Shown here: positions 1-64,000 of the stretch, one piece after another | Position numbering within the stretch: position 1 is the stretch's first letter | How the letters are laid out: each line of letters starts with the position of its first letter | Assembly: GCA_028715965.1 (NCBI GenBank) | Contig: JAQUQS010000003.1 | Span: forward strand, 78,494 to 142,493 | Length of the DNA stretch: 64,000 nucleotides | From: Candidatus Omnitrophota bacterium | GTDB lineage: Bacteria > Omnitrophota > Gorgyraeia > Tantalellales > Tantalellaceae | Direction: 5' to 3' | Made by a program: the position numbers and the translations under genes | Notes under the pieces: generated by a model | Database searches by the model: none | Seen by the model: the letters and a program-made list of their open reading frames with translations, nothing else | What the model was told of the DNA's origin: nothing

Positions 1-1340
1 AATATGACATCGTCATCGCCTTCGGCGGCACTATCCACTCCGCCGGGGTTCCATATAAGCTGTATATCCGGCGACAGCGTTATGTGGTCGTTTATCTTAT
101 ACGCGTAATACGCCTCCAGGTGCGTCTCGCTGGCGTCAGGATTCCCGGCGTCACCATATTCTTCCCCGGGTATCACCTGCCCGACGGCAACAGCAACGAT
201 ATCATCCACTCTATTCCAGTACTTACCGGCCATGTTAGCGCCAAGCGACCAGTCGAACTCAAGAACGCTTACTTTGGGGTCAGCCCATCCGAACCTTCCG
301 AAAACACCGTATATTTCCGCTATCCTCTGGTCGAAATTGAGCCCGAACCCTGCGTTCCCACGCCTAAACTCCGACGGGTCCTTTATTCTAGCATGTGATT
401 TTGCGTTATACCAGAAAAATGCTCTTATATTGCCCTTCCATTCGTTCGGATCATGGCCCAGCAATTTATCCGTACTTACCGATAGCTGCGTACCTATGAA
501 CCCTTCATCAAAGATATTCTCCCAGTCGCCATCGGCGTCCGCGTAAACTATGCCCAGCTCCATCCACTCCAGGCATGACGGCGCCGCGTTGACCCTCACG
601 CCAAAAGAGTTATCATCAGGAAATTCTATCGTCGGTGAGTTGCGGAATATACCGCCAAGGTACTGTGTGGTCTCGTCGTTCGCGAACTCGTTCGTGTCCA
701 TATACGCGGTAGCGTCCAGTTTGCCTCCGGTCAGGATATATTGCCCATCGAAGAAATAGTGTTCATACCAGGCTTCCGTCAGATCAAAATGGGCCGAGGT
801 ATCCCCGGCATCCCTGTTAACGTTGCTGAAAACGTCCAGTTCCCCTTCTATGGTATCTCCCTGGCCCGCCTCCATATGGACAAAGGCCAGTCCGTCATCG
901 AATTGCTTGGCTATCTCAATATCCGCGGAATATGAACCGTCGAACCTGGAAGACCTGCCATTTGTCGTGTCGGCATTGTTGGCGTTCGGCGTCCCCTGGC
1001 CTACCACCGTTATACCTCCTCCTATATCAAGGCCGCTTTCCCCTAACCCGGTAAGCCTGTCCATCTGGCCTTTAAGCCTGCCGGAAATATCACGTTCCAT
1101 GTTCTTTATGTTCTCGAACTCCTTATCGTACTCGTCCAGCCTGGCGCACGAGCCTTTATAACATTTTTCAAGCTCCCCGATACGCCGGGACTGGTCCTCA
1201 ATGGTCTTTTGCTGCGAAAGCACCAGTTCCTTCAGTTCCGCTACCTGCGTAGCCAGATCGACATCTGCCGCCAAAGATTCTCCGGCGCACACCAGAGAGA
1301 ATACCAGCATGACCGCAACAGAGTTAAATAGTTTCCCCAT
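1..1340 (-). CDS. Carbohydrate-selective porin, OprB family; 5' end (N-terminus) present, 3' end runs off the window start
   Basis: Reverse-strand translation from the ATG at 1340: signal peptide (MGKLFNSVAVMLVFSLVCAGESLA), coiled-coil segment, then a beta-rich region ending ...HLEAYYAYKINDHITLSPDIQLIWNPGG, typical of OprB-family barrels. No stop before position 1, so it is missing from the ORF track. Confidence 0.55.
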   Translation of the reverse strand, partial: MGKLFNSVAVMLVFSLVCAGESLAADVDLATQVAELKELVLSQQKTIEDQSRRIGELEKCYKGSCARLDEYDKEFENIKNMERDISGRLKGQMDRLTGLGESGLDIGGGITVVGQGTPNANNADTTNGRSSRFDGSYSADIEIAKQFDDGLAFVHMEAGQGDTIEGELDVFSNVNRDAGDTSAHFDLTEAWYEHYFFDGQYILTGGKLDATAYMDTNEFANDETTQYLGGIFRNSPTIEFPDDNSFGVRVNAAPSCLEWMELGIVYADADGDWENIFDEGFIGTQLSVSTDKLLGHDPNEWKGNIRAFFWYNAKSHARIKDPSEFRRGNAGFGLNFDQRIAEIYGVFGRFGWADPKVSVLEFDWSLGANMAGKYWNRVDDIVAVAVGQVIPGEEYGDAGNPDASETHLEAYYAYKINDHITLSPDIQLIWNPGGVDSAAEGDDDVI

Positions 1341-1368
1341 CCCTGTATATCCTTTCTTCGGGCCGCGT

Positions 1369-1788
1369 TTATGAAATATTCTTCCCCGTGGTCGCCAGGG
1401 AAAGATGCCCGAACTTTACCCCCTTGGCGGACTTAAGGCAACTGGCCAATTCGTCTATCTCACTGTAACGACCTTTTACGATTATTATCTCCAGGCAGTT
1501 GTTATGGTCGAGATGCACATGCTGGGCGGAGATTATTATGCCATGGTGATCATGCTGCAGGTCAGTAAGCGTGTTCAACAGTTCTCTTTTGTGGTGGTCA
1601 TACACAAGCGTTATGGTCCCGGCCACGTCACCTCGCACATCTCCCCATTCTTTTTTTACAAGCTTGTCCCTCACAAGGTCCCTTATAGCCTCGGACCTCG
1701 TGGGGTATTTCTCTTTTTTCAGGACCGCGTCGAATTTCGAAAGGAGTTCTTTTTCGAGGGACACACCGAACCTTACGACTTTTCCCAT
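1369..1788 (-). CDS. nikR: Nickel-responsive transcriptional regulator NikR (ribbon-helix-helix plus nickel-binding ACT-like domain)
   Basis: MGKVVRFGVSLEKELLSKFD... N-terminal RHH, and a C-terminal His/Cys-rich region (HHKRELL...DLQHDHHGIIISAQHVHLDHNNCLEI) like the NikR nickel site. Start taken at the internal Met; about 140 aa. Confidence 0.8.
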   Translation of the reverse strand: MGKVVRFGVSLEKELLSKFDAVLKKEKYPTRSEAIRDLVRDKLVKKEWGDVRGDVAGTITLVYDHHKRELLNTLTDLQHDHHGIIISAQHVHLDHNNCLEIIIVKGRYSEIDELASCLKSAKGVKFGHLSLATTGKNIS

Positions 1789-1940
1789 AACACCTCCGTT
1801 GGCACTTTTTTTAAAAAAGTAACACGAATCCCACGGCCTGTCAAGATTTGATCCTTTCGGGCGTGTTACGCATGACATGTTCCCGCATATCAATATGAAA
1901 GCGTTTTGCCTATTGACCGGTTTTATGGGATAATTGACCT

Positions 1941-3875
1941 ATGAAATATGACCCGTTCCAGATAGAAGCGATAAACCACATAAATAACGGCCACTCTGTG
2001 CTGGTCTCCGCCCCGACAGGGGCCGGAAAGACCGTAATAGCCGAGCATGTGATAAATGACAGCCTCGAGAGAGGCGGTAAGGTCATCTATACGGCCCCGA
2101 TAAAAGCGCTGTCCAACCAGAAATTCCGCGACTTCCAGGCCCATCACGCGGACAAGACCGGTATATTGACCGGGGATGTCAGTTTGAACCCTTACGCCCC
2201 CGTGCTCATCATGACAACGGAGATCTTCAGGAACAAGATACTTACCAATGCGGACGAATTAAAGGATTACTCCTGGGTCATATTTGATGAGATCCACTAT
2301 CTGGATAATTTTGAGCGCGGAACGGTGTGGGAGGAATGCCTGATATTCCTTCCCTCCCACATGAACATGCTCGGGCTTTCGGCCACCATACCTAATATCG
2401 ACGAATTCGCGCGATGGATAAGTTCGATACACGGCAAGGACCTCAAGGTGGTCAAGGAGGAAAAAAGGCCCGTGCCTCTCCACTTTTTCTATCAATGCGA
2501 CGGGAAAGTGTTCGACGACATGAACAAATTACGCCATTTGTCCCCCCCTCACGTAAGGCGTCATGGGTATCGACGCCATGGCATGCCAAAACACTCGCTA
2601 AAGGACTTCAGGCCCAACCGGTTGGATACCCTCGTCCGCCATCTTGAGGAAACCCGGAAATTACCATGCATATATTTCGTCTTTGGCCGCAAAAGGTCCG
2701 AGTTCCTGGCCGGGGAACTTGCCGGTTTCGACTTCCTCTCCGCCGAAGAAAAAGAAAAGATATCGCGCCTTTACCGGGACCTCTGTGAAAAATTCTCGCT
2801 TACGGGAGAGAACAGCGCGGAAGAGATGTTGCCCCTTGTGGAACGCGGCATAGCGTTCCATCACGCCGGGATGCTCCCCACGTTGAAAGAGGTGATCGAA
2901 CGGCTTTTCACCAGCCGCCTGATAAAAGTGATCTTTACCACGGAAACGTTCGCGCTTGGCATAAATATGCCCGCCAGGACCGTCGTTTTCGATGAACTCA
3001 GGAAATTCTACGGAAGGTTCCACGCGAACCTTAAAACACGGGATTTCTACCAGATGGCCGGACGCGCGGGAAGACGGGGCATAGATACCGAAGGCTTTGT
3101 ATACAGCCGCGTGAACCTCAACCGCCTCAAACCGGACGAGCTGAAACGCATCATCCTCGGTGAACCGGAAAGGGTCCGCAGCCGTTTCAACGCTTCATAT
3201 GCCACCATCCTTAACCTCTACACGAACTACGGCGATTCACTGTACGATATATATGAGCGCTCTTTCCACTCTTTCCAGGAAAAGATCAAATATCGTGAGA
3301 GGGCGGTAAGTACCATGCGCGCCAGGGTAGACCTCCTGGAACATATGGGCTATATCGCCAGGGGGGGGCTTACCGATAAAGGCGCGTTCGCTTCCAGATT
3401 ATACGGGTACGAGCTCGGACTTACGGAACTTTACCATTCCGGCATGATGAACGACATGGGGGTCAAGGATATCGGTATAATATGTTCCGCCCTCGTGTAT
3501 GAACCCCGCAAGAACTCCACATTGCCGAAACTTAACAAACACACACGCTCCCTGCAGGGCATGACCGACAACATAATGAAGAACATCCACAGGAACGAAA
3601 AAAAATTCGGCCTGCAGGAACCCAGCAAGGACTACAATTACCACACGGCGAACTGTGTGGAGGCCTGGATGTCGGGATGTGAGTTCAACGACCTCCTGCG
3701 TCTTACAGACGCGGATGAAGGCGAGATCATACGCTACTTCCGCATGGCCGTACAGGTATTACGGGAACTTCTCGACACCCCCGCGTCCCCGGCGACAAAG
3801 CAAAAATTCCGGAGCGTTATAGGCCTGATAAACAGGGATATCGTCGACGCGGAGAACCAGTTGAAAGAATTGTGA
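1941..3875 (+). CDS. Ski2-like DEAD/DEAH-box ATP-dependent helicase with C-terminal DSHCT domain (HelY/Mtr4-like, compact)
   Basis: Walker A APTGAGKT, DEIH box, SAT, HAGM/QMAGRAGRRG motifs; C-terminal WMSGCEFNDLLRLTDADEGEIIRYFRMAVQVLREL resembles the DSHCT domain. Confidence 0.8.
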   Translation: MKYDPFQIEAINHINNGHSVLVSAPTGAGKTVIAEHVINDSLERGGKVIYTAPIKALSNQKFRDFQAHHADKTGILTGDVSLNPYAPVLIMTTEIFRNKILTNADELKDYSWVIFDEIHYLDNFERGTVWEECLIFLPSHMNMLGLSATIPNIDEFARWISSIHGKDLKVVKEEKRPVPLHFFYQCDGKVFDDMNKLRHLSPPHVRRHGYRRHGMPKHSLKDFRPNRLDTLVRHLEETRKLPCIYFVFGRKRSEFLAGELAGFDFLSAEEKEKISRLYRDLCEKFSLTGENSAEEMLPLVERGIAFHHAGMLPTLKEVIERLFTSRLIKVIFTTETFALGINMPARTVVFDELRKFYGRFHANLKTRDFYQMAGRAGRRGIDTEGFVYSRVNLNRLKPDELKRIILGEPERVRSRFNASYATILNLYTNYGDSLYDIYERSFHSFQEKIKYRERAVSTMRARVDLLEHMGYIARGGLTDKGAFASRLYGYELGLTELYHSGMMNDMGVKDIGIICSALVYEPRKNSTLPKLNKHTRSLQGMTDNIMKNIHRNEKKFGLQEPSKDYNYHTANCVEAWMSGCEFNDLLRLTDADEGEIIRYFRMAVQVLRELLDTPASPATKQKFRSVIGLINRDIVDAENQLKEL

Positions 3876-3911
3876 CCCGATGGGACCGGATCATGCCGGC
3901 GCATACTTTTA

Positions 3912-4514
3912 TCACAGATAGGACCTGCTGCACTTTACCCGTTCTATGGCCTCTTTTATCGCGGCGTTCACGGGCAGAAGACGCGTGCTCAGAAGGTTAT
4001 CTATCGCCAGGAACCTCATGGAGAAATGCGACGCTACAGGGGCGTCATGCCCGGATGCCACCATTTCCCTGGCTTTTTCCATAAGTTCCGGCATGGATCT
4101 TTTCAACACGGCGCAGGCCACTATCTCCGGGCTGGCAGCCTTGGTAGGCCTGACAAAGAGACCGAAAAGCCGGCATATATATCCTCGATACTCATATATC
4201 CCGCATTTCCCGTTCCCCGGCATGAGCGTATCCGGGACATAGAACGCGCATGGTCCTCCCGACGCCCTGGACAGGACATCCAGCCACATGTCGTCCTCTT
4301 TTTTGTCGCAGATACGAATCGCGAGGGGCAGGAACTCGAGCACTGTCGCCTCAAGACGGGGGTTCTCACAACATTTACCACACCCGGATGGGCACTCGAT
4401 CCCAGTGGCCCGCCTGAATTCCGCTATTTTAGAGTCCATTTCCGCGTAAAGCGCCATAAGTTCATCGGAAAAGATCTCTTCCCGCAACGTATATCTTAGG
4501 TTCTCCCCACCCAT
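3912..4514 (-). CDS. YkgJ-family putative Fe-S/zinc-chelating protein (CxxCxxCC-type motif)
   Basis: CPSGCGKCCENP cysteine cluster plus further Cys residues; about 200 aa. Confidence 0.5.
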   Translation of the reverse strand: MGGENLRYTLREEIFSDELMALYAEMDSKIAEFRRATGIECPSGCGKCCENPRLEATVLEFLPLAIRICDKKEDDMWLDVLSRASGGPCAFYVPDTLMPGNGKCGIYEYRGYICRLFGLFVRPTKAASPEIVACAVLKRSMPELMEKAREMVASGHDAPVASHFSMRFLAIDNLLSTRLLPVNAAIKEAIERVKCSRSYL

Positions 4515-4554
4515 CCCCCACCACCGCCTGTAAGACCTTGTGCTACACGCCGCT

Positions 4555-4827
4555 TTATATCTTTCCTGCCACCATGAGAACGCCCATGATAATGAATATA
4601 GCGCCCGCCGCGTATTTGACGATCTCCGGCCTCATATATTTCGATAGTATGGCCCCTAAGACCACCGACACCGCCGTGATGATAATATACGCCGCGACCG
4701 ACCCCATCCATACCGTCAGCGGCCTGCCGCTCTTTGACGCCATAACTATACCCACTAATTGCGTCTTGTCCGCGAGCTCGGCAAAGAACACCGCGGAGAA
4801 CGCCGTAAAGAACAGTTTCATGTCCAT
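4555..4827 (-). CDS. UPF0016 (GDT1/TMEM165) family membrane protein, single-repeat half-size form
   Basis: ELADKTQ motif (E-x-G-D-K-T type) in the first TM helix; 90 aa, three predicted TM segments. Confidence 0.65.
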   Translation of the reverse strand: MDMKLFFTAFSAVFFAELADKTQLVGIVMASKSGRPLTVWMGSVAAYIIITAVSVVLGAILSKYMRPEIVKYAAGAIFIIMGVLMVAGKI

Positions 4828-4885
4828 GTTTTCCTTTCCGTCGAATATTACTATGACCCACGAGTGTCCTCTCTCGACACATCCC

Positions 4886-6178
4886 CTAGAACTTAGTTCT
4901 ATATTTTACCATCACCTCATCTTCATCCGGGGCCTTCCCGGCGCCCTGGCCGGGGTCTGCCGGATCTATCTTTTTTACCCCTTCAATGCTGAGGTTTTCC
5001 TGCAATTTATATTCGGCGCCTACGGCATACCTGTCCCCTGCCGGGATCCCCGCCTTTTCCCGCTTCTCATACCCGGTTATCAACGCCGTCTTGTCTGTCA
5101 TTTTTTTCTTCACGCTAAGGCCACTGGTATTCTCGTCAAATTTTATATCCACCCTGGTGATCCCCATCTCCTCCAGGAAACCATCTCCGGAAGGGTCCAC
5201 GAACAGGTATTCGACAAGGTCCTTCGCGACATCCGGACCCATCTTTTTATTCGCGACAGAGCCTTCCAGGCTATCCCATCTTCTGCCGGTCGCCAGCATC
5301 AATAGTATCCGCTCCTCTTCCATTCGCGGAGTAGATGCCAGCTTGACCTCAGGCGCGCTGACGCTACCGGCGATACCTATATCTATCTTAACATCTTCCA
5401 CCTCGGCCGACGCGCTTATGTCGAGCCCCGTCAGTTCAGGCGCACCATAAAAACGTAAAATGCTCCTACGCAGCTTAAGAATGGTCCTGGGACTGACCAC
5501 TTCGCCGTTCTCGAACAAGGCGCTGCCTTTAAGTTTTACGGGGTCCGTCCCGGCCTCTATGGCCATATCGATCGTTATATCACAACCCCTGACAATGATC
5601 CCGTTACGCAACAGGTTCTTCAGCTTGAGCTTACCTTTTATTTCCGGGGTCTCCGGAGCTCCTTTCACCTTAATGTCTATATCCCTCATGTCGGCATTTA
5701 TCTTCGATAGCCATTTCAGGTCCTTTACCCCGCTCGTCGTGGTTATGTTCAGGGCGTTACAATACACGTCAATGTCCAGCTCGCCCGTGGTGATCTTGCC
5801 AAAGAACGTTACCGGATCGGACCTCGGTATGGACACCTTGCCTTTATTCACCATGCAGCTTAACCATTCTTCCTTCCCGGGACTAAAGGATATCAGCGCG
5901 GAACCGATATTGACCTCAGAGCCTTCGGGCAGTAATTTTATGTTCCCGACATGTATATCCTTTACCGTAATACCTTCGGCCAGGCTACCCGTAACTTCAC
6001 CATACGATACCCCCATCATCATATCATCGTATGTGGCAACTGTGTATCCGAGCACTTTCTCGGCGCCTTTTTGCGTGAATATGACATGATACAGAACGGC
6101 GGCACCGGCAACGCAGCCCGCTATCACCAGTCCGCAAAGGACCGCCCAGAACCTTGTACTCCCAGTAAAAGTATGCAT
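4886..6178 (-). CDS. Membrane-anchored hypothetical protein, possibly TamB/DUF490-like
   Basis: N-terminal TM helix, beta-rich repetitive body, C-terminal ...DRYAVGAEYKLQENLSIEGV reminiscent of TamB C-termini. Weak. Confidence 0.35.
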   Translation of the reverse strand: MHTFTGSTRFWAVLCGLVIAGCVAGAAVLYHVIFTQKGAEKVLGYTVATYDDMMMGVSYGEVTGSLAEGITVKDIHVGNIKLLPEGSEVNIGSALISFSPGKEEWLSCMVNKGKVSIPRSDPVTFFGKITTGELDIDVYCNALNITTTSGVKDLKWLSKINADMRDIDIKVKGAPETPEIKGKLKLKNLLRNGIIVRGCDITIDMAIEAGTDPVKLKGSALFENGEVVSPRTILKLRRSILRFYGAPELTGLDISASAEVEDVKIDIGIAGSVSAPEVKLASTPRMEEERILLMLATGRRWDSLEGSVANKKMGPDVAKDLVEYLFVDPSGDGFLEEMGITRVDIKFDENTSGLSVKKKMTDKTALITGYEKREKAGIPAGDRYAVGAEYKLQENLSIEGVKKIDPADPGQGAGKAPDEDEVMVKYRTKF

Positions 6179-6248
6179 GATATCCGATATTATACGTTTT
6201 TCACGGAAAAAATATAGAAAATAAACTCGGGATGGTTGACCGCCTCTT

Positions 6249-7025
6249 TTAGCGACACGGTCCTTCCGCTGCGGGGTAAAGACTGCTTTTTACACCAAAG
6301 ACCGAAAAAAGCGCTTTCTCGGTCAGCACATCGCCACGCTTTCCCTGGACGGCTATATCCCCGTCCTTAAGGAAAAGTCCGTGAGAAAAAACGGGAAGTA
6401 TATCCTCCAGATGATGTGTAATAAGCAATATGCCCATATCTCTCCCGGCTCCCAGAAGCGTCGTTATGTGGTCGTACATCTCCGCCCTGGCGCCTATGTC
6501 GAGAAGGGAGAACGGCTCGTCCAGGATAAGAAGCGCGGGACGGTTCACCAGCGCCCTTGCCAGCATGACCTTCAATTGTTCCCCTGAGGATAATTCGCTG
6601 AACTTTTTATCGCCATATCCCCGCATGCCGAAGAACGACAGGAGGTCTTCTATGTCGGATAAAAGACCTTTATTTATTTTGCCGAAGAAACCAACGGAAG
6701 CGTTTGTCCCGGACGCGATAACGTCGTTGACACGCACCCTTCGGTCCATCCGGACCGATACCCATGGAGAAACATATCCTATTCTCTTCCTTATATCCGG
6801 TATATATGTCCGTCCGAACCGTTCGCCGAAAACACTAATAGTGCCTTTTCCCGGCCACAGATATCCCATGATAAGCTCGATGAAAGAGGTTTTACCGCTG
6901 CCGTTATTCCCCATCATGAACCAGTTCTCTCCTTTTTTCATGGTCCAGTTCACGCCGCTGAATATCCTCCTCCCTCCGCGGTCCAGACAGACATCTTTGA
7001 ACCTCACGATCACGTTATCACACAT
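6249..7025 (-). CDS. ABC transporter ATP-binding protein (orphan ATPase)
   Basis: Walker A GNNGSGKTS, signature LSSGEQ, Walker B LLILDEP, H-loop THH. Start placed at the internal Met (MCDNVIV) to give an 8-nt overlap with the upstream gene instead of 100 nt. Confidence 0.75.
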   Translation of the reverse strand: MCDNVIVRFKDVCLDRGGRRIFSGVNWTMKKGENWFMMGNNGSGKTSFIELIMGYLWPGKGTISVFGERFGRTYIPDIRKRIGYVSPWVSVRMDRRVRVNDVIASGTNASVGFFGKINKGLLSDIEDLLSFFGMRGYGDKKFSELSSGEQLKVMLARALVNRPALLILDEPFSLLDIGARAEMYDHITTLLGAGRDMGILLITHHLEDILPVFSHGLFLKDGDIAVQGKRGDVLTEKALFSVFGVKSSLYPAAEGPCR

Positions 7026-8292
7026 CCCGTTCTCCCCTAGATCTTTTAGACGCGCTTTCCCCAGCCAGGTACCCGGTCGAGAACGCCGCCTGTAGATTGA
7101 ACCCTCCCGTATCCCCATCTATATCCATGACTTCGCCAGCGAAATACAGGCCTTTTACCCTTCTCGATCCCATCGTCCTCGGATCTATGTCCTTGAGGGA
7201 TACACCACCTCTAGTGACCATCGCCTCCTTGACCGGGGCCGTCCCCGTTATCCGTACACGCATACTCTTTATGTTCCTGATAAGTCCCGCTCTCTCTTCC
7301 TTCGTCATTTGCGCCGACCGTCTGTCGGCATCAATGCGCGCTTTATCCATGATATACAAGACAAGCCTTTCAGGATACCACGTCCTTAAAAGGTTCTTGA
7401 CGCTTCGGGCCCCTGACCCTTTTATCCCCATCATGATCCTGTCTTCTATCTGTTTACCGTTCAGCGCGGGTTCCAGATCCATCTCGAGAATAAGTTCACC
7501 CTTTTTCTCGACGGTTTCCGATATCTGTCCACTCAATGCCAGGATAAGAGGGCCCGAGAGCCCGCTACGCGTGAACATCACATCCCCCGTCCCCGGAAGT
7601 TTATACTTTGAGAACGATATGGGGCCTTTCACGCGTATGCCGTATAGACTGATCCCCTCAAGCCCGGCGATGCCGGTCTCTCCCGATATGACCGGGACAA
7701 GCCCCGGTCGTGGAGTAACGATCCCATGTCCACTTTTCCCGGCGATCCGTAGCCCGTCCCCGGTAGAACCTGTTCCTGGATACGATACGCCGCCTGTCGC
7801 GACCACCACCGCGCCACACCCGAGGATCCTGTCCCCGGCAAAAGTAACGGCGTTAACGGCGCCGTCCCTCAGCTTTATCCCGTCAACCCGGGAAGAGAAC
7901 CTGCATTCGACCCCCGCGCCCTCTACCGCCCGCGTAAGCGCCGACAACACATCCCCGGCCTTCTTCCCGAGCGGGAATATCCTGCCGTTCTCCTCCTCGA
8001 CTGACCCTATCCCATTCTCCTCGAGGAACCCGACAAGCTCTTCCCTGAAGAACACCTTGAAGGCATCCCTGAGGAAATCCCCATTGGGGCCGTATCTCCC
8101 CAGAAAATCCTCTTTTTTGGCGGAATTGGTGTAGTTACACCTGCCGTTACCGGTAAGGATAAGTTTTCTTCCGGGAAGGGCGTTCTTTTCCACCAGCAAA
8201 GTACGCAGGCCGCTCTTACCGGAACGAATAGCCGCCATCATGCCCGCGGGCCCCGCGCCTATAACGACCACATCATATTTTTCAATATTCAT
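7018..8292 (-). CDS. HI0933-family NAD(P)/FAD-dependent oxidoreductase (YhiN / aminoacetone-oxidase-like flavoprotein)
   Basis: N-terminal VVVIGAGPAGMMAA Rossmann motif, TGNGRCNYTN, C-terminal GEVMDIDGDTGGFNLQAAFSTG typical of the family. Confidence 0.8.
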   Translation of the reverse strand: MNIEKYDVVVIGAGPAGMMAAIRSGKSGLRTLLVEKNALPGRKLILTGNGRCNYTNSAKKEDFLGRYGPNGDFLRDAFKVFFREELVGFLEENGIGSVEEENGRIFPLGKKAGDVLSALTRAVEGAGVECRFSSRVDGIKLRDGAVNAVTFAGDRILGCGAVVVATGGVSYPGTGSTGDGLRIAGKSGHGIVTPRPGLVPVISGETGIAGLEGISLYGIRVKGPISFSKYKLPGTGDVMFTRSGLSGPLILALSGQISETVEKKGELILEMDLEPALNGKQIEDRIMMGIKGSGARSVKNLLRTWYPERLVLYIMDKARIDADRRSAQMTKEERAGLIRNIKSMRVRITGTAPVKEAMVTRGGVSLKDIDPRTMGSRRVKGLYFAGEVMDIDGDTGGFNLQAAFSTGYLAGESASKRSRGERDV

Positions 8293-8311
8293 ACAGCGCC
8301 TCGTCCCCACA

Positions 8312-8680
8312 TCAGGTGCCACCAAGGATGGACTCGATCCTGGAACAAAGCTCCATGGTATCTATTGGTTTACCCAAATATCCTACCGCACCGCACTCTT
8401 TGGATTTTTCCTCCATATCTTCCACGCTTGCGGTTATCAATATCACGGGAACACCAGCCATGCCTTGCATGGACCTTATAGTATCGGCTACCTCGGATGC
8501 CTTCATATCCGGAAGGCGAAAATCCAGTATTATCATATCGGGTTTCTCCGCGGACGCTTTTTCAATACCTTCCGCGCCCGTCTCCGCCGCGAAAACATGA
8601 TATCCCTTGGCCTTGAGCCGGTAAAGTAAGGTGATCGACACATCTTTTTCATCGTCTATTATCAATACTTTTTTCGGCAT
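8312..8680 (-). CDS. Single-domain response regulator (CheY-like receiver)
   Basis: VLIIDDE, phospho-acceptor D in MIILDFRLPD, ILITAS, and the conserved K. Confidence 0.8.
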   Translation of the reverse strand: MPKKVLIIDDEKDVSITLLYRLKAKGYHVFAAETGAEGIEKASAEKPDMIILDFRLPDMKASEVADTIRSMQGMAGVPVILITASVEDMEEKSKECGAVGYLGKPIDTMELCSRIESILGGT

Positions 8681-8681
8681 A

Positions 8682-11213
8682 TCATCCTCTCTCCTTCTCG
8701 ATAGGCAGCAGGAAATGGAATACGGATCCCTTCCCAGGTTCCGATTCCGCCCATATCTTACCCCCGTGTCTTTTTATTATTTCCCGGCATATCACCAGGC
8801 CAAGACCCGTACCTCCCGGCTTACGTTCGTTCGGACCTTTCAATTGATGGAAACTCTGGAACAGTTTAGGTATGTCTTCAGGCCTTATTCCCAGGCCCGT
8901 GTCTTCCACCCGCACATGCACGGCGTTGTCCATGATCCCGGACCTGACCTTCACCCCGCCTTCTTCCGTGAATTTTATGGCGTTGTTTATGAGATTCGTT
9001 AGTACCTGCGTGATCTTATCCTTGTCGAACTTGATCTCAGGCAAACCCCCATCGAGTTCCACCCCGAGCTTAAGGCCTTTTTCATTCGACAGAAGGCTCA
9101 TGCTTTCCACCGTTTCGGATATACAATCATTGATGTTATTGGGCCTAAGGTCCATCTCAACCTTATCCAATCCCAGCTTCTGGAAATCCAACACATCGTT
9201 TATAAGCCTCGTAAGCCGATCGGCGTTCCTCGTTATCATCTCAAGAAGCTCCTTTTGCTGCTCATTCACATCCCCGACAAGCCCTTCCAGCAGGATCGAC
9301 GCGCCTTCACGTATCGGCCCAAGAGGCGTCCTGAGTTCATGCGACACCACGGAGATGAAGTCCGATCTGACCTTGAGGGCTTTTATCTTTTCTTCTTCCG
9401 CTTTTTTCCGGTCTGTTATATCAGTATGCGTCCCTATGATCCTGGCTACGCGGCCCTTATCGTCCTTCTCTATGTCTTCCGCACGCGACCTCATCCATCT
9501 CCATTCCCCGTTCTTGGCCCGCATTCTTATTTCCACCGAGAAACTCTCGCTCCTGCCTTCAATAAAATCTTTAAGGGCTTTTTCCTTTTCCGGAACGTCC
9601 TCTGGATGCACAAGCTTCATCCATGTCCCGTAGTCCCGGGGAAGTTCATCGGGCTGGTACCCCAACATCCTGAACCAGGTGGGGCTCAGGTACATCTCTC
9701 CTGACACCAGCGAATAATCCCAGATCCCTTCGTTTATCGAATCGAACACGAACCTCAGGCGGCTCTCGCTCTTTTTAAGGTCCTCTTCCATCTTTTTGCC
9801 CTGCGTAATATCCTCAAAACTCTCGATCCCGCCGATCACGGTGCCATCATGCGTTTTAAGCAGTTCCACGTTCTTGGAAACGGTCCTTTCTTCTCCCTCC
9901 TTCGTGATTATGGTACATATCTCACCCGATATGGGCTTCTGTATATTGTCCAGGAAAAGTCCGCACATTTCACGGCACGGGGACTTGGTGAAAAAAGTGC
10001 ATTTCTTCCCCAACACGTATTCGGCGGGATATCCGGTGATCTCTTCCGCTTTCTTGTTCCAGCTCGTCACGACCCTGTCGTTATCCACGGTGAACACTCC
10101 GCTGGGCACAAGCCTGAACAGGAGTTCCGCTCTTTCCTTTTGGGAGAAGGCCCTGCCCTGCTCGATCCGCAACAGCTCAGCGGATGACATCATCATGTAT
10201 ATCACCGAGGAGAAACCGACGATCACCGAGCAAAGAAGTAACGTGACAGCTATCGCTACCCATCTATATACATATACACGTTCAGCTGAGGCGAAGAAAT
10301 ATACATACCACTCGTCCGGTATGAGTTCCTGTACCAGGAGAAGCCTTGTCTTGCCGGCGAACCTGACAATTGTGTTCCCTTCGGGCTTCTCCTCAAGAAT
10401 GGGCTCGAAAGGGCCCGGGCCGAATTGTTGTGACGAAAGGAGTTCCTGCCGGGCAGGTTCACTGGGCCGCCATAGCGCATGGAACCTCAGCAACGGATCG
10501 CTGGATATGAAAATAACACCGCTTTTGTGGACAAAAAAACAATCCTCGTACCTGCGGATGTGCGCTTGCACATCCACCAGCTCTTTCTTGATCACAGCGA
10601 CCCCGGCTATACCGGAGCTCCCCCGGACAGGGAACGACGCGTAAAACCCCCTTTTACCGGAAGTAACACCTTTACCGAAATAATAACCCGGTTCTCCACT
10701 TATTGCCGTTTTAAAATAAGGCCGGAAAGCGTAATTCTCGCCAACGAAACTGTCGTTATCATGCCTGTTGGAAGACGCTATTACGGTACCATTTGCGTCC
10801 ATGATATAAGCTACCGTATTACTGCCTTCCGGCGCGTATCTATCCAGGGTAAGATCAGCCTTATCTATGTTCTCCGCGTTCTTCTCGATAAGCGCGGCGC
10901 TAATAAAAGGTGATCCTGACAGTATCTTGCCTATGATCCCGGAATTCCCTATACTGTGTTCCATGAAATGTGAAAGGGAAAGCACGCTCAAATAACTTTC
11001 CTCTATGATCATATCCCTGGCGTACCTGCCTGCCTGCACGGCGAAGAAGGTGCCGGCTGACAGGAAAAGAAGGACTATTACGACCGTCACCCACACAAGC
11101 CGGCCCCTGGTCAATACCTTCTCCACTACTGGCCTGATACTCATTCTCCTCCTCCCGGGACCCGCTGACCTATATGACATGGGGTTCTCCACCCCGCATG
11201 TCATATTCCCCAA
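8682..11213 (-). CDS. Sensor histidine kinase with periplasmic Cache-like domain, PAS domains, HisKA and HATPase_c
   Basis: Two TM segments flanking a roughly 270-aa periplasmic region, PAS-like segments, H-box SHELRTPL, N/G1/G2 boxes (NLINNAIKFT, DTGLGI, GGTGLGL). The exact start is ambiguous among N-terminal Mets. Confidence 0.8.
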   Translation of the reverse strand: MGNMTCGVENPMSYRSAGPGRRRMSIRPVVEKVLTRGRLVWVTVVIVLLFLSAGTFFAVQAGRYARDMIIEESYLSVLSLSHFMEHSIGNSGIIGKILSGSPFISAALIEKNAENIDKADLTLDRYAPEGSNTVAYIMDANGTVIASSNRHDNDSFVGENYAFRPYFKTAISGEPGYYFGKGVTSGKRGFYASFPVRGSSGIAGVAVIKKELVDVQAHIRRYEDCFFVHKSGVIFISSDPLLRFHALWRPSEPARQELLSSQQFGPGPFEPILEEKPEGNTIVRFAGKTRLLLVQELIPDEWYVYFFASAERVYVYRWVAIAVTLLLCSVIVGFSSVIYMMMSSAELLRIEQGRAFSQKERAELLFRLVPSGVFTVDNDRVVTSWNKKAEEITGYPAEYVLGKKCTFFTKSPCREMCGLFLDNIQKPISGEICTIITKEGEERTVSKNVELLKTHDGTVIGGIESFEDITQGKKMEEDLKKSESRLRFVFDSINEGIWDYSLVSGEMYLSPTWFRMLGYQPDELPRDYGTWMKLVHPEDVPEKEKALKDFIEGRSESFSVEIRMRAKNGEWRWMRSRAEDIEKDDKGRVARIIGTHTDITDRKKAEEEKIKALKVRSDFISVVSHELRTPLGPIREGASILLEGLVGDVNEQQKELLEMITRNADRLTRLINDVLDFQKLGLDKVEMDLRPNNINDCISETVESMSLLSNEKGLKLGVELDGGLPEIKFDKDKITQVLTNLINNAIKFTEEGGVKVRSGIMDNAVHVRVEDTGLGIRPEDIPKLFQSFHQLKGPNERKPGGTGLGLVICREIIKRHGGKIWAESEPGKGSVFHFLLPIEKERG

Positions 11214-11956
11214 CTCTCCAGGCTTTCAACGAAAGAGTTCCCGGCGACACGTGGGTCATAAAAATTGTTCACGCCGCTTTTCTTCCACAATATCCTTAAC
11301 GCGTCTATCTTCAGCGTATCATTGTCTTCCGTCCCCCGGGCCGAAGGATCGGAATAAAGCACCACGAACGGTGTATTGTTCTTGAAACCATCTATCTTTA
11401 CAAGCGTTTCCGCCGGGACGCCATTTACGCACGCCAGATGCAACGCCAGGCAGGAAAAACGTTCTTTCCTGCCCTTCTCGAAAAATTCACGCTCATCCTG
11501 GGCCCGGCATACACGGTATCCGGCCTTCAAGAACCCCGTTGATACCCTTTCGAGCACAGCGTCGTCATCGGTAAGGATAAGAACCCTGTCAGCGGTAACG
11601 GTATCAACATTTTCCAGCAGCTCTCTGGTATCCAGGGGTTTTACCATGAACCCGTCCGCTTCAAGGGCGTCAAAAGTGCTCTTCATGCCGCTCCTGGCCG
11701 TAACGAGTATTATAGGTATGTTCCTGACGACCGGATCGACCCGGGCCTCTTTGAAGAACTCATATCCGTCCATAACAGGCATAACGATATCCAGCAAAAC
11801 AAGGTCAGGCTTTTCCTTTTTCAGTTTTTCCAGCCCCTCATTCCCGTCGACCGCCTTTATCACCTCATGTCCGGCGCCCTCCAGCCCCGCCTGTATCCCG
11901 AGGAGGCTCACGGCCTCGTCCTCTACCACAAGTATCTTCTTTTTCTTCTTTTTCAT
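11201..11956 (-). CDS. Response regulator with receiver domain plus degenerate (pseudo-)receiver C-terminal domain
   Basis: ILVVEDE, D in LVLLDIVMPVMDG, ILVTAR, K; the C-terminal 120 aa is REC-like (VLILTDDD...) but lacks the acceptor Asp. Paralogue of the next gene. Confidence 0.7.
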   Translation of the reverse strand: MKKKKKKILVVEDEAVSLLGIQAGLEGAGHEVIKAVDGNEGLEKLKKEKPDLVLLDIVMPVMDGYEFFKEARVDPVVRNIPIILVTARSGMKSTFDALEADGFMVKPLDTRELLENVDTVTADRVLILTDDDAVLERVSTGFLKAGYRVCRAQDEREFFEKGRKERFSCLALHLACVNGVPAETLVKIDGFKNNTPFVVLYSDPSARGTEDNDTLKIDALRILWKKSGVNNFYDPRVAGNSFVESLESWGI

Positions 11957-11975
11957 AAAACGTCCTTCTTCTCCC

Positions 11976-12728
11976 TCATCTCAACCAGGACCTGGCCGCC
12001 TGCGCGAACTCCTGGCCCGCAAGTCTTCTGTCATAGAAATTCGGTAATCCGTTCTTCTTCCATTTTATACGTAAAGTGTCTATCTTCACCATATCGTTAT
12101 CCTCAACACCTTTCACGGATTGGTCGGAATAAACAACAACGAACGGCTTGGCGCACTTTAAGGTCTTTATCCTTTCCGCGAATTCAGACGGTGAGATCGA
12201 GATATCCGCGAGATGTACAGCCAGCACCTTGAACTTTTCCTTTTTCGCCCGTTCAAAAAGATCTTCCTCGCTCTTGGCCGTCTCACATGTATATCCCGAT
12301 GACAAGAACGCTTTTCTGACACTCTCCTCTACGGTATCGTCACTGGAAAGGATAACGGCCCTGTCCTGAAGTTCATGTTTTATCTTGTCTGACAGCCGGT
12401 TGAAATCTACCGGTTTTGAGAAAAACCCTTCCGCGTTAAGGGCCTCAAAACAACTTTTCATGCCGCTCCTGGCGGTGAGCATGATTATGGGGATGTCGCT
12501 CACCCTCGGATCGGTCCGGGCCTTCTTGAAGAACTCATACCCGTCCATCCCAGGCATCATTATGTCAAGGATCACAAGGTCTGGACGCTCCGACCTCATC
12601 ATATTAAGGCCTGCCTGCCCGTCAGAACTCATGACCACTTCATATCCGGCTGACTGCAATCTTACGCGCATGATCTCCTGCAGGTCCGGCTCATCGTCCA
12701 CCACCAATATCTTTTTCCTGAAACCCAT
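11976..12728 (-). CDS. Response regulator with receiver plus pseudo-receiver domain (tandem paralogue)
   Basis: ILVVDDE, LVILDIMMPGMDG, IMLTAR; collinear with the 11201..11956 product over its whole length, including the C-terminal KIDTLRIKWKKNGLPNFYD segment. Confidence 0.7.
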   Translation of the reverse strand: MGFRKKILVVDDEPDLQEIMRVRLQSAGYEVVMSSDGQAGLNMMRSERPDLVILDIMMPGMDGYEFFKKARTDPRVSDIPIIMLTARSGMKSCFEALNAEGFFSKPVDFNRLSDKIKHELQDRAVILSSDDTVEESVRKAFLSSGYTCETAKSEEDLFERAKKEKFKVLAVHLADISISPSEFAERIKTLKCAKPFVVVYSDQSVKGVEDNDMVKIDTLRIKWKKNGLPNFYDRRLAGQEFAQAARSWLR

Positions 12729-12753
12729 TTTCCCGTCCCCCTTCCGGACATCC

Positions 12754-14118
12754 TTATTGCTTGTCGCTTCCACCGAAAAGCGCCTTCAACGAGTTCACCG
12801 CCTGCGTGACATCCTCCCTCTCCCCCGGGGCCCCTCCCGCCTGGGCTCCTTCCTCCGGGGTGTCTTTCCTTATAAGTCCGGTAAGGGCTTTCATTCCCTG
12901 TTCTTTAAGGTTGTTCGCGATATCGGCGATATATGGCTCGGCTACTTTTTTAAGCGTATCCTCAAGGCCGCTGAATTTAGGGTCTGTTACCGTCCCCCCT
13001 ATGTTGATCTTTATCTCAAGCGGGTCCACACGATCAAGCGCTTCGCATAATACGGGCATAGGAGCGAACCCCACCGAAACACTGCTTCCCGATTTCGGCT
13101 CGAGATCCTGGCCCCTGAGCACAAGCCTGTTCACCGAATCTATCGCGTCATTGGTTATAATGGTCCGTGAATCCATGTCCAGTTGACCCTTGCGAACTTC
13201 AACAGGCAAAGAATCGCTGTAAATAAAACCCAGAGAAGGCATGTTTATGTTCTTAGCTACGATATCGGCCCTGCTCACAAGATCATTTCCCCTGAAACCC
13301 TGTTCATAACTGACCGTGAAGCGGCCGGCGTCTTTTCCTGCGTCCATAACGCGTCCACCCATGCTTACGCTGTCCACTTTAGCTCCCCTATCCGGATCGA
13401 CCGCTATGCCGTTCATCCTGACATGCGCGTCCACTATATCAACGGTCCGTCCGGGCGCCGCTTCCGCTTTCACTATAAGCCCGTTTATGGACATCTTCCG
13501 TATCTCAAAAAGGTACCCGCTTCTTATCGTTTTAAAATACACTATCCTTCCCCTCGGAAGCTCTTTCACTTCTCGGGTTATTTTCCCCGCTTTCTTTTTT
13601 TCTTCCCTGGCCTTTTCCACACCCTCCCTGGAGCTCCGGGAGCTTATTATCTGGTATATGCTGGAGAACCAGTCCTTTTTCGCGCCAAGTCCACCGGGCA
13701 AGGATATGCCTTTTCCTTTGCCTGCCGCCTCTTTAGGGGCTATTTTTTCTACATTAAAACTCCCGTCCGATTGTTTTTTAAGGTCGAGCTCCGCTCCGTT
13801 CACATTGACGCTTGAGATCACGATCCGCTTGGAAAGAAGCCCGACAAAGCTTATCCTGGCCGAGGCTTTTTGTATAGCTACCATCCTTTCTTTCCCTTCC
13901 GGGTCAAAAACCTTGAGGCCTTTCAACGACATAGAGAGCGTAACGGGCCAGACATTCACCTTCTCCACGGTTATTTTCGACCCGCTGGCACTGTTGAGCT
14001 TATCCACGATAACGGAACTTAACATAGGCGTAAGCACGAGGCCGGATACAAGCTGCACACCAAGTAATATGCCCACGAACACCACAATACCTTTAAGGTT
14101 GATGAATTTTATGTTCAT
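12754..14118 (-). CDS. AsmA-like / DUF748-type envelope protein (TIGR03545-like)
   Basis: N-terminal signal-anchor, then AsmA-like KITVEKVNV...ISSVNVNGAELDLKK segment; followed by a DUF2062-type partner gene. Confidence 0.45.
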   Translation of the reverse strand: MNIKFINLKGIVVFVGILLGVQLVSGLVLTPMLSSVIVDKLNSASGSKITVEKVNVWPVTLSMSLKGLKVFDPEGKERMVAIQKASARISFVGLLSKRIVISSVNVNGAELDLKKQSDGSFNVEKIAPKEAAGKGKGISLPGGLGAKKDWFSSIYQIISSRSSREGVEKAREEKKKAGKITREVKELPRGRIVYFKTIRSGYLFEIRKMSINGLIVKAEAAPGRTVDIVDAHVRMNGIAVDPDRGAKVDSVSMGGRVMDAGKDAGRFTVSYEQGFRGNDLVSRADIVAKNINMPSLGFIYSDSLPVEVRKGQLDMDSRTIITNDAIDSVNRLVLRGQDLEPKSGSSVSVGFAPMPVLCEALDRVDPLEIKINIGGTVTDPKFSGLEDTLKKVAEPYIADIANNLKEQGMKALTGLIRKDTPEEGAQAGGAPGEREDVTQAVNSLKALFGGSDKQ

Positions 14119-14657
14119 GCCGCACCGCCCTTCATTTTCGCGATAAGGGAAGATATTTTCCCGATCAGAGGTATCTTTTTCATAAAAGCGGCTATCTTCG
14201 ACCCCTTTATCTTGTCCGCGTATTTCTCACGTATGACCACTACCCCTTTTACGGAAGCGAAATATAACGGCACAGCCAGTATGGCGGATACTACAAGTCC
14301 GCCCGTTATCAGGGTATTGTTGAGCCCCAAGTACGCTATGACCGGCAGGCCCGTGACCACTTTCCAGAAAAAAGTAAGCGGCTGTATATCTATGAGCAGC
14401 AGCCCTCCCACCATATCGGCCAGGCCGCTCAAACCCAGTACATAGAGCAATTTGAAAAAAGGCAGGGATAACATGGCGGAAAGCCTGTTCACCTTGAAAA
14501 CAAGAAAACATATGAAAAGAAGTATCGCCATGGGTCCATTAAGTGGCGTAAAGCCCATGAATAAACCCAGGCAGATGCCCGCGGCCACTTCCGACGGGGC
14601 CACATTGGCTTCCAGAAGTTTTATGATCCTGGAAGGGAGTGAAATTATCGGGATCAT
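14115..14657 (-). CDS. DUF2062 / TIGR03546-like small membrane protein
   Basis: 180 aa, four TM helices, GLFMGFTPLNG motif; 4-nt overlap with the upstream AsmA-like gene. Confidence 0.5.
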   Translation of the reverse strand: MIPIISLPSRIIKLLEANVAPSEVAAGICLGLFMGFTPLNGPMAILLFICFLVFKVNRLSAMLSLPFFKLLYVLGLSGLADMVGGLLLIDIQPLTFFWKVVTGLPVIAYLGLNNTLITGGLVVSAILAVPLYFASVKGVVVIREKYADKIKGSKIAAFMKKIPLIGKISSLIAKMKGGAA

Positions 14658-14852
14658 TTGACCCTCCTCTCATTGATAACGCGTAATTCATCATCCCCGG
14701 ACACGGATATTATTTTTATTATAATACACACAGCTGGGGGAAACAACGTCCAAGTTTGTCAGGCAAAAAAAGGGATAATATGTGCTATTTAAGAACGAAC
14801 AAGCCCCACCCTATCGCGTGGTGGGGCTTGTTCGGAATTCAGGGACCTACTC

Positions 14853-15617
14853 TTATTTCTTCGGCATGGGCTTAAAACACATGAACCAGTCCAGGCACTT
14901 AATTCCTTCCTTATCGGCGTTATCGACCCTGTCCTTGGCGGTTCCGCAGCTTCCCGGAGGGGGAACTATGACATCATCCCCGGGAGTCCAATCCGCCGGA
15001 GTCGCGACCTTGAACTCATCCGTGGTCTGGAGCGCGATAAGCAACCGCTTGATCTCCTGGAAATTCCTGCCGTTCGATAGGGGATAATACAACAAAGCCC
15101 TTATCTTTGAATCCGGATCGATGAAAAAGACCGCCCTCACCGCCTGGGTATCGCTGGCCGTAGGCTGCACCATACCGTACTTTTTGGCAACGTTCATTTT
15201 TATGTCCTCTATGAGAGGGAACATGACAGCGACATTTTTCATTCCTTTGTATTCTATCCTGTCCTGTATGGTCCTGAGCCAGGCTATATGGCTGTATATG
15301 CTGTCTATGGAAAGTCCTATGAGCTTGCAGTTAAGAGCATTGAACTCTTTTTCCATGGAAGCGAAGGTCATGAATTCCGTAGTGCAGACCGGGGTAAAAT
15401 CAGCCGGATGGCTGAAAAGGATGACCCAGCTGCCCTTATAATCCTCCGGGAAATTTATGACCCCCTGCGTGGTCTTCGCGGTAAAAGCCGGGGCCATTTC
15501 TCCTATCAAGGGTATACGCACCTCTTCTTCCACGCATTCTTCACCCGCGTTAACACCTGTTACAGCCAGACCGGCTATCAGAACAAGAACTGCCGTGCCC
15601 ATAAAAAAACGTCTCAT
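14853..15617 (-). CDS. Secreted peroxiredoxin (Prx6 / 1-Cys-like thiol peroxidase) with signal peptide
   Basis: Signal peptide MRRFFMGTAVLVLIAGLAVTGVNA; peroxidatic motif FTPVCTTEF. Confidence 0.8.
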   Translation of the reverse strand: MRRFFMGTAVLVLIAGLAVTGVNAGEECVEEEVRIPLIGEMAPAFTAKTTQGVINFPEDYKGSWVILFSHPADFTPVCTTEFMTFASMEKEFNALNCKLIGLSIDSIYSHIAWLRTIQDRIEYKGMKNVAVMFPLIEDIKMNVAKKYGMVQPTASDTQAVRAVFFIDPDSKIRALLYYPLSNGRNFQEIKRLLIALQTTDEFKVATPADWTPGDDVIVPPPGSCGTAKDRVDNADKEGIKCLDWFMCFKPMPKK

Positions 15618-16100
15618 AACCCACCTCCCGTTAATCTACACACAGGTCTATCCGTCTTTCACTACTATGGGATATTATACACCCGGACATCCTCCGCTCA
15701 TATACAATAATCCGGGATATAGGTGTCCTTCTCCCTGCGATCATCACATATCGGATATCTTTCAGTGGACCATGGCACGTGCACAGTCCCGCCATTCCGA
15801 ATATCCCACTTGCAAGGATCCGGTTTGTGCGCCCTGCCCTTTCCACAACGCCCGCACAAGACCCCCGAACACAGGCACGAGACCTTACGGCCATTATGTT
15901 TGCCGCGTTCTTCCCCGCATTCGCGGCATGCTACTGATCCCTTCCCTCTTCTTCCCTCTACCATTTTCTCTCCTTTTCCGCCGAGAAAGGACCCCTGGCA
16001 TATCAGCTCGTAATACCATGAAATCCCCCGGCTTTTTAGCACCTTGTTACGGCGGCTGCAATACACCCCAAATCATCCCGCCAGAGCACATGTACACACA

Positions 16101-16130
16101 AATAAAAAAACCCGCGCTGAAAGCGCGGGT
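16101..16130 (-). terminator. Rho-independent terminator after the LTxxQ gene
   Basis: CCCGCGC-tgaaa-GCGCGGG stem preceded on the plus strand by AATAAAAAAA, which is a T-tail on the minus strand. Confidence 0.6.
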
Positions 16131-16379
16131 CTCTTGATACCACATCTCGGCGCTTTAGCACATTTATATAGCGGAGCAAGTAACCTTCTTAAATCACCGC
16201 TAATGTTATTATACGATACTCCGCCCCATATCGCAATACCTCTTCCTGTTCCCACAGGTCATAATGCGACCTGCGCGGCGCTGGATCGATCCCCTTGATA
16301 CTCTCATTTCACGAGAGACAAAAAAAGACCGCGACATGTTCCGTCGCGGTCCATTTTCGATATTGTCGCGTCTTGAATA

Positions 16380-16934
16380 TTACTCGCCATTTTCAGGGGG
16401 ATCCTCAAATGCCGGACCCATGCCTTCTTCCATCCCAGGTCCCATGCCATGTCCGGGACCCATACCGTGTCCGGGCCCATGTCCTTTCATTCTTTCTTTC
16501 CACATTCGTTTGCGTTCGGCCATGTCCTTTTCCATCTTCTCCCTGAGCTTCTGGTCCTGTTCGGGCGTAAGTATCTTTTTCATGCTCAGTATGCCGTTGA
16601 CCTTCATTTCGGCCTGGGCCTTAAAAACAGACGACATCTCGTCAATGATCGCCTTGAGCCTGCCTTCATCCGGAGCTGGTTTATCCAGTTCCTCCTTGAG
16701 CGCCTCCCTTTTCGCCTTCATACTTTCCCTGAGATCCTCGTTCCTTTCCCTATCCGCTTCACGCAGTTTTTTTATTTCTTCGTGTTGTTCCGGCGTTATC
16801 CCCAGCTCATCCATGACCTGTTGTATCCGAGCTTCCGCCTGTTCCCGATATTCGGGGGGCGCCCCACCATCTGCCGCGGACGGACCCGCCGCCAAAGTGA
16901 ACGCGGCCAGAAGAACTACTATACTTGTTGCCAT
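16380..16934 (-). CDS. Periplasmic LTxxQ-motif protein (Spy/CpxP/ZraP family) with C-terminal His/Met-rich repeat
   Basis: Signal peptide; two LTxxQ-type motifs (ITPEQHEEI, LTPEQDQKL); tail GHGPGHGMGPGHGMGPGMEEGMGP. Confidence 0.6.
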   Translation of the reverse strand: MATSIVVLLAAFTLAAGPSAADGGAPPEYREQAEARIQQVMDELGITPEQHEEIKKLREADRERNEDLRESMKAKREALKEELDKPAPDEGRLKAIIDEMSSVFKAQAEMKVNGILSMKKILTPEQDQKLREKMEKDMAERKRMWKERMKGHGPGHGMGPGHGMGPGMEEGMGPAFEDPPENGE

Positions 16935-17044
16935 GGCATATATCCTTGTTCTATTCATGATAGCCTCCTATTCTTTCCTACTTATAACTTCTCTTCGGCG
17001 CCTTCATATAAAATAACGGCAGTTATCCCCGCAAAGTTCCATAT

Positions 17045-17521
17045 TTACAGGAAAAACTCTTCGATACTGGTCCCCAGTCCGGACATGCTCGCCTCACCGT
17101 TCTCGGCCGACAAAAGGTACCGTATCTGTTCCTTTACGTAATTCTCGTTAAGACTGCGTTCATAAGCCCGGTAATACCCCATACTCGTAATGGCCAGGAT
17201 AAGCAGGGCCGCGCCCGCGATAGCCGGTAGGGGTTTGAGCGCCCGGAAAGACCTGGCCAGGACATCCATTAATGCCACTATGCCTATCCTGTCATCACTT
17301 GCGCTGACCTGGACCTGTATTTTGTCCCATACTCGGTCCGGAGGACTTATCGATCTTTTCGCGCCGGAAAGGACCGCGAACACCTGTTCGACGCTCAAGT
17401 GGAACTGGCGACACTCGGGACATTCCCTTAGGTGAGAATGTACGCGTTCCTTTTCTTGTTCCCCTAACCCGTTATCCTTGTATCCCTCGGAAAGTATCCG
17501 GCGCACATCATCGCACTTCAT
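17045..17521 (-). CDS. Anti-sigma factor (zinc-finger type, single TM)
   Basis: H-x3-C-x2-C motif (HLRECPECRQFH), one TM helix, 14-nt overlap with the upstream ECF sigma gene. Confidence 0.6.
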   Translation of the reverse strand: MKCDDVRRILSEGYKDNGLGEQEKERVHSHLRECPECRQFHLSVEQVFAVLSGAKRSISPPDRVWDKIQVQVSASDDRIGIVALMDVLARSFRALKPLPAIAGAALLILAITSMGYYRAYERSLNENYVKEQIRYLLSAENGEASMSGLGTSIEEFFL

Positions 17522-18071
17522 GATACGCCTCCTTTTTTACACGTAAGGCCATGGCTTCCCTGGCCCTTTTAAGCCTTGTTCGGACGGTATTGAGTTTCAC
17601 GTCCAGCGCCTGTGCCACTTCCTCATAAGATAACCCCTCGATGTCCCTCAAGACCACGCATGCCCGCTGGTCCGGACTAAGCACAGCAAGCAGTCTTTCC
17701 ACTTTCCCAGAGGTCTCGGCGTCATCATGTATCTTCTCCAGTTCCGGGGCATACCCCAGGCGCTCTTCGGCCTGTTCCATATTCACGAACATCCCTCTCG
17801 ACCTCTTTCTTTTCCTATAACAGCTTATAGCCGCGTTAACCGTTATCCTGTATACCCAGGCCCCGAACTTGGTGCCTTCCCTGAAATTGCCCAGGTTCTT
17901 ATACATGCTCACGAACACGTCCTGCGTGACTTCCTCGGCATCCATACGGCTAAATGTTATCCTGTAACTTATGGCGTATACCGAACCTGACAGCCTCCTG
18001 TATATCTCCTCAAAAGACCGCATATCCCCGCGCAGGGTATCCCTGATAAGTTCATAAGGTATGTCTTTCAT
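17508..18071 (-). CDS. ECF-family RNA polymerase sigma-70 factor
   Basis: Region 2 (EEVTQDVFVSMYKNLGNF, AWVYRITVNAAI) and region 4 (LSYEEVAQALDVKLNTVRTRLKRAREAM). Confidence 0.85.
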   Translation of the reverse strand: MKDIPYELIRDTLRGDMRSFEEIYRRLSGSVYAISYRITFSRMDAEEVTQDVFVSMYKNLGNFREGTKFGAWVYRITVNAAISCYRKRKRSRGMFVNMEQAEERLGYAPELEKIHDDAETSGKVERLLAVLSPDQRACVVLRDIEGLSYEEVAQALDVKLNTVRTRLKRAREAMALRVKKEAYHEVR

Positions 18072-18118
18072 GTGCACCTGTTATATATAACGTCCCGGGC
18101 CCGGTAAAAGTTCCGTTT

Positions 18119-18436
18119 TTACACGACGAGGTCCCATACGGTGGTCTCAGGCATTCCCTCGATCTCTTTCCCGTGGGTCCTGGTAAAATGCGTTATATGG
18201 GACGGTTCCTTATCATCCACCATCTCCTTCATGCTTTCCCAGACTTCATATGTCATCAGGAGATCCATATCCGTGGAATGTCTATGTATAGAATAGTTTA
18301 TGCACCCTTCTTTGGACCGCAGTGGGGACATCATCTTGATAAGTTCTTTTTCAAGCCATTCCCTCATTCCTCTTTTTGCCCTGATCCTCGTAACTACAGC
18401 GACCTTGTTTTCCAGAAACGCCATGATATCCTCCAT
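18119..18436 (-). CDS. ABM-domain (antibiotic biosynthesis monooxygenase-like) protein
   Basis: About 100 aa with the ferredoxin-like ABM pattern (LMTYEVWESMKEMVD... HITHF). Confidence 0.55.
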   Translation of the reverse strand: MEDIMAFLENKVAVVTRIRAKRGMREWLEKELIKMMSPLRSKEGCINYSIHRHSTDMDLLMTYEVWESMKEMVDDKEPSHITHFTRTHGKEIEGMPETTVWDLVV

Positions 18437-18457
18437 GTCCGCCTAAAGGCTCGGTGA

Positions 18458-19126
18458 TCATACGATAGATCGGCGGTAATATTTCTCAGTCTTTCTTACG
18501 TATACGTAAAGGACTACCGGTACCGTAAAATACACCGTGGTACCAAGCCCCGGGTCAAATAATGATATCACTATGGCCAGTATCGACCAGACCGGGATTA
18601 TCAAGCTTCTTTTCCTGTACCATTTGATCATCCGGTCGTCAAGCGCCTGTTGAACTAATCTCTTCCCCGAAGTGGCGTATATCCAGTTCAACGCGAAGAA
18701 CATGCCCGCCAGCAGCAGATTGACCTCAAAAAGTAATGCCGCTATGAGCGTATTGTGATGATCCCCTACTATAGCCGTTGTGAAAGGGATAAGGGTAATG
18801 AACATAAGCCACACGATATTGATCAATATGAGCGAGGCATTGCTTTTTTTTATGAACTTGAACTGGTTATGGTGTTGTATCCAGAAGATACCCAATATCA
18901 TGAAGCTCATGACGTAGTATATAAGGTCGGGCAATAGCCCCGACAACATCGCGACAAGGGCTTCGTTACTGTAAGAACGTTCCGGGTCGAAGATCACCTC
19001 GAAACTAAGGACTAATATCGTCATGGCTATAGCGAATATCCCGTCGCTTAACGCCTCTATCCTCTGTGGCCCTTTGTCCTCGATAATACCGTCATTTACC
19101 ATATATCTTCCCGTGGACACCGTCAT
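18458..19126 (-). CDS. TMEM175 / DUF1211-family potassium channel-like membrane protein
   Basis: RIEALSDGIFAIAMTILV signature (RxxxFSD) at the first helix; six TM segments. Confidence 0.65.
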   Translation of the reverse strand: MTVSTGRYMVNDGIIEDKGPQRIEALSDGIFAIAMTILVLSFEVIFDPERSYSNEALVAMLSGLLPDLIYYVMSFMILGIFWIQHHNQFKFIKKSNASLILINIVWLMFITLIPFTTAIVGDHHNTLIAALLFEVNLLLAGMFFALNWIYATSGKRLVQQALDDRMIKWYRKRSLIIPVWSILAIVISLFDPGLGTTVYFTVPVVLYVYVRKTEKYYRRSIV

Positions 19127-19132
19127 CGACGG

Positions 19133-19423
19133 TCATTGATCGTTCCTCATGGTTATCATTATCAAGTGGTACCCGAAAGCTGTTTTCACCGGGCCATGCA
19201 CCTTGTTGAGCTCCCCACTGAACACGACCTTATCGAACTCGGGCACCATATCCCCCTGGGAGAACTCACCCAGGTCCCCGCCCTGTTTCCCCGACGGGCA
19301 AAGAGAACACTCACAGGCAATATCGGAGAAATCCTCACCCGCCTCAATGCGTGCGATGATCTCCGCGCACTTTTCCTTGGAATCAACGAGAATATGTTTT
19401 GCTTTGGCTCTTTTCATGTCCAC
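19133..19423 (-). CDS. ppiC: Parvulin-type peptidyl-prolyl cis-trans isomerase (PpiC-like)
   Basis: 96 aa; KAKHILV...GGDLGEF...FGYHLI matches the PpiC/Par10 fold motifs. Confidence 0.8.
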   Translation of the reverse strand: MDMKRAKAKHILVDSKEKCAEIIARIEAGEDFSDIACECSLCPSGKQGGDLGEFSQGDMVPEFDKVVFSGELNKVHGPVKTAFGYHLIMITMRNDQ

Positions 19424-19506
19424 CTTTCCTCTCTGTGATATGCCTAAAAAGGGCCGTTATCTCCGCAGGATAACGGCCCCGGACACGTTCCACCCAACAG
19501 ATAACT

Positions 19507-19971
19507 CTATTTTCTATCACATGGGCCCTTACCTTTGTCCCGCCACATCTTCTCGAGCGAACCCATCTGTTCATCCGTAAGCATGTCCTTCAGAGCCGCG
19601 TATTCCCCCACCAGGTACTTCGCTTTCTCTTTTTTCAGCTCGTATTTCTTGTCAAGGAGGTCCCTGGCCGCTTTAACGTCGACCTTGTTCTCCTGGAGCA
19701 TGGTCTTTATGTCCACGGCGACAAGGTCTATTTCAGCGTTCTTTTTTATCATTTCCTTCTTCACCGCGGTCTTGATCGCGTTTATCTGCCGCACCTGTTC
19801 GTCGGTAAGCCCCAGCTCATCCCGATTATCCACCATATAACTGGCTTTATGGTATATCTTGCTGTCCATCCCCTTCTTCCCATACGCCATGGCAGATCCA
19901 GGCCCGACCAGCGTGAACATCAAGGTCCCACATATTACCAGAGCCAGAACATTAATGCCTTTTTTTCTCAT
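19507..19971 (-). CDS. Periplasmic LTxxQ-motif protein (Spy/CpxP family), second copy
   Basis: Signal peptide (MRKKGINVLALVICGTLMFTLVGPGSAMA) and two LTDEQ motifs. Confidence 0.6.
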   Translation of the reverse strand: MRKKGINVLALVICGTLMFTLVGPGSAMAYGKKGMDSKIYHKASYMVDNRDELGLTDEQVRQINAIKTAVKKEMIKKNAEIDLVAVDIKTMLQENKVDVKAARDLLDKKYELKKEKAKYLVGEYAALKDMLTDEQMGSLEKMWRDKGKGPCDRK

Positions 19972-20047
19972 GGCCCTCTCCTTTCCTTTATATCGCGTGT
20001 TTTTCCGTCCACATAGAGCCCGTTCCCAGCGACCCATAGCCTATCCT

Positions 20048-20755
20048 CTATTTTTTTGAGAATCTCTCGAGTATACGGCCCGCCCAAACCGTTCCTCCCA
20101 GCCCGAAAGCGAGAACGAACGAGATACATAGTGTCAGGTATGTGACACTGAAGAACACCATGAAGATATCACGCGGCAGGCCGATACGGGACAGGCATAC
20201 CGTGGCCGTGAAGACCAGTACGGACCACTTGGCTATGCCTCCGAAAAGTTCGGGCCGTCCTATCTGTGCCGCCTCGGCCGCGCCTTTTACCACGCGCGAC
20301 AATATCATGCTCAGGAATATACCCGCCACGGCTATGACCGATACCATGAATACCGCCACTACGTACGACAGTATCTGGTCGACCTGCGCCGACACCATCC
20401 TCATCCTGAAGCGGTCGAGCGCCACCGTGAACACAACGACCATCGTCCACCAGAAAGCGGCCAACCCGAACCATTTGTGCGGCGCGAGTTTCCCTTCCGC
20501 TCCTCCGGTAAGTTCTGTAAGACCGATCTTTCCGGCTATAGCATCGAATCCCATGGACCTAAGGCACACCTGGACCACTAACCGTACCATCTGGGCCAAG
20601 AGCCACCCGACCAGGATCGTCAACAATCCCGCCACAAGGTCAGGCAAGAACCTCACCGTCTCGACGAACATGCCCTTAAGCGGCAGCACGACCAACTGGT
20701 TCCAGTCAAGTGTCGCGGCCCCGCTGTAGGAATTATACGTGGTATTGTACATCAT
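20048..20755 (-). CDS. Integral membrane protein (5-6 TM), function unknown
   Basis: Hydrophobic helices throughout; no diagnostic motif recognised. Confidence 0.45.
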   Translation of the reverse strand: MMYNTTYNSYSGAATLDWNQLVVLPLKGMFVETVRFLPDLVAGLLTILVGWLLAQMVRLVVQVCLRSMGFDAIAGKIGLTELTGGAEGKLAPHKWFGLAAFWWTMVVVFTVALDRFRMRMVSAQVDQILSYVVAVFMVSVIAVAGIFLSMILSRVVKGAAEAAQIGRPELFGGIAKWSVLVFTATVCLSRIGLPRDIFMVFFSVTYLTLCISFVLAFGLGGTVWAGRILERFSKK

Positions 20756-20997
20756 CCCCTCCCGTTCTTATACGGCGTTATTCCACCTCGTCGTATCTTT
20801 CTTTCAGTGTTCTATTGATATCCTCTATCCTGGCCTTCGTCCTATGATATACCTTGACCTGCTCTGAGCCGGACAGATACTCCACCGTTCCGGGCTCGCT
20901 GTCATCCTTTTCGGCACATCCGGACGCGCACATCCCGCATATGAGTATGATCCACACATACCATGACCTGCGTCTTTTTCCATCCCCGCTGGTCCCG

Positions 20998-21654
20998 TTA
21001 ATCATATTCGGCTCTCTCTGTTTCCCCCACTTTCGTGATCTCCATACCGCTCTCTATCGTACTTTCGGAAAGTTCCTCTATTTTCTCATATATAAGACGT
21101 ACTTTTCCTTTCTCAACCTTATACTGGTCCTCCCCCAGCCATTCCCTATAATCCTCTTTCTGCAGGAACATATATGACATCTTATAATACGCGGTTATCG
21201 TGTCCCCATCCTCTTCCAGTGTAATATAGTGGTATATCACGCGTCCCGTAGCCGTATAAGGCGTCATATAACAATGTTTAAGCCTTTTATTTATCCTCTC
21301 GTCATCGACGAACCACTTCTTTATGTATTTGACGTGTTCTTCCCCGCCCTGTGAATCGAGCCCGAGCAGGGTTATAAGCTCGCACTCAAGATTCCCGAAG
21401 CGTATAGCGTCGCCTCCTGAAACTATATCCCTGTCAATAAATGTCTTGCATCCGGTACAAGCTTTCGTGGCAAGATACGCCATTACGGCCTTTTCCTGGT
21501 CCGAGGCGTTATCAAGGAAATCTTTATTGAACTCCAGGCTGGACCCGTCCCACCACAGCACGTCCACGAGGGTTATCCCCGCGCTTTCCAGGGCGAGCAT
21601 GACCCCGAACAGCAGGAATACCGCGACTATTGTAATGGCTGCTCTCTTTTTCAT
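20998..21654 (-). CDS. Hypothetical secreted protein
   Basis: Signal peptide MKKRAAITIVAVFLLFGVMLA; no recognisable domain. Confidence 0.45.
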   Translation of the reverse strand: MKKRAAITIVAVFLLFGVMLALESAGITLVDVLWWDGSSLEFNKDFLDNASDQEKAVMAYLATKACTGCKTFIDRDIVSGGDAIRFGNLECELITLLGLDSQGGEEHVKYIKKWFVDDERINKRLKHCYMTPYTATGRVIYHYITLEEDGDTITAYYKMSYMFLQKEDYREWLGEDQYKVEKGKVRLIYEKIEELSESTIESGMEITKVGETERAEYD

Positions 21655-21758
21655 AGGAATGACAGTTAGTCCCTTGTTGGTACCCACAGAACAGTATATA
21701 TAGCATACCAATCGCCGCCTTTTTTTGCAACACGATAGTGAATACGGCGATATATGGG

Positions 21759-24700
21759 TTAAGCGGCCTTGAGCAGGTCTTGCATAGCGGAATGGAGTTC
21801 CAGTAGTTTTTCCACAGGCATACGCGCCATAGGAGGTATAGCCAGGGATATGGCCAGGTTGATCCTGGTTGACGAGTCATCATAGACCATGTTCTTCAGT
21901 GTCTTTTCGGTTATACCTATACTGCCGTCGGATAGAACAGCGTACAGGTCCCTCAAACGCGAAAGCATGCGGGTATCCTCTATTACCTTGTTCATTTCTT
22001 CTTCTTCAAGCGCGCTTACACCCCGGCCTCTTCTTTTCGCTATCACAAGAGCGGCCTTGGACAGGCCGATCATAAGCGCGGCTTCAAAATTCCTGAAAAC
22101 GACCTGCTTGTTATTAATTCCGGTCAGTCCGTCCATAGCTACCGGGAACTCTCCAGGCCCAAGCTCCATACCACTATCCCTCATCCACTCAAGCCAGGCC
22201 TTCGACAAAATAGGTATTTCTATGGCATTCTCCGCCTGGTCGGCGTTAAGCTTCCCGTTCATTATGGCGTCCGCGTCTATATCCTGGCCGAAAAGTACCG
22301 AAAGCTCACGTATCCTGCCCTTCAAGAGGAATCTCACTTCTTCCTCGGACGCGCCGTTCCTTATCTCCGTAAGCAGACTTTCGGGCATGGTCTTCATGTC
22401 CACGGGATAAGGTTGCCTGAAACTGAACCGGACATTCTCCAGGTCCCGGCATAAGAGCATCAAATGCGCCCACGTTGTTATGTTCGCCTCCATATCCCGC
22501 CGGTCCAGCCCTGATATAAGGGAAAGGTCCACTACAATATGCACCGGAGCCATCTTTCCCGGCATGGAAGGATCATCAAAAACAGCCTCGAGATGTCTCT
22601 TAAGCCCGGTAAACGCCATGATCGCCGCGACATGGGACCGTTGTACATTGTCCCGCGCTTCACTGACCCTCCGAGCAAGCTCACCGGCGGCCGCTTCTCC
22701 GGCCTCACCGATAACCCTGATCATACCAAGCGCGTGCTGGTAGACCGCGTCCTTAAGCCTGTCCGGGTCGTCCACGCTCATTTCGATCATGTTCACGTTC
22801 ATTTCCCCGCCGAAATATGCCGCCGCAAAATATTTTAACGCTTCGTTCTGGACAGCCTTGTTCTCCTCCCCAGCAAGATCTAAGACCTTTATCAGGTTAT
22901 CTATCCTGGCATCGACCCCGTGTCTCAGAAAGCGTTCGTTCTCGCCCGCTATCTCCCAAAAATCCCCCAAGTCAGTGATATTGCCGAGCATATCCGTGTT
23001 TATCATTGATCCATGGGTACTCTCCATAATGTTATTGTTCACCAGTCTGCGCATGTTGCGTCCGTAATTACGGCACATCTCCCTGAAATATTCCTCCAGG
23101 GAACCGAATCCTAATTCATCCAACGCGTCATTAAACTCTTTCTTCTTAGGCGCTCCATCCGTATCAAAGAAGGACGAAAGGCGTCTGTAATCCCCCACAG
23201 GCACACGCAGGGTAATTACATACGGCGCTTCCAGCGTCATATTCGCGAGCGTCCACCTGGTCAGGCTGCCACCGTCATTAAGCACCGATATCTCGCGCGG
23301 GATGGTCGTACCGTACTCATCTCCAAGCCCCACGGGGTTCCTTGTAGCCAGCTGGTGCCACCAATCCAGGAATATCCCGGGTTTACCCACGTATTCATCT
23401 ATCACGGTCGCCGGAAAGCTTGAGTTTATATTATGTTTTTCATATGACGGCGTTCCCGCGTTCTTGAACTCCAGCCCGAACACGTGCCGGCTTTCCTCCC
23501 CTCCGGACCTGAGGTCGTCCGTGGTCCTTATGATCCTTTCTCCACTACTCGTCCTGGAGGTCACTACCGTATACGGTATGGGAAGAAGCATGGACCTTCC
23601 CGCTATCCCCAGCGCGGGCATCTCGAAGGGCTTATCGTCCTTACCATATACCCTGCGTAACCCATATCTTTCATATACTTCCTGGTCGGTAAGCGGCCTG
23701 ACATACGCGATGGTCGGAGCGCCTTCGACTTTGGCGTAAAAAGGACCTGTCGTCAGGACAAGCGCCCCGTTATCCCCGTTGATGATCGAACTCAAATGTC
23801 CAGGGAATTCCACGCCGACCGGAATATCCCACTTGGCCCCTTCTTTTACGTAAACTTGCGCCATTATCGGCGTGAATTTCTTGCCTACCGTAAGGTACCT
23901 TGTTTTACCGGTATCTTTATCGACACTTATGCTGCTTGCCGACACTGCGGCTGATACTTCCTTTCCAGCTTCTTCCTTGAGGGCATAGAACGCGTCCGTC
24001 GCGGCAAGAGGAGTGAACTCCATCCTCCCGGATGGCGCCGCCGGCCCGACAGCGGCCTTTTCCGATCTTTTCGCCTCCATCATCTTCAAGAGAACGTAAT
24101 TAGCTACCGTTCCCGGGGTTATCTCTCGTACGGTCTCTATTTTTTCCGCGCTATGCTCATCGGAAAAATCCTTATGGGCTTTCTCCAGCACTTCCGGGTC
24201 CACTTGCTCAACAAGGGACAGGTACCTGTCCATGTTACGCTGGCTCCATACCCGCCATATGCGCGGGTCCAGGCTCTTTATCTTTGCGGCCTGCCGCGGG
24301 TCCAGTATGGCAGCGGAAATACCGCCGACAAGCTCTATCGACGCGCGCATATCGCCATCGCTATCCCGGTAGGTGGTCGCCCCTATCGTATCGTAATATC
24401 CAATGAGCCCCGCGCCGCCCAAAGCGGCTATCAGCACATCCTCGCGCCTTATATATCGCTTGGCCCACAGGATAAGATAATGCGTCTTTATTATGAAGTT
24501 CCCCAGTCCGCGACCGCGGTTGTCCTGGTAGTTCCTGACGCCGTAGCTTCCCCTTTCCGCCCGGGCTACCTCCCTTAATTCATTCCCATCCGGCCCTATC
24601 TCAACCATGGCAATGTCACTGTTCTCCTCTATCCTGAACTCATATTCGACCCGATCCGGCCCAGTCCCGCTGACCCATTTTGTGCTTCTTTTCTCGCCCA

Positions 24701-26774
24701 GAAGGTCCCACATATCGAATTCATACACCTCGGACAGATAGAACATATCAGCGATATGTTCGGGTTTCATATATTCTTCCATCCTGTCAGGACCTCGCCC
24801 CCACATATCCGACCCCTTACCCTCGAACTGTCCGGCAAGCTTGCGGTATTTGTAATAGAATGTGTTGAGCCGGGAAAACCCTTCTTCGTCCAATTTGATA
24901 TTCCTCTCCACAAGTCCCCGGATACGCGCTATCTCTATATTGTCCACCACCTCCCGAATGGTGGTCTCAAGTGTCTTTCCGCTCGAATCCAGCACAACGG
25001 CGTTCTTCGGCCGGCGTGACGGCATATGTTCTCGATGTTCGTCAAGCTCATCCCTACGCGCGATGCTCCCGGCTACTGCCTCGACCATTCTCCCGAAACG
25101 TTCTTCCTCGGAGACGCTCTCCGCTATACGCGCGTACTCACCAGGCGTAGTTCCTATAACATTGCAATAAGAGGCTTCAAGGCCTTCCTTTTTCACCATC
25201 TGGCGTGTCCTGCGTTCCGCGCGCTCCTCGGGACTGGCGGTCATGTATATTTTTATATCAGCATCCGGGGCGATCTCTATTCCCGTGGTCCTCCCCTCAA
25301 GCACCACAGAGACCCCACGCGCCCGAAGCGTGTCTATCATTTCCCTTATCTTCCTGACGGCGAACCATCGTATCTCGGGTATGGCCGAGACAAAAGGCAC
25401 GTTGCCGGAAATATCCTCGGAATAGAATATCTCCGTGATCTCTTGTTCTCCATAAAAAGAACGCGTAGTCCCTTCCGTTTCTTCCATGCGGAACTTCGCC
25501 ATGTCGATATTCTCCGCTATCTTGCGAAGTTCCTCCTTAGTGGACCGGTCCATATCTTTTTTTATATCCAACCCTTCCTTAAGGGCAAGCCATGTTATAA
25601 GCCGGTATATCTTTCCGGCCGAAAAGAACACCGCCCCCAGCATTTTTGCCGCTTCGGACGCGGATGAGGATTTCCCCGTCCCCGATGGGCCATCTATCGT
25701 CGCTACAAAACTATCGTTAAGTATGGGTTGTTTAGCGTAGATCGGGCCAGTCCTGACATCCGGATATTTCCTCAGATCCAGGTGGGCTCTCCTGATATAC
25801 TCCCCGGTGTCGAGCCTTACTTCTCCCTTTATCGTGCCCGGACCGAACATCCCGCTCCATATATTCTCGCCATTGTAGGTCAGGAACGTCGTAGTTAATC
25901 TCCATCGATTTTCCTTATCAATATCGCGCGAAAGCTCCGTCACGAGTTCCCGCAGGAGATTACGCCCGACACCACGCCCTCTTTCCTGCCTCATGACATA
26001 ATGAAAGTAGATCTTATACCCGGTACGACCGACCTTCCCGTACGAGACGAACCCCAGTATCGGCCCACCCAGCTCACGTATGATTATCATATCGTCACGT
26101 GACCGGTCTATCCCGTCGTCATAATCCACCACGACATCCGGCACATCATCCCTGTAAGCCTTTATAGCCCCGTCTATCATCTCCCTGCGTTTACCTTCAT
26201 CCTTTATCCTGGCGGTATATATGATCTCCGCCTTAGGCGCCTTGCGGGCCCTGGCTATCTCCATGGGCATTATCTTTAAATATTCATCTTGGACAGGTTC
26301 CGCGGCGGCAACGTCTTCCGCATCCGCCGGTTCTATATTGATGCGGGTCTCATCCTTCTGGATATCCTGTATACTGCGGCAAGTGGAAGATATCTTCAGT
26401 TTTTTACCCTTGTACGGCCCCCTGACCACGGTAACAGCCACTACAGTACGGCCATCTTCTTTCCATACCCCTCCCGGCAGCACTTCCATAAGACGCGCTT
26501 TACCGTCTATCCGGCTGTACCATTTATCAAGTTCGGCGTTGATCTCGTGGAAAGGCATCTCTCCATCCCTTAGGGCCATGGCCAGTATAAGAGCCGTCTC
26601 GATACGCAGCGCTTCGGCGTTCTCGCGTCCTACATGATCTGTAACAGGTTTGAATATGGATTGTACCTGGAGGGTCTCCGACGGATCCATGTTATCATAA
26701 CGCGGCAATGCGGCAAATACGGTATCGTTGGACAGGAACAGGCATATGACCAAAGATGAAATTATCCGTTTCAT
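21759..26774 (-). CDS. Giant multidomain protein (about 1670 aa): N-terminal signal/anchor, GNAT acetyltransferase, cytidylate-kinase-like P-loop domain, possible second GNAT motif, large uncharacterised C-terminal half
   Basis: GNAT motif A QERGRGVGRNLL (preceded by ILGFVSYGK); cytidylate-kinase-like VATIDGPSGTGKSSSA and VLDSSGKTLE; second RGRGLGNFIIKTHYLILWAKRY; uninterrupted ORF of 1710 codons. Start set at MKRIISSLVICLF. Confidence 0.6.
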   Translation of the reverse strand: MKRIISSLVICLFLSNDTVFAALPRYDNMDPSETLQVQSIFKPVTDHVGRENAEALRIETALILAMALRDGEMPFHEINAELDKWYSRIDGKARLMEVLPGGVWKEDGRTVVAVTVVRGPYKGKKLKISSTCRSIQDIQKDETRINIEPADAEDVAAAEPVQDEYLKIMPMEIARARKAPKAEIIYTARIKDEGKRREMIDGAIKAYRDDVPDVVVDYDDGIDRSRDDMIIIRELGGPILGFVSYGKVGRTGYKIYFHYVMRQERGRGVGRNLLRELVTELSRDIDKENRWRLTTTFLTYNGENIWSGMFGPGTIKGEVRLDTGEYIRRAHLDLRKYPDVRTGPIYAKQPILNDSFVATIDGPSGTGKSSSASEAAKMLGAVFFSAGKIYRLITWLALKEGLDIKKDMDRSTKEELRKIAENIDMAKFRMEETEGTTRSFYGEQEITEIFYSEDISGNVPFVSAIPEIRWFAVRKIREMIDTLRARGVSVVLEGRTTGIEIAPDADIKIYMTASPEERAERRTRQMVKKEGLEASYCNVIGTTPGEYARIAESVSEEERFGRMVEAVAGSIARRDELDEHREHMPSRRPKNAVVLDSSGKTLETTIREVVDNIEIARIRGLVERNIKLDEEGFSRLNTFYYKYRKLAGQFEGKGSDMWGRGPDRMEEYMKPEHIADMFYLSEVYEFDMWDLLGEKRSTKWVSGTGPDRVEYEFRIEENSDIAMVEIGPDGNELREVARAERGSYGVRNYQDNRGRGLGNFIIKTHYLILWAKRYIRREDVLIAALGGAGLIGYYDTIGATTYRDSDGDMRASIELVGGISAAILDPRQAAKIKSLDPRIWRVWSQRNMDRYLSLVEQVDPEVLEKAHKDFSDEHSAEKIETVREITPGTVANYVLLKMMEAKRSEKAAVGPAAPSGRMEFTPLAATDAFYALKEEAGKEVSAAVSASSISVDKDTGKTRYLTVGKKFTPIMAQVYVKEGAKWDIPVGVEFPGHLSSIINGDNGALVLTTGPFYAKVEGAPTIAYVRPLTDQEVYERYGLRRVYGKDDKPFEMPALGIAGRSMLLPIPYTVVTSRTSSGERIIRTTDDLRSGGEESRHVFGLEFKNAGTPSYEKHNINSSFPATVIDEYVGKPGIFLDWWHQLATRNPVGLGDEYGTTIPREISVLNDGGSLTRWTLANMTLEAPYVITLRVPVGDYRRLSSFFDTDGAPKKKEFNDALDELGFGSLEEYFREMCRNYGRNMRRLVNNNIMESTHGSMINTDMLGNITDLGDFWEIAGENERFLRHGVDARIDNLIKVLDLAGEENKAVQNEALKYFAAAYFGGEMNVNMIEMSVDDPDRLKDAVYQHALGMIRVIGEAGEAAAGELARRVSEARDNVQRSHVAAIMAFTGLKRHLEAVFDDPSMPGKMAPVHIVVDLSLISGLDRRDMEANITTWAHLMLLCRDLENVRFSFRQPYPVDMKTMPESLLTEIRNGASEEEVRFLLKGRIRELSVLFGQDIDADAIMNGKLNADQAENAIEIPILSKAWLEWMRDSGMELGPGEFPVAMDGLTGINNKQVVFRNFEAALMIGLSKAALVIAKRRGRGVSALEEEEMNKVIEDTRMLSRLRDLYAVLSDGSIGITEKTLKNMVYDDSSTRINLAISLAIPPMARMPVEKLLELHSAMQDLLKAA

Positions 26775-26935
26775 CTTTGGGGTAAATGCCGCTCTTTTGT
26801 CCCATGGTCCGCGTGTCATAACGGTCTTCTTCTGGTCCCTTTCCCGTCCCGGCCGGGGCATATCCACCCAATTTGGGGAAGGATGGAACATGCCCTTTTC
26901 CCGGGATACAACAACATAAAAAAAGCCGGATCGCC

Positions 26936-27032
26936 TATCTAGGCAATTCGGCTTTCTGGAATAAACATATCACGTTTATCTAGACCCCAAATTTTGCGCC
27001 CCCATGTCACCACGAGTTTGCCTTTATCTAGA
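26936..27032. promoter_or_regulatory. Cluster of three TATCTAG(A) palindromic sites in a divergent promoter region
   Basis: GCCTATCTAGGC (26934-26945) nested in a longer inverted repeat AAAGCCG...CGGCTTT; TTTATCTAGA at 26975-26984 and at 27023-27032. Confidence 0.35.
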
Positions 27033-27215
27033 TGGTGTTATTATAATACATAGCGTGTGTTAGCTCAATATAAAGTGAGGTGGGTTTTTCATCCCTAACA
27101 TGCGAACTTGTTTAAAAGTTATAGTTTTTGACTATTATGCCTTCTGCATGACGAATATGTTAGGTATACTATAGGTACCATGTTTCAATAACGTTATCCG
27201 ACAGGATGTTATCTT

Positions 27216-28337
27216 ATGCTTTTTCCTGGGTTCCCTAAAGATTATGAGACCTCGTTCCTGGATTTCTACCGGAACCAGACCTTCCTGCAATACAGGTTCT
27301 CCCTGGCCGCGGCTATATTCCTGTATTGCATAGTCGGCATCCTGGACTACTGGGTGGTCCCTGAGATAGTCATGAAGACCTTGACCATGCGTTTTCTCAT
27401 CGTAGCGCCCTTTTGTTCTATTGTGCTCATAACCAGCTTTTATGTTAAGAAGGATAAATTCCTGCAACTGGCCGGCGCGGCGATAGTAACACTGGCCGGC
27501 GTTCTTGTAGTCTGGATGATAGCGCTGGCCCGGGGGACAGAGAACCACCCATATTACGCGGGGCTTCTTACCGTCATTTTCTACGGTTATGGTGTCGTGA
27601 GGCTGCGTTTCATATATTCCTGTATCCCCGGATGGATCATAATGTTGTCATATATCATAGCTTTTTGGACCGGGGCCATAATCCTGTCCCCGCAGGTGTT
27701 CTATACTAACGCCTCGTTCCTGTTGATAGGCAACGTTATCGGGATGCTTATCAGTTATTTTCTCGAGCGCGGTATGAGGACCGAGTACCGCCAACTGATG
27801 GACCTGGAAAAAATGAACAAGGAACTGGAAGAGGTCTCCCTTACCGACAGCTTAACGAACGTGGCCAACAGAAGATGTTTCGACAAGAGGTTCTCCGAAG
27901 AATGGCACCGGGCGTTCAGGGAAAAGAAAGAACTCTCCCTCATCCTTCTGGACGTGGACCATTTTAAGGAATACAACGACAACGAGGGTCATAAGGCCGG
28001 TGACAAATGTCTATCGACGATAGCCTTTTACATAAAAAGGAACATTAACCGGCCCGGGGATTTTGTCGCGCGGTACGGCGGGGAGGAATTCATCATAGTA
28101 TTACCCGGCACACCGGAGTGGGGCGCGCACTTTATAGCCGAGAAGATAAGGAAAGATATCGAGTCTCTCGGTCTCTCGTATATGTCAGACGGCAAGATAC
28201 GCAAGGTCACCATAAGCCTGGGTGTTTTTTCCCGGGTGCCAAGCGAAGAGCATACCTCTCGCCTTTTCTTCGTTTCCGTGGACAAAGCTCTTTATTCCGC
28301 GAAGAACAGCGGCAGGAACAATACTGTGGTAGGCTAG
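27216..28337 (+). CDS. Membrane-anchored diguanylate cyclase (GGDEF domain)
   Basis: Five or six N-terminal TM helices; [14 protein letters not shown] (GGEEF active site); [13 protein letters not shown]. Confidence 0.85.
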
Positions 28338-28404
28338 ACCTACACCGGCATGCTATCCCGGTCATACTTTCAAAGTGGCAGTATCGAGGAGCGCGTACGG
28401 GGCT

Positions 28405-29007
28405 TTACGGAAATATAGTACCTTTTAGATATTTACGGGCATGCAAAAGTTTCTTCAATTCCTTGCGAACAGCGTTATAATACGTTTTCCACAACATAAG
28501 GCTTGGCGTCCTGAACTCCTTGTAGTCCGCGTCCACATATTCCTCGTCCTCAAGCACCATCTTGCCATTGACATTTTCGTAAAAAAGTATACCCGGGGTC
28601 TTGTCCAGGCTGAATTCCCGCGATAGTCTTTTCGATGTATCCTTGTCGGGTTTTCCCTCATTTGTGGTCTGCACCCTTATAAAGATCAGTTCGTCCGCGT
28701 ATTCCGGCGCGACATATTTGAGAAGCGACGCCACTCTTTGGGATTCAGGATCGACATTGGAGTAAAAGAACGCCACAAGAGGCATGTCTGTTTTTCTCTT
28801 TTCGTTCACTACCTTCCAATAGGACCCTTCAGGGACCATAGATACGGGGGTCCCGTCGAGCATTTCGTCCACCGGCAGGCTAACGATCTGGCGGACATCC
28901 TTCATGTCCACTTTGTTATCCTGGGCGTAAGTCCCCATGGCCAGGACACACATAAAGATCGTGATAATAAACAAGAATTCTACATGCCGGCTATGCTTCC
29001 GACCCAT
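28405..29007 (-). CDS. Hypothetical secreted protein (thioredoxin-fold-like, no CxxC)
   Basis: Signal-anchor, LVAFFYSN segment; no catalytic cysteines. Confidence 0.35.
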   Translation of the reverse strand: MGRKHSRHVEFLFIITIFMCVLAMGTYAQDNKVDMKDVRQIVSLPVDEMLDGTPVSMVPEGSYWKVVNEKRKTDMPLVAFFYSNVDPESQRVASLLKYVAPEYADELIFIRVQTTNEGKPDKDTSKRLSREFSLDKTPGILFYENVNGKMVLEDEEYVDADYKEFRTPSLMLWKTYYNAVRKELKKLLHARKYLKGTIFP

Positions 29008-29168
29008 GGATCCTCCCCCCGTGACAATGGACACGACCTACCACGAACCACCTGATAGATACAGTTTACCCTCTTTCCCTGGATTTTCAACATTATCGTT
29101 CATTATGCACTTCGTATTTTATTTTTGCGATATGCACCGTTAAGTGTATACTTTTTAAAAAGACCTGA

Positions 29169-30113
29169 ATGGACCAACTGATGGCAAAAACAATTACATA
29201 CGACTTCGCGATAAACTGGAACTCCCCTTATGATAGTTTTTTCGCGCGCGCGCTTAAGGAAAAATGTCTGTCTTCGGGGATCTCTTTCCTGTGGATCCAT
29301 TATTTCAACCGGGAAAAGATACTTCACCGGCTCAACAACGACCGTTTACGGCTGAAATGTCTAATGGATACCGAGGCTACGTACGAGGACCCGGATGATA
29401 TCTACTCAAAGATATGTTATGCCGCCAAGGATTCCGGAGGATTCGTTTTCAACGACCCCGACTCCACGCAACTCGCGATAGACAAGGCCTACATGTACCA
29501 TCGCCTGGTACGCGAGAACATCCCCGTGCCATATACCGTCATAATACGAAAATGGGACCCGAAAAAATACACTTTAACACAGAAAGATAAAGAAAAGCTT
29601 GGGGTCCCGTTCATTATCAAGCCCGCGCGTGGATACGCCCAGAAAGGGCTGGTACGGAACGCTACCGGCTCGGCCTATCAAATAAGAAAAGCCCGTTCTT
29701 TCGATCCCGATGATTCTTTCCTGCTCCAGGAAAAGGTCATCCCGGCCAGCCTGGACGGCAAACGCGCGTGGTTCCGCGTACTTAAGGTCTTCGACAAGAT
29801 AATATTATTCTGGTGGGATGACACTACATGCGTCTACCGAAAGGCGGTCCCAGGCGAAATAAAAAAATACGGCCTATCGGCCCTGGTCGAAATGACGGCC
29901 CTGTTGGGAGACATCACAGGCATGACATGGTTCTCTACGGAATTCGCCGGCGTCAGAGAACGGGACAAGCTGGAATTCGTATCGATCGACCCCATAAACG
30001 ACCAGTGCGATCTCACGCCTCGATCCGAAAAACCTAACGGTGTCCCCGACAATGTGGTCCTGTCAGTCGCAGATCACATACTCAAGAACATAAAAAAGAT
30101 CACCCACGCGTGA
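29169..30113 (+). CDS. Putative ATP-grasp fold protein
   Basis: VPFIIKPARGYAQKGLV and downstream acidic/hydrophobic pattern like RimK-type ATP-grasp; weak. Confidence 0.4.
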   Translation: MDQLMAKTITYDFAINWNSPYDSFFARALKEKCLSSGISFLWIHYFNREKILHRLNNDRLRLKCLMDTEATYEDPDDIYSKICYAAKDSGGFVFNDPDSTQLAIDKAYMYHRLVRENIPVPYTVIIRKWDPKKYTLTQKDKEKLGVPFIIKPARGYAQKGLVRNATGSAYQIRKARSFDPDDSFLLQEKVIPASLDGKRAWFRVLKVFDKIILFWWDDTTCVYRKAVPGEIKKYGLSALVEMTALLGDITGMTWFSTEFAGVRERDKLEFVSIDPINDQCDLTPRSEKPNGVPDNVVLSVADHILKNIKKITHA

Positions 30114-30134
30114 TCCACGTGAAAGCCCAAGCCT

Positions 30135-30494
30135 TCACATCCCCGTTCCCGGGATCTTTTGTTTGTTGGCTTCTTTCCTTTGTCTGCGGGCAAGTTCGCC
30201 GACAACGCTATCAGGGGACAGATCTTCCGCCTTGCTATAATGCTTCACGGCCTTATGGATACATTTAGCTCTTTTAGTCCCCTCTTTCCCCCGGCAACTC
30301 ACCGCTTTCTTGAACCAAGCGTCTCCCAGAAAGAACTGGGCCTTGGGCTTATCTGGCGTCATCCTCAACGCTTTCTGGTAAGCTTTTATCGCCTTGTCGA
30401 ATTTGCCCTTTATGAGATAGCTTTGCCCTAACAGCATATATTGCGTGGGGTATTTCAGGTCATCGTTATTTTTAAGAATGTCATCCCCCATCAT
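30135..30494 (-). CDS. TPR-repeat protein
   Basis: TPR-like helices (YMLLGQSYLIKGKFDKAIKAYQKALRM). Confidence 0.45.
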   Translation of the reverse strand: MMGDDILKNNDDLKYPTQYMLLGQSYLIKGKFDKAIKAYQKALRMTPDKPKAQFFLGDAWFKKAVSCRGKEGTKRAKCIHKAVKHYSKAEDLSPDSVVGELARRQRKEANKQKIPGTGM

Positions 30495-30501
30495 GATCCC
30501 C

Positions 30502-30858
30502 TCAGTCCATGGCTTTTATGTCATTATTTGCCCATACCGCCCATTTGCCAGACCCATATTTTTCTATAAGCCCTTTCAAGACAGTTTTAGCTTCAGTTTT
30601 TTGGCCGGCCTTCTCATAGCTCTTCCCGAGGTAATACATGGCCACTTCCGTCATAGCGCTTTCCGGGCATTCCTCTACCGCTTTTTTGAAACTTTCAATA
30701 GCCTCATCATATTTTTCCCTTTTATATTCCCTCTTGCCTTCATCATAAAGCTTCATCGAGTCCTTTATCGTCAACGCCAGACACGTTCCCTGCGCGAAAA
30801 AGACCGCAACAACAAGAACGGCCGTCACTATACCCGTAATATATCGTTTTTTTCTCAT
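30502..30858 (-). CDS. Secreted TPR-repeat protein
   Basis: Signal peptide plus TPR-like repeats (YDEAIESFKKAVEECPESAMTEVAMYYLGKSYEKAG). Confidence 0.45.
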   Translation of the reverse strand: MRKKRYITGIVTAVLVVAVFFAQGTCLALTIKDSMKLYDEGKREYKREKYDEAIESFKKAVEECPESAMTEVAMYYLGKSYEKAGQKTEAKTVLKGLIEKYGSGKWAVWANNDIKAMD

Positions 30859-30910
30859 TTTCCCTCCTTTTGGTGTTCTCCCCGTTAACCTGGCACCCGA
30901 AACACATCTG

Positions 30911-30952
30911 AAAATAAAAAAGCCGAAGTCATCGTCTCAGCGAACTTCGGCT
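30911..30952 (-). terminator. Rho-independent terminator closing the Fur-headed operon
   Basis: AGCCGAAGT...ACTTCGGCT 9-bp stem preceded on the plus strand by AAAATAAAAA. Confidence 0.55.
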
Positions 30953-31162
30953 CCTGTAAGAACCAAAATCCACTTCAGCTTCTATATTTTGTATATTGGC
31001 TTAAGTGTCTTTGGTTATTTCCACCACAAATTTGATATATTGCCTATATATCCTTCTCTTCCTTTTATGACCTGATCTAGACCCGTATCGTTAAGTATAC
31101 CCATATTTTTATATTAACAGATATAGCCACCATGTCAAGCACGGACAACGCCCAACCTCTTG

Positions 31163-31357
31163 TCAGGCTATCTTAAGGGCTCCTACGGGGCATACCCTCT
31201 CGCATCCTCGAAGCCTGTCACATTGGAGTTCATCCCTAACCCCGCATTTCCCGCTGGTACGGTCTATATAAAGTATCTTCGTCGGGCACAGGTCCACACA
31301 CGCCCCACAACCGATACATTTATCTTCGTCGATCATTACTATTTTACGCACGGCCAT
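31163..31357 (-). CDS. 4Fe-4S ferredoxin (two-cluster)
   Basis: CIGCGACVDLCP and CDRLRGCERVCP motifs; 64 aa. Confidence 0.75.
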   Translation of the reverse strand: MAVRKIVMIDEDKCIGCGACVDLCPTKILYIDRTSGKCGVRDELQCDRLRGCERVCPVGALKIA

Positions 31358-31414
31358 ACCTCCGTGACCAGAACACGCGGTCCACTCCGGACATTTCCCG
31401 CGCGAACAGCATTA

Positions 31415-32032
31415 TCATGTTTTTCGCGCGGCTATCATCCAAATACACGCGTTATCATACCTCTTGACCCGATAGCCTCTTTTTTCCAGCCACTCACTTG
31501 CGTCTTCCGGCCCCAATAGAGAACTCTCGTGTTTTCGTCCTTCGGCCGCGTGCACATCTTCAATGATCCTGAGGCCCTTATCATTAAGATCCGAGATCAT
31601 GAACAGACCTTCGGGAGACAACACTCTATCTATCTCGTTAAAAACACCGTCCAGGGCCGATATATGATGTAGCGCTTCGGCCATAAAAATGTTAACAAAG
31701 GAATGGTCCGGGAATTCCAGGGACCCGGCATCCATTTTATGAAGTTCTACTTTGCCATTAAGCCCCTCATGCGCCAGATTGAGGACGGTGGTCCTGAGCA
31801 TAACCTCGTTATTATCTATCGAGGTTATATCATATCCTTTCCTCGCCAGGCAAAGCGCCATCATTCCTCTGCCTGAGCCTATATCCAGTATCTTGCCGCT
31901 CAACGGCCCGGCTTTCTCCAGTACTAATTCCTTGTTCCAAAGAAAATCCAGGCCTTTCCCCCGGTAAAGCGCATATCTCGCTTCAAAAACCTTTCGCGCT
32001 GCTTCTATCTCCGCGTCGGTCAACCGCGCCAT
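31415..32032 (-). CDS. Class I SAM-dependent methyltransferase
   Basis: Motif I ILDIGSGRGMMAL, acidic residue after beta-2 (ITSIDNN), motif post-I. Confidence 0.75.
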   Translation of the reverse strand: MARLTDAEIEAARKVFEARYALYRGKGLDFLWNKELVLEKAGPLSGKILDIGSGRGMMALCLARKGYDITSIDNNEVMLRTTVLNLAHEGLNGKVELHKMDAGSLEFPDHSFVNIFMAEALHHISALDGVFNEIDRVLSPEGLFMISDLNDKGLRIIEDVHAAEGRKHESSLLGPEDASEWLEKRGYRVKRYDNACIWMIAARKT

Positions 32033-32068
32033 GTACCTCATAACTATCATCCTTCCCGGACCATGCTT

Positions 32069-32932
32069 CTATCCCGCCCCTATCGACGTAACGGCCTCCC
32101 AAGCCTCCCTGATAGCCCGGGTAGTCACGTTCTCGGCATATTCGATTATGGTCTTCCCCTCTACCATGGCCTTCACAACGTCCTCATCGAACCCGATCCT
32201 GGCTATCACATCTATTTTCTCACCACAGCAATAAGCTCGTATATCGTCGGCCATGCGTTCGTTCAGGTCATATTTATTTATTATGAACATGACGGGCACG
32301 TTGAAATGTCTTGCCATGGCGACCACACGCTTCGCGTCATGTAACCCCGACAGAGTAGGCTCCGTGACCACAATAGCCGCGTTCGCTCCGGAAAGGGACG
32401 CGATCACCGGGCACCCGATGCCGGGAGAACCATCCACTATGACCCATTCATGCCCATCTTTTTCAGCGATCTCTTTTGCTTTGCCCTTGACCAGGCTTAC
32501 AAGCTTACCCGAGTTCTCTTCGGCTATGCCCAACCTGGCATGGACCATAGGACCAAACCTCGTATCCGAGACGAACCACTCGCCCGTTACGTTCTCTTTC
32601 ATCTCAATGGCTTTTTCCGGGCAGATAAAAGAACAGAAAGCGCATCCTTCGCACGAAATGGGGTCGACCTTAAAATCGGCAGTTACTGCCCTAAACCTGC
32701 ATATGCCCCGGCACAAACCGCATTTCACGCATTTCTCCGGGTTTATCTCCGCGGTTTTCCCGCTCTTGAACATGCCATTCTGCCTTGTTGCCGGATCAAG
32801 CAATAGATGAAGGTCGGCCGCGTCAACATCACAATCCACCATGACCTTGCTCCGCGCGATAGCGGCAAAAGACGCGGTTATGACGGTCTTCCCAGTACCC
32901 CCTTTTCCACTTATGACAACTACCTGCTTCAT
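32069..32932 (-). CDS. MinD/ParA-superfamily P-loop ATPase with inserted 4Fe-4S ferredoxin domain (COG1149-type)
   Basis: Deviant Walker A GKGGTGKT; inserted CVKCGLCRGIC and CEGCAFCSFICP cluster motifs. Confidence 0.8.
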   Translation of the reverse strand: MKQVVVISGKGGTGKTVITASFAAIARSKVMVDCDVDAADLHLLLDPATRQNGMFKSGKTAEINPEKCVKCGLCRGICRFRAVTADFKVDPISCEGCAFCSFICPEKAIEMKENVTGEWFVSDTRFGPMVHARLGIAEENSGKLVSLVKGKAKEIAEKDGHEWVIVDGSPGIGCPVIASLSGANAAIVVTEPTLSGLHDAKRVVAMARHFNVPVMFIINKYDLNERMADDIRAYCCGEKIDVIARIGFDEDVVKAMVEGKTIIEYAENVTTRAIREAWEAVTSIGAG

Positions 32933-33786
32933 CTCGACATCTCTTCCTCAAGTTTTTTCACCAAACCGGCGAATTCGTCCCTATACTCAGGGAACGCTTC
33001 CACAATGGATATCCCCCTGGAATATTCAGCCGCTATCTCTTTACTGAACGGGATCTTCATGAGCACAGGTATCCCCTCTTGCGCGCAATATTCCTCCGTT
33101 CTTTCGTCACCCAAACCATGGCGGTTTATGACCACACCGAACGGTATGTCCATTTTCTTTATGACTTCCACGGTCAGCCTGAGGTCGTGTAGACCGAAAG
33201 GCGTGGGTTCTGTGACCAATACACAGGCATCAGACCCGTGTATGGCCGTTATAACAGGGCAAGTGGTCCCCGGCGGAGCATCGACAATGACCGTCCTCCC
33301 CTTATTAAGCTTGTGCTTCACGGCCCGTATCACGGGAGGCGACATGGCTTCACCTATATTCATCCTGCCATGCACGAATTCGAGCTCTCCACGATACCCG
33401 ACCTCGACAACGCCAACCTTTCTTTTCTCTTCTTTGATGGCGTTCTCGGGGCAAAAATACCTGCATGACCCGCAACCGTGGCAGAGTTCCCGGAACACAA
33501 GTGCCCTGCCCGCGGTTCTACCTGAACCAGGAAGAACTGCTATGGCATTATACGCGCATACTTCAGCGCATCTGCCGCATAACGTACATATATCCTCATC
33601 GATCCTGGGCACATAAATGAACACATCTTCCGTTCTTTTTATATCAGGTTTGATAAAAATATGGGCGTTGGGTTCCTCCGCGTCGCAATCCAAAAGCTGC
33701 ACCGGTCCCGGGAGGGATAGGGCCAAGGCCGTACTTACCGTGGTCTTCCCTGTTCCGCCCTTACCGCTGGCGACGGATATTATCAT
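32929..33786 (-). CDS. MinD/ParA-superfamily P-loop ATPase with inserted 4Fe-4S ferredoxin domain, paralogue
   Basis: SGKGGTGKTT; CTLCGRCAEVC and CHGCGSCRYFCP. Confidence 0.8.
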   Translation of the reverse strand: MIISVASGKGGTGKTTVSTALALSLPGPVQLLDCDAEEPNAHIFIKPDIKRTEDVFIYVPRIDEDICTLCGRCAEVCAYNAIAVLPGSGRTAGRALVFRELCHGCGSCRYFCPENAIKEEKRKVGVVEVGYRGELEFVHGRMNIGEAMSPPVIRAVKHKLNKGRTVIVDAPPGTTCPVITAIHGSDACVLVTEPTPFGLHDLRLTVEVIKKMDIPFGVVINRHGLGDERTEEYCAQEGIPVLMKIPFSKEIAAEYSRGISIVEAFPEYRDEFAGLVKKLEEEMSR

Positions 33787-34163
33787 TGTCCTTCCTCTTT
33801 TTGCGTACCGAAATGCGGCTCCACACTGGGACCGGCGGATGTCTTCGTTCTTCCGGCCTTATAAGCGCCTATAGCGTCCTCTACGGTCCCGGAAACCCCC
33901 GTTATCACCTCTATGCCCGAAGCGGACAATGTTTGAAAAGCGTTGGGACCCACATTACCGGTAAGCACAGCCTTTACTTTCTGTTGGGCCATATACTGTC
34001 CGGCCCTTATACCCACGCCTCCAGTTCCGTCCCTGTCGCTGTTCTCGACAAATTCTTTTTCACCCGACTCGGTATCAAATATCAAAAAATACCCGCATCT
34101 TCCGAACCTGGGGTCTACACGCGAATCCAGGCTGTCTTTTTCCGCCGTGATACATATCCTCAT
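33783..34163 (-). CDS. NifX/NafY/NifB-C-terminal-like domain protein (dinitrogenase FeMo-cofactor-binding fold, COG1433)
   Basis: FGRCGYFLIFD and a downstream AVLTGNVGPNAF Gly-rich motif characteristic of PF02579. Confidence 0.7.
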   Translation of the reverse strand: MRICITAEKDSLDSRVDPRFGRCGYFLIFDTESGEKEFVENSDRDGTGGVGIRAGQYMAQQKVKAVLTGNVGPNAFQTLSASGIEVITGVSGTVEDAIGAYKAGRTKTSAGPSVEPHFGTQKEEGQ

Positions 34164-34178
34164 TTTCCTCTCCTCGCT

Positions 34179-34565
34179 TCAATGCCCGTCACCATGATCA
34201 CATACCGTTTTATCCAATCCGTATCCCTTTCCCGCTCCGGGCTTACAGGAACTGTCCCCTCCATGGAGCTTACCCTTTGCCATTTCTAGCATAACTTCAT
34301 CGATCGCCCCGTTCACTCCTACAATTACCTGTATACCTCTCTCGGAAAAAAGTTGTATGGCCCTCTGCCCCATACCTCCGGCAATTATGCATTCAACGCC
34401 TTTTCCGCCCAGGAATTCCGGGAGAAACCCCGGATGATGCCCCGGGTTCGATATCACTTCTTTAACGCCAACCTTGCCTTCTTGTATATCAACTATCGTG
34501 AACGAAGGACATCGGCCGAAATGCTCGGATACGACCTCTCCGTCCGTGGAAATAGCGATCTTCAT
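34179..34565 (-). CDS. NifX/NafY-like domain protein (COG1433), second copy
   Basis: MKIAISTDGEVVSEHFGRCPSFTIVD and CIIAGGMGQRA motifs. Confidence 0.7.
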   Translation of the reverse strand: MKIAISTDGEVVSEHFGRCPSFTIVDIQEGKVGVKEVISNPGHHPGFLPEFLGGKGVECIIAGGMGQRAIQLFSERGIQVIVGVNGAIDEVMLEMAKGKLHGGDSSCKPGAGKGYGLDKTVCDHGDGH

Positions 34566-34588
34566 GTCTTCCCCCATTCTTCTGTCTA

Positions 34589-34924
34589 TTACTGTTCGTC
34601 GCTCTTTTCCAGTTCGGCTATACGCGCGCGGATATCCCCGAGCTGCGCTTCAAGCGCCTCCGCTTCCGCCTTGAGCATGCCCTTTTCCTCCCGGGCCGTC
34701 ACATGTCCGGCTGGATACCCATAATATCCGGCCCTCTGCCATCCCGTAAGTCCTGTCGCGTAGTATCGATTCCTCCGCCCGCGACCACCGCGGCCTCTTA
34801 TTCCCATTCCTCCGCCCGCGACCACCGGACGATCTGAAGGCATTACGCAATAGCCCCTGCCCCCGCCTGTCATCGGCCCCACACCAGCGGGACCCGTTCC
34901 GTCAAAACCTGGCATAGTACTCAC
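34589..34924 (-). CDS. DUF5320-like protein (Gly/Pro/Met-rich N-terminus, coiled-coil C-terminus)
   Basis: MPGFDGTGPAGVGPMTGGGRGYC N-terminal motif and C-terminal coiled coil (LKAEAEALEAQLGDIRARIAELEK). Confidence 0.55.
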   Translation of the reverse strand: MSTMPGFDGTGPAGVGPMTGGGRGYCVMPSDRPVVAGGGMGIRGRGGRGRRNRYYATGLTGWQRAGYYGYPAGHVTAREEKGMLKAEAEALEAQLGDIRARIAELEKSDEQ

Positions 34925-35438
34925 CTCCTCTTTCCATCTTTATCCTTACACTTATCGCAAAGACCGTAAAACTGTATAAGATGGCCTTTTATCTCAAACC
35001 TGTATTTTTTCGAAAGACCTTTTTCCGCCCGTTCCAGGAACTCTATCTCATCATCGACGAATTCCGAATAATCTATCACCCTCCTGCACCCTGTACACAC
35101 AAGATGATGATGATGTTTTGTTCCCGCCCCATTAACGGATTCATAACGCGCCCGTCCGTCCCCAAAATCGAACTTTGACAATAACCCCATGTCTGTAAGG
35201 ACCTCCAGCGTCCTGTAAACAGTGGTAAGCCCTATCTGAGGACACATCTCGTGGACTTTCATATATATGTCTTCCGCGCTCAAATGCCCGGGCGTACACT
35301 GCAATACATCTATTATCGCTTTACGCGGAGCGGTGAACCTGTACCCGCACCCCCTGAACCTATGGCCCCAATTCTCCCCGCATCTTCCCGCTCTTCCCGC
35401 TCTTCCCTGCATATATTGCCTTCCTTGTTTATTGAAAA
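34921..35438 (-). CDS. fur: Fur-family metalloregulator
   Basis: DNA-binding helix ...RKAIIDVL...GLTTVYRTLEVL, metal sites HHHHLVCTGC and CDKC. Alternative start at 35412 (MQGRAG...). Confidence 0.8.
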
Positions 35439-35442
35439 TGGT
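35424..35442 (-). promoter_or_regulatory. Fur box overlapping the fur start codon
   Basis: Minus-strand reading GATAATGAAAACCATTTTC matches 16 of 19 positions of the consensus GATAATGATAATCATTATC. Confidence 0.55.
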
Positions 35443-35619
35443 TTTCATTATCAATTATACCTGACAAAACTGTTTTAGTCAATAAAAAACCGACCGATCT
35501 ATATCAATACCGGTAAACAACAGATCTTGGAAAAAGTACTGAAGGAATATGCTATACAGCCGCGCGAGCGCGTTCCCGACAGTACTCTAGCGGACCGACT
35601 CGGTAACGCCCCTCTTTTA

Positions 35620-36756
35620 TCAGAAGACTACATATGACATCGCCTTTTTAAGGATCCTTGTCTGCCTGCCCAGGTCCTCGATCGAGCGTATCTTAAGCCC
35701 ACACTTACGCGCCTCCCGTATCTTCTCGACCGTTACCTCCCCAAATCCCGGCACGCGAAGAAGCCTGGACACCTCGTCCCGGTTAACATCCACGGGGAAG
35801 AACTCGGGATGCGCTTTAGCCCAGGCCTCCTTGGGATCGCACTCGAGAGAGAGCTTCCCCCCGGATCCGAACGGTATTTCGTCGGCGGTAAAACCGTATT
35901 TGCGCATAAGCCAGTCAACCTGGTAAAGCCTGTGCTCCCGCGTCAACAGATCGGCGTTGCTTCCGCCCGACACCTCTCCCGGAAGGTCCGACGCGCCCGC
36001 TCCGCGCTGGTACGCGCTAAAATACACTCGACAAAGACCCAGGTTCCTGTAAAGCCCCCATGACGCCTTGACTATTTCCTCGTCCGTATCGGAAGCCGCG
36101 CCGACAACGAATTGTGTCGTCTGTTTTACCCGCGAGAACTCTCCTCCTCTGGCTGTAAGACGGCTAATAAGCTTCAAGGGACGCACTATATCATTCTTAA
36201 AATCCTTTGTCGTACTGAGTTCCCGGAACCTGGCCGCCGTAGCGGTCTCAACATTTATCGACACCGCCGTAGCGAGGGACAGGCTCCGGCGCACAGCCGC
36301 GTCTGACGCCCCGGGTATGATCTTCAGGTGTATATATCCCCTGAATCCACTACGTCGCAGGGCCCCGGCGGTCCTGTTGATGCCATCCATCACAGCGTCG
36401 GGCTTTCCTCCTACACCGCTTGACAGGAAAAGTCCGCTCACCTTGCGCGCCCTGTAATATGAAAGGAACGTCCGGGCCAGTTCTTCCGGAACGAGGCCGC
36501 ACCTGGGGACATCTCTACCCGCCCTTAGAGGACAGTACTTGCAATTATTAACGCATTCGTTGGAAAGGAGCGTTTTGAACAAAAATGTCCGTCGCCCGTC
36601 GGGGAACGTGACCGGATATATCCACTTATCGGTCTCTGAACGTTTACGATGTTCGTCCTGTCGCGTAGCGCACGCGCAAGCCAGGTCATATCGCGAATCC
36701 CTTGAAAGGACCCTGAGCTTCTCATTCGTATCCATCGTTTTCTTTATCATCACCAT
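35620..36756 (-). CDS. Radical SAM protein with C-terminal helix-hairpin-helix (putative DNA modification/repair radical SAM family)
   Basis: CVNNCKYC (CxxxCxxC) cluster motif; C-terminal LLRVPGFGEVTVEKIREAR HhH-like segment. Confidence 0.6.
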   Translation of the reverse strand: MVMIKKTMDTNEKLRVLSRDSRYDLACACATRQDEHRKRSETDKWIYPVTFPDGRRTFLFKTLLSNECVNNCKYCPLRAGRDVPRCGLVPEELARTFLSYYRARKVSGLFLSSGVGGKPDAVMDGINRTAGALRRSGFRGYIHLKIIPGASDAAVRRSLSLATAVSINVETATAARFRELSTTKDFKNDIVRPLKLISRLTARGGEFSRVKQTTQFVVGAASDTDEEIVKASWGLYRNLGLCRVYFSAYQRGAGASDLPGEVSGGSNADLLTREHRLYQVDWLMRKYGFTADEIPFGSGGKLSLECDPKEAWAKAHPEFFPVDVNRDEVSRLLRVPGFGEVTVEKIREARKCGLKIRSIEDLGRQTRILKKAMSYVVF

Positions 36757-36963
36757 ACAGGCCCTCTTACGCCCCCCGCAGGTCTCTCACCATTTCGTCT
36801 TCAGTCACCCCTGATCGCCTATTACTCGAACATTTTCACGGCCCAGGTATACATAGCTAATATAACTAACCACCACACATAGTGGGCTATAACCCGAAGG
36901 GTTATTGAAAGGCCGGATATACACCGGAGATACGACAACCTTACCATGTCCTGTTTTTTCGTC

Positions 36964-37058
36964 GTATGATGAGCGATGTGGCGTGAGCGAGTTCCGCAGA
37001 CCAAGGGCTGACCGAAAGTCGAGGACTGTTTGAGCTGTAGCCACATCCCGGATCATAC
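36964..37058. repeat. Conserved-core hairpin element, copy A
   Basis: GTATGAT..GATGTGGC stem closing core AGTTCCGCAG...CGAGGACTGTTTGAG..GTAG then GCCACATC..ATCATAC. The same core recurs at 54085-54160 with a different closing stem. Confidence 0.6.
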
Positions 37059-37060
37059 TT

Positions 37061-37079
37061 CTTATCTATAATAGATAAG
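37061..37079. promoter_or_regulatory. Perfect 19-bp palindrome CTTATCTATAATAGATAAG
   Basis: 9-bp arms around a central A, immediately 3' of hairpin A; candidate protein-binding site. Confidence 0.3.
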
Positions 37080-37118
37080 ATCTTTTACAGGTTTAGCTGG
37101 GGCTGAACCTGCCCTCTT

Positions 37119-37170
37119 AAAACAAAAAACCTTCGGCGGATCGCTAACCCGCCGAAGGTTTTACTTTTTT
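37119..37170. terminator. Bidirectional rho-independent terminator
   Basis: AAAACAAAAAA, then CCTTCGGCGG-atcgctaac-CCGCCGAAGG, then TTTTACTTTTTT: a perfect 10-bp stem with an A-tract 5' and a T-tract 3'. Confidence 0.65.
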
Positions 37171-37272
37171 ACCGTCCAGGTTCCCCCTTCGAACTCAGGA
37201 CCTTCCAGCAATGTCTATCAAAGTTTACCCCTGAACAGCTCCTTTGTCAAATACCGTTGCCATGCCAGTGAG

Positions 37273-37776
37273 TTACTTTACGGAAACTATCTTTACCTCG
37301 AACAAGAGGTCTTTACCCGCCAACGGATGGTTAAAATCTATGACCACGACATCATCCCTGACCTCCGATATCCTTACGGGCACCACCCCGCCATCCTGCT
37401 GCTCGGCCTGGAGCATTATACCGGCCGCGGGTTCCATGCCCTCGGGAAGCCTCGAACGCGGTATTTCCCGGAAAGCCTCGCCCCTGATCTCCCCATACGC
37501 TTCCGCCGAAGGGACCGTAATCTTTCTCTCTTCGCCCGTCCTCATACCTTCCATCCTTTTGGTAAGCCCCGGGATAAGCCCGCTTTCCCCCTGAACATAC
37601 TCAAGCGGCTCCTTGCCCCTGGAAGTATCGACCACCTCTCCATCAACAGTCAAGGTATAATCGAACGTTACCGTTCTCCCTTTTTCCACCGTCATATCTC
37701 CCCCTTCCGCGTTGGCGCATCCATAGATGCTGCTTATAGTGATAACTACCGATAGCAGGCGTATCAAGCGCCCCAT
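37273..37776 (-). CDS. FKBP-type peptidyl-prolyl cis-trans isomerase, secreted or lipoprotein
   Basis: VTFDYTLTVDGEVVDTS...LIPGLTKRMEGMRTGEERKITVP FKBP core; N-terminal signal peptide with a Cys (SSIYGCANA). Confidence 0.8.
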   Translation of the reverse strand: MGRLIRLLSVVITISSIYGCANAEGGDMTVEKGRTVTFDYTLTVDGEVVDTSRGKEPLEYVQGESGLIPGLTKRMEGMRTGEERKITVPSAEAYGEIRGEAFREIPRSRLPEGMEPAAGIMLQAEQQDGGVVPVRISEVRDDVVVIDFNHPLAGKDLLFEVKIVSVK

Positions 37777-37950
37777 ACATATCCTCCACTCATCGACAAA
37801 AAAAAAGACCGCAAGTCCAGATGTCTCGAACCTGCGGTCCTGTGTATCCAAGCTTTCCTGCCGGCGCCCGCTAACACCGCGCCACGTCCTTTATTCCATG
37901 CTACACCCGGCCGTAACGATTGTCAAACGTTTTGCGGCCGCGTACCGGTA

Positions 37951-38520
37951 TCAGAACAGGAACACCGCGGCGGCAAGCACCGTAGTAAAACTCCCGTCGC
38001 TGTTTATTACAGCCGTTTGCGTTATACTGTTCGCCCGGACTATCTTATCGCTCAGCTGGTAGATCTTCTTATTCTCGTCCCACGATTTCTCCTCGTCGAA
38101 CTCAAGCCCCAGGGTGGAAGCAAGCATGGCCGTCGCGAGATCCTCCGCGTAATCACCAGCCGTCTTTTCGTTCTGTCCATACGAATGATGTTCACTCAGG
38201 TATCCATAAGCGTTGGCGTCGGCGGGGACCGCGCACCCTACACTCGCGGCTACGAGCCTGTGTGGCTCGTTCGAAGAACATCTGGCCATGACCGTGAACG
38301 TTATCATCCCTGCCTGAAGCTCTTTTATCCCTTCGTTCCTGGAAACCACCTGGCACGACGGTGGAAGTATGCTGGATACCGTTACGAGGTTACATCTTTC
38401 TATCCCCGCGTCACGGAGCGCCAGCTCAAAACTCCTGAGTTCCGCCTTATGCGTACCTACACCTTTGGTAAAGAAAACCCTTTTTGGAACAAACTCATCT
38501 TTTCTGGTTAAGATGGACAT
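37951..38520 (-). CDS. pdaD: Pyruvoyl-dependent arginine decarboxylase (PdaD/AaxB family)
   Basis: [42 protein letters not shown], including the Ser-Ser self-cleavage site context. Confidence 0.75.
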
Positions 38521-38898
38521 TTTCCTCCTTAAGATTTAATGATACGCTCATCGTCAGCTCACATTGTGCATATTTTACAACAAAAGACGCGTAGGGGAAG
38601 TATTTTTATCGTTTTTTTTCATTTCGCGATCTTATCGTGGGTCCGCGCGCCTCCCGTTCCGCTCATACTACCGTCAAGAACGACCATATTCGCCGATCAG
38701 GCTTCCGGCAAGAACAGCCACACACCCGGGATGAAGAGATGGCATGTCCGGCGCCTTTCCTCCTCAAGATAAATGTTCCCTCTATAGGCTATCCCTGCTA
38801 TAATGATTAATGTTATCACGGCCACTATCCATGTCCACACGGACTTTTCCGCAACATGCTTGTGATAATGACCTTAAAACCCACACACAGAAAAGGCG

Positions 38899-39900
38899 GT
38901 GTTCGATATGAGGACCGGAGAACTTGCTGAACTTATCGGAGGGGTCGTTGACGGGGATGGCCAGATCGACATAACGGGCTTGGGCGGCATCGATAAGGCA
39001 CGCGAAGGTGACCTTACTTTCGCCATGAACGAGACTCTTCTTTCTAAGGCCGAAAAGAGCGGGGCATCATGCGTCCTGACCGGGAAGGACATGCGCAGGT
39101 CTTCTAAAACCCTTATTCGCGTAAGCAATCCAAAACTTTCGTTCCTTATCATCTACAACACGTTCAACACTCCTAAGGACAGAGAATCGTTCATACACCC
39201 TCTCGCGAATGTAGCCAAATCGGCCGAGCTTGGCAAGAACGTCTGGATCGATTCCGGAGCGTCAGTGGGAGAAAAGGTCAAGATAGGCGATCATGTGATA
39301 ATCGAAAGTAACGCCAGTATAAAAAAGAATTGTGAAATAGGTTCGTTCTGCCACATCCACCCGAATGTCTCTATTTATGAGAATTCCGTACTAGGCAAGA
39401 ACGTAACACTGCATAGTGGCGCCACTATAGGCGCGGACGGGTTCGGCTATGTAAAAGATAACGGCAAGATATACAAATTCCCGCAACTTGGGGCCGTTAT
39501 CATAGAGGATAATGTCGAGATAGGCGCGGGCACGACCGTGGACAGGGGCTCACTGGGTGACACCGTGATAGGCGCGAACTCTAAGATCGACAACCTCTGC
39601 CAGATAGCCCACAACGTCAGGATCGGCAGGAACTTCCTCATGGCCGCCCAATGCGGTATATCCGGCAGCACCGTTATAGGGGACGATGTGACCATCGGCG
39701 GACAGGTCGGGCTGTCCGACAACATAGTCATAGGGAACAATGTTACTGTCGGGGCCAAAAGCGCCGTTATAAAGGATGTCCCCGACGATTCAATAGTATG
39801 GGGCATCCCGGCAAGGCCGATAAGCCAGACAAAACGCCAAATGGCAGTCCTGTCGTGGCTATCCAAGAATTTCAAGCTTCTGAAGAAAATGTCGGACTGA
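38899..39900 (+). CDS. lpxD: UDP-3-O-(3-hydroxyacyl)glucosamine N-acyltransferase
   Basis: LpxD N-terminal domain followed by a long left-handed beta-helix of hexapeptide repeats ([29 protein letters not shown]). Confidence 0.85.
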
Positions 39901-39909
39901 CCCTGTTCC

Positions 39910-40371
39910 TCAAAGAAAAGGATTATCCCCGAGTAACCTGGTGAGCTTCCATTCCCCTTTTTCTTTCTTAAAAACAAAAGTAGAAACGCCCTCGGTCATT
40001 ACTGAATTCCCGGCATCCTTGTCCTGAACGGTCTTCTGCCACTTGAACCCTAAGGCGATCGTATCCCCTTCACGAGAAACTTTGTCCATGAAATGATCCA
40101 TTCCAAGCACTATGGAATCATAATATGACTCCGCGACGCTATTGGCCAATTGCATACGGTCCGGGGCATAATCATTGGAAACGACAGCAAGGAACCCGGA
40201 AATGGTAAAATTTTCGTAGGCATCGATGACTCTGGACACAAGCTCCTCTCCGAGCTCTCTGTCGACGGCGCTTATGTCCTTCCCCTCAACGGGCGCGCCC
40301 ATGCTCATGGCCGTAACGGAGAACATGATCAGCGTAACGATAGACATGGCAAGTACTTTTGTCCTGGTCAT
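39910..40371 (-). CDS. Hypothetical secreted protein (possibly NTF2/SnoaL-like fold)
   Basis: Signal peptide MTRTKVLAMSIVTLIMFSVTAMSMGA; no motif. Confidence 0.35.
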   Translation of the reverse strand: MTRTKVLAMSIVTLIMFSVTAMSMGAPVEGKDISAVDRELGEELVSRVIDAYENFTISGFLAVVSNDYAPDRMQLANSVAESYYDSIVLGMDHFMDKVSREGDTIALGFKWQKTVQDKDAGNSVMTEGVSTFVFKKEKGEWKLTRLLGDNPFL

Positions 40372-40381
40372 AAAGCGCCTC

Positions 40382-42127
40382 CTAAAAGTTGGTGGCAATC
40401 TTGATTATATATCTGTCTTCGGTATAACTCTGCGTGCCGTCCTCGTGGCGGTACATGTTATCCTCGAACCTGAACGTTAATCTTGTAGCGCGTTTTTTGT
40501 CTATAGTAAAGACGAGTTCAGCATAATTCCTTGTGTTCGTAAGATTACTGGCCGGGCCCGACCCGTCGAACTCGTGAACATTATTGGACGCCCGGAACAC
40601 ACATCTATCGCTTATATCGTAGTTCACGCTAAAAGCGTTATTGAAGGTGACATCCGGGTTGCTATCGGTCTTGACCGACCTGAAATCGGTGGAAATATCA
40701 TCGGACACATATAACCGTCTTCCGAAAAGCTTGAACTCTACGCCAAAGTTGACAAGTATGCGGTTGAACAGTTCCGTCCCCGAACCGTTATTGGCTATAT
40801 CCAGGTATTCTCTGTATTCATATCCGAACCCATAGTTCATCTTGCCGCCATCGAGCGTATCGTTCACCGCGAAACCAAAAGTGTTCGTCTGGGATTCCAA
40901 TGTATTATACCTGTCATCCGAGTCCCGGTTAAGCAGGTTGACATAGGGTCTTATTGAGAATTCGGGCTTCCCCTTCAACGGCCTTATATGCGCCGACATA
41001 TATTTCTCGTCGTTCGTGGTCCTTTTCGCCTGTTTGCTCCCGGGAAGATGGTCCCAGTAATAGTTCTGGACCAGTGAAATGCTCAGGCCCGGCAATATCT
41101 TCCAATCAAAACTTACCTGGTGTTGCTCTTTATCCGGCATGGCCGATCCCGCGTCCGTATAGAATTTAGGGGTTACGTAATAGTACAGGTATTTTACGCG
41201 TGCGTCCTTAATCTTGAGTTCGGGTTGCAGCCTGAACGCGGAACCGTACTGCGTATCACATAAAGGATCCCTTTCGTTGTACCTGTACGCACTCTGCGCG
41301 ACCTCATAGGCCACCTTGAAGTCTTTTACCGGGGACATCTCCCCGTCGATACTCCCGACGGTATTGTTCATATCGATCGCGGACGTATCCTGGTCTATGC
41401 TGCCCTTATCGTCCTGGGAGGTGACCGCCTGTACTCCTAGGCTGAAAAAAGGGAAACCGTAATTATTGCGGAACACATACTCGGCCATGCCGCCTACAAC
41501 ATTCCTCTGGTACATGTTACTGGAAGGATCCGCCTGGCTCTTTCTGCCGGCCACGAACCTGTATGTTTGTCCTTTTTCATGTGCTATCTTTACATTGAGG
41601 CCCTCCAGGCTCTGTCCCAGGACGAATTGGCTGAAATCGCCATAGAAGTCGCCGAACTGCACCATGTTGTCCTTATTAAATACCCGCAGGTCCAGCTGTT
41701 TAAGCCTTACGTCTTTCCGGCTTTCTATGCGGTGGTCGTCCGTTTTTCTGAAGAATGTCTGCCCTTCGAAACTATAATCATCCCATAGCTTTTCCTGGAT
41801 GTTCAGGTTAAGCTCCGTCACGGAAAACCCTCCCTCTTTGAGGAAAGACTTGTCTTTGTTCCCATAAACGTTATTGGCGTTAAACTCCTGGGATATGGTC
41901 CCGCTTATGCGCCCCGACCTGTCCGGCCCGTATTCTCCGTATGATCCAAAGTCAAAAAGGTCCTTGACCCGATCCTGTACGGTGAATGACGCGTTCTTGG
42001 CGTCACCGTTCCCTCCCTGGTTCCCTCCAAGATAATAAACCTCCGCGGCATATGACCACGGTACCGCTAACATCAAAGATAACCCAAAGGAAACCGCGCT
42101 TATCTTGCTTATACCCTTCAACTTCAC
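40382..42127 (-). CDS. Outer-membrane beta-barrel protein (porin/alginate-export-like)
   Basis: Signal peptide; alternating amphipathic beta strands throughout; C-terminal ...IIKIATNF with terminal Phe. Confidence 0.5.
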   Translation of the reverse strand: MKLKGISKISAVSFGLSLMLAVPWSYAAEVYYLGGNQGGNGDAKNASFTVQDRVKDLFDFGSYGEYGPDRSGRISGTISQEFNANNVYGNKDKSFLKEGGFSVTELNLNIQEKLWDDYSFEGQTFFRKTDDHRIESRKDVRLKQLDLRVFNKDNMVQFGDFYGDFSQFVLGQSLEGLNVKIAHEKGQTYRFVAGRKSQADPSSNMYQRNVVGGMAEYVFRNNYGFPFFSLGVQAVTSQDDKGSIDQDTSAIDMNNTVGSIDGEMSPVKDFKVAYEVAQSAYRYNERDPLCDTQYGSAFRLQPELKIKDARVKYLYYYVTPKFYTDAGSAMPDKEQHQVSFDWKILPGLSISLVQNYYWDHLPGSKQAKRTTNDEKYMSAHIRPLKGKPEFSIRPYVNLLNRDSDDRYNTLESQTNTFGFAVNDTLDGGKMNYGFGYEYREYLDIANNGSGTELFNRILVNFGVEFKLFGRRLYVSDDISTDFRSVKTDSNPDVTFNNAFSVNYDISDRCVFRASNNVHEFDGSGPASNLTNTRNYAELVFTIDKKRATRLTFRFEDNMYRHEDGTQSYTEDRYIIKIATNF

Positions 42128-42191
42128 ACCTCTTTCTTATGTTAAATACCCGCCCCTGCCTGAATATGCCTGTATCGCGGATACATATCCT

Positions 42192-45100
42192 TTAATTTGT
42201 GGCTATGTTCCTGCTGCCATCCGTCTGGATGGCATAATCAAAAGTAACGGTCGAGCTCACGCCCACGTTGTCCGTATAATTCGTTATACGCACCTTGCCG
42301 TAATATCCCTCCGACGTACGTATAAGGTACACTTTCCCCGGCAAGGGATTGACCGTTCCGGCATCTACCACATCCGGGGCCGTCGTAAGCTCTCCGTAGG
42401 TATATGTGGCGGTAACGTCCTGTATCCTTGCCCCGTTCTGTGACCAGAACTGGTCCGCGTATTCGAGATCTATGTCGGCGTTGGGGTTCCCACCCTGGCC
42501 GGGCGCTACGTCGGGATTACCGGCGGTGAAGTCAAAACCCCTCGCCCCGGCCGGCCCGCCGGGAACACAAGTGACAGTACCCTGCCGCGTGCTTATAGGC
42601 GCGCCTCCAGAGGATAATCCGCCGTTTTCTTCGGTATCACCCGCGCCAGGCTGCACCGGGTTGCGTGAGTTCCTGGCTTCCGTTATCTGCTCTACCACGC
42701 TCTGGCTGAGCCCGCTGGCCTCGGCTATTTCGGGCGAAAGCGTGGCGTAAATAAGGTTCCCCCGCAAGTTATACAGTTTCATTTTCCCGTCCTCGAACAC
42801 GAACACCATTACGGTATTCCCGGACGTCCTCTGCTGCTGGCCCGTTTTATATACTACTTGGGACTTGTTCCATTTCGTCTCGACCGAGAAATAATCCCTT
42901 CCTTTCTCTATGCGATTGATGAAGATGCTGAGGCGTATATCATTGAACATATCGAAATCGAACCTTAGCCCCTCCTCGAGGAAAGTCTTGTTACCGAGAA
43001 AATCTTTCGATATATACGGCGCGAAGATAGCCAGGCTTTCCCGCTCATAAGCCTCGGCAAGTTTTGTAACGGTTTCCACTATGAGCTGGGTATAATCCAT
43101 GTCCTTGTAAACAAGTGTCTGCCCCGGCGCCAGGAGGTCGAGGGTTATATCGTCTGACGAATTCATTTTAAGCCTTATGACCGGAGAATACGGCCTGTTC
43201 GCGAACGGCCTGAACCTGTACTTGAAATGTCCCTCGAGCGGGAGTTCTCTCCATGCCTCACCGTCTTCCGCCGCGAGTATCACGCGTACATCATGGAGGT
43301 TATCAATATATCCCTCAACCTCTATTTCGCCGTCCATGAGGTCGTTGTTCATAAGCGTCACCTCGCCGGAAGTCCTCGGCAGAACAACCGTATTCACCCG
43401 TACACCGCCCACATTATAGCCCAGGGACTTGTAATAATCGTCTTCTTCCTTTTTGCGTCTCTCTTCTTCCTGCCTTGCCAGCTCTTCCATCTTTTTTTTG
43501 TTCTCTTGACTCTGGGCTTCCTCCAACTTCTTTTTGGCAGTCTCCATGGCCTTCTGGCCCTGGACAGAAACAACCTTGTATATACCGTGTTTCCCCGGGG
43601 CCGGGGAAGCGTAGAAAGAAAGCCACTTGTCGAATATCGGGCTATCCTTGGCAAGTTCCTCCATTATCACATTATACTCGTATACGGCTTTATTGTACTC
43701 ACCCTCGCTGAACGCTTTTTCTATCCTGTCATTTGCGTCTTTTATTTTCGGCAGGAGTACAAGGAAATCGTTTATCGTGTCCGTCATCTTATAAGTCGTG
43801 TTCTCTATGAACCTGTTGATGGACTGGTTATCGGTCCCCGTCCAGTACATATAGCTCATCCATTCGGTACCGAATTTATCGACCTCATTCTTGATACCTT
43901 CATCCGGAAAGTTGTTGGCAAAATCGTACATGAACGCTATCCCCGGTTTTCCCGCGTATTCGGTCAGTACTTTTCTCCTCATTTTTTCGGCTAGTGCCTC
44001 CAATCTGGCTGATTTGGCGGCTTTGTCATACAGGCTGATCAATGCGTCCCTTTTCTCCCCCAAATAAGCCCCGACTTCATCGGCCGTCCTGCCTTCGGCG
44101 AACATCTTTTTTGTCTCGCCCTGCAGTCTCCAGACCATATCACCGGAACTATATTCGTCCCTCGATATCTTCATCCCCACGCCCTTACACTCGTCAATGA
44201 CCTGCTTCCTTAACCCCTGCGCCTCACGAAGCGAATTGAGCGCCCCCTGAGAATCAGTAACAAAGGACTTGGCGGCATCAAGAGCGAGTGACTTCTTCCG
44301 ATTGAACTCATTCTCAAGATTATTCACGTTCTTCTCCGCGTTCTCTATGCTCACGTTCATCATGCCGATCATCTTTGGGTTTTTGACCTCCACCGACGCG
44401 ATACGTTTCATAAGCGGTGCCGCGATACCTTCTCCATTCCCGCCGAGGCTCGCGATCTGCCCCAACAGGCTTCCTATATCGTTCCTGGCGCTTTCCCCCA
44501 GGTCGGAATACTCGCTCATGGAACGGTCTAATATGCTTATCGTGAACTCGCAATATTTCGCGATCCTGCCCAGGATCTTCGCTTCGTTCCTGAGTTTGGT
44601 CACATCCATACCCATTATCTCGCTCTCGGTATAAACGCTCACCGAGGGATAGTTCGGACTGGGGGACAGCATCCTGAGCCCGCTAGTATCACTCGTCGCC
44701 ATTTCCTCCATTCTGCGGTCTATCTCATTACACCGCTGCGAGTATGACTGTACGGTCGAGGAAAGCTGGGCCAAAAGCTGTCTTTTTATCCGTTCGGCCT
44801 CTTCAGCGCTGCTTACAATTATCGGGGCAACCGACTTAACCGGCACTTGTGCCATGTTCTGTATTTCCGACCTAAGCGCTTTTTCTTTCTCCTCGGCCTC
44901 TTCCTGCGAGGCCTTATTGATACGCTCCTGGAGTTCTTTTATGCGATCGCTGAGCCTCTGGACCTCGGCATTAAGTTCGGGGAAGACATTCTCGACCTCG
45001 TTGTTGGCTTGGTCGAGCTTCTTGCGCAACGCTATCATTTTATCCTGCGCCTTCTTTATCTCCTCGAGCACCATTTGGAATTTACGGTATATGGCCCCCG

Positions 45101-45641
45101 TATCCCCCAGCTTGTCCCCCTGTTTCAGGGCCTCGTCCTTTACCTCATCCAGATCCATTCCAAGCGTTTCGTTTATTTTTTCAAGTTCCGGCAGCGTTCT
45201 CACAGCTTCATCGCTCAGACCTTTTATGGCCACGTCATAAGGCGTGCTGTATTCTTTCTGCAAACTGTCAGAGTGCAGCTCCAACCGGCAGGAAAGCAGT
45301 ATCATCATGACGGCTTTACGATAAAAACCCATCACGAGGTTTATCTTGCCGTATGTCTCGATACCCAGCGCTATGGTCGACTTGACAAGATTCTTCTGCA
45401 GGATATCCCTCATCTTCGCGTCAAGCTGTCTTAATTCCACCGCGGCCTTTGATATCTCCTCCACTGTCTTGGGATAATCTTCCAGGAACTTTTTAGCGCG
45501 CGCGTGATCTTCGCCTATTACGTCAAGATGCCTCTGGGCCTCTCTTATCTCATCCTTGAGGAAATCCATATTCTCGGCATGAACGTTCCAGACAAGAATA
45601 CTGGAGATCATAATGGATAAAGTAACCACTTTTTTGAACAT
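42192..45641 (-). CDS. Giant secreted coiled-coil protein (about 1150 aa), function unknown
   Basis: Signal peptide MFKKVVTLSIMISSILVWNVHA; long heptad-rich alpha-helical regions with Glu/Lys-rich stretch (EEERRKKEEDDYYK); Gly-rich beta-rich C-terminal domain. Confidence 0.55.
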   Translation of the reverse strand: MFKKVVTLSIMISSILVWNVHAENMDFLKDEIREAQRHLDVIGEDHARAKKFLEDYPKTVEEISKAAVELRQLDAKMRDILQKNLVKSTIALGIETYGKINLVMGFYRKAVMMILLSCRLELHSDSLQKEYSTPYDVAIKGLSDEAVRTLPELEKINETLGMDLDEVKDEALKQGDKLGDTGAIYRKFQMVLEEIKKAQDKMIALRKKLDQANNEVENVFPELNAEVQRLSDRIKELQERINKASQEEAEEKEKALRSEIQNMAQVPVKSVAPIIVSSAEEAERIKRQLLAQLSSTVQSYSQRCNEIDRRMEEMATSDTSGLRMLSPSPNYPSVSVYTESEIMGMDVTKLRNEAKILGRIAKYCEFTISILDRSMSEYSDLGESARNDIGSLLGQIASLGGNGEGIAAPLMKRIASVEVKNPKMIGMMNVSIENAEKNVNNLENEFNRKKSLALDAAKSFVTDSQGALNSLREAQGLRKQVIDECKGVGMKISRDEYSSGDMVWRLQGETKKMFAEGRTADEVGAYLGEKRDALISLYDKAAKSARLEALAEKMRRKVLTEYAGKPGIAFMYDFANNFPDEGIKNEVDKFGTEWMSYMYWTGTDNQSINRFIENTTYKMTDTINDFLVLLPKIKDANDRIEKAFSEGEYNKAVYEYNVIMEELAKDSPIFDKWLSFYASPAPGKHGIYKVVSVQGQKAMETAKKKLEEAQSQENKKKMEELARQEEERRKKEEDDYYKSLGYNVGGVRVNTVVLPRTSGEVTLMNNDLMDGEIEVEGYIDNLHDVRVILAAEDGEAWRELPLEGHFKYRFRPFANRPYSPVIRLKMNSSDDITLDLLAPGQTLVYKDMDYTQLIVETVTKLAEAYERESLAIFAPYISKDFLGNKTFLEEGLRFDFDMFNDIRLSIFINRIEKGRDYFSVETKWNKSQVVYKTGQQQRTSGNTVMVFVFEDGKMKLYNLRGNLIYATLSPEIAEASGLSQSVVEQITEARNSRNPVQPGAGDTEENGGLSSGGAPISTRQGTVTCVPGGPAGARGFDFTAGNPDVAPGQGGNPNADIDLEYADQFWSQNGARIQDVTATYTYGELTTAPDVVDAGTVNPLPGKVYLIRTSEGYYGKVRITNYTDNVGVSSTVTFDYAIQTDGSRNIATN

Positions 45642-45866
45642 GTGATTCTCCTTCATGTAAGGTATGTTCTTGATACGTTGTATTCCCTGATCCACACGGT
45701 TAAATGACACCAGGATTATACAATATTGGTTTGATTTTTTGAAGCGTTTTGTTAAGAAATAATTAAGATTTAAGAATTTAGACGTTGATGGATACTTTTC
45801 GTGATACGATCAGAGCAAACCGACTACGCCCATGTTTTGCTTGTATATTTAGGGCGGGATCAACAC

Positions 45867-46235
45867 TTACCTGTGGTGGGTTCTCTTCCTGGCCTCGCCG
45901 GTCTTCACATGCGTATCCCTGTATCTTTTCTGGCAGGTATCTATCTCTTTGCTAACATCAATATCGTACTGCATGCCAAGCTCTTTGTACTTGAATTCCG
46001 CGGTACGAAAATAATCCTCGGCGTGTTCATACATCCTCTGTGCCTTCCCGGCTCGGCCGTGGTATGCCCTATCTCCGCGTTCGGAGTCCCTCAAACCCTT
46101 CTGGTAACTTTCATAAGCATCTGAAAGCCTCGGGTCCCTGCACATATCAATATCGCCGTCCGCGCGTGAGATCACCGCGCTAAATAACGAACCTATTATG
46201 CATATGGTCACGATATATCCCGGCATCTTTTTCAT
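45867..46235 (-). CDS. Small hypothetical secreted protein
   Basis: Signal peptide MKKMPGYIVTICIIGSLFSAVISRA. Confidence 0.35.
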   Translation of the reverse strand: MKKMPGYIVTICIIGSLFSAVISRADGDIDMCRDPRLSDAYESYQKGLRDSERGDRAYHGRAGKAQRMYEHAEDYFRTAEFKYKELGMQYDIDVSKEIDTCQKRYRDTHVKTGEARKRTHHR

Positions 46236-46335
46236 GACACACCTCCCCCGCACATGTAATCGCAAGAACGGGAACAGCCGCTCACGCCGGCCGTTCCCGA
46301 CCGTTACTCCACGATACGACAAAGAACTACGCTCG

Positions 46336-46683
46336 CTATTTCTTATTAAGCTCGGCCATGTAAGCGTTCATCCTGTCGGTCAAGGCCTTTATCGAAGAAC
46401 TGAGCGCGCTTATCTCGTTCTTGATCGCGCCGGCGTCCTTGCCCATCATCTCAGCTATAGGTATAGCCTTGAGCTTAGCCTGTAACTTTTCCAGTTCAGG
46501 CTTTTTTGCTTCTATGGCCTTCTTATATTGGGTGACCATATCCTGGAGCTGTTTAGCGTCCATTTGTTTCGCTTCCTGTTTTACCTCGGCTATAGGTTTA
46601 TCCTCACTGACATTCGAAGCACACCCGGCCGAGATGAGACCTGCGACCAGAAAGCTGACCATGAGTAAGCGTCCTTTTATCAT
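46336..46683 (-). CDS. Small coiled-coil lipoprotein
   Basis: Lipobox LISAGCAS; helical, Lys/Glu-rich. Confidence 0.45.
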   Translation of the reverse strand: MIKGRLLMVSFLVAGLISAGCASNVSEDKPIAEVKQEAKQMDAKQLQDMVTQYKKAIEAKKPELEKLQAKLKAIPIAEMMGKDAGAIKNEISALSSSIKALTDRMNAYMAELNKK

Positions 46684-46900
46684 TCCTCCCCCTTTTCCCC
46701 TCCCTGTTCCAATTATAATCCTCTCAGTCATAAATCGGAACTGATTTATACTGATTTTTACAACAGAGTCCATTCTTCCTCGGAAGTTAAAATACCCATT
46801 GACATCGGGTTTTTTAGATGCTACACTTTCGCGAGATACCTGAAATGCCTGTTTTTGTTCCTTTTTAATATTTTATTCCGCTCTACCGTTTACCGAAACG

Positions 46901-49075
46901 ATGAAAAATAAGAAATTTTTCCTGATAACATTCGGTATCATTTGCGTTATTCTTTCGTGTTTTCCCGCGATGGCCGAAGACAAAAAGGGGTCCTCTGACC
47001 TTGTTTCCGACATGGCCATGCTGATGCTCCAGATCGGTATAGTCCTTTTCGCGGCATGGGGAGGCGGCACCTTATTCAAAAAATTCAAGCTGCCGGAAGT
47101 GCTCGGGGAGATAGTATCCGGTATTTTCATAGGGCCATACCTTCTTGGGGCCCTGCCGCTTCCTTCGTTCCCCAACGGGTTGTTCCCCCTCCATCCGGGA
47201 CTACCGATATCTATCGAGCTGTACAGCCTTTCGGTAATAGCCTCTATCATCCTCCTTTTCCTTGTAGGGGTGGAGACCGATGTCGAAATGCTTTTCCGTT
47301 TTTCCGTCACAGGCCTTGTCGTAGGCATCGGCGGCGTTATCATAAGCTTCCTGGCCGGCGCTTTTGGGGGCGCGATCTTCATGAGTTACGTACTTGAAAG
47401 GCCTCTGGACCTTTTACAGCCTATACCACTGTTCCTGGGAGTTATCTCGACAGCCACGTCCGTTGGCATTACCGCCAGGGTACTTTCCTCCAACCGGAAG
47501 ATCGACTCCCCTGAAGGCGTGACCATCCTGTCGGCCGCGGTGATCGACGACGTTCTCGGTATAATAGCCTTCGCCGTGGTCATCGGCATTATCCGTAGCG
47601 GACACGTGGTGTGGCGTGACATATCGATAATATCGCTCAAGGCTATAGGGATCTGGTTAGGCTTCACCGTGCTGGGACTGACGTTCTCACGCCAGATCAG
47701 TTCCTTCCTGAAAAAATACTTCAGTGACAGGTCCACGATGGCCGTTATGAGTTTTGCCCTCGCACTTCTTCTGGCCGGCATATTCGAAAAATCCGGCCTT
47801 GCCATGATAATCGGGGCGTATGTTATGGGCATCTCCCTTTCAAAGACCGATATTTCTTTCGTAATAAGAGAAAATCTTGATGTTTTGAACAAGTTATTCG
47901 TACCGCTCTTTTTCTGTGTTATGGGTATGTTGATAGATCTGCGAGAGCTTTTCCACCCCGCTGTCATATATTTTGGTCTTCTCTATACGCTCTTGGCGGT
48001 CATCGGCAAGATAGCGGGTTGCAGCATACCATCCCTCTTCTTGAATTTCACCCCGCGTGGGGCCCTCAGAATAGGTGTCGGAATGGTACCCAGGGGCGAG
48101 GTGGCCCTTATCATCGCAGGTATAGGACTCGCGTTGGGCTTCATCCCCCACGACGTCTTCAGCCTGGCTATCATCATGACGTTCATAACCACGCTTATAA
48201 CGCCTCCCGTCCTGGATACACTCTTGCGTTCGGACAAACCCGCCCTCCGGAGATCACAACAGGTCAAAAAAGGGACTGAAACGATAAAATACACTTTGCC
48301 TAACCCCGAGACCACGGAACTTATTCTCACCAAGATAGTCGCGGCGTTCGAAAGTGAGGGCTTTTTTGTCCATCGCATCACGATAACAGATACGCTTTAC
48401 CAGATACGCAAGAACGACATCTTTTTCTCGATGAGGCAATATCCGCATGAACTGGTTTTTGAGTGTTCCGGGGATGATACATATCTCGTCCATACAGTAT
48501 TTTACGAGGTCATAGCCGAACTCGAGGAGCTCATCAAGAATCTTGAGTCCGTTTCCGACAAGGAAAAGATAGCCCGGGATATCTTCGGCCATACGTCCTC
48601 GGGGTCCAGGGAAAAACTGAACCTTTACCAGATCATCAAACCCTTGGCGGTAACAACCACCCTGAGCGGCGAGACAAAGGATGAAATACTGGCGGAGCTG
48701 GTGGACCTACTTGTGCGGGCAGGCGAACTTCCGATGGAAAAACGTGATGTGGTCCTCAAGGACCTCCTGGAAAGAGAGGCTACCATGTCCACCGGGATGC
48801 AGGACGGCGTGGCTCTTCCACACACAAAGACAATGGCCGTCGACCACCTTATATCCGGCGTAGGCGTAAAAAAAGACGGGGTGGAATTCGACGCCCTTGA
48901 CAGGAAGCCGGCACAGATATTCGTTATAACGCTCGCGCCGAAAGCGAACCAGGAACCATACCTTCAATTCATGGCCGAAGTGACCAAGGTCTTGATAAAT
49001 CCGGAAGCCCGGAAAAAGATATTATCATGTTCCACGGATAAAGAACTCTTCACCACACTTACGTCCTCGACTTGA
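46901..49075 (+). CDS. Cation:proton antiporter (Na+/H+ exchanger family) fused to C-terminal PTS EIIA type-2 (PtsN-like) domain
   Basis: About 400-aa polytopic exchanger domain, linker domain, then EIIA-2 motif TMSTGMQDGVALPHTKT with phosphorylatable His. Confidence 0.75.
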   Translation: MKNKKFFLITFGIICVILSCFPAMAEDKKGSSDLVSDMAMLMLQIGIVLFAAWGGGTLFKKFKLPEVLGEIVSGIFIGPYLLGALPLPSFPNGLFPLHPGLPISIELYSLSVIASIILLFLVGVETDVEMLFRFSVTGLVVGIGGVIISFLAGAFGGAIFMSYVLERPLDLLQPIPLFLGVISTATSVGITARVLSSNRKIDSPEGVTILSAAVIDDVLGIIAFAVVIGIIRSGHVVWRDISIISLKAIGIWLGFTVLGLTFSRQISSFLKKYFSDRSTMAVMSFALALLLAGIFEKSGLAMIIGAYVMGISLSKTDISFVIRENLDVLNKLFVPLFFCVMGMLIDLRELFHPAVIYFGLLYTLLAVIGKIAGCSIPSLFLNFTPRGALRIGVGMVPRGEVALIIAGIGLALGFIPHDVFSLAIIMTFITTLITPPVLDTLLRSDKPALRRSQQVKKGTETIKYTLPNPETTELILTKIVAAFESEGFFVHRITITDTLYQIRKNDIFFSMRQYPHELVFECSGDDTYLVHTVFYEVIAELEELIKNLESVSDKEKIARDIFGHTSSGSREKLNLYQIIKPLAVTTTLSGETKDEILAELVDLLVRAGELPMEKRDVVLKDLLEREATMSTGMQDGVALPHTKTMAVDHLISGVGVKKDGVEFDALDRKPAQIFVITLAPKANQEPYLQFMAEVTKVLINPEARKKILSCSTDKELFTTLTSST

Positions 49076-49093
49076 TACGTCGCCTTACCCGGA

Positions 49094-49549
49094 TCAGATA
49101 TAATCAGGCGAACCATACTTGGTAAAAAGACCCTTGTCGCTCGAGATAACCCTTCTCACGGGCATGTGGCTTGGGTGGGCCGCGTTGTGCAGCCATGACC
49201 AGGCGTTCTCCGCTTCTTCAGGCTTGAAATACAAGGTCTCGGCCATAACGAATACTGACCCTGAAAGTATCTCACTCATCACTTTTGTCCACGAATGGGC
49301 CCCTATGACAGCGATAAGCTCTATATCGCCCATATGTTCCTTTAGGAACCCGAAGACTTCCCATTCCGACTTTAGGTCCGCTCCGTCCATATTCGTGACA
49401 TCCGCGAAGAGCCTTAACTTCTTTCCCGCCCGTCGAACCGCCTCTTCCATTTCAGGAAGGAACGCTTCTACCTCACTAGGTGCCAACTTACCGGTAACTT
49501 CGAACCCGAATACATTGGAGTATCCGCGTTCGACCTTCTTAATTCCCAT
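49094..49549 (-). CDS. SpoIIAA-like/STAS-like domain protein, hypothetical
   Basis: About 150 aa alpha/beta pattern; weak family assignment. Confidence 0.35.
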   Translation of the reverse strand: MGIKKVERGYSNVFGFEVTGKLAPSEVEAFLPEMEEAVRRAGKKLRLFADVTNMDGADLKSEWEVFGFLKEHMGDIELIAVIGAHSWTKVMSEILSGSVFVMAETLYFKPEEAENAWSWLHNAAHPSHMPVRRVISSDKGLFTKYGSPDYI

Positions 49550-49575
49550 GGCGTGCCCCTTCCCTGCGGGTTTTC

Positions 49576-50640
49576 CTACAAACAACCGACCTTATTCATC
49601 GCGGTCTTTATCCTGCTAAGTCCTTCTTCTATCTGGGCGCTGTCAAGAGCGTAGCTTAGCCTGATATGTCCCGGCGCGCCGAACCAATCCCCCAGATAAG
49701 CGATCACGTTATGTTCATAATAAAGTGTGGTTATGAACTCCCTGGCGTTCTTACACTTGGGTAATATATAGAACGCGCCCTCCGGCTTCCATAGTTCGAA
49801 TCCCAGGTCGCAGAAACCCTTATAGATCAAGTCCCGGCGCTCACGCCATATCGCCTGTTGCTTGACAATATATTCTTTCGGCGCGGCCATCGCGCAAAGC
49901 GCCATATCCTGTCCCACAAGGTTAGTGTTCATGGAAGTGTGGGTTTTCAGCTCTATAACGGCATCAGCTACCTTCTGGTCGCTGCTCCATAGGTATCCGA
50001 CACGTACACCGCACATGGCGTACGTTTTCGAGAAAGAGTTCACCGTTATCACATGTTCGCCCTGAAGATGATAGTTCTCTCTTTCGTATATAAGGTCCTT
50101 ATACACTTCGTCGGATATTATATACACACCAAGCTGAGCGGTTATTCTCTCTATTTCCCTCAGGGTCTCTATAAGTTCAACACGGCCCGTGGGATTCGAG
50201 GGTGAGTTGATAAGAACAGCCTTACAATCTTTCACCTTCTTCTTGAAATCCTCGATATCTATCCTGCCATCCACGAGGTCGGTATATACCGGTTCCATTC
50301 CCGCAAGTTCGATTATCGGCGGATAAGAATAGTAATATGGTCTTGGAAGAAGCACCTTACCTTTCCCCCAAGCCCTGAAGATAAGATCAAGCGCCTCAGA
50401 CGCCCCGTTGGTGATAACGAAATTCTCCGCGGTGGAATCGGCATACTCCCTGGACAGGGCTTCCCGCAATGGAAGTTCCCCCTGTATAAGTCCGTACCTG
50501 AGATCCTTCCTTATGTCAATGCCCTCTATGGCTTCTTTAGGCGGCGGCAGGTCCGGTTGGCCTGAACCGAAACTTATAACTCCATTACCCTGCTTGCCGA
50601 TAAACACCGATGGGCTTTTAAGATCAAGTTTTTTATCCAC
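49576..50640 (-). CDS. Pyridoxal-phosphate-dependent aminotransferase, class I/II
   Basis: PLP lysine context SFSKTYAMCGVRVGY; N..ASEAL and GLP..P patterns. Confidence 0.8.
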   Translation of the reverse strand: MDKKLDLKSPSVFIGKQGNGVISFGSGQPDLPPPKEAIEGIDIRKDLRYGLIQGELPLREALSREYADSTAENFVITNGASEALDLIFRAWGKGKVLLPRPYYYSYPPIIELAGMEPVYTDLVDGRIDIEDFKKKVKDCKAVLINSPSNPTGRVELIETLREIERITAQLGVYIISDEVYKDLIYERENYHLQGEHVITVNSFSKTYAMCGVRVGYLWSSDQKVADAVIELKTHTSMNTNLVGQDMALCAMAAPKEYIVKQQAIWRERRDLIYKGFCDLGFELWKPEGAFYILPKCKNAREFITTLYYEHNVIAYLGDWFGAPGHIRLSYALDSAQIEEGLSRIKTAMNKVGCL

Positions 50641-50751
50641 GTTTTATCCTTACTTTTTGTTGTATCCTCACCGGATATAAGTTACCGTTCATTTATTGTA
50701 ATATGCCCACACCCTAAATTCAACAGAAGAAAGACCGCGCTATTTCCGGTC

Positions 50752-51564
50752 TCATATCAAAGTTCTCTTGACCAGGTCTTTCCACTTGCCGGTCCATCCC
50801 TTCTCGTGTCCACACCCCTCCACTACATCCAGTCGCTCGAGCTGCCTGTCCCCGGTCCTGATAACGAATGTTTCCGCCACTTCCTGAGGCACCACGTTAT
50901 CTTTGTCCCCGGAAAAATGCCGTTGGGGTATATCTGCTACTTTTCCGGCTACATCGATCGGGTTCAGGGATCCCCCTATCTGCCCGACCCTGTGTAGCTT
51001 ATTGACCGCGACATGGTCGAGGTTCCCTGCGACCGTCACGATGCCAATGACATCCTCCCGTCTTGCCGCGATCAGAACAGCCACGGCACCGCCGCCTGAA
51101 TAGCCTATTAATTTTACCTCTTTCGCCCCCGATAGGCTCTTCAACTCGTCGACGGCTTCACTCATCGAGGCTATCACCTCTTCCGAGAACCTCTTACCCG
51201 TCCAGTAACCGCTATCGTAGTTCTTTCCTCCTACATATTGGCACGGCCTGGCAAGATATGCCAGATTCGGGGAACCATCCGCGATCATCATCTTGAAGAC
51301 CATAGGTGTCCGCGGGGTAGGGTCCGTTGAGACCGTCCTCCTGTTCTTCCAGGCGCGCCCGTCCCCCTCTATGTATATGACGATAGGAGCGCCTTTTTCG
51401 TGCACCCTCGCATACGACAGCAGCGTAAAATACGGCGTATCGATCCTGTGTTCGACAAATCCGTTCTTACCTGCCAGCTCTTTTACCGCGCGTGTCGCGT
51501 TCATGGCCGCTCCACAAACGTTGTTCCAGGAGAACAGGAACACGGCCAGAAAAGCGTAAAACAT
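50752..51564 (-). CDS. Secreted alpha/beta-hydrolase (esterase / dienelactone-hydrolase-like)
   Basis: Nucleophile elbow GYSGGG; signal peptide; catalytic His near the C-terminus (GCGHEKGW). Confidence 0.65.
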   Translation of the reverse strand: MFYAFLAVFLFSWNNVCGAAMNATRAVKELAGKNGFVEHRIDTPYFTLLSYARVHEKGAPIVIYIEGDGRAWKNRRTVSTDPTPRTPMVFKMMIADGSPNLAYLARPCQYVGGKNYDSGYWTGKRFSEEVIASMSEAVDELKSLSGAKEVKLIGYSGGGAVAVLIAARREDVIGIVTVAGNLDHVAVNKLHRVGQIGGSLNPIDVAGKVADIPQRHFSGDKDNVVPQEVAETFVIRTGDRQLERLDVVEGCGHEKGWTGKWKDLVKRTLI

Positions 51565-51619
51565 AAAAATGGAGGGCCTCACCAGCCCTCCATTTTCATG
51601 TTTCACTTCCGCATACGCT

Positions 51620-53689
51620 TTAAAAACTGTATTTGACAGTGACTGTACCATTGTGCGAAATATACTCGTCTTTGAGCGCTAGGTCATACCCCAGCTCCAC
51701 GGTGGTGCTCAGGTATTCCGCCGTCAAGCTCAATCCGACATCATATGTGTTCCTGTCCGGCTTGGACCCGTTGGCCGTGAAAGATGGTCCGCCACCGGCA
51801 AATGCCGAATTGACCTCCACCTGTTCTCCCATGTAATCATGTAACCATTTAAAATACACTTCCGGCTTCATGTTGACCTTGTCCCACAGGAATGGATAAG
51901 CCGCTTTGAGCCCCAGCCCCTGCTCGAACTTATCGTATTCCTGTCCATCCACATTAAGGTTCAGCGAACCTGCCCCGTCCTCGGTATAATCATCAAGCCT
52001 GAGATGCACCCAGCTCAATGATGTGAACGGCGTGAATATAAAACCTTCGTAAGGATAATCGTACCCGATCTCGCCATATACCTGGTATTGCTGGCCATCG
52101 TATTCGGCTTCAGCGGTCCTGGATATAGCGCCAAAGTTTATATCCCTTGACCCTTTATACCAGTTCCACCCAAAAAGCCCTACAAGGTCGGCATAGACAT
52201 TATCGTTGTCGACGAATACCGCGTCCGGGGTGTTATACTGCCCGTATACCAACCCTTGTACGCAGTTTATATCCGTATCGTTCACGTTCTGCTGTTTGGA
52301 ATCTACCTTTGAATAGGCATACCCAAACCCTACGCCGATGTTCAGGGCTTCGGTCATAAGGCAATCATACCCGACAACAACTCCCATCATCCAGGATTTA
52401 TACCCGTCTATCCCTTTGCGTTTGTCCTGGTCGGTATAGTTACCGAAACCTTTCGCCCATATGGTATTAGGTTCTTCCGCGCTTCCCGTGGATACGCCAG
52501 TCCCGCCGCCGATGCTCGACATGTGGGACACTATGGTCTGCGTCGCCCCTACACCTATATCATAAGTCGCGCTTCTCGCCCCATCGTCCACAGCCGGCAT
52601 CAGATCGCTATAAGCCGAGTCAACTGCGGTCGCGCTCGTGAGCCCTTGTAGTTCGGACACGACCGTCGCCATATCACCCGTAGCACCAGCTGTATCGATC
52701 GACGCAAGCGTCTTGGCTACCGCGGCATCGTTACTTCCCGCAGCGGGGCTGACATAATCCGTAGCGGCCGTTATTACAAGGTTGTCTCCGGCGGCACTGG
52801 CCGAGGTAAAGGATAAAATAGTGCTGTTATCCGTAACGGGAATATCCGCCGCGACACCGTTCGTTCCCCCGTCGTTACCATCGACTATCGTAAGAGCCGA
52901 GCCTGTCTTCACGTACCCCGTAACGTTCACGCTAACAGTCGTGTTCGTATCTATGGTCGCGTCGCCTGTCACGTCTATATGCCCGTAGGATGTCGCGCTC
53001 GCTACGGTAGTTGACAATGTACCCGCGGCGGCCGGGGTCTGATCATATATCCCCCCTACGTCAAGCGTGTTCCCTGCCAGGGCCACATTTTCCGTAAGCG
53101 TATCCCCGGTAATGGAGCATCCTGTCCCGTCAACCGTGATGGTCCTGAGTACGGCAGATCCGCCCGTGCCGACACCGCCCGTGATGACGTTGGTCCCGTG
53201 AAGCACAAGGTCGGTAGTGGTGTTTGACGCCTGCTGGTTGGCTATATCCCCAGTTATGTCGACACCGCTGGCCAGGTCTATCGTAGTGCTGTTCCAGAGG
53301 CCTATAGGCATCCATACATCACCCTGGAAGTATATGGTATGGTTCTGCATAAGGTCTATGGTCGAGCTGTTAATAGCGTTGGTCTCCCCTATCGTTCCCG
53401 TGACGGTTATATCGCCCGTAGTATTATAGAACGCTACGGTACAGGTATTCGCCACAGCTGCATCTATACTTTTGCCCGCGTCGTTCCCTACGGTCGTGTT
53501 CCCCGCACGGAACACAAGCGCGCCGGTCGCCCCGTCAAATACGTACGCCGCATCGTTCGCGGCCGGGTCCACGGTAGCGCCCACCCCGATATGCGTCGCC
53601 GCCACGGCAAATACATCGGCCGGGCATAACACTACACCCAAAGCCAATGACAAGAACAATGATAAAGTTTTTTTACATACCCCGTACAT
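51620..53689 (-). CDS. Autotransporter (type Va): Thr/Gly-rich passenger plus C-terminal beta-barrel translocator
   Basis: Signal peptide; repetitive TGD/TVD-rich passenger; about 280-aa C-terminal barrel ending ...GTVTVKYSF. Confidence 0.7.
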   Translation of the reverse strand: MYGVCKKTLSLFLSLALGVVLCPADVFAVAATHIGVGATVDPAANDAAYVFDGATGALVFRAGNTTVGNDAGKSIDAAVANTCTVAFYNTTGDITVTGTIGETNAINSSTIDLMQNHTIYFQGDVWMPIGLWNSTTIDLASGVDITGDIANQQASNTTTDLVLHGTNVITGGVGTGGSAVLRTITVDGTGCSITGDTLTENVALAGNTLDVGGIYDQTPAAAGTLSTTVASATSYGHIDVTGDATIDTNTTVSVNVTGYVKTGSALTIVDGNDGGTNGVAADIPVTDNSTILSFTSASAAGDNLVITAATDYVSPAAGSNDAAVAKTLASIDTAGATGDMATVVSELQGLTSATAVDSAYSDLMPAVDDGARSATYDIGVGATQTIVSHMSSIGGGTGVSTGSAEEPNTIWAKGFGNYTDQDKRKGIDGYKSWMMGVVVGYDCLMTEALNIGVGFGYAYSKVDSKQQNVNDTDINCVQGLVYGQYNTPDAVFVDNDNVYADLVGLFGWNWYKGSRDINFGAISRTAEAEYDGQQYQVYGEIGYDYPYEGFIFTPFTSLSWVHLRLDDYTEDGAGSLNLNVDGQEYDKFEQGLGLKAAYPFLWDKVNMKPEVYFKWLHDYMGEQVEVNSAFAGGGPSFTANGSKPDRNTYDVGLSLTAEYLSTTVELGYDLALKDEYISHNGTVTVKYSF

Positions 53690-53883
53690 ACCCCCTCCTT
53701 TTCCCCTTTTACGCTAACGTTATTTGTAAATCATGCAACAAATATACTTAATCCGCGCGGACAAAACAAGGTTAACGTTCTCCTCAGGTCAAACACACGA
53801 AAAATAGTTAAATTATAAAAAGCATGGTTTGACGCGCGTCCCCGGACCGTAACATCCGGTCAACAGGCACTTCTGATAAAATG

Positions 53884-53930
53884 GAACATGAGCTCCTTTA
53901 TTTCTTCCCGGCTATCTTATCAAAAGCATC
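53884..53930. repeat. 47-bp direct repeat copy 1 (duplicate of the GYD gene 3' end)
   Basis: GAACATGAGCTCCTTTATTTCTTCCCGGCTATCTTATCAAAAGCATC, 44 of 47 identical to 54163-54209. Confidence 0.7.
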
Positions 53931-54084
53931 GCCACACATTACACGCTGTTATCGCATATGCAAAGAACCCTTGAACGGCCGAAATAACACGCATAGAATA
54001 TTACGCGCCTTCGGCGCATTTTGAGGACGGATACACCCGCCCTTATGCCCGCCTTGCCATTTCTCATACAAGCAAGATATTGGC

Positions 54085-54160
54085 CATGTCAAATGTGTCG
54101 TGGCCAAGTTCCGCAGCCCAAAAGGCGAGGACTGTTTGAGGCGTAGATACATTTGACATG
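54085..54160. repeat. Conserved-core hairpin element, copy B
   Basis: Perfect 12-bp closing stem CATGTCAAATGT/ACATTTGACATG around core ...AGTTCCGCAG..CGAGGACTGTTTGAG..GTAG. Confidence 0.6.
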
Positions 54161-54162
54161 CA

Positions 54163-54209
54163 GAACATGAGCTCCTTTATTTCTTCCCGACTATTTTATC
54201 AAAAGCATC
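54163..54209. repeat. 47-bp direct repeat copy 2 (authentic 3' end of GYD gene)
   Basis: Covers the stop codon and last nine codons (..DAFDKIVGKK*) of the 54177..54461 gene. Confidence 0.7.
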
Positions 54210-54461
54210 TACTTTTACGGCAGGCGAGGTAGTGAACGCGATCCCGGTCATCTTTGAAAGTTCGATCGACGCCTTCATCGCCTTGGCGACATCCGCGAAA
54301 TCGGCCATTATCGCGATATCATGCGCCCCCATGAGCGCGTAGATAGATTCGACCTTGCCGCCGGCTTTCTTAATGGCATTTACGCCCTTTTTGGTACGTG
54401 CCGAGCTGATGCCTTTCATGGCATCTATCGAGTATTTCCCCATCATCAAGAATTTGGCCAT
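54177..54461 (-). CDS. GYD-domain protein
   Basis: MAKFLMMGKYSIDAMKGIS... matches the GYD family (PF08734); 94 aa. Confidence 0.7.
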   Translation of the reverse strand: MAKFLMMGKYSIDAMKGISSARTKKGVNAIKKAGGKVESIYALMGAHDIAIMADFADVAKAMKASIELSKMTGIAFTTSPAVKVDAFDKIVGKK

Positions 54462-54592
54462 ATCCCACCTCCTTGTTATCGGTAGTTAAAAACCCCTGAT
54501 ATCAACGCGCCAGACCTGGTATCCCGGCGGTTTTATTATAATACCTTTTTCCATGGCTGGGAACATGATAGTGTGATCCCAACCACCAGGTA

Positions 54593-57500
54593 TCATTTCC
54601 CTATATCGACCTTCACCTCATGCTCGCGGTGGTCATCTATAAGATGTACACGCGCGTCCCCCGACGCGTCACCGTCCACGGTAAGGCCGCTCACAGCGCC
54701 ACCCGGTCCTACCCTCTTGAAATGTATATGGTAGACGGTCTCCCTGAACCTGTAATGCACCGTATATCCCGCCCATTCATCGGGAACACACGGTTTAAAC
54801 GCGAGCGTACAGTCCTCAAGCGTTATCCCCAGGATATGTTCGACCACGAGGCGGTACATCCATCCCGCGGAACCGGTGTACCATGTCCATCCGCCTCTTC
54901 CCGCATGGGGGCTCGACGCGTAGACATCCGCGGCGACTACATACGGCTCAACCTTGTAGACAGACATCTTTTTCGCGTCAGATCCGTGATTCACCGGATT
55001 TATCATCTGGAAAAGTTCCCAGGCCTTCTTTCGGTCTCCCAACAGGATGAACGCTATCACGACCCATACCGCCGCGTGCGTGTATTGGCCTCCATTCTCC
55101 CTTATCCCGGGCAAATATCCTTTTATATACCCCGGGTCCATATCTGAAGTATCGAATGGAGGGGCTAGAAGCTGTATAAGCCCGGCATCTTTGTGGACAA
55201 GTTTTCTATACACCTGGTCCATGGCTGTTTCCGCCAGTTTTTTGTCCCCGGCCGCGGATATCACCGACCAGCTCTGGGCTATCGAATCTATACTGCATTC
55301 CTCGTTCTTATGCGAACCGAGCGTTTTACCGTCATCAAAGAAAGCGCGCAGATACCATTTCCCGTCCCAGGCCTTCTCGTCTATGCTTTTCGCGATCCGA
55401 TCCGATTCATGCCGGCATTTCTCCTCAAAGTGGATATCCCCGCGCATACGCGCTATAGCACCGAACTCCTTCACCACATAGAAAAGGAAGAACGCCAACC
55501 AGACACTTTCCCCTTTTCCTTCCGCGCCTACGAGATTCATTCCGTCGTTCCAGTCACCGGCGCCCATAAGCGGCAGGCCGTGTTCCCCATACCTGAAAGC
55601 CCTACTCAGCGCGCGGACACAATGCTCATATACCGTAGCCTTCTCCTCGGTCCTGGCCGGCCTGTCGTAGTACGCGTCCGTATCCGGATCAAGAGGCCTT
55701 CCCTCAAGGAAACTCGTTCTTTCCTCGAGCACGCCGGTATCCCCGGTCGCCTTTACGTACCTGGCTACCGCCAGGGGTAACCATAAAAGATCATCGGAGA
55801 AATGCGTCCTAACGCCGGCGCCATAAGGTTCGTGCCACCAGTGCTGGACGTCACCTTCCCTGAACTGTCTCCCCGACGCCCTTACGATCTGCTCCCTCAG
55901 CATATAAGGAGCGGAATGAACAAGCGCCATAGCGTCCTGCAACTGGTCCCTGAACCCGAAAGCCCCTCCCGACTGATAGTACCCCGATCTTGCCCACATG
56001 CGGCATGCTACCGTCTGGTACAATAGCCAGCTATTCGTCATAACGTTCATCGAAGCTTCGGGAGTATTTACATATACCGCTCCCAGCATATGGTTCCAAT
56101 AATTCCATACATTGTTCAGGTTCTCACGGGCGGACGCCGTTCCTTTATATCTTTTCACCAGGTCACGCGCCTCGTCCGCGTTCCTGCCCGCGCCTAATAT
56201 GAATGCCACTTCTTTTTCCTGTCCGTCGGCAAGTTCCAGCTTTGTCTGTATCGCGCCGCACGGATCGAACCCTGCCCCCAGCCTGTTGGAAAGCTTCGTC
56301 CTGTGCATAGCCGCGGGGGACCTGTAGTCACCGTTCCTGCCTATGAATTCAGCCCTGTCCCCGGTCGTGGTCTTTACGGATTCACTGACATCCAGGAACG
56401 TCGTGTATTGCCCGAAATCCGCGTTGTAGTAGTTCCTCATGAAAAGCGCGCCTGTTTTCGGATCTATCTCGGTCACGACATGCATCTGTGTCTTATCCCT
56501 TGCCTCTCCGAGCACTGGTTCGACATAGGAAGTCAGCGACAGTTTCTTTTCCCGCCCCGATACGTTCTTTATTTTGAGAAAGGAATATTTAACGGCGGCG
56601 TCAATGGCCACATACACCCACAGCTCCGTCTCAATACCATCTTCCCTATGGGAGAACACCGTGTATCCGCATCCATGCCGCACGGCGTATCCGGTCTGGC
56701 CGCGCGCCGGCCCCGGCGACGGGGACCAGAAATTCCCGGCCTCTTCATCCCTTATATACATAGCTTCGCCGCTAATGTCGCTTACCGGGTCGTTGTACCA
56801 TGGCGTAAGCCTGTATTGGCTGGAATTATCGAACCAGGTATACGCTCCCCCTCTTTCCGACACCACGGTCCCGAAGAACGGGTTCGCTATAACGTTCGCC
56901 CACGGTGCCGGCGTGACCATGCCGGGCTTGAGGAATATGACATATTCCCGCCCGTCAGGGGTGAAACCTCCAAGACCGTTGAAGAACACCAGCTCTACGA
57001 ACGGGGAGAACTCTTCCCCTTCCCGTTTTGCGGGGCGCTTCCTGGTCGGGATGAGCCTCGGCACCTTGAGGTCGGAACGGCTCCTCCTGTCGATCTGTTC
57101 CGCCAGGGTTCCCATCGTGTCGGATATTATTATGCGTGCCAGCGTCTGGAACAGTATCTTATCCACTTCTGATATCTGCTCCGACTGTCTTATGAAAACA
57201 CCTCCGGGCCTGTCCAGGAAATGCGCTTCCATTCCCGCGGTCACCATGCCCATTATCTTGTTCTGCAGGTCCTGACGATAACTTGAATGGTCTTCGTTCC
57301 ATATGACAAGATCGACCTCAAGTCCCTTCATACGCCAGTATATATGTGCTTTCAGCATCTGGCGGACAAGATCTATGTTCGCCGGGTCCGATATCCTTAC
57401 AAGAACGATCGGCAGGTCACCGGATATACTGTATCCCCACAGCCCGGACTGTTCACGCCTGTTCTTCATTATCACACTTGCCCCGGCACGCCTCAGGTAA

Positions 57501-60500
57501 CTTGGGTATACGACAGAATTCGCCAACCGTCCGAAAAGTTGGGCGTCGGTCTCGTCGGCGTTAGCCTGCTGCAGAACTACCTGCGCGTGTGTCCACGCCA
57601 GGTCGAACACGCGTCCCGCAAGATGCCTATCCCTGTATTTATCCACGAACTCAAGGGCTTTTTCCCTGGTATCCGCCATGCCGGTGACAAAGTCGACCAC
57701 GACCGTCTCTTCGGGATCGATCACGACCCGGCAGCGTATTGATGTTATCGGGTCAAGTACCGGGCCTTCCGTGCCCGACAGGTCGTTAGAAGTCCTCATT
57801 GCCTCGGCATCATACAGGCTGCCGCCTCTTCCCACGAATTTTGCCCGGTCGGTCTCATACGAAGCGTTGCCTTTCTGCGGGCCATGCACCGCGGCAAGAT
57901 GGAATAGATATGGCTCGGGATCCGGCGCGGAACGTTTCCTGCGTGAACATAGTATGGCCTGTTTTTCCCTTATTATCTCTGTACTCACGAATAGCTTGCT
58001 GAAAGCGGGATGCGCGGCGTCAGCCTCGGGATAGGCCATAACGACCTCAGAATAACTCGTCAGTTCTATGACTTTTTTCTCCTTAGAATTATTGACTATG
58101 TTCATCCTGCGTATCTCTATATCGTCTTCCGGCGATACCGCCATCTGCATATGCGTTTCTATATCCCCGTCCCTGCGCCGGAATTCAGCTTTACCTCGGG
58201 AGAATATCGCTTCGTAGTGCTCCGGCATCTTCAACGCCGGTTGATATCCTACAGACCATACTTCTCCTGTATACGAGTCCTTCATGTAGCAGAAAGACCC
58301 CGCGGCGTCCCTCGTTACGTCCGGCTGCCAACGGGTCACCGCAAGTCCGTTCCACCTGGAATATCCACTGCCAGAATTCGTTATCATGACGTTATAATTC
58401 CCGTTGGAAAGAAGATGGACCTCGGGCACAGGGGTATGCGGCGTATTGAATGTCCTGAAAACAGCCTCCTGGCTGATCTGTTCCCTTAATAACATGCCCA
58501 TGGGTTCGTTAAAGTGCAGGTGGAACGGCGTAGCTTTCGGCACGCGTTCATGCAAAAGCACTTCCGCTGCCTGGAATGCCGGGTCCGAAAGGAACCTTCT
58601 CTGCATCCTCTTATCGAGGAGAACGTACGCCATTGAAAGAAAGCTCATCCCCTGATGATGCGCCATGAAGGATCTAACTATCATGGGACCTTGATACCCA
58701 TGCGGCAGTCGTGACGTAGTATAATCCACCGCTTCATAAAAACCGTATTTACCCATTACACCTTCGTTCCGGAGCCGCATCAGGTTTGAGCACGCGCTGT
58801 CGGGCTTGACCATAAGAGCCAGCATGGACGCGTAAGGCGCTATTACGAGATCATCCCCGAGCCCTCTTTTGAATCCCAGGTCAGGCACACCGAAGGCCCT
58901 GTACTGGTAGCTCATGTGCGCGTCCGTAGCGTTATATCCGGATTCGGATATCCCCCACGGCACGCCCTTACGTGAAGTGTACCGGATCTGTTTATTGACC
59001 ACCGTCCTGTAGGTGTGATCCAATATGGTATCCGCGTATGTGGGCATAAAAAGAAGCGGCATCAGGTATTCGAACATGGACCCGCTCCAGGAAAGCAGTA
59101 CCGGTCCTATCCCGCGTATAGTGGTGAAAAGCCTTCCCAGCGTGAACCAGTGTTCCTGGGGGATACGTCCAAGCGCGATACCCACAAAACTCGCCAGACG
59201 CGCCTCGGACGCGAGAAGGTCATAACAACTCGGGTCACGGCGGCGTTCCGTAACATTGTACCCCACGGATAAGAGCTTATAGGCGCCATCATAAAGGAAC
59301 TCGAACTCCATGTCGGCCAGTTCACCACATTCAAGCGAAAGCCTTTCGAGTTCCGTTATCCTTTCACTGGCACGAGTGGCACCTTCCTCCACGGCGGACA
59401 AAAATCCGTCGATCCACTCACATATGATCTCTTTTTTCTTACCGGTCCCTATATTAGCGCGTTCCACGACCTGTCTTATGCCCTTAACATCTATTCTTGC
59501 CAGGTCCGTCAGGCTCCGCATCCCATCTAATTTCTCCATCTCACTGCGAATGTTCCGCACAAGCTCGTTCTCATCATATACCCCCCCGGCATATATCTCC
59601 ACAGGCACTTCCAGCTTAAGCCATGGCATCAGACCATCTATTTCCCTTATCCAGTCAAAACATTGTCTTTCAAGCGCGCCGGCCCACCATTTCACCTCGC
59701 CGCTCTTATCCGCCCACGTCGCTTCGGATATTTCGGAGGCCAACTTTCCGATATCCTCCAACGCGCTCCTTATATCCTTGAACGTATCAGCTGGCGCGGA
59801 GCAGGTTTCTTTTATGCCCCTAAGCTTGTCGCCGAGTTCCACGGGAAGGCCCTCCACGGCCTTCATCTCGGACGCGAGCACGAAAGCCGTATTTTCGACG
59901 CCCTTCAATATCCCGTCCGGGACAGCCTCCGCCGTCTGGAGCCCCAAAAGGCCCTGTTTAAGGACAAGTAACGCGCCGGCAAGGTTCCCGCTGTCGACCG
60001 ATGATATATACAAAGGCTGCAATGTCCTCAGCGTCTGCGTATCATACCAGTTGTAAAAATTGCCCCTGAAACGCTCGAGTTTTTTCATTGTCTCCAGAGT
60101 GTTCTCGGTCCTCTCAAGGAAACCCGCGCAAGAAATATACCGGAAGTCATACGCGGATAGGTTTGAAAGAAGGGCCATGCCCATATTGGTCGGGGAAGTC
60201 CTGCGCGCCGTGATCTTGAGCGGCTCTTCCTGATGGTTATCCGCCGGCAGCCAATTGCTCTCGGCGTTGACGAACTGTTCAAAATACCGCCAGGTCCTGC
60301 GCGCCGCTTCCCGCAGGAAAGCGTCCTGTGACGGTCTCAGCTTTATCTTGCGCGGCGGCCTTATCTGACTTAACCACCAGGCTATCGCCGGAGATATCAT
60401 CCATAACACCAATAGGGGCGCGGCCACCACAAGTATAGCGGGTCTCAGGTGGACGAGACAGGTCGCGGCCACCACCGCGAGGACCGGCCCGGTCCACATC

Positions 60501-63388
60501 GAAGCGTAAAACCCGGCGAACCTTGTATGCGCGAGCCGCTTCATGTCGCTAGAGGTCACCCATTCCAGTGTTTTTCGGCGAGTCACGAACATGCGTATAA
60601 GGGCGCGCGCGATAGCGTCCACGTTCAGGAACGCCTCAAAAGGCAAAGTGGTGATCATGAATACCGCCTGCACGAGCCTTTTTACGGCACTGTGTACCTG
60701 GCTTTTTAAATGAGCTCCCAGAGGGGCTTTCGGCGGTTTTTTAAAAAGTTCCACGGCCGACACTGCCAGCTGCGGCACAAGTATCATAGCGAAAACGAAC
60801 ATGGTCCAGAACACGGCGTTATCCTGGATGACCCATCCTATAAAAAGAAGCAGCGTCATGGCGACGGGGACCAGCGAACGCCAGAGGTTATCGAATATTT
60901 TCCATTTTGAAAGGAGTGATATGGGGTTCCTTATCCAGCTTCCGCCCATACAAGGCGCCATGGGCAAAAGCCAGTAGATTATCTGCCAGTCCCCGCGTAC
61001 CCACCGGTGTTTTCTATTCGCGTCCACGATGTAACTGGAAGGATATTCTTCAAAGAACTGTATATCACTCACAAGTCCCGACCTCGCGTAACACCCCTCC
61101 AGGAGATCGTGGCTAAGTATGAGATCATCGGGGAACCGTCCATCCATCGTTCTTGTGAACATATCCACGTCATACAGGCCCTTGCCGATAAAAGACCCCT
61201 CGCCGAAAACATCCTGGTAGACGTCCGATACGGCCTGGGTATAGGGATCTATACCGGGGTCCCCGCTGAAAAGCCGGGCGAACCACGAGCGGCGGGCTCC
61301 GGCCATGCTCACTCCCACCCTGGGCTGTAATATCCCGTATCCCTCGGAAACTATACCCCGTTTCTCGTCATAGACCGGCCTGTTGAGCGGATGCGCTATT
61401 GTAGCTACAAGTTCCCGTGCCGCCTCCAGCGGCATATGTGTATCCGTGTCGAGAGTTATAACATATTTAACGTCCTGCAGGGGAGAGATATCTCCCACTA
61501 CCAGCATGCCTTCGTTCGCGGGCCTCTTGCCCCTGAGAAGTAAATTAAGTTCGGAAAGCTTCCCCCTCTTCCTCTCATAGGACATCCAGACGTTCTGCCG
61601 GGGGTTCCAAGTCCTGGGCCGGTGGAACAAAAAGAACCTGTCGACGCCACCGGTGGAATGGCTGCTGTTAAGTTCCATTATTCCCATAGTGATGTACTCG
61701 AGGAGCTCTCCGTCCCCGGGCATGTCCTGGGACGGCGCGTCCGGGAAATCCGTCAGGAGACCGAAGAACAGGTTATCATCCCTGTTAGCCAGGTACCGCA
61801 CCTCGAGATCCTCGATCAGGTGATCTATGCCTTGTTTACTGCGCAGCATCGTGGGAACAACAGTAAGCGTACGGGCCGAAGCGGGTATACCCCTGGTAAA
61901 ATCCATACGTGCCAGGACTCTCGGCGCCACCATCAAGGTCATAAGCCAGTTCGTTATGGATATCGCGAACCGGCTCGAACAGAGCACAAGGACCGCTCCC
62001 AGTAACCACATGCTTCGCACGCCTAAACCATGTATATATCCGAAGCTCAATCCCGTTATGACCGCGGCAGCGATGAACAAGGCTATGGTACACAGGTAGA
62101 AAAAGAGCGGGAACTTCCTGCCAAGCTTTGATACAAGTTCCCCTAACCTCAAACGCAGCCTCACCGCCCTCTGCATAAAAGGCAGCCCTTTGTCTATAAG
62201 GAAATACCCTACATGCGCGGCCCTGTCATCACTCCCTGTCTCAGAGGCCTTCTCACGAGCAAGCGTTACCGCCCGCCGCGCCACTTCTTCTTCCGAAAGC
62301 CCGGTCCTCCTGGCGAGGTTCTCTACAACATGACGATAGCGGTCACGTGTGGCGAAATCCATGGAAGCATAAAACCCGTTCGGGTCAGCCGAGAGCGTAC
62401 GTTCCACCACACTCAGCGCGGTCACGAAATCACGCCAGTCTATGGCCCCGAGCGTCCTGAGACTGTTTATGGTGTTCGATATGGACACCTGGTCCGCGGC
62501 CTGCTGTTGGCTATCAAGATGTACAAGGCGTTCTATACGTTTCCCCTGTTCCATGAGCCGCTGCTCAAGCCATGATATAGGCAACGCCAGCGCGGAGCTC
62601 TGTCCTTGGAGACGACGCGTGAACTCGGCCACGAAAGCGGGCGTGAACGGCGGGTCCGATCGCGCCATATCGGCCATCTCGAGAATAAGCGCGTTGGGCT
62701 CCTTTTCAGCCACCACTATCATCTTCTCTGCCCAGGAAGTAGCTATATCCCGTTCCCTACGGCGCGCTTCCACGCGAAGCGCCACACGCCTGAGGTTCTC
62801 TACAAGCGCGAGCCGTATCATGATAGGTACGGCCCACAGTTCACCAAGCTTGAGCGATATGACATTCTGGTATGACGCGACGAAAACGGAAAGGCTTTCC
62901 TCATCCACACGTCCGTCACCATGCGATATGAGGTTATACGCTATTTCATATACCCGGGGATACCCGGCGAACGGTCCCTTGATAAGACGCGGAAGTTCCC
63001 GGCTGTAGGTCTTTGGGAAATGCTGATGTATGGTCCTTATCTGTTCACGTATCAGGTAGAAATTATCTAGAAGCCATTCTCCCGCCGGCGATATGCTCCT
63101 GTCACCGTAAACGGCCTCCATCAAGAGCTTGTGTGTCCTGATAAGGACCTTTTCGTTCTCCGCGAGACGTTCGTGCAGCTTTACTTTGCCCCGCATGACC
63201 TTAACTTCTTTGCCCCTGTTCCTGGCCAACGCTTTGGCGTGGTATTGAAGTTGTTCCAGGCTGCAGAGTTCCGAACGGAGGGGTTCTTCTTCCCCGGCCC
63301 GCTTGACCAGGTTAGCGGTCAGCAGTATCCTGGCCTTACGGCGAAGGCTTATCATGGTCTTAAATATATATTTCCTTATCTTATCCAA
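54593..63388 (-). CDS. cgs: Cyclic beta-1,2-glucan synthase (Cgs/NdvB/ChvB type: N-terminal membrane/GT domain plus C-terminal GH94 phosphorylase-like domain), 2931 aa
   Basis: Conserved N-terminal ...SPAGEWLLDNFYLIREQIR..., TM cluster, GT region with VITLDTDTHMPLEAAREL and GKGLYDVDMFTRTMDGRFPDDLILSHDLLEGCYARSG, then long GH94-like region to the C-terminus; uninterrupted 8.8-kb ORF. Confidence 0.8.
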   Translation of the reverse strand: MDKIRKYIFKTMISLRRKARILLTANLVKRAGEEEPLRSELCSLEQLQYHAKALARNRGKEVKVMRGKVKLHERLAENEKVLIRTHKLLMEAVYGDRSISPAGEWLLDNFYLIREQIRTIHQHFPKTYSRELPRLIKGPFAGYPRVYEIAYNLISHGDGRVDEESLSVFVASYQNVISLKLGELWAVPIMIRLALVENLRRVALRVEARRRERDIATSWAEKMIVVAEKEPNALILEMADMARSDPPFTPAFVAEFTRRLQGQSSALALPISWLEQRLMEQGKRIERLVHLDSQQQAADQVSISNTINSLRTLGAIDWRDFVTALSVVERTLSADPNGFYASMDFATRDRYRHVVENLARRTGLSEEEVARRAVTLAREKASETGSDDRAAHVGYFLIDKGLPFMQRAVRLRLRLGELVSKLGRKFPLFFYLCTIALFIAAAVITGLSFGYIHGLGVRSMWLLGAVLVLCSSRFAISITNWLMTLMVAPRVLARMDFTRGIPASARTLTVVPTMLRSKQGIDHLIEDLEVRYLANRDDNLFFGLLTDFPDAPSQDMPGDGELLEYITMGIMELNSSHSTGGVDRFFLFHRPRTWNPRQNVWMSYERKRGKLSELNLLLRGKRPANEGMLVVGDISPLQDVKYVITLDTDTHMPLEAARELVATIAHPLNRPVYDEKRGIVSEGYGILQPRVGVSMAGARRSWFARLFSGDPGIDPYTQAVSDVYQDVFGEGSFIGKGLYDVDMFTRTMDGRFPDDLILSHDLLEGCYARSGLVSDIQFFEEYPSSYIVDANRKHRWVRGDWQIIYWLLPMAPCMGGSWIRNPISLLSKWKIFDNLWRSLVPVAMTLLLFIGWVIQDNAVFWTMFVFAMILVPQLAVSAVELFKKPPKAPLGAHLKSQVHSAVKRLVQAVFMITTLPFEAFLNVDAIARALIRMFVTRRKTLEWVTSSDMKRLAHTRFAGFYASMWTGPVLAVVAATCLVHLRPAILVVAAPLLVLWMISPAIAWWLSQIRPPRKIKLRPSQDAFLREAARRTWRYFEQFVNAESNWLPADNHQEEPLKITARRTSPTNMGMALLSNLSAYDFRYISCAGFLERTENTLETMKKLERFRGNFYNWYDTQTLRTLQPLYISSVDSGNLAGALLVLKQGLLGLQTAEAVPDGILKGVENTAFVLASEMKAVEGLPVELGDKLRGIKETCSAPADTFKDIRSALEDIGKLASEISEATWADKSGEVKWWAGALERQCFDWIREIDGLMPWLKLEVPVEIYAGGVYDENELVRNIRSEMEKLDGMRSLTDLARIDVKGIRQVVERANIGTGKKKEIICEWIDGFLSAVEEGATRASERITELERLSLECGELADMEFEFLYDGAYKLLSVGYNVTERRRDPSCYDLLASEARLASFVGIALGRIPQEHWFTLGRLFTTIRGIGPVLLSWSGSMFEYLMPLLFMPTYADTILDHTYRTVVNKQIRYTSRKGVPWGISESGYNATDAHMSYQYRAFGVPDLGFKRGLGDDLVIAPYASMLALMVKPDSACSNLMRLRNEGVMGKYGFYEAVDYTTSRLPHGYQGPMIVRSFMAHHQGMSFLSMAYVLLDKRMQRRFLSDPAFQAAEVLLHERVPKATPFHLHFNEPMGMLLREQISQEAVFRTFNTPHTPVPEVHLLSNGNYNVMITNSGSGYSRWNGLAVTRWQPDVTRDAAGSFCYMKDSYTGEVWSVGYQPALKMPEHYEAIFSRGKAEFRRRDGDIETHMQMAVSPEDDIEIRRMNIVNNSKEKKVIELTSYSEVVMAYPEADAAHPAFSKLFVSTEIIREKQAILCSRRKRSAPDPEPYLFHLAAVHGPQKGNASYETDRAKFVGRGGSLYDAEAMRTSNDLSGTEGPVLDPITSIRCRVVIDPEETVVVDFVTGMADTREKALEFVDKYRDRHLAGRVFDLAWTHAQVVLQQANADETDAQLFGRLANSVVYPSYLRRAGASVIMKNRREQSGLWGYSISGDLPIVLVRISDPANIDLVRQMLKAHIYWRMKGLEVDLVIWNEDHSSYRQDLQNKIMGMVTAGMEAHFLDRPGGVFIRQSEQISEVDKILFQTLARIIISDTMGTLAEQIDRRSRSDLKVPRLIPTRKRPAKREGEEFSPFVELVFFNGLGGFTPDGREYVIFLKPGMVTPAPWANVIANPFFGTVVSERGGAYTWFDNSSQYRLTPWYNDPVSDISGEAMYIRDEEAGNFWSPSPGPARGQTGYAVRHGCGYTVFSHREDGIETELWVYVAIDAAVKYSFLKIKNVSGREKKLSLTSYVEPVLGEARDKTQMHVVTEIDPKTGALFMRNYYNADFGQYTTFLDVSESVKTTTGDRAEFIGRNGDYRSPAAMHRTKLSNRLGAGFDPCGAIQTKLELADGQEKEVAFILGAGRNADEARDLVKRYKGTASARENLNNVWNYWNHMLGAVYVNTPEASMNVMTNSWLLYQTVACRMWARSGYYQSGGAFGFRDQLQDAMALVHSAPYMLREQIVRASGRQFREGDVQHWWHEPYGAGVRTHFSDDLLWLPLAVARYVKATGDTGVLEERTSFLEGRPLDPDTDAYYDRPARTEEKATVYEHCVRALSRAFRYGEHGLPLMGAGDWNDGMNLVGAEGKGESVWLAFFLFYVVKEFGAIARMRGDIHFEEKCRHESDRIAKSIDEKAWDGKWYLRAFFDDGKTLGSHKNEECSIDSIAQSWSVISAAGDKKLAETAMDQVYRKLVHKDAGLIQLLAPPFDTSDMDPGYIKGYLPGIRENGGQYTHAAVWVVIAFILLGDRKKAWELFQMINPVNHGSDAKKMSVYKVEPYVVAADVYASSPHAGRGGWTWYTGSAGWMYRLVVEHILGITLEDCTLAFKPCVPDEWAGYTVHYRFRETVYHIHFKRVGPGGAVSGLTVDGDASGDARVHLIDDHREHEVKVDIGK

Positions 63389-63571
63389 GCCAGGCCCTCA
63401 TCTGTACCTCGTTATTATTTATGTGCTAAGTATTATTCCTCTACTATACTATTACATTATATTGATTATGTAAAACAAAAATAGCAGGCGGCGGCCCGGT
63501 CCTCCCCTTTTCAGCGTTACCATCGCTCCAAAAGCTGTCCTCTTGGCCATATATACGCGTTTTGTGGTAAA

Positions 63572-64000
63572 ATAGCATATCATGAGAATAGGTTATCCCT
63601 GCATAAACAGGCGTATAGGCTGTACCGCTAACCATACTTTTCGCCTGGCGTCATACAGCAGATCGCGCCTTATCGATACCATATCAAAGAACCTGGCATG
63701 CCTCGGGAACATACTCAGGTTCAATGTCGATAACGGACTTCTCTTTTTCAGGATAAGTTCCGACCTGGTGCCGTTCGCTTCCCACCCCCTATGCCGTTTC
63801 GACTGGGCGGGGCATTTTGAAAAGGACCTTCGCGGCATTGGGTCGTTCATCAAGGAACACGGTATACGCATCTCTATGCATCCCGACCAGTTCGTGCTTA
63901 TAAATTCTACTTCTCCGGACATAGTGGAACGTAGCATAGCCGAGCTCGACTATCACGCGAAGGTGCTCGATACTATGGGGCTGGGTCCGGACGCGAAGGT
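63572..64000 (+). CDS. uvsE: UV DNA damage endonuclease UvsE/UVDE, N-terminal part (truncated by window end)
   Basis: [22 protein letters not shown]... and ...[20 protein letters not shown] match UvdE family N-terminal motifs; no stop before the window end. Confidence 0.65.

Follow-up and report, generated by a model that had tools for sequence, protein, structure and literature searches.

The 1710-codon open reading frame (ORF) that, with its stop codon, occupies positions 21759–26891 on the minus strand of the window, the 64,000-nucleotide stretch of DNA analysed here, is a single real gene of Candidatus Omnitrophota bacterium. Its product is better described as a modular multi-enzyme protein than as a single novel enzyme, and its modules follow one another in the order NT, GNAT acetyltransferase, cytidylate-kinase-type NMP kinase, MID, SelO-like CA and CB. 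Judged from sequence comparison, it belongs to a family confined to Omnitrophota and undescribed before, in which NT and CB form the fixed ends and the middles are shuffled enzyme domains using ATP, SAM or acetyl-CoA. GNAT, kinase, MID and CA are four cargo modules of this kind, and each of them also turns up in different combinations in other family members.

The original prediction had given the ORF exactly, and all four of the motif strings that it quoted are found in the translation, QERGRGVGRNLL at aa 302–313, VATIDGPSGTGKSSSA at aa 396–411, VLDSSGKTLE at aa 633–642 and RGRGLGNFIIKTHYLILWAKRY at aa 793–814. It proposed a novel enzyme of new architecture; no description of this architecture was found in the literature searched, but the single enzyme gives way to a modular multi-enzyme protein. 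The stretch of about 900 residues in which it recognized no motif resolves into a SelO-like kinase-fold domain and the family-defining C-terminal module CB, and about 750 of the roughly 1050 post-kinase residues that lacked an assignment before are now assigned. The domain mapping on tiles that it recommended added nothing, Pfam and NCBIfam matching only the GNAT and Cmk domains when searched with the whole protein and with four tiles at E ≤ 10. Sequence searches of the PDB with profiles of aa 657–1710 and of CA, CB and NT returned nothing or noise, such as a ribosomal protein (E 4) and dynein light chains (E 0.6).

The gene and its start codon

An identical protein of 1671 aa has been annotated by NCBI in an Omnitrophota metagenome-assembled genome (MAG), on a contig of 161.6 kb, and three proteins from other Omnitrophota MAGs are co-linear with it over 95–98% of the length, at 44–49% identity. 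The identical protein and the co-linear homologues in other MAGs argue that the ORF is neither a chance feature nor a chimera, and they dispose of the concern that several independent genes might have been taken for one. That the ORF is an artefact, either an assembly chimera or several genes joined by sequencing errors, is scarcely credible: the source is indeed a metagenome-assembled genome, and beyond that no support for such an origin was found, whereas the same module order recurs at full length and without frame breaks in four independent MAGs and the base composition is even along the entire ORF.

There are three candidate start codons, namely those of M1, M25 (ATG at 26817–26819) and M40 (ATG at 26772–26774). 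The last is the start chosen by NCBI for the identical protein, and the family alignment favours a start codon 3–18 residues ahead of the hydrophobic segment discussed below. The real start is thus probably M25 or M40 rather than the first methionine of the ORF, and the gene product would probably comprise 1671–1686 aa.

The gene neighbourhoods in the window and on two homologue contigs have nothing in common, and no secretion or delivery genes were found beside the gene in any of these three neighbourhoods. A promoter and terminator scan yielded no sites above shuffle level. The window also contains an ORF of 2931 aa that was considered as a possible member of the family; it was rejected as a GT2 and GH94 glucan synthase-like protein.

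The conserved ends and the family that they delimit

The conserved NT module begins with a signal-peptide-like segment at aa 40–61 (26709–26774, minus strand), in which MKR is followed by the hydrophobic core IISSLVICLFL and then by SNDTVFA↓A (the arrow marks the putative cleavage site). The N-terminal hydrophobic signal or anchor foreseen in the original prediction is therefore present, at aa 43–61, and it is the only strongly hydrophobic stretch of the whole protein. It is preceded by a basic flank (11 K+R) and followed by a net acidic one. The consensus of 53 family proteins, K-IIAxAVVCLFxVNTI(S/A)WA↓xP, has small residues at positions −3 and −1, which suggests signal cleavage after the conserved small-x-small site, although the hydrophobic segment could also be an uncleaved anchor or a piece of a folded domain. 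The NT domain that follows, at aa ~62–195 (26307–26708, minus strand), is the N-terminal 'bookend' of the family and carries the motifs LQVQSIFKP...PFHEINAELDKWY; it has no sequence match in Pfam or the PDB. In most of the 53 aligned proteins, the match to the NT HMM sets in about 11 residues into the sequence.

At the other end, the CB module (aa 1426–1710; 21762–22616, minus strand) is an alpha/beta domain, modelled with a pLDDT of ~80–93, that forms the C-terminal 'bookend' and runs exactly to the C-terminus (...LLKAA). Of 119 matches to the CB HMM, 111 extend to the last residue, the consensus of the end being IQxxLQ(A/S)A. Comparison of CB with the PDB gave nothing convincing, the only match being a marginal one to LRRK2 (E 0.012) obtained from a single protein. 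CB is separated from CA by a long helical linker at aa 1401–1425 (22617–22691, minus strand), delimited by alignment and helical in both models; in one homologue, P0005, this linker is interrupted by ~800 additional aa, among them a DOT1-like methyltransferase (Pfam PF08123).

A protein is counted as a member of the family if its NT module lies no more than ~15 residues from the N-terminus and its CB module ends at the C-terminus. The protein studied here conforms to this definition, with NT matched at aa 40–198 and CB at aa 1427–1710, up to the last residue. When the NT and CB profiles were used in word-index searches for homologues, they gave 1 and 8 new proteins, mainly fragments, and an exhaustive search was needed to reveal the family: the profile search of 1.84 billion representatives produced 194 matches, most of which involved the CB region, located at the end of the protein matched. 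By HMM mapping, about 65 of the 154 proteins retrieved, ranging from 575 to 7388 aa, begin with NT and end with CB. At least 94 CB and 53 NT sequences have thus become available. The modularity is apparent in P0006 (metallophosphoesterase, 2848 aa), P0007 (HATPase_c and GNAT, 2487 aa) and P0008, which have only NT and/or CB in common with our protein; the NT domain is common to all three, and their middles are unrelated. The cargo of the family includes methyltransferases, GNAT, metallophosphoesterase, Fic, FHA, inositol monophosphatase, CoaE, ADK, PPDK, radical SAM, SNF2 helicase, ABC1, APH, HD, PfkB and HEAT domains, as well as cation efflux, cytidylyltransferase-like, TPR and HATPase_c domains. 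All 13 genome loci of the family lie in Omnitrophota MAGs or in unclassified bins labelled 'uncultured Planctomycetia', and the source genomes that carry names are Omnitrophota throughout.

The cargo modules

The GNAT acetyltransferase module occupies aa 200–392 (25716–26294, minus strand; Pfam core aa 250–326). The GNAT assignment made in the original prediction holds: Acetyltransf_1 (PF00583) matches aa 250–321 with 24.1 bits against a cut-off of 20.7 (E 4.8e-5), a narrow margin above the gathering score, and motif A is present as RGRGVG. The MID module (aa 657–954; 24030–24923, minus strand) consists of helical N- and C-terminal parts flanking a possible second GNAT-like core (RGRGLG ... 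LIGYYDTIGA); hhalign gives a probability of 2% for a match between MID and the first GNAT. MID and CA each occur alone in many other proteins.

Between these two lies the cytidylate-kinase-type P-loop NMP kinase domain, at aa 393–656 (24924–25715, minus strand), as delimited by Pfam and by alignment with Cmk. In agreement with the cytidylate-kinase-like P-loop domain predicted originally, Pfam Cytidylate_kin (PF02224) matches aa 398–573 and a second stretch with 139.2 bits against a cut-off of 26 (E 2e-40), and the domain aligns over its full length with solved Cmk structures (E 1e-16 to 7e-29). In E. coli Cmk, residues Y40, R41, R110, R131, R181, D185 and R188 bind phosphate or ribose, and Ser36 and Asp132 are the cytosine-recognition residues (PMC3603445). 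The P-loop (GPSGTGKSS) and the counterparts of the former residues, Y429, R430, R508, R534, R613, D617 and R620, are present here and invariant in the family, so that the NMP-site Tyr/Arg, R110, R131 and the R181/D185/R188 insert of Cmk are all retained. By contrast, the equivalents of both cytosine contacts are replaced in five of five family members. The Cmk motif DTGAMYR aligns with SAGKIYR, which places A425 at the position of S36 (Tyr in the four homologues; the mycobacterial Thr would correspond to the same E. coli residue), and EGRDIGT aligns with EGRTTGI, which places T535 at the position of D132 (Val in the four homologues). The domain further differs from Cmk by an insertion of ~35 aa after the LID region and by its location inside a 1710-aa protein.

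Databases treat the protein differently: in NCBI, both the identical protein and the homologues go by the name '(d)CMP kinase', which would make the protein the cell's own (d)CMP kinase with extra domains. The strong Pfam score and the retention of the P-loop and of the phosphate- and ribose-binding residues fit this name. Nevertheless, we regard it as highly improbable, given the loss of both cytosine contacts, a score of 128.2 that stays under the cut-off of 135.55 of the NCBIfam (d)CMP kinase equivalog TIGR00017, the fact that the kinase makes up only 15% of a protein bearing a signal-like N-terminus, and the patchy and modular rather than universal distribution of the family. The database name thus appears misleading and is corrected by the present result; the module may be seen as a natural redesign of the base-recognition pocket of a Cmk-like enzyme.

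The combination of a P-loop nucleotide-binding module and a GNAT domain on one polypeptide is shared with TmcA and NAT10, and the original prediction had invoked a TmcA-type logic. The ATPase that defines TmcA is a helicase-type domain, which works there as a unit with a GNAT and a tRNA-binding domain. The two modules could be imagined to cooperate as a single enzyme, for example in the ATP-dependent acetylation of cytidine or of a cytidine nucleotide: the GNAT adjoins the Cmk-like domain, the two are kept together in four orthologues, and the replaced base-contacting residues could, speculatively, make room for a modified base. This appears quite improbable to us. Both Pfam and the alignment with solved Cmk structures identify the P-loop domain as an NMP kinase and not a helicase-type ATPase, and no tRNA-binding domain was detected in the 1710-aa protein by Pfam. 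Moreover, the modules are separable in evolution and occur independently: GNAT is kept in P0002–P0004 and missing from P0005, which has kinase and CA without GNAT or MID; P0071 has the kinase without GNAT; and in P0124 MID is found after an adenylate kinase. Such an enzyme would also leave NT, CA and CB unaccounted for.

The CA module (aa 955–1400; 22692–24029, minus strand) has a protein-kinase-like bilobal fold that is closest to SelO (selenoprotein O, YdiU), a protein adenylyltransferase whose fold is that of a pseudokinase. Candidates for its active site in CA are the G1095/G1098 loop, K1143, E1200, R1229, R1236, S1295, D1300 and D1307, with S1295, in HGS, standing where the HRD Asp would be. 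Four of its motifs match E. coli SelO in order and spacing: FK1143NAGTPSY matches LK107GAGLTPY (the beta3 Lys, K-[GN]-A-G-x-T-P-x-Y); LR1229VPVGDYR1236 matches MR170VAPSHLR177, an Arg pair (R-V-x-P...R) seven residues apart in both; H1293GSMINTD1300 matches H240GVMNTDN247, where both lack the HRD Asp and have the metal-ligand position at H+7; and TD1307LGDF, the D-x-G motif, matches LD256YGPF. The glycine loop is likewise shared. Across 18 CA domains, conservation of the SelO-matching residues is at least 90%: K1143, R1236, D1300 and D1307 are invariant, and R1229 is conserved to at least 90%. The residues matched are those named catalytic in SelO in a review; R1229 and R1236 would be the counterparts of the Arg pair (R176/R183 in P. 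syringae, R170/R177 in E. coli) that holds the gamma-phosphate of the flipped ATP.

This mapping was made by eye, from motif order and spacing rather than from three-dimensional superposition. Sequence methods fail to connect CA with E. coli SelO: local and global hhalign gave a probability of 0.6% and nothing significant, hmmsearch with filters off gave 0.8 bits, the Smith–Waterman score equalled the shuffle mean, and at E ≤ 10 no Pfam family, the SelO/UPF0061 model included, matched aa 955–1425. The link therefore rests on fold and motifs. CA also departs from SelO in several respects. Its metal ligand is Asp where SelO has Asn, it has an additional invariant D1310 as well as E1141, it possesses an extra beta-rich N-terminal part, and it lacks the C-terminal Sec/Cys; whereas SelO is a free-standing enzyme of ~480 aa, CA sits as one module inside a long protein that bears a signal, and AMP transfer by CA is putative. 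A SelO-like module of this kind would extend the AMPylating pseudokinases to a divergent branch missed by sequence models.

Probable export, possible role and relation to other long proteins

As to localization and role, we infer an exported multi-enzyme protein acting on molecules of a host or prey, a reading that is on balance probable. Sec-dependent export of everything downstream is suggested by the basic flank that leads into the hydrophobic segment and by the (S/A)-W-A↓x-P site that follows this segment. Since enzymes depending on ATP or acetyl-CoA would be unable to work in the periplasm or extracellularly, the cargo would most likely act inside a host or prey cell or in the contact zone with such a cell. 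There, CA may bind its nucleotide flipped, as SelO does, and pass AMP (or another NMP) on to a protein or small molecule; the GNAT may acetylate a target. The kinase domain may phosphorylate or bind a nucleoside monophosphate other than plain CMP, because the phosphate- and ribose-binding residues are kept and the two cytosine contacts replaced. NT and CB, for their part, would serve export, tethering or delivery. Action on a host or prey agrees with the host-dependent lifestyle proposed for Omnitrophota, whose long proteins are described as multi-enzyme and in 94% of cases endowed with a signal peptide or TM helices. It should be added that the cargo of the family includes housekeeping-type enzymes (CoaE, ADK, PfkB and a cation efflux domain), with which metabolic and effector readings fit equally.

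Alternatively, the protein may be a membrane-tethered cytoplasmic one whose N-terminal segment is an anchor or plays no part in export; inside the Omnitrophota cell, the GNAT, kinase, MID and SelO-like domains would then form a fused regulatory or metabolic cluster, for instance for nucleotide or cofactor handling or for self-regulation via AMPylation and acetylation. All cargo domains require cytoplasmic cofactors, the recurring NMP-kinase folds (Cmk, ADK, CoaE) and the cytidylyltransferase-like domain suggest nucleotide or cofactor metabolism, bacterial SelO is described in a review as a cytoplasmic regulator, and, according to a 2026 preprint, 46% of long Omnitrophota proteins are TM-only, with their bulk in the cytoplasm. 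We nonetheless consider this possibility the less likely one: the basic-before, acidic-after flanks predict an N-in, C-out orientation that would place the cargo outside the cytoplasm, a core of ~11 residues with a conserved small-x-small site is typical of a cleaved signal and not of a 20-residue anchor, and there are no further TM segments.

Proteins with conserved ends invite comparison with a known design. MARTX toxins have conserved N- and C-terminal regions around a variable array of effector enzymes, and their hallmarks are glycine-rich A/B/C repeats, an autoprocessing cysteine protease domain and a type I secretion locus. The NT...CB family likewise combines conserved ends with a variable middle that includes Fic, kinase-fold, GNAT and phosphatase domains; the likeness is one of design only, as the repeats and the cysteine protease domain are absent by Pfam, and type I secretion genes are absent from the three neighbourhoods. 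It is tempting, if rather doubtful, to speculate that NT and CB are the ends of a dedicated, phylum-specific, MARTX-like export or delivery scaffold that would bring interchangeable ATP-, SAM- and acetyl-CoA-dependent enzymes into or onto a host or prey, the giant 'Archaeovorins' being the extreme of the same design. If so, a new SelO-like branch of AMP-transferases would be among its cargo, together with an NMP kinase whose base pocket has been re-tooled.

The giant proteins of Omnitrophota (West-Roberts et al. 2023 preprint; Nielsen & Lui 2026 preprint) share with the NT...CB family the phylum, many enzymes per polypeptide, an N-terminal signal or TM segment, and GNAT, methyltransferase, HATPase_c, PPDK_N, radical SAM, HD, HEAT and TPR domains. 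The proteins considered there have at least 10,000 or 30,000 aa (the 'Archaeovorin' class), whereas the family described here extends from 575 to 7388 aa; in the passages of both preprints that were searched, neither the NT and CB ends nor the SelO-like module nor the Cmk fusion is described.

Omnitrophota are uncultured, mostly host-dependent nanobacteria, and the construction, export and function of their very long multi-enzyme proteins are unexplained. A member of only 1.7 kaa with conserved ends offers a short and tractable handle on such proteins. Searches keyed to NT and CB could catalogue the whole family, both ends are open to testing as export or tethering signals, and the cargo domains are small enough to be expressed singly.

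One gene, six modules and a family with fixed ends

The ORF at 21759..26891 on the minus strand comprises exactly 1710 codons plus stop (ORF list and translation), contains all four motif strings quoted in the original prediction and resembles the remainder of the window in base composition. Since an annotated protein from an NCBI Candidatus Omnitrophota MAG (161.6-kb contig) is identical to it over 1671 residues, starting at M40, and since three homologues from further MAGs (P0002–P0004, 1612–1672 aa) are co-linear with it at 44–49% identity over 95–98% of the length, it is a real single gene and neither a chance ORF nor an assembly chimera. These identical and co-linear full-length proteins contradict any reading of the ORF as a chimera or as fused genes. 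The gene encodes six modules, in the order NT, GNAT, CMK, MID, CA and CB, and belongs to a family in which fixed ends enclose shuffled enzymatic cargo.

The key to this family was provided by three weaker matches of the first search, P0006 (2848 aa), P0007 (2487 aa) and P0008 (1691 aa), which match the query at aa ~40–195 only, with P0006 and P0007 matching in addition at aa ~1390/1426–1710. Their middles, which include a metallophosphoesterase in P0006 and HATPase_c and GNAT domains in P0007, are unrelated to the query. The conserved ends were labelled NT (N-terminal) and CB (C-terminal). A profile of query aa 657–1710, compared with 1.84 billion cluster representatives, retrieved 194 proteins at E ≤ 0.001, and HMMs for the six modules were mapped on 154 retrieved proteins. 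About 65 of the 154, ranging from 575 to 7388 aa, have NT as their N-terminal and CB as their C-terminal module. In most proteins NT starts ~11 residues from the N-terminus, while the CB match extends to the very last residue in 111/119, with the consensus end IQxxLQ(A/S)A.

Between these ends the modules vary. The full GNAT-CMK-MID-CA set was found only in P0001–P0004 among the mapped proteins. The homologue P0005 (2017 aa; locus L005) has the order NT-CMK-CA-CB, with ~800 aa inserted between CA and CB; the insertion contains a DOT1-like methyltransferase (PF08123), a domain type best known from histone methylation in eukaryotes. The idea of a TmcA-like single enzyme, raised as speculation in the original prediction, is contradicted by P0005, which combines CMK and CA without GNAT and MID, and by the recombination of modules among relatives. 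CA is present in ~17 further proteins, where its position varies and is often immediately after NT; MID is present in at least 20, often as a tandem pair. That MID is joined twice to an NMP-kinase fold, to Cmk in the query (aa 393–954) and directly to a preceding adenylate kinase domain in P0124 (582 aa), hints that it may cooperate with nucleotide kinases.

According to a Pfam census of 45 members, the cargo includes methyltransferases, GNAT, CheR, Fic, metallophosphoesterase, inositol monophosphatase and ARMT1-like phosphatase; CoaE, ADK, cytidylyltransferase-like, PPDK, ABC1, APH, PfkB and HATPase_c; and FHA, radical SAM/B12, SNF2 helicase, HD, HEAT and TPR domains. Much of the cargo in these members has no Pfam match. 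In a set of bacterial genomes with one genome per species, 13/13 loci belong to Omnitrophota MAGs or to bins labelled 'uncultured Planctomycetia', one of the latter being the contig that encodes P0005.

GNAT, cytidylate-kinase-type and SelO-like domains

Both enzymatic domains of the original prediction were recovered: GNAT as Pfam Acetyltransf_1 (aa 250–321, 24.1 bits against a cut-off of 20.7) and the cytidylate-kinase-like P-loop as Cytidylate_kin (aa 398–573 and a second stretch, 139 bits). The CMK domain aligns over its full length with solved Cmk structures (E 7e-29 to 2e-15), with an insertion of ~35 residues following the RAERR motif of the LID region. It retains the P-loop and the equivalents of Y40, R41, R110, R131, R181, D185 and R188, invariant in 5/5 family members. 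The side chains of Ser36 and Asp132 of Cmk are reported to hydrogen-bond the cytosine base (PMC3603445), and the equivalents of both are replaced: SAGKIYR stands for D(S/T)GAxYR (A425 in the query, Tyr in the other four members) and EGRTTG for (D/E)GRDxGT (T535 in the query, Val in the other four). Because the P-loop and these seven residues are kept, both cytosine contacts are lost and the score for the NCBIfam (d)CMP kinase equivalog (128.2) lies under the cut-off of 135.55, the domain combines the fold and phosphotransfer machinery of Cmk with a base pocket that is not that of Cmk. The altered contacts and the score under the cut-off contradict a housekeeping Cmk, and it is misleading that databases name the entire 1.7-kaa protein '(d)CMP kinase'.

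NT, MID, CA and CB gave neither Pfam nor PDB sequence matches. An AlphaFold2 model of aa 657–1710, built from 16 sequences, was of mediocre overall quality (pLDDT 65.5) and confident for CB (about 80–93), which folds as an alpha/beta domain with helices after it; a Foldseek search with this model, which spans several domains, gave no useful match. CA has a SelO-like fold, and comparison with E. coli SelO suggests residue equivalences from the order and spacing of motifs. These are the beta3 Lys (SelO HLK107GAGLTPYS, CA EFK1143NAGTPSYE), an Arg pair seven residues apart in both (MR170VAPSHLR177F, LR1229VPVGDYR1236R), the catalytic loop (AH240GVMNTDN247, TH1293GSMINTD1300) and a DFG-like motif (LD256YGPF, TD1307LGDF). 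Both catalytic loops lack the HRD Asp and have the metal-ligand position at H+7. The motif order is identical and the spacings are similar: 63 in SelO versus 86 in CA from K to the first R, 63 versus 57 from the second R to H, and 16 versus 14 from H to DxG. In SelO, K113, R176, R183, N253 and D262 (P. syringae numbering, from which 6 is subtracted for E. coli) hold the flipped ATP and the metal (PMC8097203). Among 18 CA domains there is no variation at K1143, R1236, D1300 and D1307, conservation is at least 90% at R1229 and E1200, and H1293 is variable. Most likely, CA works like SelO, and the group that it would transfer from a nucleotide is NMP, not phosphate. No significant similarity between CA and E. 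coli SelO was detected by hhalign, unfiltered HMM search or Smith–Waterman, and CA lies outside the SelO family as sequence models define it.

Surroundings of the gene

The window contains no further copy of any of the six modules, and the gene's neighbours differ between the window and two homologue contigs. On the contig of P0004 (locus L001, 1–1041), a 5490-aa protein with AAA_5/AAA_6 and VWA matches (midasin/MoxR-like) is encoded a few genes upstream. A 2931-aa minus-strand ORF (54593–63388), with GT2, glucoamylase-like, GH94 supersandwich and GH94 catalytic domains in the domain search, is unrelated to the family and encodes a cyclic beta-1,2-glucan synthase-like protein. Two adjoining minus-strand ORFs of 1172 and 581 aa (42192–45710 and 40382–42127; ORF list) match no Pfam family at E ≤ 1e-5. 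The domain search also identified two plus-strand genes, one for a Na+/H+ exchanger membrane domain fused to a PTS EIIA-2 domain (46901–49075) and one for a Ski2-like helicase with DEAD, Helicase_C and DSHCT domains (1941–3875), an architecture more familiar from archaea and eukaryotes. The minus strand at 51620–53689 encodes a 689-aa protein whose autotransporter beta-domain (202 bits) implies that the organism possesses an outer membrane as well as type V secretion.

Upstream of the ORF, on the minus strand, a promoter-like TTGAGC-17-TATAAT (10/12 match) lies ~150 nt from M1, with a terminator-like hairpin and T-run between it and the ORF start (site scan, 26930–26947 and 27040–27068); the counts of such sites in the scan are not above those in shuffled sequence. 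These sites could belong to a leader or attenuator; equally, a transcript from upstream could end here. M1 lies 26 nt downstream of the T-run.

The N-terminal segment and possible export

The start codon (M1, M25 or M40) is uncertain; M25 and M40 are both N-terminal to the hydrophobic segment, and the N-termini of the homologues lie ~11 residues ahead of it. The hydrophobic N-terminus of the original prediction corresponds to aa 43–61, the sole hydrophobic stretch of the protein, which has an 11-residue core, 11 K+R ahead and a net acidic stretch behind. Its consensus in 53 proteins is K-IIAxAVVCLFxVNTI(S/A)WA|xP followed by LQVQSIFKP; within query aa 40–63 and homologues, C50 is conserved in 38/53, F52 in 44/53, N55 in 40/53, W59 in 34/53 and P63 in 43/53. 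With its short core and small residues at −3/−1, the segment fits a Sec signal cleaved at (S/A)WA|xP, and the charge distribution around it predicts that the remainder is translocated. The main rival, in which this stretch would tether a multi-enzyme protein in the cytoplasm, is less likely than export beside such a putative cleavage site and charge distribution. Ordinary Sec signals are not usually conserved so strongly in sequence, which suggests that the putative signal is recognized by a partner of higher specificity than the general Sec machinery.

Most likely the protein is exported; its cargo depends on ATP, acetyl-CoA or SAM, and for this reason it would act inside another cell or in contact with one. 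Domains characteristic of effectors are present in the family (Fic, kinase-fold, GNAT, DOT1-like and phosphatase); for the CoaE, ADK, PfkB and PPDK cargo, scavenging of nucleotides or cofactors would fit equally well. Export and action at another cell agree with the host-dependent, possibly predatory way of life described for Omnitrophota and with their long multi-enzyme proteins, which bear a signal or TM segment. The general kind of protein is already known from two preprints. The preprints' proteins have at least 10,000 aa, whereas the present family spans 575–7388 aa, and the parts consulted contain no mention of conserved NT/CB ends, of a module resembling SelO or of a fusion with Cmk. 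With its end modules and small size, the present protein makes it directly testable how such proteins are constructed, exported and used.

Follow-up and report, generated by a model that had tools for sequence, protein, structure and literature searches.

Layout of the locus and its products

The window (the whole 64-kb stretch of DNA analyzed here, from an uncultured anaerobe of the Omnitrophota) carries eight genes on the minus strand between positions 31163 and 35412, in the order fur, DUF5320, two NifX-like genes, two MinD-type ATPase genes, a methyltransferase gene, and a ferredoxin gene (Table 1). This gene set and its domains, first proposed in a sequence-only reading, are confirmed by Pfam and by NCBI record GCA_028710465.1, which has the same eight gene calls. 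A gap of 5 nt separates fur from DUF5320, and ATGA overlaps join NifX-like gene 2 to ATPase gene 1 (33783 to 33786) and ATPase gene 1 to ATPase gene 2 (32929 to 32932); a third overlap claimed in the sequence-only reading, at the methyltransferase stop, begins no gene. Gaps of 27 and 63 nt precede the methyltransferase and ferredoxin genes, which probably share the operon transcript, as judged solely from the absence of a terminator. A hairpin with a T-run is present about where a terminator had been called, and a promoter-like site (31138 to 31111) falls between the ferredoxin stop and this terminator. No nif genes occur within 10 kb on either side of the operon.

Table 1. Coordinates of genes and sequence features at the locus
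Feature	Position	Strand	Basis or remark
Intrinsic-terminator-like hairpin and T-run	30911..30952	-	~210 nt past ferredoxin stop
2x[4Fe-4S] ferredoxin, 62-64 aa	31163..31357	-	Fer4_7/Fer4
Class I SAM-dependent methyltransferase	31415..32050	-	Methyltransf_11, E 5.6e-19
MinD-type P-loop ATPase 2 with inserted 2x[4Fe-4S] domain	32069..32932	-	CbiA/ParA + Fer4
MinD-type P-loop ATPase 1 with inserted 2x[4Fe-4S] ferredoxin domain	32929..33786	-	CbiA/ParA + Fer4
NifX-like 2, orange-protein (ORP/Orp8)-like Di-Nase, 126 aa	33783..34163	-	PF02579
NifX-like 1 (Nitro_FeMo-Co/Di-Nase)	34179..34577	-	PF02579
DUF5320 protein, 108 aa	34589..34915	-	PF17253, E 2.1e-21
fur, Fur-family repressor, 163 aa	34921..35412	-	PF01475, E 2.6e-31
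9-bp tandem repeat, 3.8 copies, fur 5' coding region	35373..35407	-	Tandem Repeats Finder
Fur-family operator GATAATGAAAACCATTTTC(AA)	35432..35452	-	16/19 vs E. coli Fur box
Sigma-70-type promoter TTGACT-17 nt-TATAAT	35454..35482	-	11/12 match

The fur product is nearest to Bacillus-type Fur, scores higher on Fur models than on PerR or Zur models, and falls below every NCBIfam equivalog cut-off; its PDB matches are Fur proteins, with B. subtilis PerR among them (E 1e-18). Across 22 Fur homologs, residues H43, E91, H100-103, C106, C109, H144, C152, and C155 are invariant; conservation also extends to both structural CxxC pairs, the regulatory His/Glu residues, and a short W-x3-F motif at the N-terminus. 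Of the N-terminal extension claimed earlier, GRAGRAGRCG stands as the product of the 9-bp repeat and is predicted to be disordered (pLDDT under 50 for residues 1 to 12 of the AlphaFold model), whereas FRGCGYRxT aligns with the ordinary Fur N-terminus.

The DUF5320 protein begins with MPGFDGTGP, continues into a cationic Gly/Arg/aromatic-rich segment, and ends in a coiled coil; its residues 1 to 72 include 22 G, 9 R, and 8 aromatics, with a net charge of +7. NifX-like 1, whose likely start at 34565 gives 128 aa, matches the MrpORP Di-Nase domain and, in the PDB, TM1290 (1O13/1T3V), and has conserved residues H19, C23, H47, C111, C126, and H128. NifX-like 2 matches D. gigas ORP (2WFB, E 2e-19) and TM1816 (1RDU, E 1e-19) over its full length. 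In related loci (L066, L070, L072, L073, and L075), NifX2 is fused to a cationic Gly/aromatic-rich segment, and these fusions, reminiscent of the thioferrate-storage protein IssA, link the Gly/Arg-rich DUF5320 protein to NifX2.

The two ATPases are paralogs (31% identical), the first of class COG1149 and Orp3/Orp4-like. In ATPase 1, conservation among 37 homologs is 95% or more for the Walker A motif (GKGGTGKT), eight ferredoxin cysteines, and the Switch-II cysteine (DAPPGTTC); no solved structure matching the whole ATPase was found, only separate MinD and polyferredoxin pieces. The methyltransferase (likely start 32041, 208 aa) lies under every NCBIfam cut-off, and its AlphaFold model (pLDDT 92) matches generic small-molecule methyltransferases only (TM 0.6 to 0.7). 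It had been taken for an unusual extension of the operon, a view that does not hold: 28 of 54 related loci have the gene, and its closest homologs occupy the same gene contexts. The ferredoxin is 62 aa long in the NCBI record (start 31351 versus 31357).

Promoter and operator within and beyond the window

The promoter upstream of fur is the best promoter-like site within 30400 to 37300, and the operator begins 1 nt past its -10 hexamer, with the predicted transcription start inside. As had been claimed, the 19-nt Fur box GATAATGAAAACCATTTTC (35434 to 35452, minus strand), which differs from the E. coli consensus at 3 positions, overlaps the first fur start codon, the upstream ATG at 35448, and it is the single site at that match level in 64 kb (chance expectation, 0.02). 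At its core stands the 7-1-7 inverted repeat TGAAAAC-C-ATTTTCA. On a matrix built from 65 other loci only, the operator reaches 35.7 bits out of a possible 36.4; the next independent match in 64 kb reaches 12.5 bits, and shuffles reach up to 14.1. Scans covered the window itself and flanks about 8 kb long. No other credible operator site appears in it or in 864 kb of flanking sequence, where nearly all other strong sites fall in the fur-DUF5320 spacer.

The Fur subfamily, surveyed in 80 species-level genomes that span many anaerobic phyla, retains the order fur-DUF5320-NifX-NifX-(MT)-ATPase-ATPase, with NifX and ATPase genes on the same strand in 44 of the 54 loci that have at least 4 kb downstream. 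Conservation of the box in orthologous loci had been named beforehand as a test of the claimed Fur autoregulation, and its sequence and position are conserved: in 68/80 loci, fur is preceded by a box scoring 16 bits or more. A second operator ahead of DUF5320, no more than 200 nt from the fur stop, occurs in 53/80. The subfamily operator consensus is TGAAAAT-n-ATTTTCA (at the fur promoter, GATAATGGAAACCATTTTC). In most of 78 related loci, TTGACA-17-TATAAT/TATATT stands directly upstream of the box, and the relative positions of promoter, box, RBS, and fur stay fixed across many phyla; box positions T6, G7, A10, A11, C13, A14, T15, T16, C19, and A20 are near-invariant. Since promoter and operator positions are kept and the second operator recurs, both autoregulation and the downstream fur start, ATG 35412, are strongly supported. 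For the start, the predicted transcription start within the box, homologs that align from this ATG, the 163-aa NCBI call, and an upstream RBS (AAGGAAGG) point the same way. The same 7-1-7 variant also turns up in unrelated contexts and beside distant Fur genes of other lineages and is thus not a private operator. Accessory genes in related operons (Mrp/NBP35, NifU_N, ferredoxins, radical SAM, and EncFtn-like) are Fe/Fe-S-related.

Relation to the ORP complex and other known systems

The COG1433/COG1149 genes, described earlier as functionally uncharacterized, match genes of the Desulfovibrio ORP (orange protein) complex, a poorly understood iron-sulfur complex of sulfate reducers that has been purified and whose uptake of Fe-S clusters has been demonstrated (PMC6345978, PMC8359166). 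In D. vulgaris Hildenborough, the complex is given as Orp3/4/5/7/8/9 (Fievet 2011, as cited in PMC6345978 and PMC8359166); the D. vulgaris ORP proteins co-purify, and their Fe-S clusters come from MrpORP (PMC6345978). Expression of the Desulfovibrio orp genes follows redox potential, not iron, through OrpR, a [4Fe-4S] redox sensor in D. vulgaris (PMC8359166). The earlier guess at Fe-S or metallocofactor handling is supported. The Desulfovibrio core (ORP, two CbiA+Fer4 ATPases, and Nitro_FeMo-Co) is the same neighborhood as that in the window. A pair of paralogous P-loop ATPases that each bear two [4Fe-4S] ferredoxin motifs is common to both systems, as are two single-domain Di-Nase proteins (one of them orange-protein-like) and a small Gly/Arg-rich protein, which in Desulfovibrio sp. 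X2 is encoded ahead of ORP. Both are confined to anaerobes. They differ in that the window has one sigma-70 operon with a Fur-family repressor, whereas the ORP system has two divergent sigma-54 operons with the activator OrpR; in that the window lacks the Mrp/NBP35-Di-Nase fusion (MrpORP), the Mrp/NBP35 component being absent from all 64 kb; and in the added methyltransferase and ferredoxin.

IssA, a thioferrate iron-sulfur storage protein of Pyrococcus furiosus (PMC5524996), resembles the related loci in joining a Di-Nase (IPR003731) to a cationic, glycine/aromatic-rich disordered segment. In the window, by contrast, the cationic segment is a separate coiled-coil protein (DUF5320), and the operon is headed by a Fur-family regulator, of a kind not reported with IssA. 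Classical Fur shares with the window Fur its fold, metal-site residues, structural Zn site, and autoregulation; the classical 19-bp box (7-1-7 model; E. coli and B. subtilis), identical at 16/19 positions, is likewise palindromic, AT-rich, and promoter-overlapping. The target of the window Fur, however, seems to be one adjacent operon, whereas classical Fur controls iron-uptake genes. The NifX-like pair shares PF02579 with NifX, NafY, and the NifB C-terminal domain but, unlike these nitrogenase cofactor carriers, best matches the non-nif proteins ORP, TM1816, and TM1290. The ATPases have the deviant Walker A of the NifH/MinD/Mrp-NBP35 class, and their Switch-II Cys lies 7 residues past the Walker B Asp, as does the NifH cluster ligand, Cys132; unlike that class, they carry a 2x[4Fe-4S] ferredoxin domain inserted after the P-loop.

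Proposed role and alternatives

We consider it reasonably probable that the locus is a single sigma-70 unit in which an autoregulated, metal-sensing Fur-family repressor controls an ORP-like machine for Fe-S or metal-sulfide clusters, encoded by the seven genes that follow fur. We infer that a Fur dimer with a co-repressor metal, most likely Fe(II), would bind the operator and, because the operator covers the transcription start just past the -10 hexamer, would block RNA polymerase; a drop in the metal signal would then derepress fur and the structural genes jointly, with translation coupled at the 5-nt and 4-nt-overlap junctions. The two Di-Nase/NifX-like proteins would serve to carry clusters and divide into an orange-protein type and an MrpORP-Di-Nase type, the latter with Cys/His ligands. 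The MinD/NifH-class ATPases, each carrying a pair of [4Fe-4S] clusters along with the Switch-II cysteine, would probably form a heterodimer that, with ATP and low-potential electrons from the ferredoxin, may load, reduce, or transfer the NifX-held cluster. Several points count against this explanation: low-iron derepression of an Fe-S-rich machine is counter-intuitive, control in Desulfovibrio is by redox (OrpR) rather than iron (PMC8359166), Mrp/NBP35 is missing from the window, the operator is not private, the Fur is below every equivalog cut-off, and a wider regulon is conceivable beyond the scanned window and flanks.

The regulator could instead be PerR-like or otherwise redox/peroxide-responsive, a functional analog of OrpR whose operon tracks oxidants rather than iron; we regard this as unlikely. 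It fits the redox-dependent orp expression of D. vulgaris, mediated by a [4Fe-4S] sensor (PMC8359166), the significant PerR models (86.7 and 73.1 bits), the B. subtilis PerR structure match, and an AhpC-type peroxiredoxin encoded elsewhere in the window. Fur models nevertheless score higher (126.9 and 92.1 bits), and peroxide-defense genes are absent from all surveyed operons. Moreover, Glu91 aligns with the Fur site Glu, a position at which PerR has Asp, and the half-site TGAAAAT is nearer to the TGATAAT of Fur than to the TTATAAT of PerR.

We give slightly less credence to a general iron regulator whose ORP-like neighbors are incidental or one of many targets, even though the 16/19 box resembles ordinary Fur boxes, its 7-1-7 variant recurs in unrelated contexts and beside distant Fur genes, and the window shows only one Fur gene. 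The adjacency of fur and ORP-like genes persists across many phyla, two operators bracket fur in 53/80 loci, and no further credible site turned up in the scans of the window and of 864 kb of flanking sequence; in some genomes, further Fur paralogs lie nearby (L014 and L043), and in another DtxR-feoAB is next door (L072).

Quite improbable, in our view, is a role in cell division (septum positioning), of the kind proposed for the Desulfovibrio ORP complex, with the MinD-like ATPases as the active element and Fur control as a secondary overlay. Loss of orp expression causes morphological defects in D. vulgaris, where MrpORP is polar (PMC8359166, PMC6345978), and the ATPases match MinD structures and archaeal MinD models, the latter at only ~60 bits against a cut-off of 201.75. 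Neither this nor related operons contain minC, minE, or another division gene, whereas Fe-S genes recur, and the proposers of the division role themselves call it unclear (PMC8359166).

That the conserved post--10 sequence is a 5'-UTR RNA element (an AAUGG-AAA-CCAUU hairpin) is very improbable: it would be transcribed, could form a 5-bp stem, and is conserved into the RBS region (AATAAGGAG), but every one of the four pairings of box positions G8 and C12 (G-C, A-C, G-T, and A-T) is found, with no covariation, so that what is conserved is a DNA palindrome rather than an RNA stem, the second copies are better DNA palindromes in either orientation, and no Rfam family matches.

The recurrence of the arrangement, operator included, across many anaerobic phyla suggests that the operon is involved in iron or iron-sulfur handling. 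This ORP-like cluster is headed by a Fur-family repressor in place of sigma-54/OrpR.

Layout of the operon and its surroundings

The eight genes and domains that the sequence-only reading had named are, in that order, all confirmed by Pfam (see the table), and the same eight genes are found in the NCBI record GCA_028710465.1 (contig JAQTUB010000004.1), where the starts of NifX1, the methyltransferase, and the ferredoxin are slightly shorter. NifX1 and NifX2 are the two Nitro_FeMo-Co (Di-Nase, PF02579) proteins, and ATPase1 and ATPase2 (MinD1 and MinD2) share 31% identity. The junctions measure 5 nt (fur to DUF5320), 23 nt (DUF5320 to NifX1), 15 nt (NifX1 to NifX2), 27 nt (MinD2 to methyltransferase), and 63 nt (methyltransferase to ferredoxin), with ATGA overlaps at NifX2/MinD1 and MinD1/MinD2, that is, at two junctions rather than the three originally counted. 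The eight-gene arrangement is real and non-random.

Features of the operon and of other parts of the window
Feature	Positions	Strand	Annotation
Fur	34921-35412	-	Pfam PF01475; NCBI call of 163 aa
DUF5320 protein	34589-34915	-	Pfam
NifX1	34179-34577	-	Pfam, Nitro_FeMo-Co
NifX2	33783-34163	-	Pfam, Nitro_FeMo-Co
ATPase1 (MinD1)	32929-33786	-	Pfam, CbiA/ParA with inserted 2x[4Fe-4S] domain
ATPase2 (MinD2)	32069-32932	-	Pfam, CbiA/ParA with inserted 2x[4Fe-4S] domain
Methyltransferase	31415-32050	-	Pfam, Methyltransf_11
Ferredoxin	31163-31357	-	Pfam, 2x[4Fe-4S]
Promoter-like site before fur	35482..35454		TTGACT-17-TATAAT, 11/12
E. coli-type Fur box match	35452-35434		16/19
Operator	35432..35452	-	7-1-7 inverted repeat
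Tandem repeat in fur	35373-35407	-	9 bp, 3.8 copies
Promoter-like site past ferredoxin	31138..31111	-	TTGACA-16-TG-TAATAT (extended -10)
Terminator-like site	~30911-30952		Hairpin and T-run
Unannotated stretch	30911-31138	-	~200 nt
Radical SAM gene	35620-36756	-	rSAM_link_UDG, TIGR03916, E 1e-81
c-di-GMP-I riboswitch	26939-27032	-	RF01051, 50.6 bits, E 6e-7
ORF, 1,710 aa	21759-26891	-
Diguanylate cyclase gene	27216-28337	+	MASE8-GGDEF
ORF, 2,931 aa	54593-63388	-	Very large

At the place of the terminator proposed for the operon there is a terminator-like hairpin with a T-run, ~210 nt past the ferredoxin stop codon, and a second promoter-like site lies between the two. This site and the hairpin bound the unannotated stretch that separates the ferredoxin stop from the TPR genes, which could encode a small RNA or a 29-codon ORF; Rfam gives no match in the 3′ intergenic region (30900-31165), and the folding signal there is weak (z of -1.8). 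On the other side, the gene upstream of fur encodes a DNA modification/repair-type radical SAM protein, which has a helix-hairpin-helix at its C-terminus and scores under the TIGR03916 cut-off of 343.5 bits; the gene lies 207 nt from fur, is not kept beside fur in related loci, and is outside the transcription unit. Elsewhere in the window, a c-di-GMP-I riboswitch sits directly upstream of the 1,710-aa ORF and next to a diguanylate cyclase gene.

Operator and regulator

The best promoter-like site in the region precedes fur, and GATAATGAAAACCATTTTC, the match to the E. coli Fur box, begins one base past it; a match of this quality is unique in the 64 kb, with 0.02 expected. Transcription should start inside the box, which excludes TTG 35454 and ATG 35448 as start codons. 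ATG 35412, the start favored by the sequence-only reading, is preceded by AAGGAAGG and is backed by homologue alignment and by the NCBI call, as well as by the predicted transcription start.

The window's Fur has thousands of relatives, and we compared loci from the 80 closest species-representative genomes (54 to 68% Fur identity), scanning for operators in the window and in flanks of ~8 kb per locus (864 kb in total). Among the 78 loci with enough upstream sequence, 66 have a 19-mer that matches at 13 or more positions and keeps the register: TTGACA, 17 nt, TATAAT or TATATT, T, GATAATGGAAACCATTTTC, AATAAGGAG, ATG. Box positions 6, 7, 10, 11, 13 to 16, 19, and 20 are near-invariant. Under a weight matrix built from the other genomes only, without the window, the window's operator scores 35.7 bits (maximum, 36.4), against 12.5 bits for the next independent site in the window and up to 14.1 bits for shuffled sequence. 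A candidate second operator in the window (19143-19163, 12.3 bits) falls within a PpiC-type rotamase ORF and inside the shuffle noise, and was rejected.

In the flanks, the matrix places 68 sites scoring 16 bits or more upstream of fur, and almost all other strong sites occupy the spacer between fur and DUF5320. This second box, at most 200 nt from the fur stop codon in 53 of the 80 loci, has the consensus ATTAATGAAAATGATTTTCATTAAC, a perfect 7-1-7 repeat (TGAAAAT-n-ATTTTCA), and its presence marks the structural genes as direct targets. In the window, this spacer is cut to the 5 nt already noted, and the single operator TGAAAAC-C-ATTTTCA remains. All four combinations occur at positions 8 and 12 of the box, which argues for a DNA palindrome rather than an RNA stem; a reading of the box as an RNA element was rejected, since there is no covariation and no Rfam family match, and the second copies, in either orientation, are better palindromes. 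Conservation of the box, the point on which the sequence-only reading had staked its proposal, thus holds in the same register in most relatives, and phylogenetic footprinting strongly supports a predicted autoregulated Fur-family repressor that starts at 35412.

Further candidate operators added no targets: those in L048 and L071 (L-numbers denote related loci from other genomes or metagenomes) are inside oxidoreductase coding sequence, and those in L016, L024, and L040 head the same operon from one or more genes upstream. In the Thermodesulfovibrionales loci L016 and L024, a Cys-rich gene for ~125 aa with a CGGC motif (L016, 74-499; L024, 124-492) comes directly behind the promoter and box; the order is Cys-rich gene, fur, second box, DUF5320, making fur the second gene of the unit. 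A metagenome scan for AATGAAAATNATTTTCATT, which sought other regulon members, gave ~17 of 120 matches in fur/ORP-like contexts and ~27 of 120 at 1.1 to 1.3 kb from a distant Fur that belongs to a different lineage, with the remaining matches unassociated or in AT-rich DNA; it is uninformative on the regulon of this Fur subfamily. The 7-1-7 box variant is not exclusive to the subfamily and also occurs beside distant Fur genes and in unrelated DNA. The ~27 loci (e.g., L086, L104, L115, L130, and L141; GC content of ~0.48) have the palindrome AATGAAAATnATTTTCATT at that constant distance from a Fur homologue of 30 to 34% identity and seemingly represent one abundant lineage. Judging from the window and the ~8-kb flanks, the regulon of this subfamily seems to be a single operon.

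The regulator itself matches PF01475 over residues 23 to 149 (108.7 bits versus a cut-off of 23.1), and its AlphaFold model has the expected order of helices and strands. Residues H43, E91, H100-H103, H144, C106/C109, and C152/C155, together with W15 and F19, do not vary among 22 homologues; the metal-site residues align with the H33, E81, and H86-H90 region of Vibrio cholerae Fur, and the equivalent of Asp89 is missing, as in Bacillus-type Fur. Members of the family bind a palindromic operator in a metal-dependent manner, and the conserved operator would be the corresponding site here. Bacillus-type Fur is the best NCBIfam model (126.9 bits versus a cut-off of 220), followed by E. coli Fur (92.1 versus 146), PerR (86.7 versus 180), and Zur (36.4 versus 167), with Irr scoring far lower than the Fur and PerR models. 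None of the Fur, PerR, Zur, and Irr equivalog cut-offs is reached, so that the protein belongs to a distinct Fur subfamily. By default, its effector would be Fe(II); peroxide, redox state, or another metal are possible.

The Gly/Arg/Cys-rich N-terminal extension claimed for this Fur is partly genuine: FRGCGYRxT aligns with the ordinary Fur N-terminal region, and ~14 residues are truly extra. The extra residues include GRAGRAGRCG, encoded by the tandem repeat GCGGGAAGA, which is possibly a site of length variation; the first 12 residues of the protein are disordered in the AlphaFold model, which says nothing about the effector. Of 64 genome Fur proteins, 5 begin with MPxxDGTGPPWWHG, as do two homologues from the databases, and MPxxDGTGP also opens the DUF5320 and zinc-ribbon proteins of the same operons, although it is missing from the window's own Fur. 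When an HMM of the DUF5320 N-terminus was run against ~2,100 ORFs, the only matches beyond the DUF5320 and zinc-ribbon families were Fur N-termini, and these were weak (best E of 0.002, in L007). The shared motif may mark a docking peptide.

Relationship to the ORP system and spread of the cluster

The operon had been regarded as of an unknown, uncharacterized kind, but its core matches that of the orange protein (ORP) system of Desulfovibrio. Over its full length, NifX2 aligns with the orange protein of Desulfovibrio gigas, 2WFB (E of 2e-19, residues 2 to 113), and it also matches TM1816 and stands as the homologue of Orp8; NifX1 is a second Di-Nase protein and the counterpart of Orp5. The two ATPases are the equivalents of Orp3 and Orp4, a pair of P-loop paralogues in which each member has two [4Fe-4S] ferredoxin motifs (PMC6345978). 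MrpORP (Orp9), in which Mrp/NBP35 is fused to a Di-Nase domain, is without a counterpart in the operon or the 64-kb window: NifX1 matches its Di-Nase part alone. The conserved His/Cys set of NifX1 (H19, C23, H47, C111, C126, and H128) resembles the MrpORP motifs CxHFGHCE...CDH, proposed to bind a [3Fe-4S] cluster (PMC6345978). The systems also differ in their control: ORP genes have sigma-54 promoters and the redox-sensing activator OrpR (PAS-[4Fe-4S]), whereas here a sigma-70 promoter and a Fur-family gene stand at the head, and no Sigma54_activat gene occurs within 10 kb on either side. Physical association of the Orp proteins and a Mo-Cu-S cluster on ORP are further marks of the Desulfovibrio system. 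In a bona fide ORP locus, that of Desulfovibrio sp. X2, sigma-54 activators are followed by a 168-aa protein with a Gly/Arg tail, a 112-aa Gly/Arg/Gln-rich protein, ORP, two CbiA+Fer4 ATPases, and a second Nitro_FeMo-Co protein. The window's cluster and the ORP locus thus have the same core and different regulators, and we regard the cluster as a Fur-controlled variant of a known ORP-type system.

Two other family assignments find no support. NifX/NafY carriers of nitrogenase cofactor sit in or beside nif genes, whereas the window's NifX-like genes do not, with no nifHDKENB gene within 10 kb on either side. A MinD assignment fails on scores (TIGR01969, 60.6 and 63.8 bits for the two ATPases, under the cut-off of 201.75) and on context, with neither minC nor minE adjacent; no solved structure covers the whole ATPase.

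In Desulfovibrio vulgaris, the Orp proteins copurify and obtain Fe-S clusters from MrpORP in vitro, and orp expression is confined to low redox potential via OrpR; the authors still describe the function of these proteins as unclear and link it tentatively to cell division (PMC6345978, PMC8359166). Among the papers searched in full text, none connects a Fur-family regulator with ORP-like, COG1433, or COG1149 genes, an absence of evidence within that set only.

By record title, the 80 loci derive from Omnitrophota, Planctomycetia, WOR-3, Atribacterota, Elusimicrobiota, Thermodesulfovibrionales, TA06, Spirochaetota, Lentisphaerae, Calditrichota, Syntrophaceae, Clostridia, Poribacteria, Firestonebacteria, and others, and most show fur-DUF5320-NifX1-NifX2-(methyltransferase)-ATPase1-ATPase2 on one strand. 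In the subset of 54 loci where 4 kb or more follow fur, the NifX and ATPase core is present in 44, DUF5320 (by tblastn) in 41, and the methyltransferase in 28. Where it occurs together with ATPase1, the methyltransferase precedes it in 17 loci and follows it in 8, and its closest database homologues sit among Fur, DUF5320, NifX, Mrp, ARMT1, MBL, and radical SAM genes. Given this frequency and these recurring contexts, the methyltransferase is a regular accessory and not, as had been supposed, an unusual extension. As to its substrate, NCBIfam yields sub-threshold matches alone (CpaM, UbiE, and the DVU_1556 family), and a Foldseek search of its AlphaFold model against the PDB yields generic class I methyltransferases alone; no PRMT-like feature speaks for the RG-rich protein as the substrate.

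Other accessory genes encode a small protein with MPGGDGTGP, a Gly/Arg-rich segment, and a zinc ribbon (20 loci), an MBL-fold protein (14), standalone Mrp/NBP35 (13), ARMT1/DUF89 (12), radical SAM proteins (11), NifU_N/IscU (6), small 2x[4Fe-4S] ferredoxins (6), and an EncFtn-like ferritin (3). None of the accessory genes of related operons occurs elsewhere in the 64-kb window. The EncFtn-like gene (83 aa) lies between NifX2 and the methyltransferase in L008, L015, and L030, all from Omnitrophota. In L208 (2426-3709), a CDF cation-efflux transporter is fused to a Nitro_FeMo-Co domain; next to it are two radical SAM genes and a gene closely related to that for the window's methyltransferase.

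Candidate role in Fe-S handling

Several relatives contain gene fusions that join parts of the system. L066, L070, L073, and L075 combine NifX2 with a Gly/Arg linker and a DUF5320-type coiled coil, L072 combines it with a Gly/Arg-rich zinc-ribbon module, and L016 has NifX1 and NifX2 in one fusion. The NifX2 fusions to the coiled coil and the zinc ribbon give, in bacteria, an IssA-like domain with a cationic tail. Proteins of the IssA type bind thioferrate and form nanoparticles. IssA, the thioferrate storage protein of Pyrococcus furiosus, is a Di-Nase protein with a thioferrate-binding, cationic, Gly/aromatic-rich tail (PMC5524996), and the non-coil part of DUF5320 (29% Gly, 11% Arg+Lys, 15% aromatic, median net charge of +7) is similar to that tail in chemical character. 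The arrangement differs in that IssA has Di-Nase and tail in one chain, whereas the window's NifX1 and NifX2 are without a tail and DUF5320 is a separate gene. Both ATPases have a deviant Walker A motif and a Cys seven residues past the Walker B Asp, the position of the NifH cluster ligand Cys132; this suggests a nucleotide-coupled site at the dimer interface. From the accessory genes, the fusions, the composition of DUF5320, and the ATPase Cys, we infer that an Fe-S (or heterometal-sulfide) species carried by the NifX-like proteins may be loaded, reduced, or transferred, driven by ATP and ferredoxin.

A more specific reading, which we think improbable, is that the operon is a bacterial version of IssA-type, thioferrate-like Fe-S storage or mobilization in separate parts, with Fur coupled to the machine. 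NifX2 would be the scaffold, loaded or unloaded by the ATPase pair and ferredoxin, and DUF5320 would be its polyanion-wrapping tail, provided in trans. Fur would not simply sense free Fe(II) but would detect how far the machine is loaded, or would compete for the same partner, via the peptide MPxxDGTGP...WWHGxF, which in some lineages is shared by Fur, DUF5320, and the Gly/Arg-rich zinc-ribbon protein. Were this reading true, anaerobes of many phyla would have a common Fur-gated Fe-S reservoir.

For the ORP complex, and for the very widespread COG1433/COG1149 pairs of anaerobes, Desulfovibrio, with redox sensing and perhaps cell division, has so far been the sole model. In many other anaerobic phyla, the same genes are headed by a Fur-family repressor of their own, whose operator is deeply conserved, and this connects them with metal status, probably that of iron, and with Fe-S handling. 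The present analysis supplies a precise operator/regulator pair, and the gene fusions relate the system to Fe-S storage of the IssA kind.

Follow-up and report, generated by a model that had tools for sequence, protein, structure and literature searches.

In a 64-kb window (the whole stretch of DNA analysed), we found that two + strand hairpins, copy A (36964-37058) and copy B (54085-54160), are homologous and belong to a very large hairpin family that is apparently undescribed. Its members carry the same core of about 30 bases on a freely varying stem in more than 10 bacterial phyla, and the copies are scattered and intergenic. The reading that we prefer, tentatively, is a REP-like, copy-spreading hairpin repeat; a putative trans-acting enzyme would recognise its apex on a folded single strand that is probably DNA.

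Two window copies and their common core

Copy A is open at its outer stem ('type P1'). The 5' strand of this stem (36964-36982) is composed of GTATGAT (36964-36970), an internal loop and GATGTGGC (36975-36982), and the 3' strand (37040-37058) is composed of GCCACATC, CCGG and ATCATAC. GTATGAT pairs with ATCATAC (37052-37058), and GATGTGGC with GCCACATC (37040-37047). The 5' half-core (36987-36999), which is invariant in 88 aligned copies, reads GC (short helix P1a), G, AGTTCC (5' strand of helix P2, with a bulged T), GCA (internal loop) and G (first base of P3). It is followed by a variable apical segment, the P3 insert, of 20 nt (37000-37019) and by the 3' half-core (37020-37035), which reads C, GA (loop), GGACT (3' strand of P2), GTTTGA (internal loop) and GC (P1a) and is invariant apart from GT[T/C][T/C/G]GA. 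In copy B, the outer stem strands CATGTCAAATGTGTC (54085-54099) and GATACATTTGACATG (54146-54160) pair with one G·T. Its 5' half-core (54103-54116) is GCC (P1a), A, AGTTCC, GCA and G, and its 3' half-core (54126-54142) is C, GA, GGACT, GTTTGA and GGC (P1a); the apical segment between them, CCCAAAAGG (54117-54125, 9 nt), has a CC/GG stem and a CAAAA loop. The blocks AGTTCCGCAG and CGAGGACTGTTTGAG are exact in both copies, which have in common GC-G-AGTTCC-GCA-G[variable mini-hairpin]C-GA-GGACT-GTTTGA-GC.

A sequence-only reading of the window had proposed two hairpins with a shared core, and both were confirmed on the + strand at the coordinates above, as were the lengths of the segment from GCAG to CGAG (20 nt in A and 9 nt in B). 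That segment, which had been said to contain small U-rich hairpins, is not U-rich, and a palindrome described after copy A as 19 bp is 21 nt long (37060-37080, 10+1+10). The two closing stems had been called different, but they are not entirely so: the inner parts are homologous (ATGTGG/CCACAT in A, ATGTGT/ATACAT in B) and differ by one double change (G-C to T-A) and one change of G-C to G·T. The short helix beside the core covaries too, being AGC/GCT in A and GCC/GGC in B. GTAG, which is present inside both window copies and had been counted as part of the core, is not conserved in the family (88 aligned copies). The antisense ORFs beginning MWLQLKQSS and MYLRLKQSS exist and are by-products of nucleotide conservation, as proposed; a protein-coding core is ruled out by the length of the inserted segment, which varies regardless of frame.

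The shared 15-mer alone is not rare in 64 kb, since at least two matches with 3 or fewer mismatches were found in 38 of 100 shuffles of 64 kb. That copies A and B are members of a real family follows from the model scores. Covariance model R1, built from 14 Ellagibacter-type copies alone, finds both copies (A at 36974-37048, 28.3 bits; B at 54090-54155, 30.9 bits), and the family profile HMM (nhmmer) gives E-values of 1.7e-10 for A and 1e-09 for B. Pattern, profile HMM and covariance model found no further copy in the window. The RNA fold z-scores are -2.4 for copy A and -3.75 for copy B.

The hairpin fold and selection on the + strand

From base to apex, the + strand forms a rod composed of a long, sequence-free outer stem, a helix of 2-3 bp, an asymmetric internal loop with G or GC in its 5' strand and GTYTGA in its 3' strand, the 5-bp helix P2 (AGT(T)CC/GGACT), in which one T is bulged, a 3x2 loop formed by GCA and GA, and an apical mini-hairpin of any length. 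Among family members the P3 insert can be as short as 3 nt or can exceed 100 nt, and a minimal copy is 61 nt long (locus L024, 1467-1527). About 26 core positions are invariant, while the outer stems turn over completely, even within one genome. The outer stem and the apical mini-hairpin both covary very strongly, 95.7% of cells being paired, compared with 69.5% in shuffled and 31-46% in slid controls. Double changes occur at 12 of 12 outer-stem pairs, and none of 500 shuffles reached the observed score, so the stem covariation suspected from the window is real. P2 is almost invariant, and its pairing thus rests on very few events.

Mismatches in the stem more than 9 nt from the core are mostly of the G·T type as read on the + strand (140, vs 46 of the A·C type; p = 3e-12), and the split persists when counted per copy (70 vs 17). 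This excess indicates that the folded + strand is the selected form. The outer stems are 15-40 bp long and perfect in 25 of 134 copies. Most apical loops are triloops, chiefly of the C(GNA)G form: C(GAA)G was counted 18 times, C(GCA)G 9 times and C(GUA)G 6 times, beside C(AAA)G with 6. Few loops are GNRA tetraloops, and none is UUCG. In its smallest form the apex reads GCGAAGC, reportedly found by Hirao and colleagues to be exceptionally stable as a DNA mini-hairpin and not exceptionally stable as RNA.

Copies, hosts and genomic surroundings

An exact 22-base bipartite pattern was found at 120 or more loci in representative genomes, often on several contigs or in several copies per genome, and a variant pattern at 120 or more loci in metagenomes; covariance model R1 gave 113 matches in 767 kb. 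The number of copies is therefore far more than two. Hosts of the pattern include Coriobacteriia, Lachnospiraceae, Omnitrophota, Hydrogenedentota, Polyangia/Myxococcota, Chloroflexia, Dormibacteria, Planctomycetia, Latescibacteria, Longimicrobiales and Bdellovibrionota, and carriers include Ellagibacter isourolithinifaciens DSM 104140, Enorma massiliensis, Collinsella tanakaei and Olsenella sp. An270. In some genomes, nearly identical copies occupy unrelated sites. The 8 copies of one Eggerthellaceae MAG agree at about 95% of positions along some 95 nt, whereas the sequence outside the element differs from copy to copy, except that three pairs have similar upstream sequence; these near-identical copies in differing flanks suggest recent proliferation. 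The subtype CACAAAGCGA...GCGACTG is common to Lachnospiraceae and Eggerthellaceae, which suggests horizontal spread. These results place the window copies in a multi-copy, widespread family.

A scan of the window with Rfam 15 at gathering thresholds gave only a c-di-GMP-I riboswitch elsewhere in the window. Scans of copies A and B to an E-value of 10 gave just sub-threshold noise from microRNA, snoRNA and lncRNA families, and on 18 further element-bearing loci no Rfam match overlapped the element. The Rfam 15 families that were not matched include hammerhead, twister, twister-sister, pistol, hatchet, HEARO, the RAGATH motifs and Collinsella-1. Viral contigs, phage records and plasmid records held no true match to the element. 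In published full texts, core 10-13-mers (both strands, RNA alphabet) matched solely unrelated primers, and keyword searches of the literature returned no description of the element. The proposal that the likeness of A and B is not due to chance, and that it marks a structured RNA or a protein-recognised hairpin, thus withstood the attempts to refute it through copy number, stem covariation and known elements, the core having no Rfam family, no phage or plasmid record and no Y1 transposase nearby.

In the window, copies A and B are both antisense to their neighbouring genes. Copy B lies 17 nt downstream of the stop of a GYD-domain gene (54177-54461, minus strand). Between copy A and the radical SAM start lie about 200 nt that contain other hairpins, and the FKBP gene has its real terminator in another hairpin (37126-37162). 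In the family, most copies are solitary and lie between housekeeping genes. The strands of the upstream and downstream genes relative to the element are (-,-) in 27 cases, (+,-) in 26, (+,+) in 16 and (-,+) in 10; orientation to the flanking genes is thus near random, with gene 3' ends and convergent intergenic regions preferred. The hint that it matters to lie upstream of two minus-strand genes finds no support; in the family, orientation and neighbours are near random. All-against-all clustering of 553 neighbouring ORFs revealed no enriched protein family within 3 kb, Pfam found housekeeping genes only beside the larger units described below, and tblastn with Y1 transposase queries (approximate IS200 and IS608 TnpA sequences) gave no significant match in about 1.5 Mb of fetched loci plus the window. 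The element has no linked protein gene.

No flanking direct repeat accompanies 119 of 132 copies, and the rest have repeats of 2-3 nt, at chance level; no conserved flanking or cleavage motif was found around the copies. Eleven head-to-head doublets (a - copy followed by a + copy) were found and none in the reverse order. Tandem arrays occur, Hydrogenedentota have a mosaic unit of about 170 nt with a second hairpin, and GTAG-headed REP-like hairpins adjoin larger versions of the element. At many metagenome loci a circularly permuted core lies inside a conserved non-coding unit of about 250 nt with several helices and good covariation. The + strand of the element is on the C-rich strand in 79 cases and on the other in 51, a weak replication-strand bias among loci that are partly non-independent.

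Repeat element, RNA motif or known system

According to the preferred reading, copies A and B would be an interspersed, strand-specifically folding hairpin repeat that behaves like REP/BIME and other non-autonomous repeats. The invariant apex of about 30 nt would serve as the recognition module of a factor that is specific for both sequence and structure and has its gene at another place in the genome. This factor most likely acts on folded single-stranded DNA; the stems would need only to pair. The element would multiply within genomes and would have moved between phyla, whereas the window copies would be passive residents of two intergenic regions, without regulating the adjacent genes. Action at the level of DNA rather than RNA, the trans-acting enzyme and the mode of copying are what we infer. 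Enzymes of such a kind act on single-stranded DNA elsewhere: HUH/Y1 enzymes use the hairpins of REP and IS200/IS605 elements, and the integron integrase uses attC in its folded form.

Abundance, host range, near-identical copies and the subtype found across Lachnospiraceae and Eggerthellaceae favour the repeat, as do the covarying fold with its strand-specific selection and the absence of target-site duplication, which is also absent for REP and IS200/IS605-type elements. The doublets, mosaic unit, tandem arrays and GTAG-headed hairpins make the organisation REP/BIME-like. GNA triloops and the minimal apex GCGAAGC argue for a DNA-type hairpin. A gene-specific role is not indicated, because no neighbour is enriched, orientation is near random and the window copies are antisense to their neighbours. 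However, the searches for a Y1 match and for a recurrent neighbour yielded no candidate enzyme, and phage and plasmid collections hold no copies. A transposase site would not usually stay identical across phyla, as this core does; such conservation is commoner among functional RNAs, and REP-RAYT pairs are as a rule confined to a lineage. The replication-strand bias would also favour a repeat, but it is weak and opposite to the bias reported for IS200/IS605 elements, and it was dropped as an argument, being too weak and too dependent on non-independent loci. Tolerance of G·T suits RNA at least equally, and circular permutation together with the covarying unit of about 250 nt is classic behaviour of an RNA motif.

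Only slightly less likely, in our view, is the main rival, in which the element acts as a structured RNA, either a protein-binding module (with a k-turn-like or tandem G·A loop) or a new small self-cleaving ribozyme. In either case it would sit on hairpins or form part of larger non-coding RNAs, and the + strand would be the one transcribed. About 26 invariant nucleotides in two internal loops and one short helix, set between freely covarying helices, speak for this reading, and so do natural circular permutations: the element opens at the outer stem in the window type and at the apical helix in the loci L229 and L070 and in the unit of about 250 nt. This unit is a covariation-supported rod in which one P2 pair switches from C-G to G-C between subfamilies (11 vs 11), in support of the pairing AGU(U)CC/GGACU. 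The alternation of U and C at GUYUGA would allow a pair with an invariant G, G·U exceeds A·C on the + strand 3:1 in both hairpin and large types, and the large units are mostly downstream of a co-directional gene (32 vs 17). The layout C-UGUYU-GA [helix] GA may be likened to the U-turn and tandem G·A of hammerheads and k-turns. A kink-turn is composed of a C-helix, a 3-nt bulge, tandem sheared G·A/A·G pairs and an NC-helix; a drawing of the 'GCGA' subtype with GGAC-UGUYU-GA-GC placed over GC-GA-GUUC shows kink-turn polarity and tandem GA but a 5-nt bulge, and in the 'GCGCA' subtype the G and the A are separated by one more C. On the other hand, no Rfam 15 family matches, even to an E-value of 10. 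Orientation to genes is near random, with antisense the commoner in co-directional intergenic regions (27 vs 16; 9 vs 3). The upstream flanks are not conserved, hence the element has no promoter of its own; a weak sigma-70-like + strand site just upstream of both window copies would suit transcription, though shuffles give as much. The loops are GNA triloops, whereas RNA usually has GNRA or UNCG tetraloops. Several features belong rather to a repeat element: outer stems of 15-40 bp that are perfect in some copies, copies that are almost identical within a genome, mosaics and doublets. The few events behind the P2 pairing also weigh against an RNA motif.

Two readings tie the hairpins to the nearby genes. 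Transcription terminators or mRNA-stabilising 3' hairpins, the core of which is a frozen accident of a repeat that spread, would explain the preference for gene 3' ends and convergent intergenic regions, the A-tracts and T-tracts that flank Hydrogenedentota and some Omnitrophota copies like bidirectional intrinsic terminators, and the start of copy B 17 nt past a stop codon. This is improbable: T-rich tails are found in 10 and A-rich leads in 9 of 134 copies, a terminator scan calls none at A or B, the FKBP gene has its separate terminator, the strand that shows the G·T excess runs antisense to the adjacent genes in the window, and a frozen accident would not hold about 26 positions invariant across phyla amid stem turnover. 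The few T-rich tails and the absence of a scan call also led us to reject an intrinsic terminator as a class. A cis-regulatory leader (riboswitch or attenuator) for the minus-strand radical SAM and autotransporter genes is hardly credible. Both copies do lie upstream of these genes, at 208 nt from the radical SAM start and 396 nt from the autotransporter start, in agreement with the range first given, but the selected + strand is antisense to both, other hairpins intervene between copy A and the radical SAM gene, and the family has no recurrent downstream gene and no fixed orientation. A sense 5' UTR of a recurrent gene class is thus contradicted by strand, neighbours and orientation.

Among known systems, REP/BIME elements and REPINs are also short, multi-copy intergenic palindromes with a strand-specific hairpin and a preference for gene 3' ends. 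They further share with the family inverted doublets, mosaics with other hairpins, tandem clusters, absence of target-site duplication and a majority of copies without a linked gene. The element fits REP/RAYT as multi-copy intergenic imperfect palindromes, but REPs have lineage-specific sequences and conserve the entire hairpin together with a 5' tetranucleotide, which in E. coli is GTAG. The element has free stems, conserves the apical bipartite core alone and keeps it identical across more than 10 phyla, and so lacks the lineage-specific hairpin with its tetranucleotide. Its doublets are not of the REPIN type, because the two copies of a doublet share no arms. REP systems go with RAYT (Y1/HUH) transposases, the gene of which is typically flanked by REPs; the Y1 queries gave no significant match to one in the fetched loci and the window. 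IS200/IS605 ends and their non-autonomous derivatives (PATEs) resemble the element in having a subterminal imperfect hairpin with a bulged T, one DNA strand of which is read by Y1, and IS200/IS605 elements also lack target-site duplication and have an orientation coupled to replication. They differ in having two different same-strand hairpins (left and right end) and specific cleavage tetranucleotides, whereas the element has one hairpin, a conserved apex, no flanking motif and a weak, opposite strand bias.

Integron attC sites are read as a folded single strand, with a helix, an unpaired centre, a helix with an extrahelical base and a variable terminal structure from a 3-nt GAA loop to more than 100 nt; the family resembles them in its strand-specific fold and its variable apex. 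In attC, however, structure and not sequence is conserved, basal RYYYAAC/GTTRRRY boxes are present, and cassette arrays accompany an integron integrase; the element has a free base, an invariant core sequence, mostly solitary copies and no integrase nearby. Membership was rejected on two grounds: GTYTGAG lies in the internal loop and not in a basal helix, where R''/R' boxes would be, the base being sequence-free, and solitary copies without a recurrent neighbour are not cassette arrays. MITEs such as Correia/CREE, ERIC, RUP and BOX are also small, scattered, non-coding intergenic repeats with possible long hairpins and near-identical copies within a genome, but they keep terminal inverted repeats, make target-site duplications and are restricted to a genus or family. 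The element has termini that vary between lineages, a conserved centre and no duplication, and was therefore not classed with them. Small self-cleaving ribozymes (hammerhead I-III, twister P1/P3/P5) share invariant junction-loop nucleotides on freely covarying stems, several copies per genome, patchy distribution among phyla and permuted forms that open at different helices, and the layout of CUG...GA and the GA loop is reminiscent of the hammerhead core. The element differs in matching no Rfam ribozyme, in being a linear rod with two internal loops and not a three-way junction or pseudoknot, and in its long, sometimes perfect stems and GNA triloops. Group I intron Q/R elements, type I-E CRISPR repeats (GAGTTCC...), the hairpin-ribozyme substrate (GUCCUGUUU), boxA, SRP domain IV and the bulge-helix-bulge splicing motif were considered as likenesses and dropped; each appears to have no more than a few bases or the general shape in common with the element, and those with Rfam models were unmatched.

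A more specific claim is that a new class of functional nucleic acid has its active centre in the core AGUUCC-GCA-G...C-GA-GGACU-GUYUGA. It would be either a small self-cleaving or self-processing ribozyme in two circular permutations or the folded single-stranded DNA site of an undescribed recombination or transposition system, with an enzyme common to more than 10 phyla. We regard this as unlikely.

In conclusion, gut Actinobacteria and Clostridia share about 30 identical bases with Omnitrophota, Myxococcota and Chloroflexi, and each collection scanned has well over 100 copies. A core kept identical across such hosts implies a strong, specific and so far unnamed reader. If the reader is an enzyme on folded single-stranded DNA, the family would be a cross-phylum mobile-repeat system with a logic opposite to that of MITEs and REPs, the centre being conserved and the ends free. 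If the element acts as RNA, it would be a candidate for a new motif or ribozyme class with natural permutations, currently absent from Rfam. The element is also an abundant source of spurious ORFs (MWLQLKQSS...), assembly breaks in MAGs and false calls of 'regulatory hairpins', and a covariance model for it would clean up annotation.

Two copies of one hairpin in the window

Direct reading of the sequence bore out both plus-strand hairpins of the sequence-only reading. Copy A (36964-37058, +) reads GTATGAT-gagc-GATGTGGC-gtga-GC-G-AGTTCC-GCA-G[20 nt]C-GA-GGACT-GTTTGA-GC-tgta-GCCACATC-ccgg-ATCATAC, and copy B (54085-54160, +) reads CATGTCAAATGTGTC-gtg-GCC-A-AGTTCC-GCA-G[9 nt]C-GA-GGACT-GTTTGA-GGC-gta-GATACATTTGACATG. 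The conserved blocks said to be shared, which form the bipartite core, are exact in both. The closing stems were described as different, which holds only in part: there is homology over the inner 6 bp (ATGTGG/CCACAT in copy A, ATGTGT/ATACAT in copy B), which differ by one double change and a single change of G-C to G·T. The 3-bp helix adjacent to the core covaries (AGC/GCT vs GCC/GGC). Wobble pairs in these copies are G·T on the plus strand; the minus strand would have A·C mismatches. The antisense ORFs over the cores are present and are artefacts of nucleotide conservation. Searched with a profile HMM and with a covariance model, the window yields exactly two copies.

Copy A is flanked by a radical SAM gene (35620-36756, minus) and an FKBP gene (37273-37851, minus), and is sited beyond the bidirectional terminator that ends the FKBP gene, a strong hairpin between A- and T-tracts (37126-37162). 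Copy B sits 17 nt past the stop codon of a GYD-domain gene (54177-54461, minus), and 396 nt separate it from the autotransporter start. Given the strands of these neighbours, both copies are antisense to all four adjoining genes. The perfect palindrome directly behind copy A exists, but is 21 nt long (37060-37080) and not 19; it is AT-rich, TCTTATCTAT-A-ATAGATAAGA, and includes TATAAT. A 2931-aa ORF (54593-63388, minus) with Glycoamylase and GH94 domains, which resembles a cyclic beta-1,2-glucan synthase or a cellobionic-acid-phosphorylase-like giant, adjoins the GYD gene and copy B. The sole match in an Rfam scan of the window was a c-di-GMP-I riboswitch aptamer at 26939-27032 (minus; RF01051; score 50.6 bits, gathering cutoff 35).

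An invariant apex on free stems

Scanning one genome per species with the pattern GTTCCGCAG-N(4-34)-GAGGACTGTTTGA gave at least 120 loci. Among the matches listed, the hosts were Coriobacteriia (Ellagibacter, Enorma, Collinsella, Olsenella, Gordonibacter and many Eggerthellaceae), Lachnospiraceae, Omnitrophota, Hydrogenedentota, Polyangia/Myxococcota, Chloroflexia, Dormibacteria, Planctomycetia, Latescibacteria, Longimicrobiales and one Pseudobdellovibrionaceae MAG; multiple contigs per genome were often matched, and in every case the core tops a stem whose sequence is lineage- or even copy-specific. The element is an abundant and real family, spread over many phyla. The same pattern found nothing in viral contigs, BLAST against phage and plasmid records gave chance matches only, a full-text literature search for the core sequence returned primers only, and the Rfam 15 models did not match copies A and B at E-values up to 10.

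Alignment of 88 copies showed the A ahead of GTTCC, GTTCCGCAG, CGAGGACTGTTTGA and the next GC to be invariant or nearly so; since the search pattern had fixed 22 positions (GTTCCGCAG and GAGGACTGTTTGA), leaving the flanking A, C and GC free, invariance of those 22 is not independent evidence. A relaxed search added 18 copies, in which the only common variation was GT[T/C][T/C/G]GA. RNAalifold paired the core as A-U, G-C, U-A, one U skipped, C-G and C-G, so that the core helix, P2, is AGU(U)CC/GGACU; the apical helix between the half-cores is closed by G-C and then a covarying pair.

A covariance model, based on 14 Ellagibacter-type copies of equal length and a structure written by hand, recovered 113 copies from 767 kb, including both window copies. 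In this alignment, which is fitted to the model and hence biased toward the structure, 95.7% of cells were in standard pairs, compared with 69.5% in the shuffled control and 31-46% when partners were slid by 1-3 columns. Covariation of the outer stem goes far beyond this fitting bias. Double changes occurred in 12/12 outer-stem pairs, and 0/500 shuffles matched any observed measure. The second pair of the apical helix was CG in 62 copies, GC in 26, AU in 4 and UA in 3, and P2 was near-invariant, with three isolated double changes. The family combines an invariant apex with stems of free sequence. Some copies have an apical helix enlarged to more than 100 nt (locus L098, 1395-1545; locus L086, about 7760-7920, minus); that of L098 contains a tandemly duplicated 58-nt unit bounded by GCCGGAGGCC.

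Genomic context and multiplication

Clustering of the 553 ORFs lying up to 3 kb from 124 copies revealed no recurrent neighbour family; gene linkage is absent, and the behaviour of the element is that of a repeat. Crude gene calls from a GC3-aided ORF caller gave (upstream, downstream) gene strands relative to the element of (-,-) 27, (+,-) 26, (+,+) 16 and (-,+) 10, that is, a preference for gene 3' ends and a mild antisense excess.

One Eggerthellaceae MAG has eight copies about 95% identical across about 95 nt, and their flanks diverge past the element except in three pairs with similar upstream sequence, which indicates recent multiplication. A subtype common to Lachnospiraceae and Eggerthellaceae indicates inter-phylum transfer. 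In a Hydrogenedentota MAG (J094; L008, L010, L049, L062, L096, L113), the element is inside a ~170-nt mosaic repeat that begins with CAGCAATTCT and has a second hairpin, CAGCGAT(TC)TCGGCGTTTCGCCGA(GA)ATCGCTG, at its end; through its A/T tracts the first hairpin of this mosaic looks like a bidirectional terminator. Head-to-head doublets, in which a plus copy follows a minus copy at a distance of 52-304 nt, occur at eleven loci (L003, L017, L019, L038, L043, L045, L051, L052, L071, L079, L093), and the reverse order was never seen. Arms of the partner copies and spacers are unrelated, and every gene context is represented. Neither a flanking motif nor a target-site duplication was found around the copies, and tblastn with approximate IS200/IS608 TnpA queries detected no Y1 transposase in any fetched sequence.

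Two loci (L019, 7190-7470; L058, 7080-7330) carry tandem partial units that repeat the upstream flank and the 5' half-core, with a 5' arm that differs, and end exactly at GTTCCGCAG; the 3' half is present in the last unit only. This sharp junction past GCAG could be a recombination or cleavage point, or an artefact of MAG assembly. At L108 (Omnitrophota, 600-4900) and L014, three successive copies each stand behind a paralogous ~190-aa gene, putatively ORF6N/KilA-N-like from its sequence, a pattern that looks like segmental tandem duplication of gene and element.

A folded strand, as DNA or RNA

Outer-stem mismatches on the plus strand at distances above 9 nt from the core were of G·T type in 140 cases and of A·C type in 46 (p = 3e-12), or 70 vs 17 when counted per copy. 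Local composition skews predict the opposite excess and transitions yield both types equally; therefore the folded plus strand is under selection. Either RNA or single-stranded DNA would account for such selection; a site in duplex DNA would not. Evidence for DNA comes from the apical loops, mostly triloops (C(GAA)G 18, C(GCA)G 9, C(AAA)G 6, C(GUA)G 6), with few GNRA tetraloops and no UUCG. At its shortest the apex is GCGAAGC; as DNA, d(GCGNAGC) forms a mini-hairpin of exceptional stability, and its RNA counterpart is not known to do so. The integron attC site of aadA7 likewise has a GAA apex, on the recombining strand.

A metagenome scan for cores with a changed middle U in AGUUCC, intended as a test of P2, gave at least 120 loci. 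Among the matches listed, most belong to a conserved ~250-nt non-coding unit (L193, e.g. 2774-3203, minus; L203, L200, L191, L233, L186, L143, L156, L196, L215, L189, L175, L241) from sediment, freshwater and soil metagenomes, located among housekeeping genes and mostly between convergent ones. Its core is circularly permuted: CGA-GGACU-GUYUGA-GC leads, a short closed hairpin is next, then GC-GA-GUUCC-GCA-G, and the 'apical' helix is a long covarying stem toward the rest of the unit. In a 22-sequence alignment, one P2 pair changes from C-G to G-C among subfamilies (11 vs 11), which supports the bulged-U register; other helices covary well, with G·U vs A·C at about 37 vs 11. A second GCA/GA loop at the far end of the long helix gives a two-fold look. 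Rfam had no match to these units. They also have three CGAG-NNN-CGCAG boxes and, after a UUUCUUUGG run, a covarying hairpin rich in UUUCUU/AAGAAA with the potential for a triplex. Simple permuted hairpins occur at L229 and L070, the latter (Myxococcota, 5330-5480) with two tandem 57-nt permuted core units within one long outer stem. GTAG-headed REP-like hairpins (e.g. GTAGGGCGCAAT...ATTGCGCCCTAC) adjoin large permuted units in the flanks of L196, L203, L175 and L215, so classical REP-type repeats are present in the same genomes too.

We tentatively prefer a REP-like repeat whose apex would be read on folded single-stranded DNA by a putative trans-acting enzyme, because of the DNA-type triloops, the indifference to transcription direction, and the intragenomic bursts, doublets and mosaics without target-site duplications. 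Its weaknesses are the missing enzyme and a core identical across phyla. A structured RNA or ribozyme is a possible though slightly less favoured explanation, to which the permutations of the core, the large unit with its covarying helices and the information-rich loops point, and against which the orientation data and loop types stand. Both rank above a pure terminator, which is unlikely and poorly supported (terminator-like tails occur in only about 7% of copies), and a leader, also poorly supported and very improbable.

Interspersed palindromic repeats and small structured motifs are an already known kind of element; this family is absent from Rfam 15, phage and plasmid collections and the searchable literature, and no described counterpart was found for its conserved centre with free ends and two permutations. 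The two window copies are most simply resident repeats, probably passive with respect to the adjoining radical SAM, FKBP, GYD and autotransporter genes.

Follow-up and report, generated by a model that had tools for sequence, protein, structure and literature searches.

A conserved-core hairpin family found across phyla, and a copy of it between near-identical 47-nt repeats of the end of a GYD-domain gene in an Omnitrophota bacterium: a probable insertion

Here we describe a family of hairpins with a nearly invariant apical core that is spread over at least nine phyla, together with one of its copies, hairpin B, which lies directly behind a GYD-domain gene of a Candidatus Omnitrophota bacterium. 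In the reading that we favour, at a probability of roughly 0.55, a 279-bp segment of the window (the whole 64,000-nt stretch of DNA that was analysed) is a lineage-specific insertion, behind the GYD gene, of a dispersed chromosomal non-coding repeat unit, the insertion having been accompanied by a 47-bp target duplication; the 279 bp would then be made up of the 232-bp insert (copy B) and one 47-bp repeat. The main result is the hairpin family, and the 47-bp duplication taken alone is a small curiosity. The direct repeat, the homology of the insert to a second unit of the window (copy A), the spread of the family, the strand that folds, the preference for stop codons and the lack of recombinase genes in the window were all observed directly. 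The coordinates of the features are collected in Table 1.

Table 1. Features of the window that bear on the two repeat units and their surroundings
Feature	Position	Strand	Remarks
GYD-domain gene (target gene)	54177..54461	-	94 aa; Pfam GYD E=2e-13
R1, proximal repeat	54163..54209	-	last 10 codons (54180-54209), stop codon (54177-54179), 14 nt of flank
R2, distal repeat	53884..53930	-	non-coding; repeats the gene end with 45/47 identity to R1
Terminator-like stem-loop	53883..53896	-	GGAGCTCATGTTCC then ATTTTATCAG; pattern match only; junction of R2 and downstream flank
Insert (copy B)	53931..54162	+	promoter-like region, 5' module and conserved-core hairpin; antisense and convergent to GYD
Putative sigma-70-like promoter, copy B	53971..53999	+	TTGAAC-17-TAGAAT; 9/12 match; upstream of the structured part
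Small 5' stem-loop, copy B	54005..54017	+	GCGCC-UUC-GGCGC
Hairpin B	54085..54160	+	15-bp outer stem, arms 54085-54099 and 54146-54160, 93% complementary
Core of hairpin B	54108-54116 and 54127-54140		GTTCCGCAG and GAGGACTGTTTGAG
Copy A	36827..37058	+	core 36991-36999 and 37021-37034; long hairpin 36964-37058
Hexamer pair, copy A	36835-36863		TTCACG-17-TAATAT; collinear with the pair of copy B
9-nt direct repeat flanking copy A	36761..36769 and 37111-37119		GCCCTCTTA

The protein encoded by the GYD gene aligns through its residues 4-91 to positions 1-91 of the Pfam profile, so that the last codons of the gene, which lie inside repeat R1, belong to the domain. R1 and R2 came out of the repeat search as a 47-nt direct repeat with a start-to-start spacing of 279, and a 27-nt block inside them is the longest exact local direct repeat of the window, 30 shuffles having yielded 11-16 nt. 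The two copies differ at positions 54190 and 54195. At both of these R2, which if translated would read ..FDKIAGKK against ..FDKIVGKK in R1, has the state of the closest GYD relative (locus L001, 73% identity), namely AAG and an Ala codon. An earlier note on this DNA, made from the letters alone, had given the identity as 44/47 and the insert as 233 bp, ending exactly with hairpin B. The duplication and the non-coding insert between its copies stand as described there, with counts of 45/47 and 232 bp, and the hairpin stops 2 nt short of the boundary. Because the duplication covers the last 10 codons and the stop codon, GYD has stayed intact, which agrees with the replacement 3' end of which that note speaks; the 47 bp would be duplicated target sequence. 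In R1 the insert begins exactly at the 3' base of the terminator-like stem (the junction falls between GGAGCTCATGTTC and C, followed by ATTTTATCAG), and this stem is intact only at R2.

The arrangement of repeat and insert is the same in three assemblies from two samples. It recurs identically in the NCBI MAG GCA_028710465.1 (L002), whose contig JAQTUB010000004.1 is 99.96-99.98% identical to the window, and in a Logan contig of SRR22315506 (L005), a sample whose Logan contigs match the window at 100% identity; the GYD protein is likewise 100% identical to proteins from a Candidatus Omnitrophica MAG. That the duplication arose from a mis-join at the repeat during assembly is highly improbable. 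Two assemblies do break within the repeat, namely the NCBI contig, in which a 100-N gap within the GYD 3' end has the same 23 nt on either side, and the Logan contigs of SRR22315508, one of which stops at window 54196, the base before the mismatch at 54195, and another of which begins at 53913, within R2. However, the k=31 contig of SRR22315506 crosses the whole region at 100% identity to the window, both copies stand with the same two mismatches in the NCBI scaffold, and since R1 and R2 of the window allele have no 31-mer in common the contig breaks need real sequence variants. The NCBI gap is a false one (L002 10268-10366, corresponding to window 54196-54218), and because it falls inside the gene end GYD is annotated as partial (88 aa) in that record.

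We simulated the k=31 graph, taking 31 to be the Logan k-mer size, for all combinations of insert-bearing and empty alleles. The window allele alone, or together with any empty-site allele, fails to give both contig ends of SRR22315508, and in all solutions some allele must carry the insert and have, in its R1, the R2-type C at the second mismatch. The simplest solution combines the window allele with one that has a perfect 47-nt repeat, and no empty allele is required, though one would be compatible with the contig ends. To judge from the sequences, the contig breaks would reflect variation at the two mismatch positions rather than an empty allele. The best fit is an initially perfect duplication in which R1 later acquired two transitions, or an ongoing exchange between R1 and R2, and the two repeats are probably still exchanging sequence or polymorphic in the population.

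The insert is one full unit of a repeat family, to whose second locus (36991-37034) a 40-nt match first pointed. Copy A and the insert align with a local score of 66 (the maximum among shuffles being 48) and an nhmmer E of 1.5e-8, the aligned part running from 53964 to 54153 and the envelope from 53932 to 54174. The two units, about 65% alike where R1 and R2 are 96% alike, share one order of parts, namely a sigma-70-like hexamer pair, a small stem-loop, a purine-rich stretch and a long hairpin. The promoter match of copy B is weak, 1.4 such matches being expected by chance in the region, and at the place equivalent to its small stem-loop copy A has AACCC-GAA-GGGUU. Hairpin B, whose 3' base lies 17 nt from the GYD stop codon, scores 43.6 bits (E=3.8e-10) with our covariance model of the family (model R1, a name it shares with the proximal repeat) and has one G.T pair on the plus strand; copy A scores 54.6 bits with the same model. 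The core of hairpin B is exact, but its flanks are CCAA/GAGG instead of the usual gcGA/GAgc. The window holds only two units of the A/B type, 17 kb apart, and a route to more of them by way of spurious ORFs returned the query alone. An nhmmer comparison of both units with 120 loci gave matches at the level of the hairpin only, so that the 5' module is lineage-specific.

The earlier reading of this segment as the footprint of an insertion is supported to the extent that the 232 bp are foreign to GYD and homologous to copy A. The four small ORFs of the insert have no Pfam match. A decayed GYD paralogue was considered as its origin and rejected, the best local alignment between the two covering only 22 nt, with a score that 24 of 1000 shuffles also attained. 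The 3' arm of hairpin B, at 54141-54157, resembles GYD coding sequence at 54337-54353 (15/17 nt, extendable to 22 nt), a likeness that is probably due to chance, as those 24 shuffles equal it.

Examination of copy A gives the second view of such a unit in its setting. It has a conserved leader hairpin on one side and, on the other, the Shine-Dalgarno sequence and ATG of a radical-SAM/HHH gene. Two orthologous radical-SAM loci keep the leader hairpin and lack both the unit and the core, their place being taken by 25 nt in one and by about 150 unrelated nt in the other, while the closest other radical-SAM protein is 71% identical and has a different gene context. As far as this comparison goes, copy A looks inserted into the conserved spacing between leader and start codon. 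Its flanking 9-nt repeat GCCCTCTTA reads on the minus strand as TAAGAGGGC, the Shine-Dalgarno sequence of the radical-SAM gene; a match of at least 9 nt occurred in 20 of 2000 shuffles, and it is possible that the repeat is a short target duplication.

The leader of this gene is a separate observation. It consists of GTCCTGAGTTCGAAGGGGGAACCTGGAC..AAGTAAAACC followed by a terminator hairpin (window 37120-37215, minus strand) and occurs also at about 2290-2370 of L160 and about 2440-2490 of L161, hence in three Omnitrophota with 67-71% protein identity. A search of Rfam with it gave no match at E<=10, and we regard it as a candidate cis-regulatory RNA. A 17-bp hairpin at 37126-37162, with T runs on both strands and behind an FKBP gene, looks like a bidirectional terminator and is at the same time the attenuator-like stem of this leader.

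We looked for the state of the GYD locus before any insertion. Neither hairpin nor duplication stands behind the stop codon of 31 other GYD genes; this, the setting of copy A and the position of the copy B junction at the terminator-like stem speak indirectly for an insertion. Protein look-up, a metagenome scan and a survey of relatives gave as nearest GYD outside the species one that is 73% identical and has a different gene context. The junction sought would read ...CCGTAAAAGTA-R-CATTTTATCAG, and the hypothetical protein of an empty site is absent from a collection of 15 billion proteins; no empty site was found because no close relative is present in any collection searched. A serious rival to our reading, though an unlikely one, is that the unit was long resident behind GYD and that 47 bp of the gene end were duplicated locally to its far side, or in the opposite direction, by slippage or ectopic repair and kept alike through gene conversion, with no mobility at all. 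It agrees with the fact that no empty site is known, with the finding that in one sample R1 varies at just those two positions where it differs from R2, as exchange between the copies would lead one to expect, and with long flanking repeats being no trait of the family. However, one end of the duplication would have to fall no more than 2 nt from the hairpin base, and the other no more than about 17 nt from where homology to copy A starts, and copy A too has the look of an insertion, into a spacing that is otherwise conserved. Returning to insertion, no donor for copy B was found, and with the units about 65% alike and the repeats 96% alike the donor would be a copy that we have not seen, or gene conversion keeps the repeats alike. 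The junctions of copy B have no microhomology to support template switching.

Examination of the flanks of the other family members bears on both the insertion and its mechanism. Among 125 other copies of the hairpin few have flanking repeats of at least 16 nt (16-34 nt), and these are neighbouring repeat elements, a tandem array, flanks of N gaps or a second copy of the family. None of the 125 thus has a repeat of that length that resembles a target duplication, so a long duplication is not usual for the family. The one further insert-like copy in the window, copy A, is flanked by a repeat of at most 9 nt and of different sequence.

That note had taken R1 and R2 for the attL and attR sites of an integrative element, and the pair does show the near-identical direct repeats spanning the 3' end of a target gene that characterize such elements. 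A miniature integrative element of this kind, with R1 and R2 as attachment sites made by a tyrosine or serine recombinase at an attB in the GYD 3' end and the 232 bp mobilised in trans, by an integrase encoded elsewhere, in the manner of a CIME (cis-mobilisable element), would account for the repeats, for the replacement end that keeps the gene intact and for an insert that, as in a non-autonomous element, carries no recombination genes. Nevertheless we consider it distinctly unlikely. Integrase, transposase and reverse transcriptase Pfam families are all absent from the genes called over window about 2750-64000 (~61 kb), the missing integrase being a point on which the note was right. Copy A lies at an unrelated site without any R-like sequence, and its repeat, at most 9 nt long and of a different sequence, means that there is no common att core. 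The 125 other copies lack flanks that resemble target duplications, the plasmid, phage and viral collections searched contain no match to the core, and the 3' ends of the 31 other GYD genes have not been used. The window contains no tRNA or tmRNA gene as an integration target. The claim of attL and attR sites is thus not sustained (no recombinase gene, no shared att core, 125 copies without a target duplication), although an integrase acting in trans may lie elsewhere in the genome, which leaves this reading some weight. What the note says of a non-autonomous element with a possible link to the hairpins does agree with our findings.

Very unlikely is that the segment is the remnant of a kilobase-scale element whose site of integration was the GYD 3' end and from which a later deletion removed the interior with the integrase, leaving the att-like repeats and the 232 bp. 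Decay of integrated elements is common and the repeats have the geometry of att sites, but the envelope of homology to copy A covers almost all of the 232 bp and leaves little room for other element sequence, and the family is chromosomal and adjoins housekeeping genes. We also considered the two repeats as the VR/TR pair of a diversity-generating retroelement (DGR). In a DGR a reverse transcriptase is encoded close by and the two copies differ only at positions where the template has A; here no reverse transcriptase is among the genes called, and A and T of the gene copy, read on the gene strand, are replaced by G and C in the downstream one, so this candidate was rejected.

Hairpin B and copy A belong to a far wider family, which we searched for in GTDB species genomes with the pattern GTTCCGCAG-N(5-30)-GAGGACTGTTTGAG. 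Exact core matches number more than 120 among those listed and come from at least nine phyla, often with many in one genome. The hosts include Coriobacteriia (with many copies per genome), Lachnospiraceae, Omnitrophota, Hydrogenedentota, Latescibacteria, Planctomycetia, Polyangia, Dormibacterota, Longimicrobiales and others, and many of the matches lie at contig ends, as expected for repeats. One Eggerthellaceae genome holds at least nine near-identical copies of a hairpin of about 85 nt, with unrelated flanks and no target duplication. The hairpins, hundreds of them over many phyla, are built around the core GUUCCGCAG...GAGGACUGU(U/C)UGAG, which forms the nearly invariant apical part, with a long variable outer stem below this asymmetric core and a short GC-rich stem-loop at its apex; in copy B the long outer stem encloses GUUCCGCAG, the short GC stem-loop and GAGGACUGU(U/C)UGAG in that order. 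Because a search with an exact pattern selects for an invariant core, we built covariance model R1, which over the loci found about twenty further copies. Their cores differ almost only by one transition, GAGGACTGT[T>C]TGAG, and are thus nearly unchanged, so the conservation of the core is real.

The outer stems were paired copy by copy, anchored on the core, and no covariation was counted over a single alignment, as bulges differ between copies. They have a mean of 19 bp and comprise 1980 Watson-Crick pairs, 137 G.T and 35 A.C pairs, and this 137:35 ratio indicates that one particular strand folds, which would act as RNA or as single-stranded DNA. In the window the folding strand is the plus strand for both A and B, so that hairpin B is antisense to GYD. 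A gcGA...UUUGAgc pattern in the core, in which copy B has AA for GA, makes the core a candidate kink-turn motif, an assignment that is only suggestive.

For the hairpin family Rfam 15 gave no match at gathering score, either in the window or at 18 canonical loci, and nothing meaningful at E<=10 or E<=1. Collinsella-1 was examined as the same family and rejected, being a different Rfam family, and we found no description of these hairpins in the literature by core sequence or by key words. An unrelated feature of the window is a c-di-GMP-I riboswitch aptamer (RF01051, 50.6 bits; 26939-27032, minus strand), directly upstream of a 1710-aa ORF on the same strand (21759-26891).

The position of the hairpins relative to genes is not random. 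Of the long ORFs that lie within 150 nt of the core on its 3' side, 58 are convergent, with the stop codon facing the hairpin, and 21 are co-directional, with the start facing it (p=4e-5), whereas the 5' side has no orientation bias (23 vs 23). The distance from the end of the core to the stop codon has a median of 60 nt, and the 37 nt of copy B are typical. Around 140 copies the neighbouring ORFs proved to be common housekeeping genes; no gene family is enriched and a transposase does not occur. The 47-nt canonical core hairpin has no blastn match at E<=0.01 among PLSDB plasmids and INPHARED phages, nor does IMG/VR contain an exact match of the core pattern. We considered the hairpin as an ordinary intrinsic terminator, with a U tract directly behind the stem, and rejected this, since at least five T within the next 10 nt follow only 9 of 112 family hairpins; in copy B a T-rich tract begins 16 nt after the stem.

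Further arrangements of the core were seen in individual lineages. Inverted pairs of hairpins are common between convergent genes; in pairs 100-300 nt apart the 5' ends face each other and each hairpin points toward the stop codon of a different convergent gene (L049 296-523, L055 2321-2546, L043 5511-5755, L076 3828-4085, L103 2923-3175, L054 3326-3536, L010 2143-2368). In Hydrogenedentota J094 (L016, L052, L065, L091, L105, L123) and in another Omnitrophota genome (L019, L101, L118) the core lies within a larger repeat unit, about 160-350 nt long, which also contains a second hairpin particular to the lineage. These larger units differ by lineage, so that the universal core rides in different local units. 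Unlike every other copy of the family, the core of L070 (Myxococcota JALOQD010000398.1, about 5330-5460) is arrayed head to tail with a period of 57 nt, and the outer stem is missing.

Taking these results together, we propose that a repeat unit was copied into the stem-loop, terminator-like in its sequence, that follows the stop codon of GYD. The 47 bp would have been duplicated by the fill-in of a long staggered break or by a switch of replication template, with no site-specific recombinase taking part, and the duplication may have been kept since it leaves GYD whole. The unit is probably transcribed from its own promoter into a small RNA of about 150-200 nt that would end in the hairpin facing GYD, and the hairpin might serve there as a 3'-end structure or as a barrier between convergent transcripts.

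Being the only copy out of about 126 with a clear insertion scar, copy B offers a handle on how the family moves. The core is near-constant across Actinobacteria, Firmicutes, Omnitrophota, Planctomycetes, Myxococcota and others, and such conservation usually means a conserved protein or RNA partner. The partner, once identified, could reveal 3'-end formation, transcript insulation or the spread of repeats in poorly studied phyla. A bolder view, tentative and in our opinion unlikely, takes the family for a class of chromosomal elements, structured RNA or single-stranded DNA, that crosses phyla and is as yet undescribed. Such elements would spread within genomes without an enzyme of their own, settle beside convergent stop codons and be recognised, through the invariant 23-nt core, by some host factor of wide conservation. 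The GYD locus would in that case have received one of the rare recent insertions, and its long duplication (47 bp, against 9 bp at copy A) would expose spread by break repair or template switching.

Comparison with known systems yields partial likenesses only. CIMEs and integrase-less att-flanked elements are known, for example, at the 3' end of fda in Streptococcus thermophilus, and the GYD locus is like them in that direct repeats of tens of bp span the 3' end of a gene, the insert is small and free of recombination genes, and the gene end is kept. However, no cognate integrase or parent element is in sight, copy A has no common att core, and the hairpin family is found in chromosomes only, next to housekeeping genes. 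PATEs derived from IS200/IS605 resemble the family in their strand-specific hairpins, in their lack of coding capacity and in mostly having no target duplication, but here there is one long hairpin instead of subterminal hairpins at both ends, and no TnpA or TnpB is nearby; to our knowledge a 47-bp duplication is not expected of them. MITEs such as Correia/NEMIS, RUP and ERIC are, like our units, short, non-coding, multi-copy and placed beside genes, and can carry promoters or terminators. Unlike MITEs, the insert has ends (GCCACACATTAC... and ...CATTTGACATGCA) that form no inverted repeats, and there is no fixed short target duplication, with 47 bp here, possibly 9 bp at copy A and none seen elsewhere.

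A target duplication of variable and sometimes great length (47 bp, possibly 9 bp) is what target-primed insertions of the SINE/LINE type or break-repair insertions templated in MMBIR have in common with our case, and in SINE/LINE-type insertions the inserted piece is a copy of a small transcribed unit, as may be so here. In contrast to these, the window has no reverse transcriptase, the junctions show neither poly-A nor microhomology, and a promoter region, which should be missing from a copy made of RNA, seems to have been inserted with the unit. Intrinsic and bidirectional terminators also place a stable hairpin just past a stop codon and between convergent units, but a T run follows only 9 of 112 of our hairpins and an invariant 23-nt core is no terminator feature. 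REP/BIME and REPIN sequences resemble the family in being multi-copy, intergenic, hairpin-forming and strand-specific, lying at gene 3' ends and between convergent genes, and building lineage-specific composite units. We know of no REP insertion that gives 47-bp duplications, and no RAYT is found among the ORFs next to 140 hairpins. In REP it is the arms that are conserved, whereas in the family described here the arms vary and the asymmetric apical core is conserved, and this core is common across phyla.
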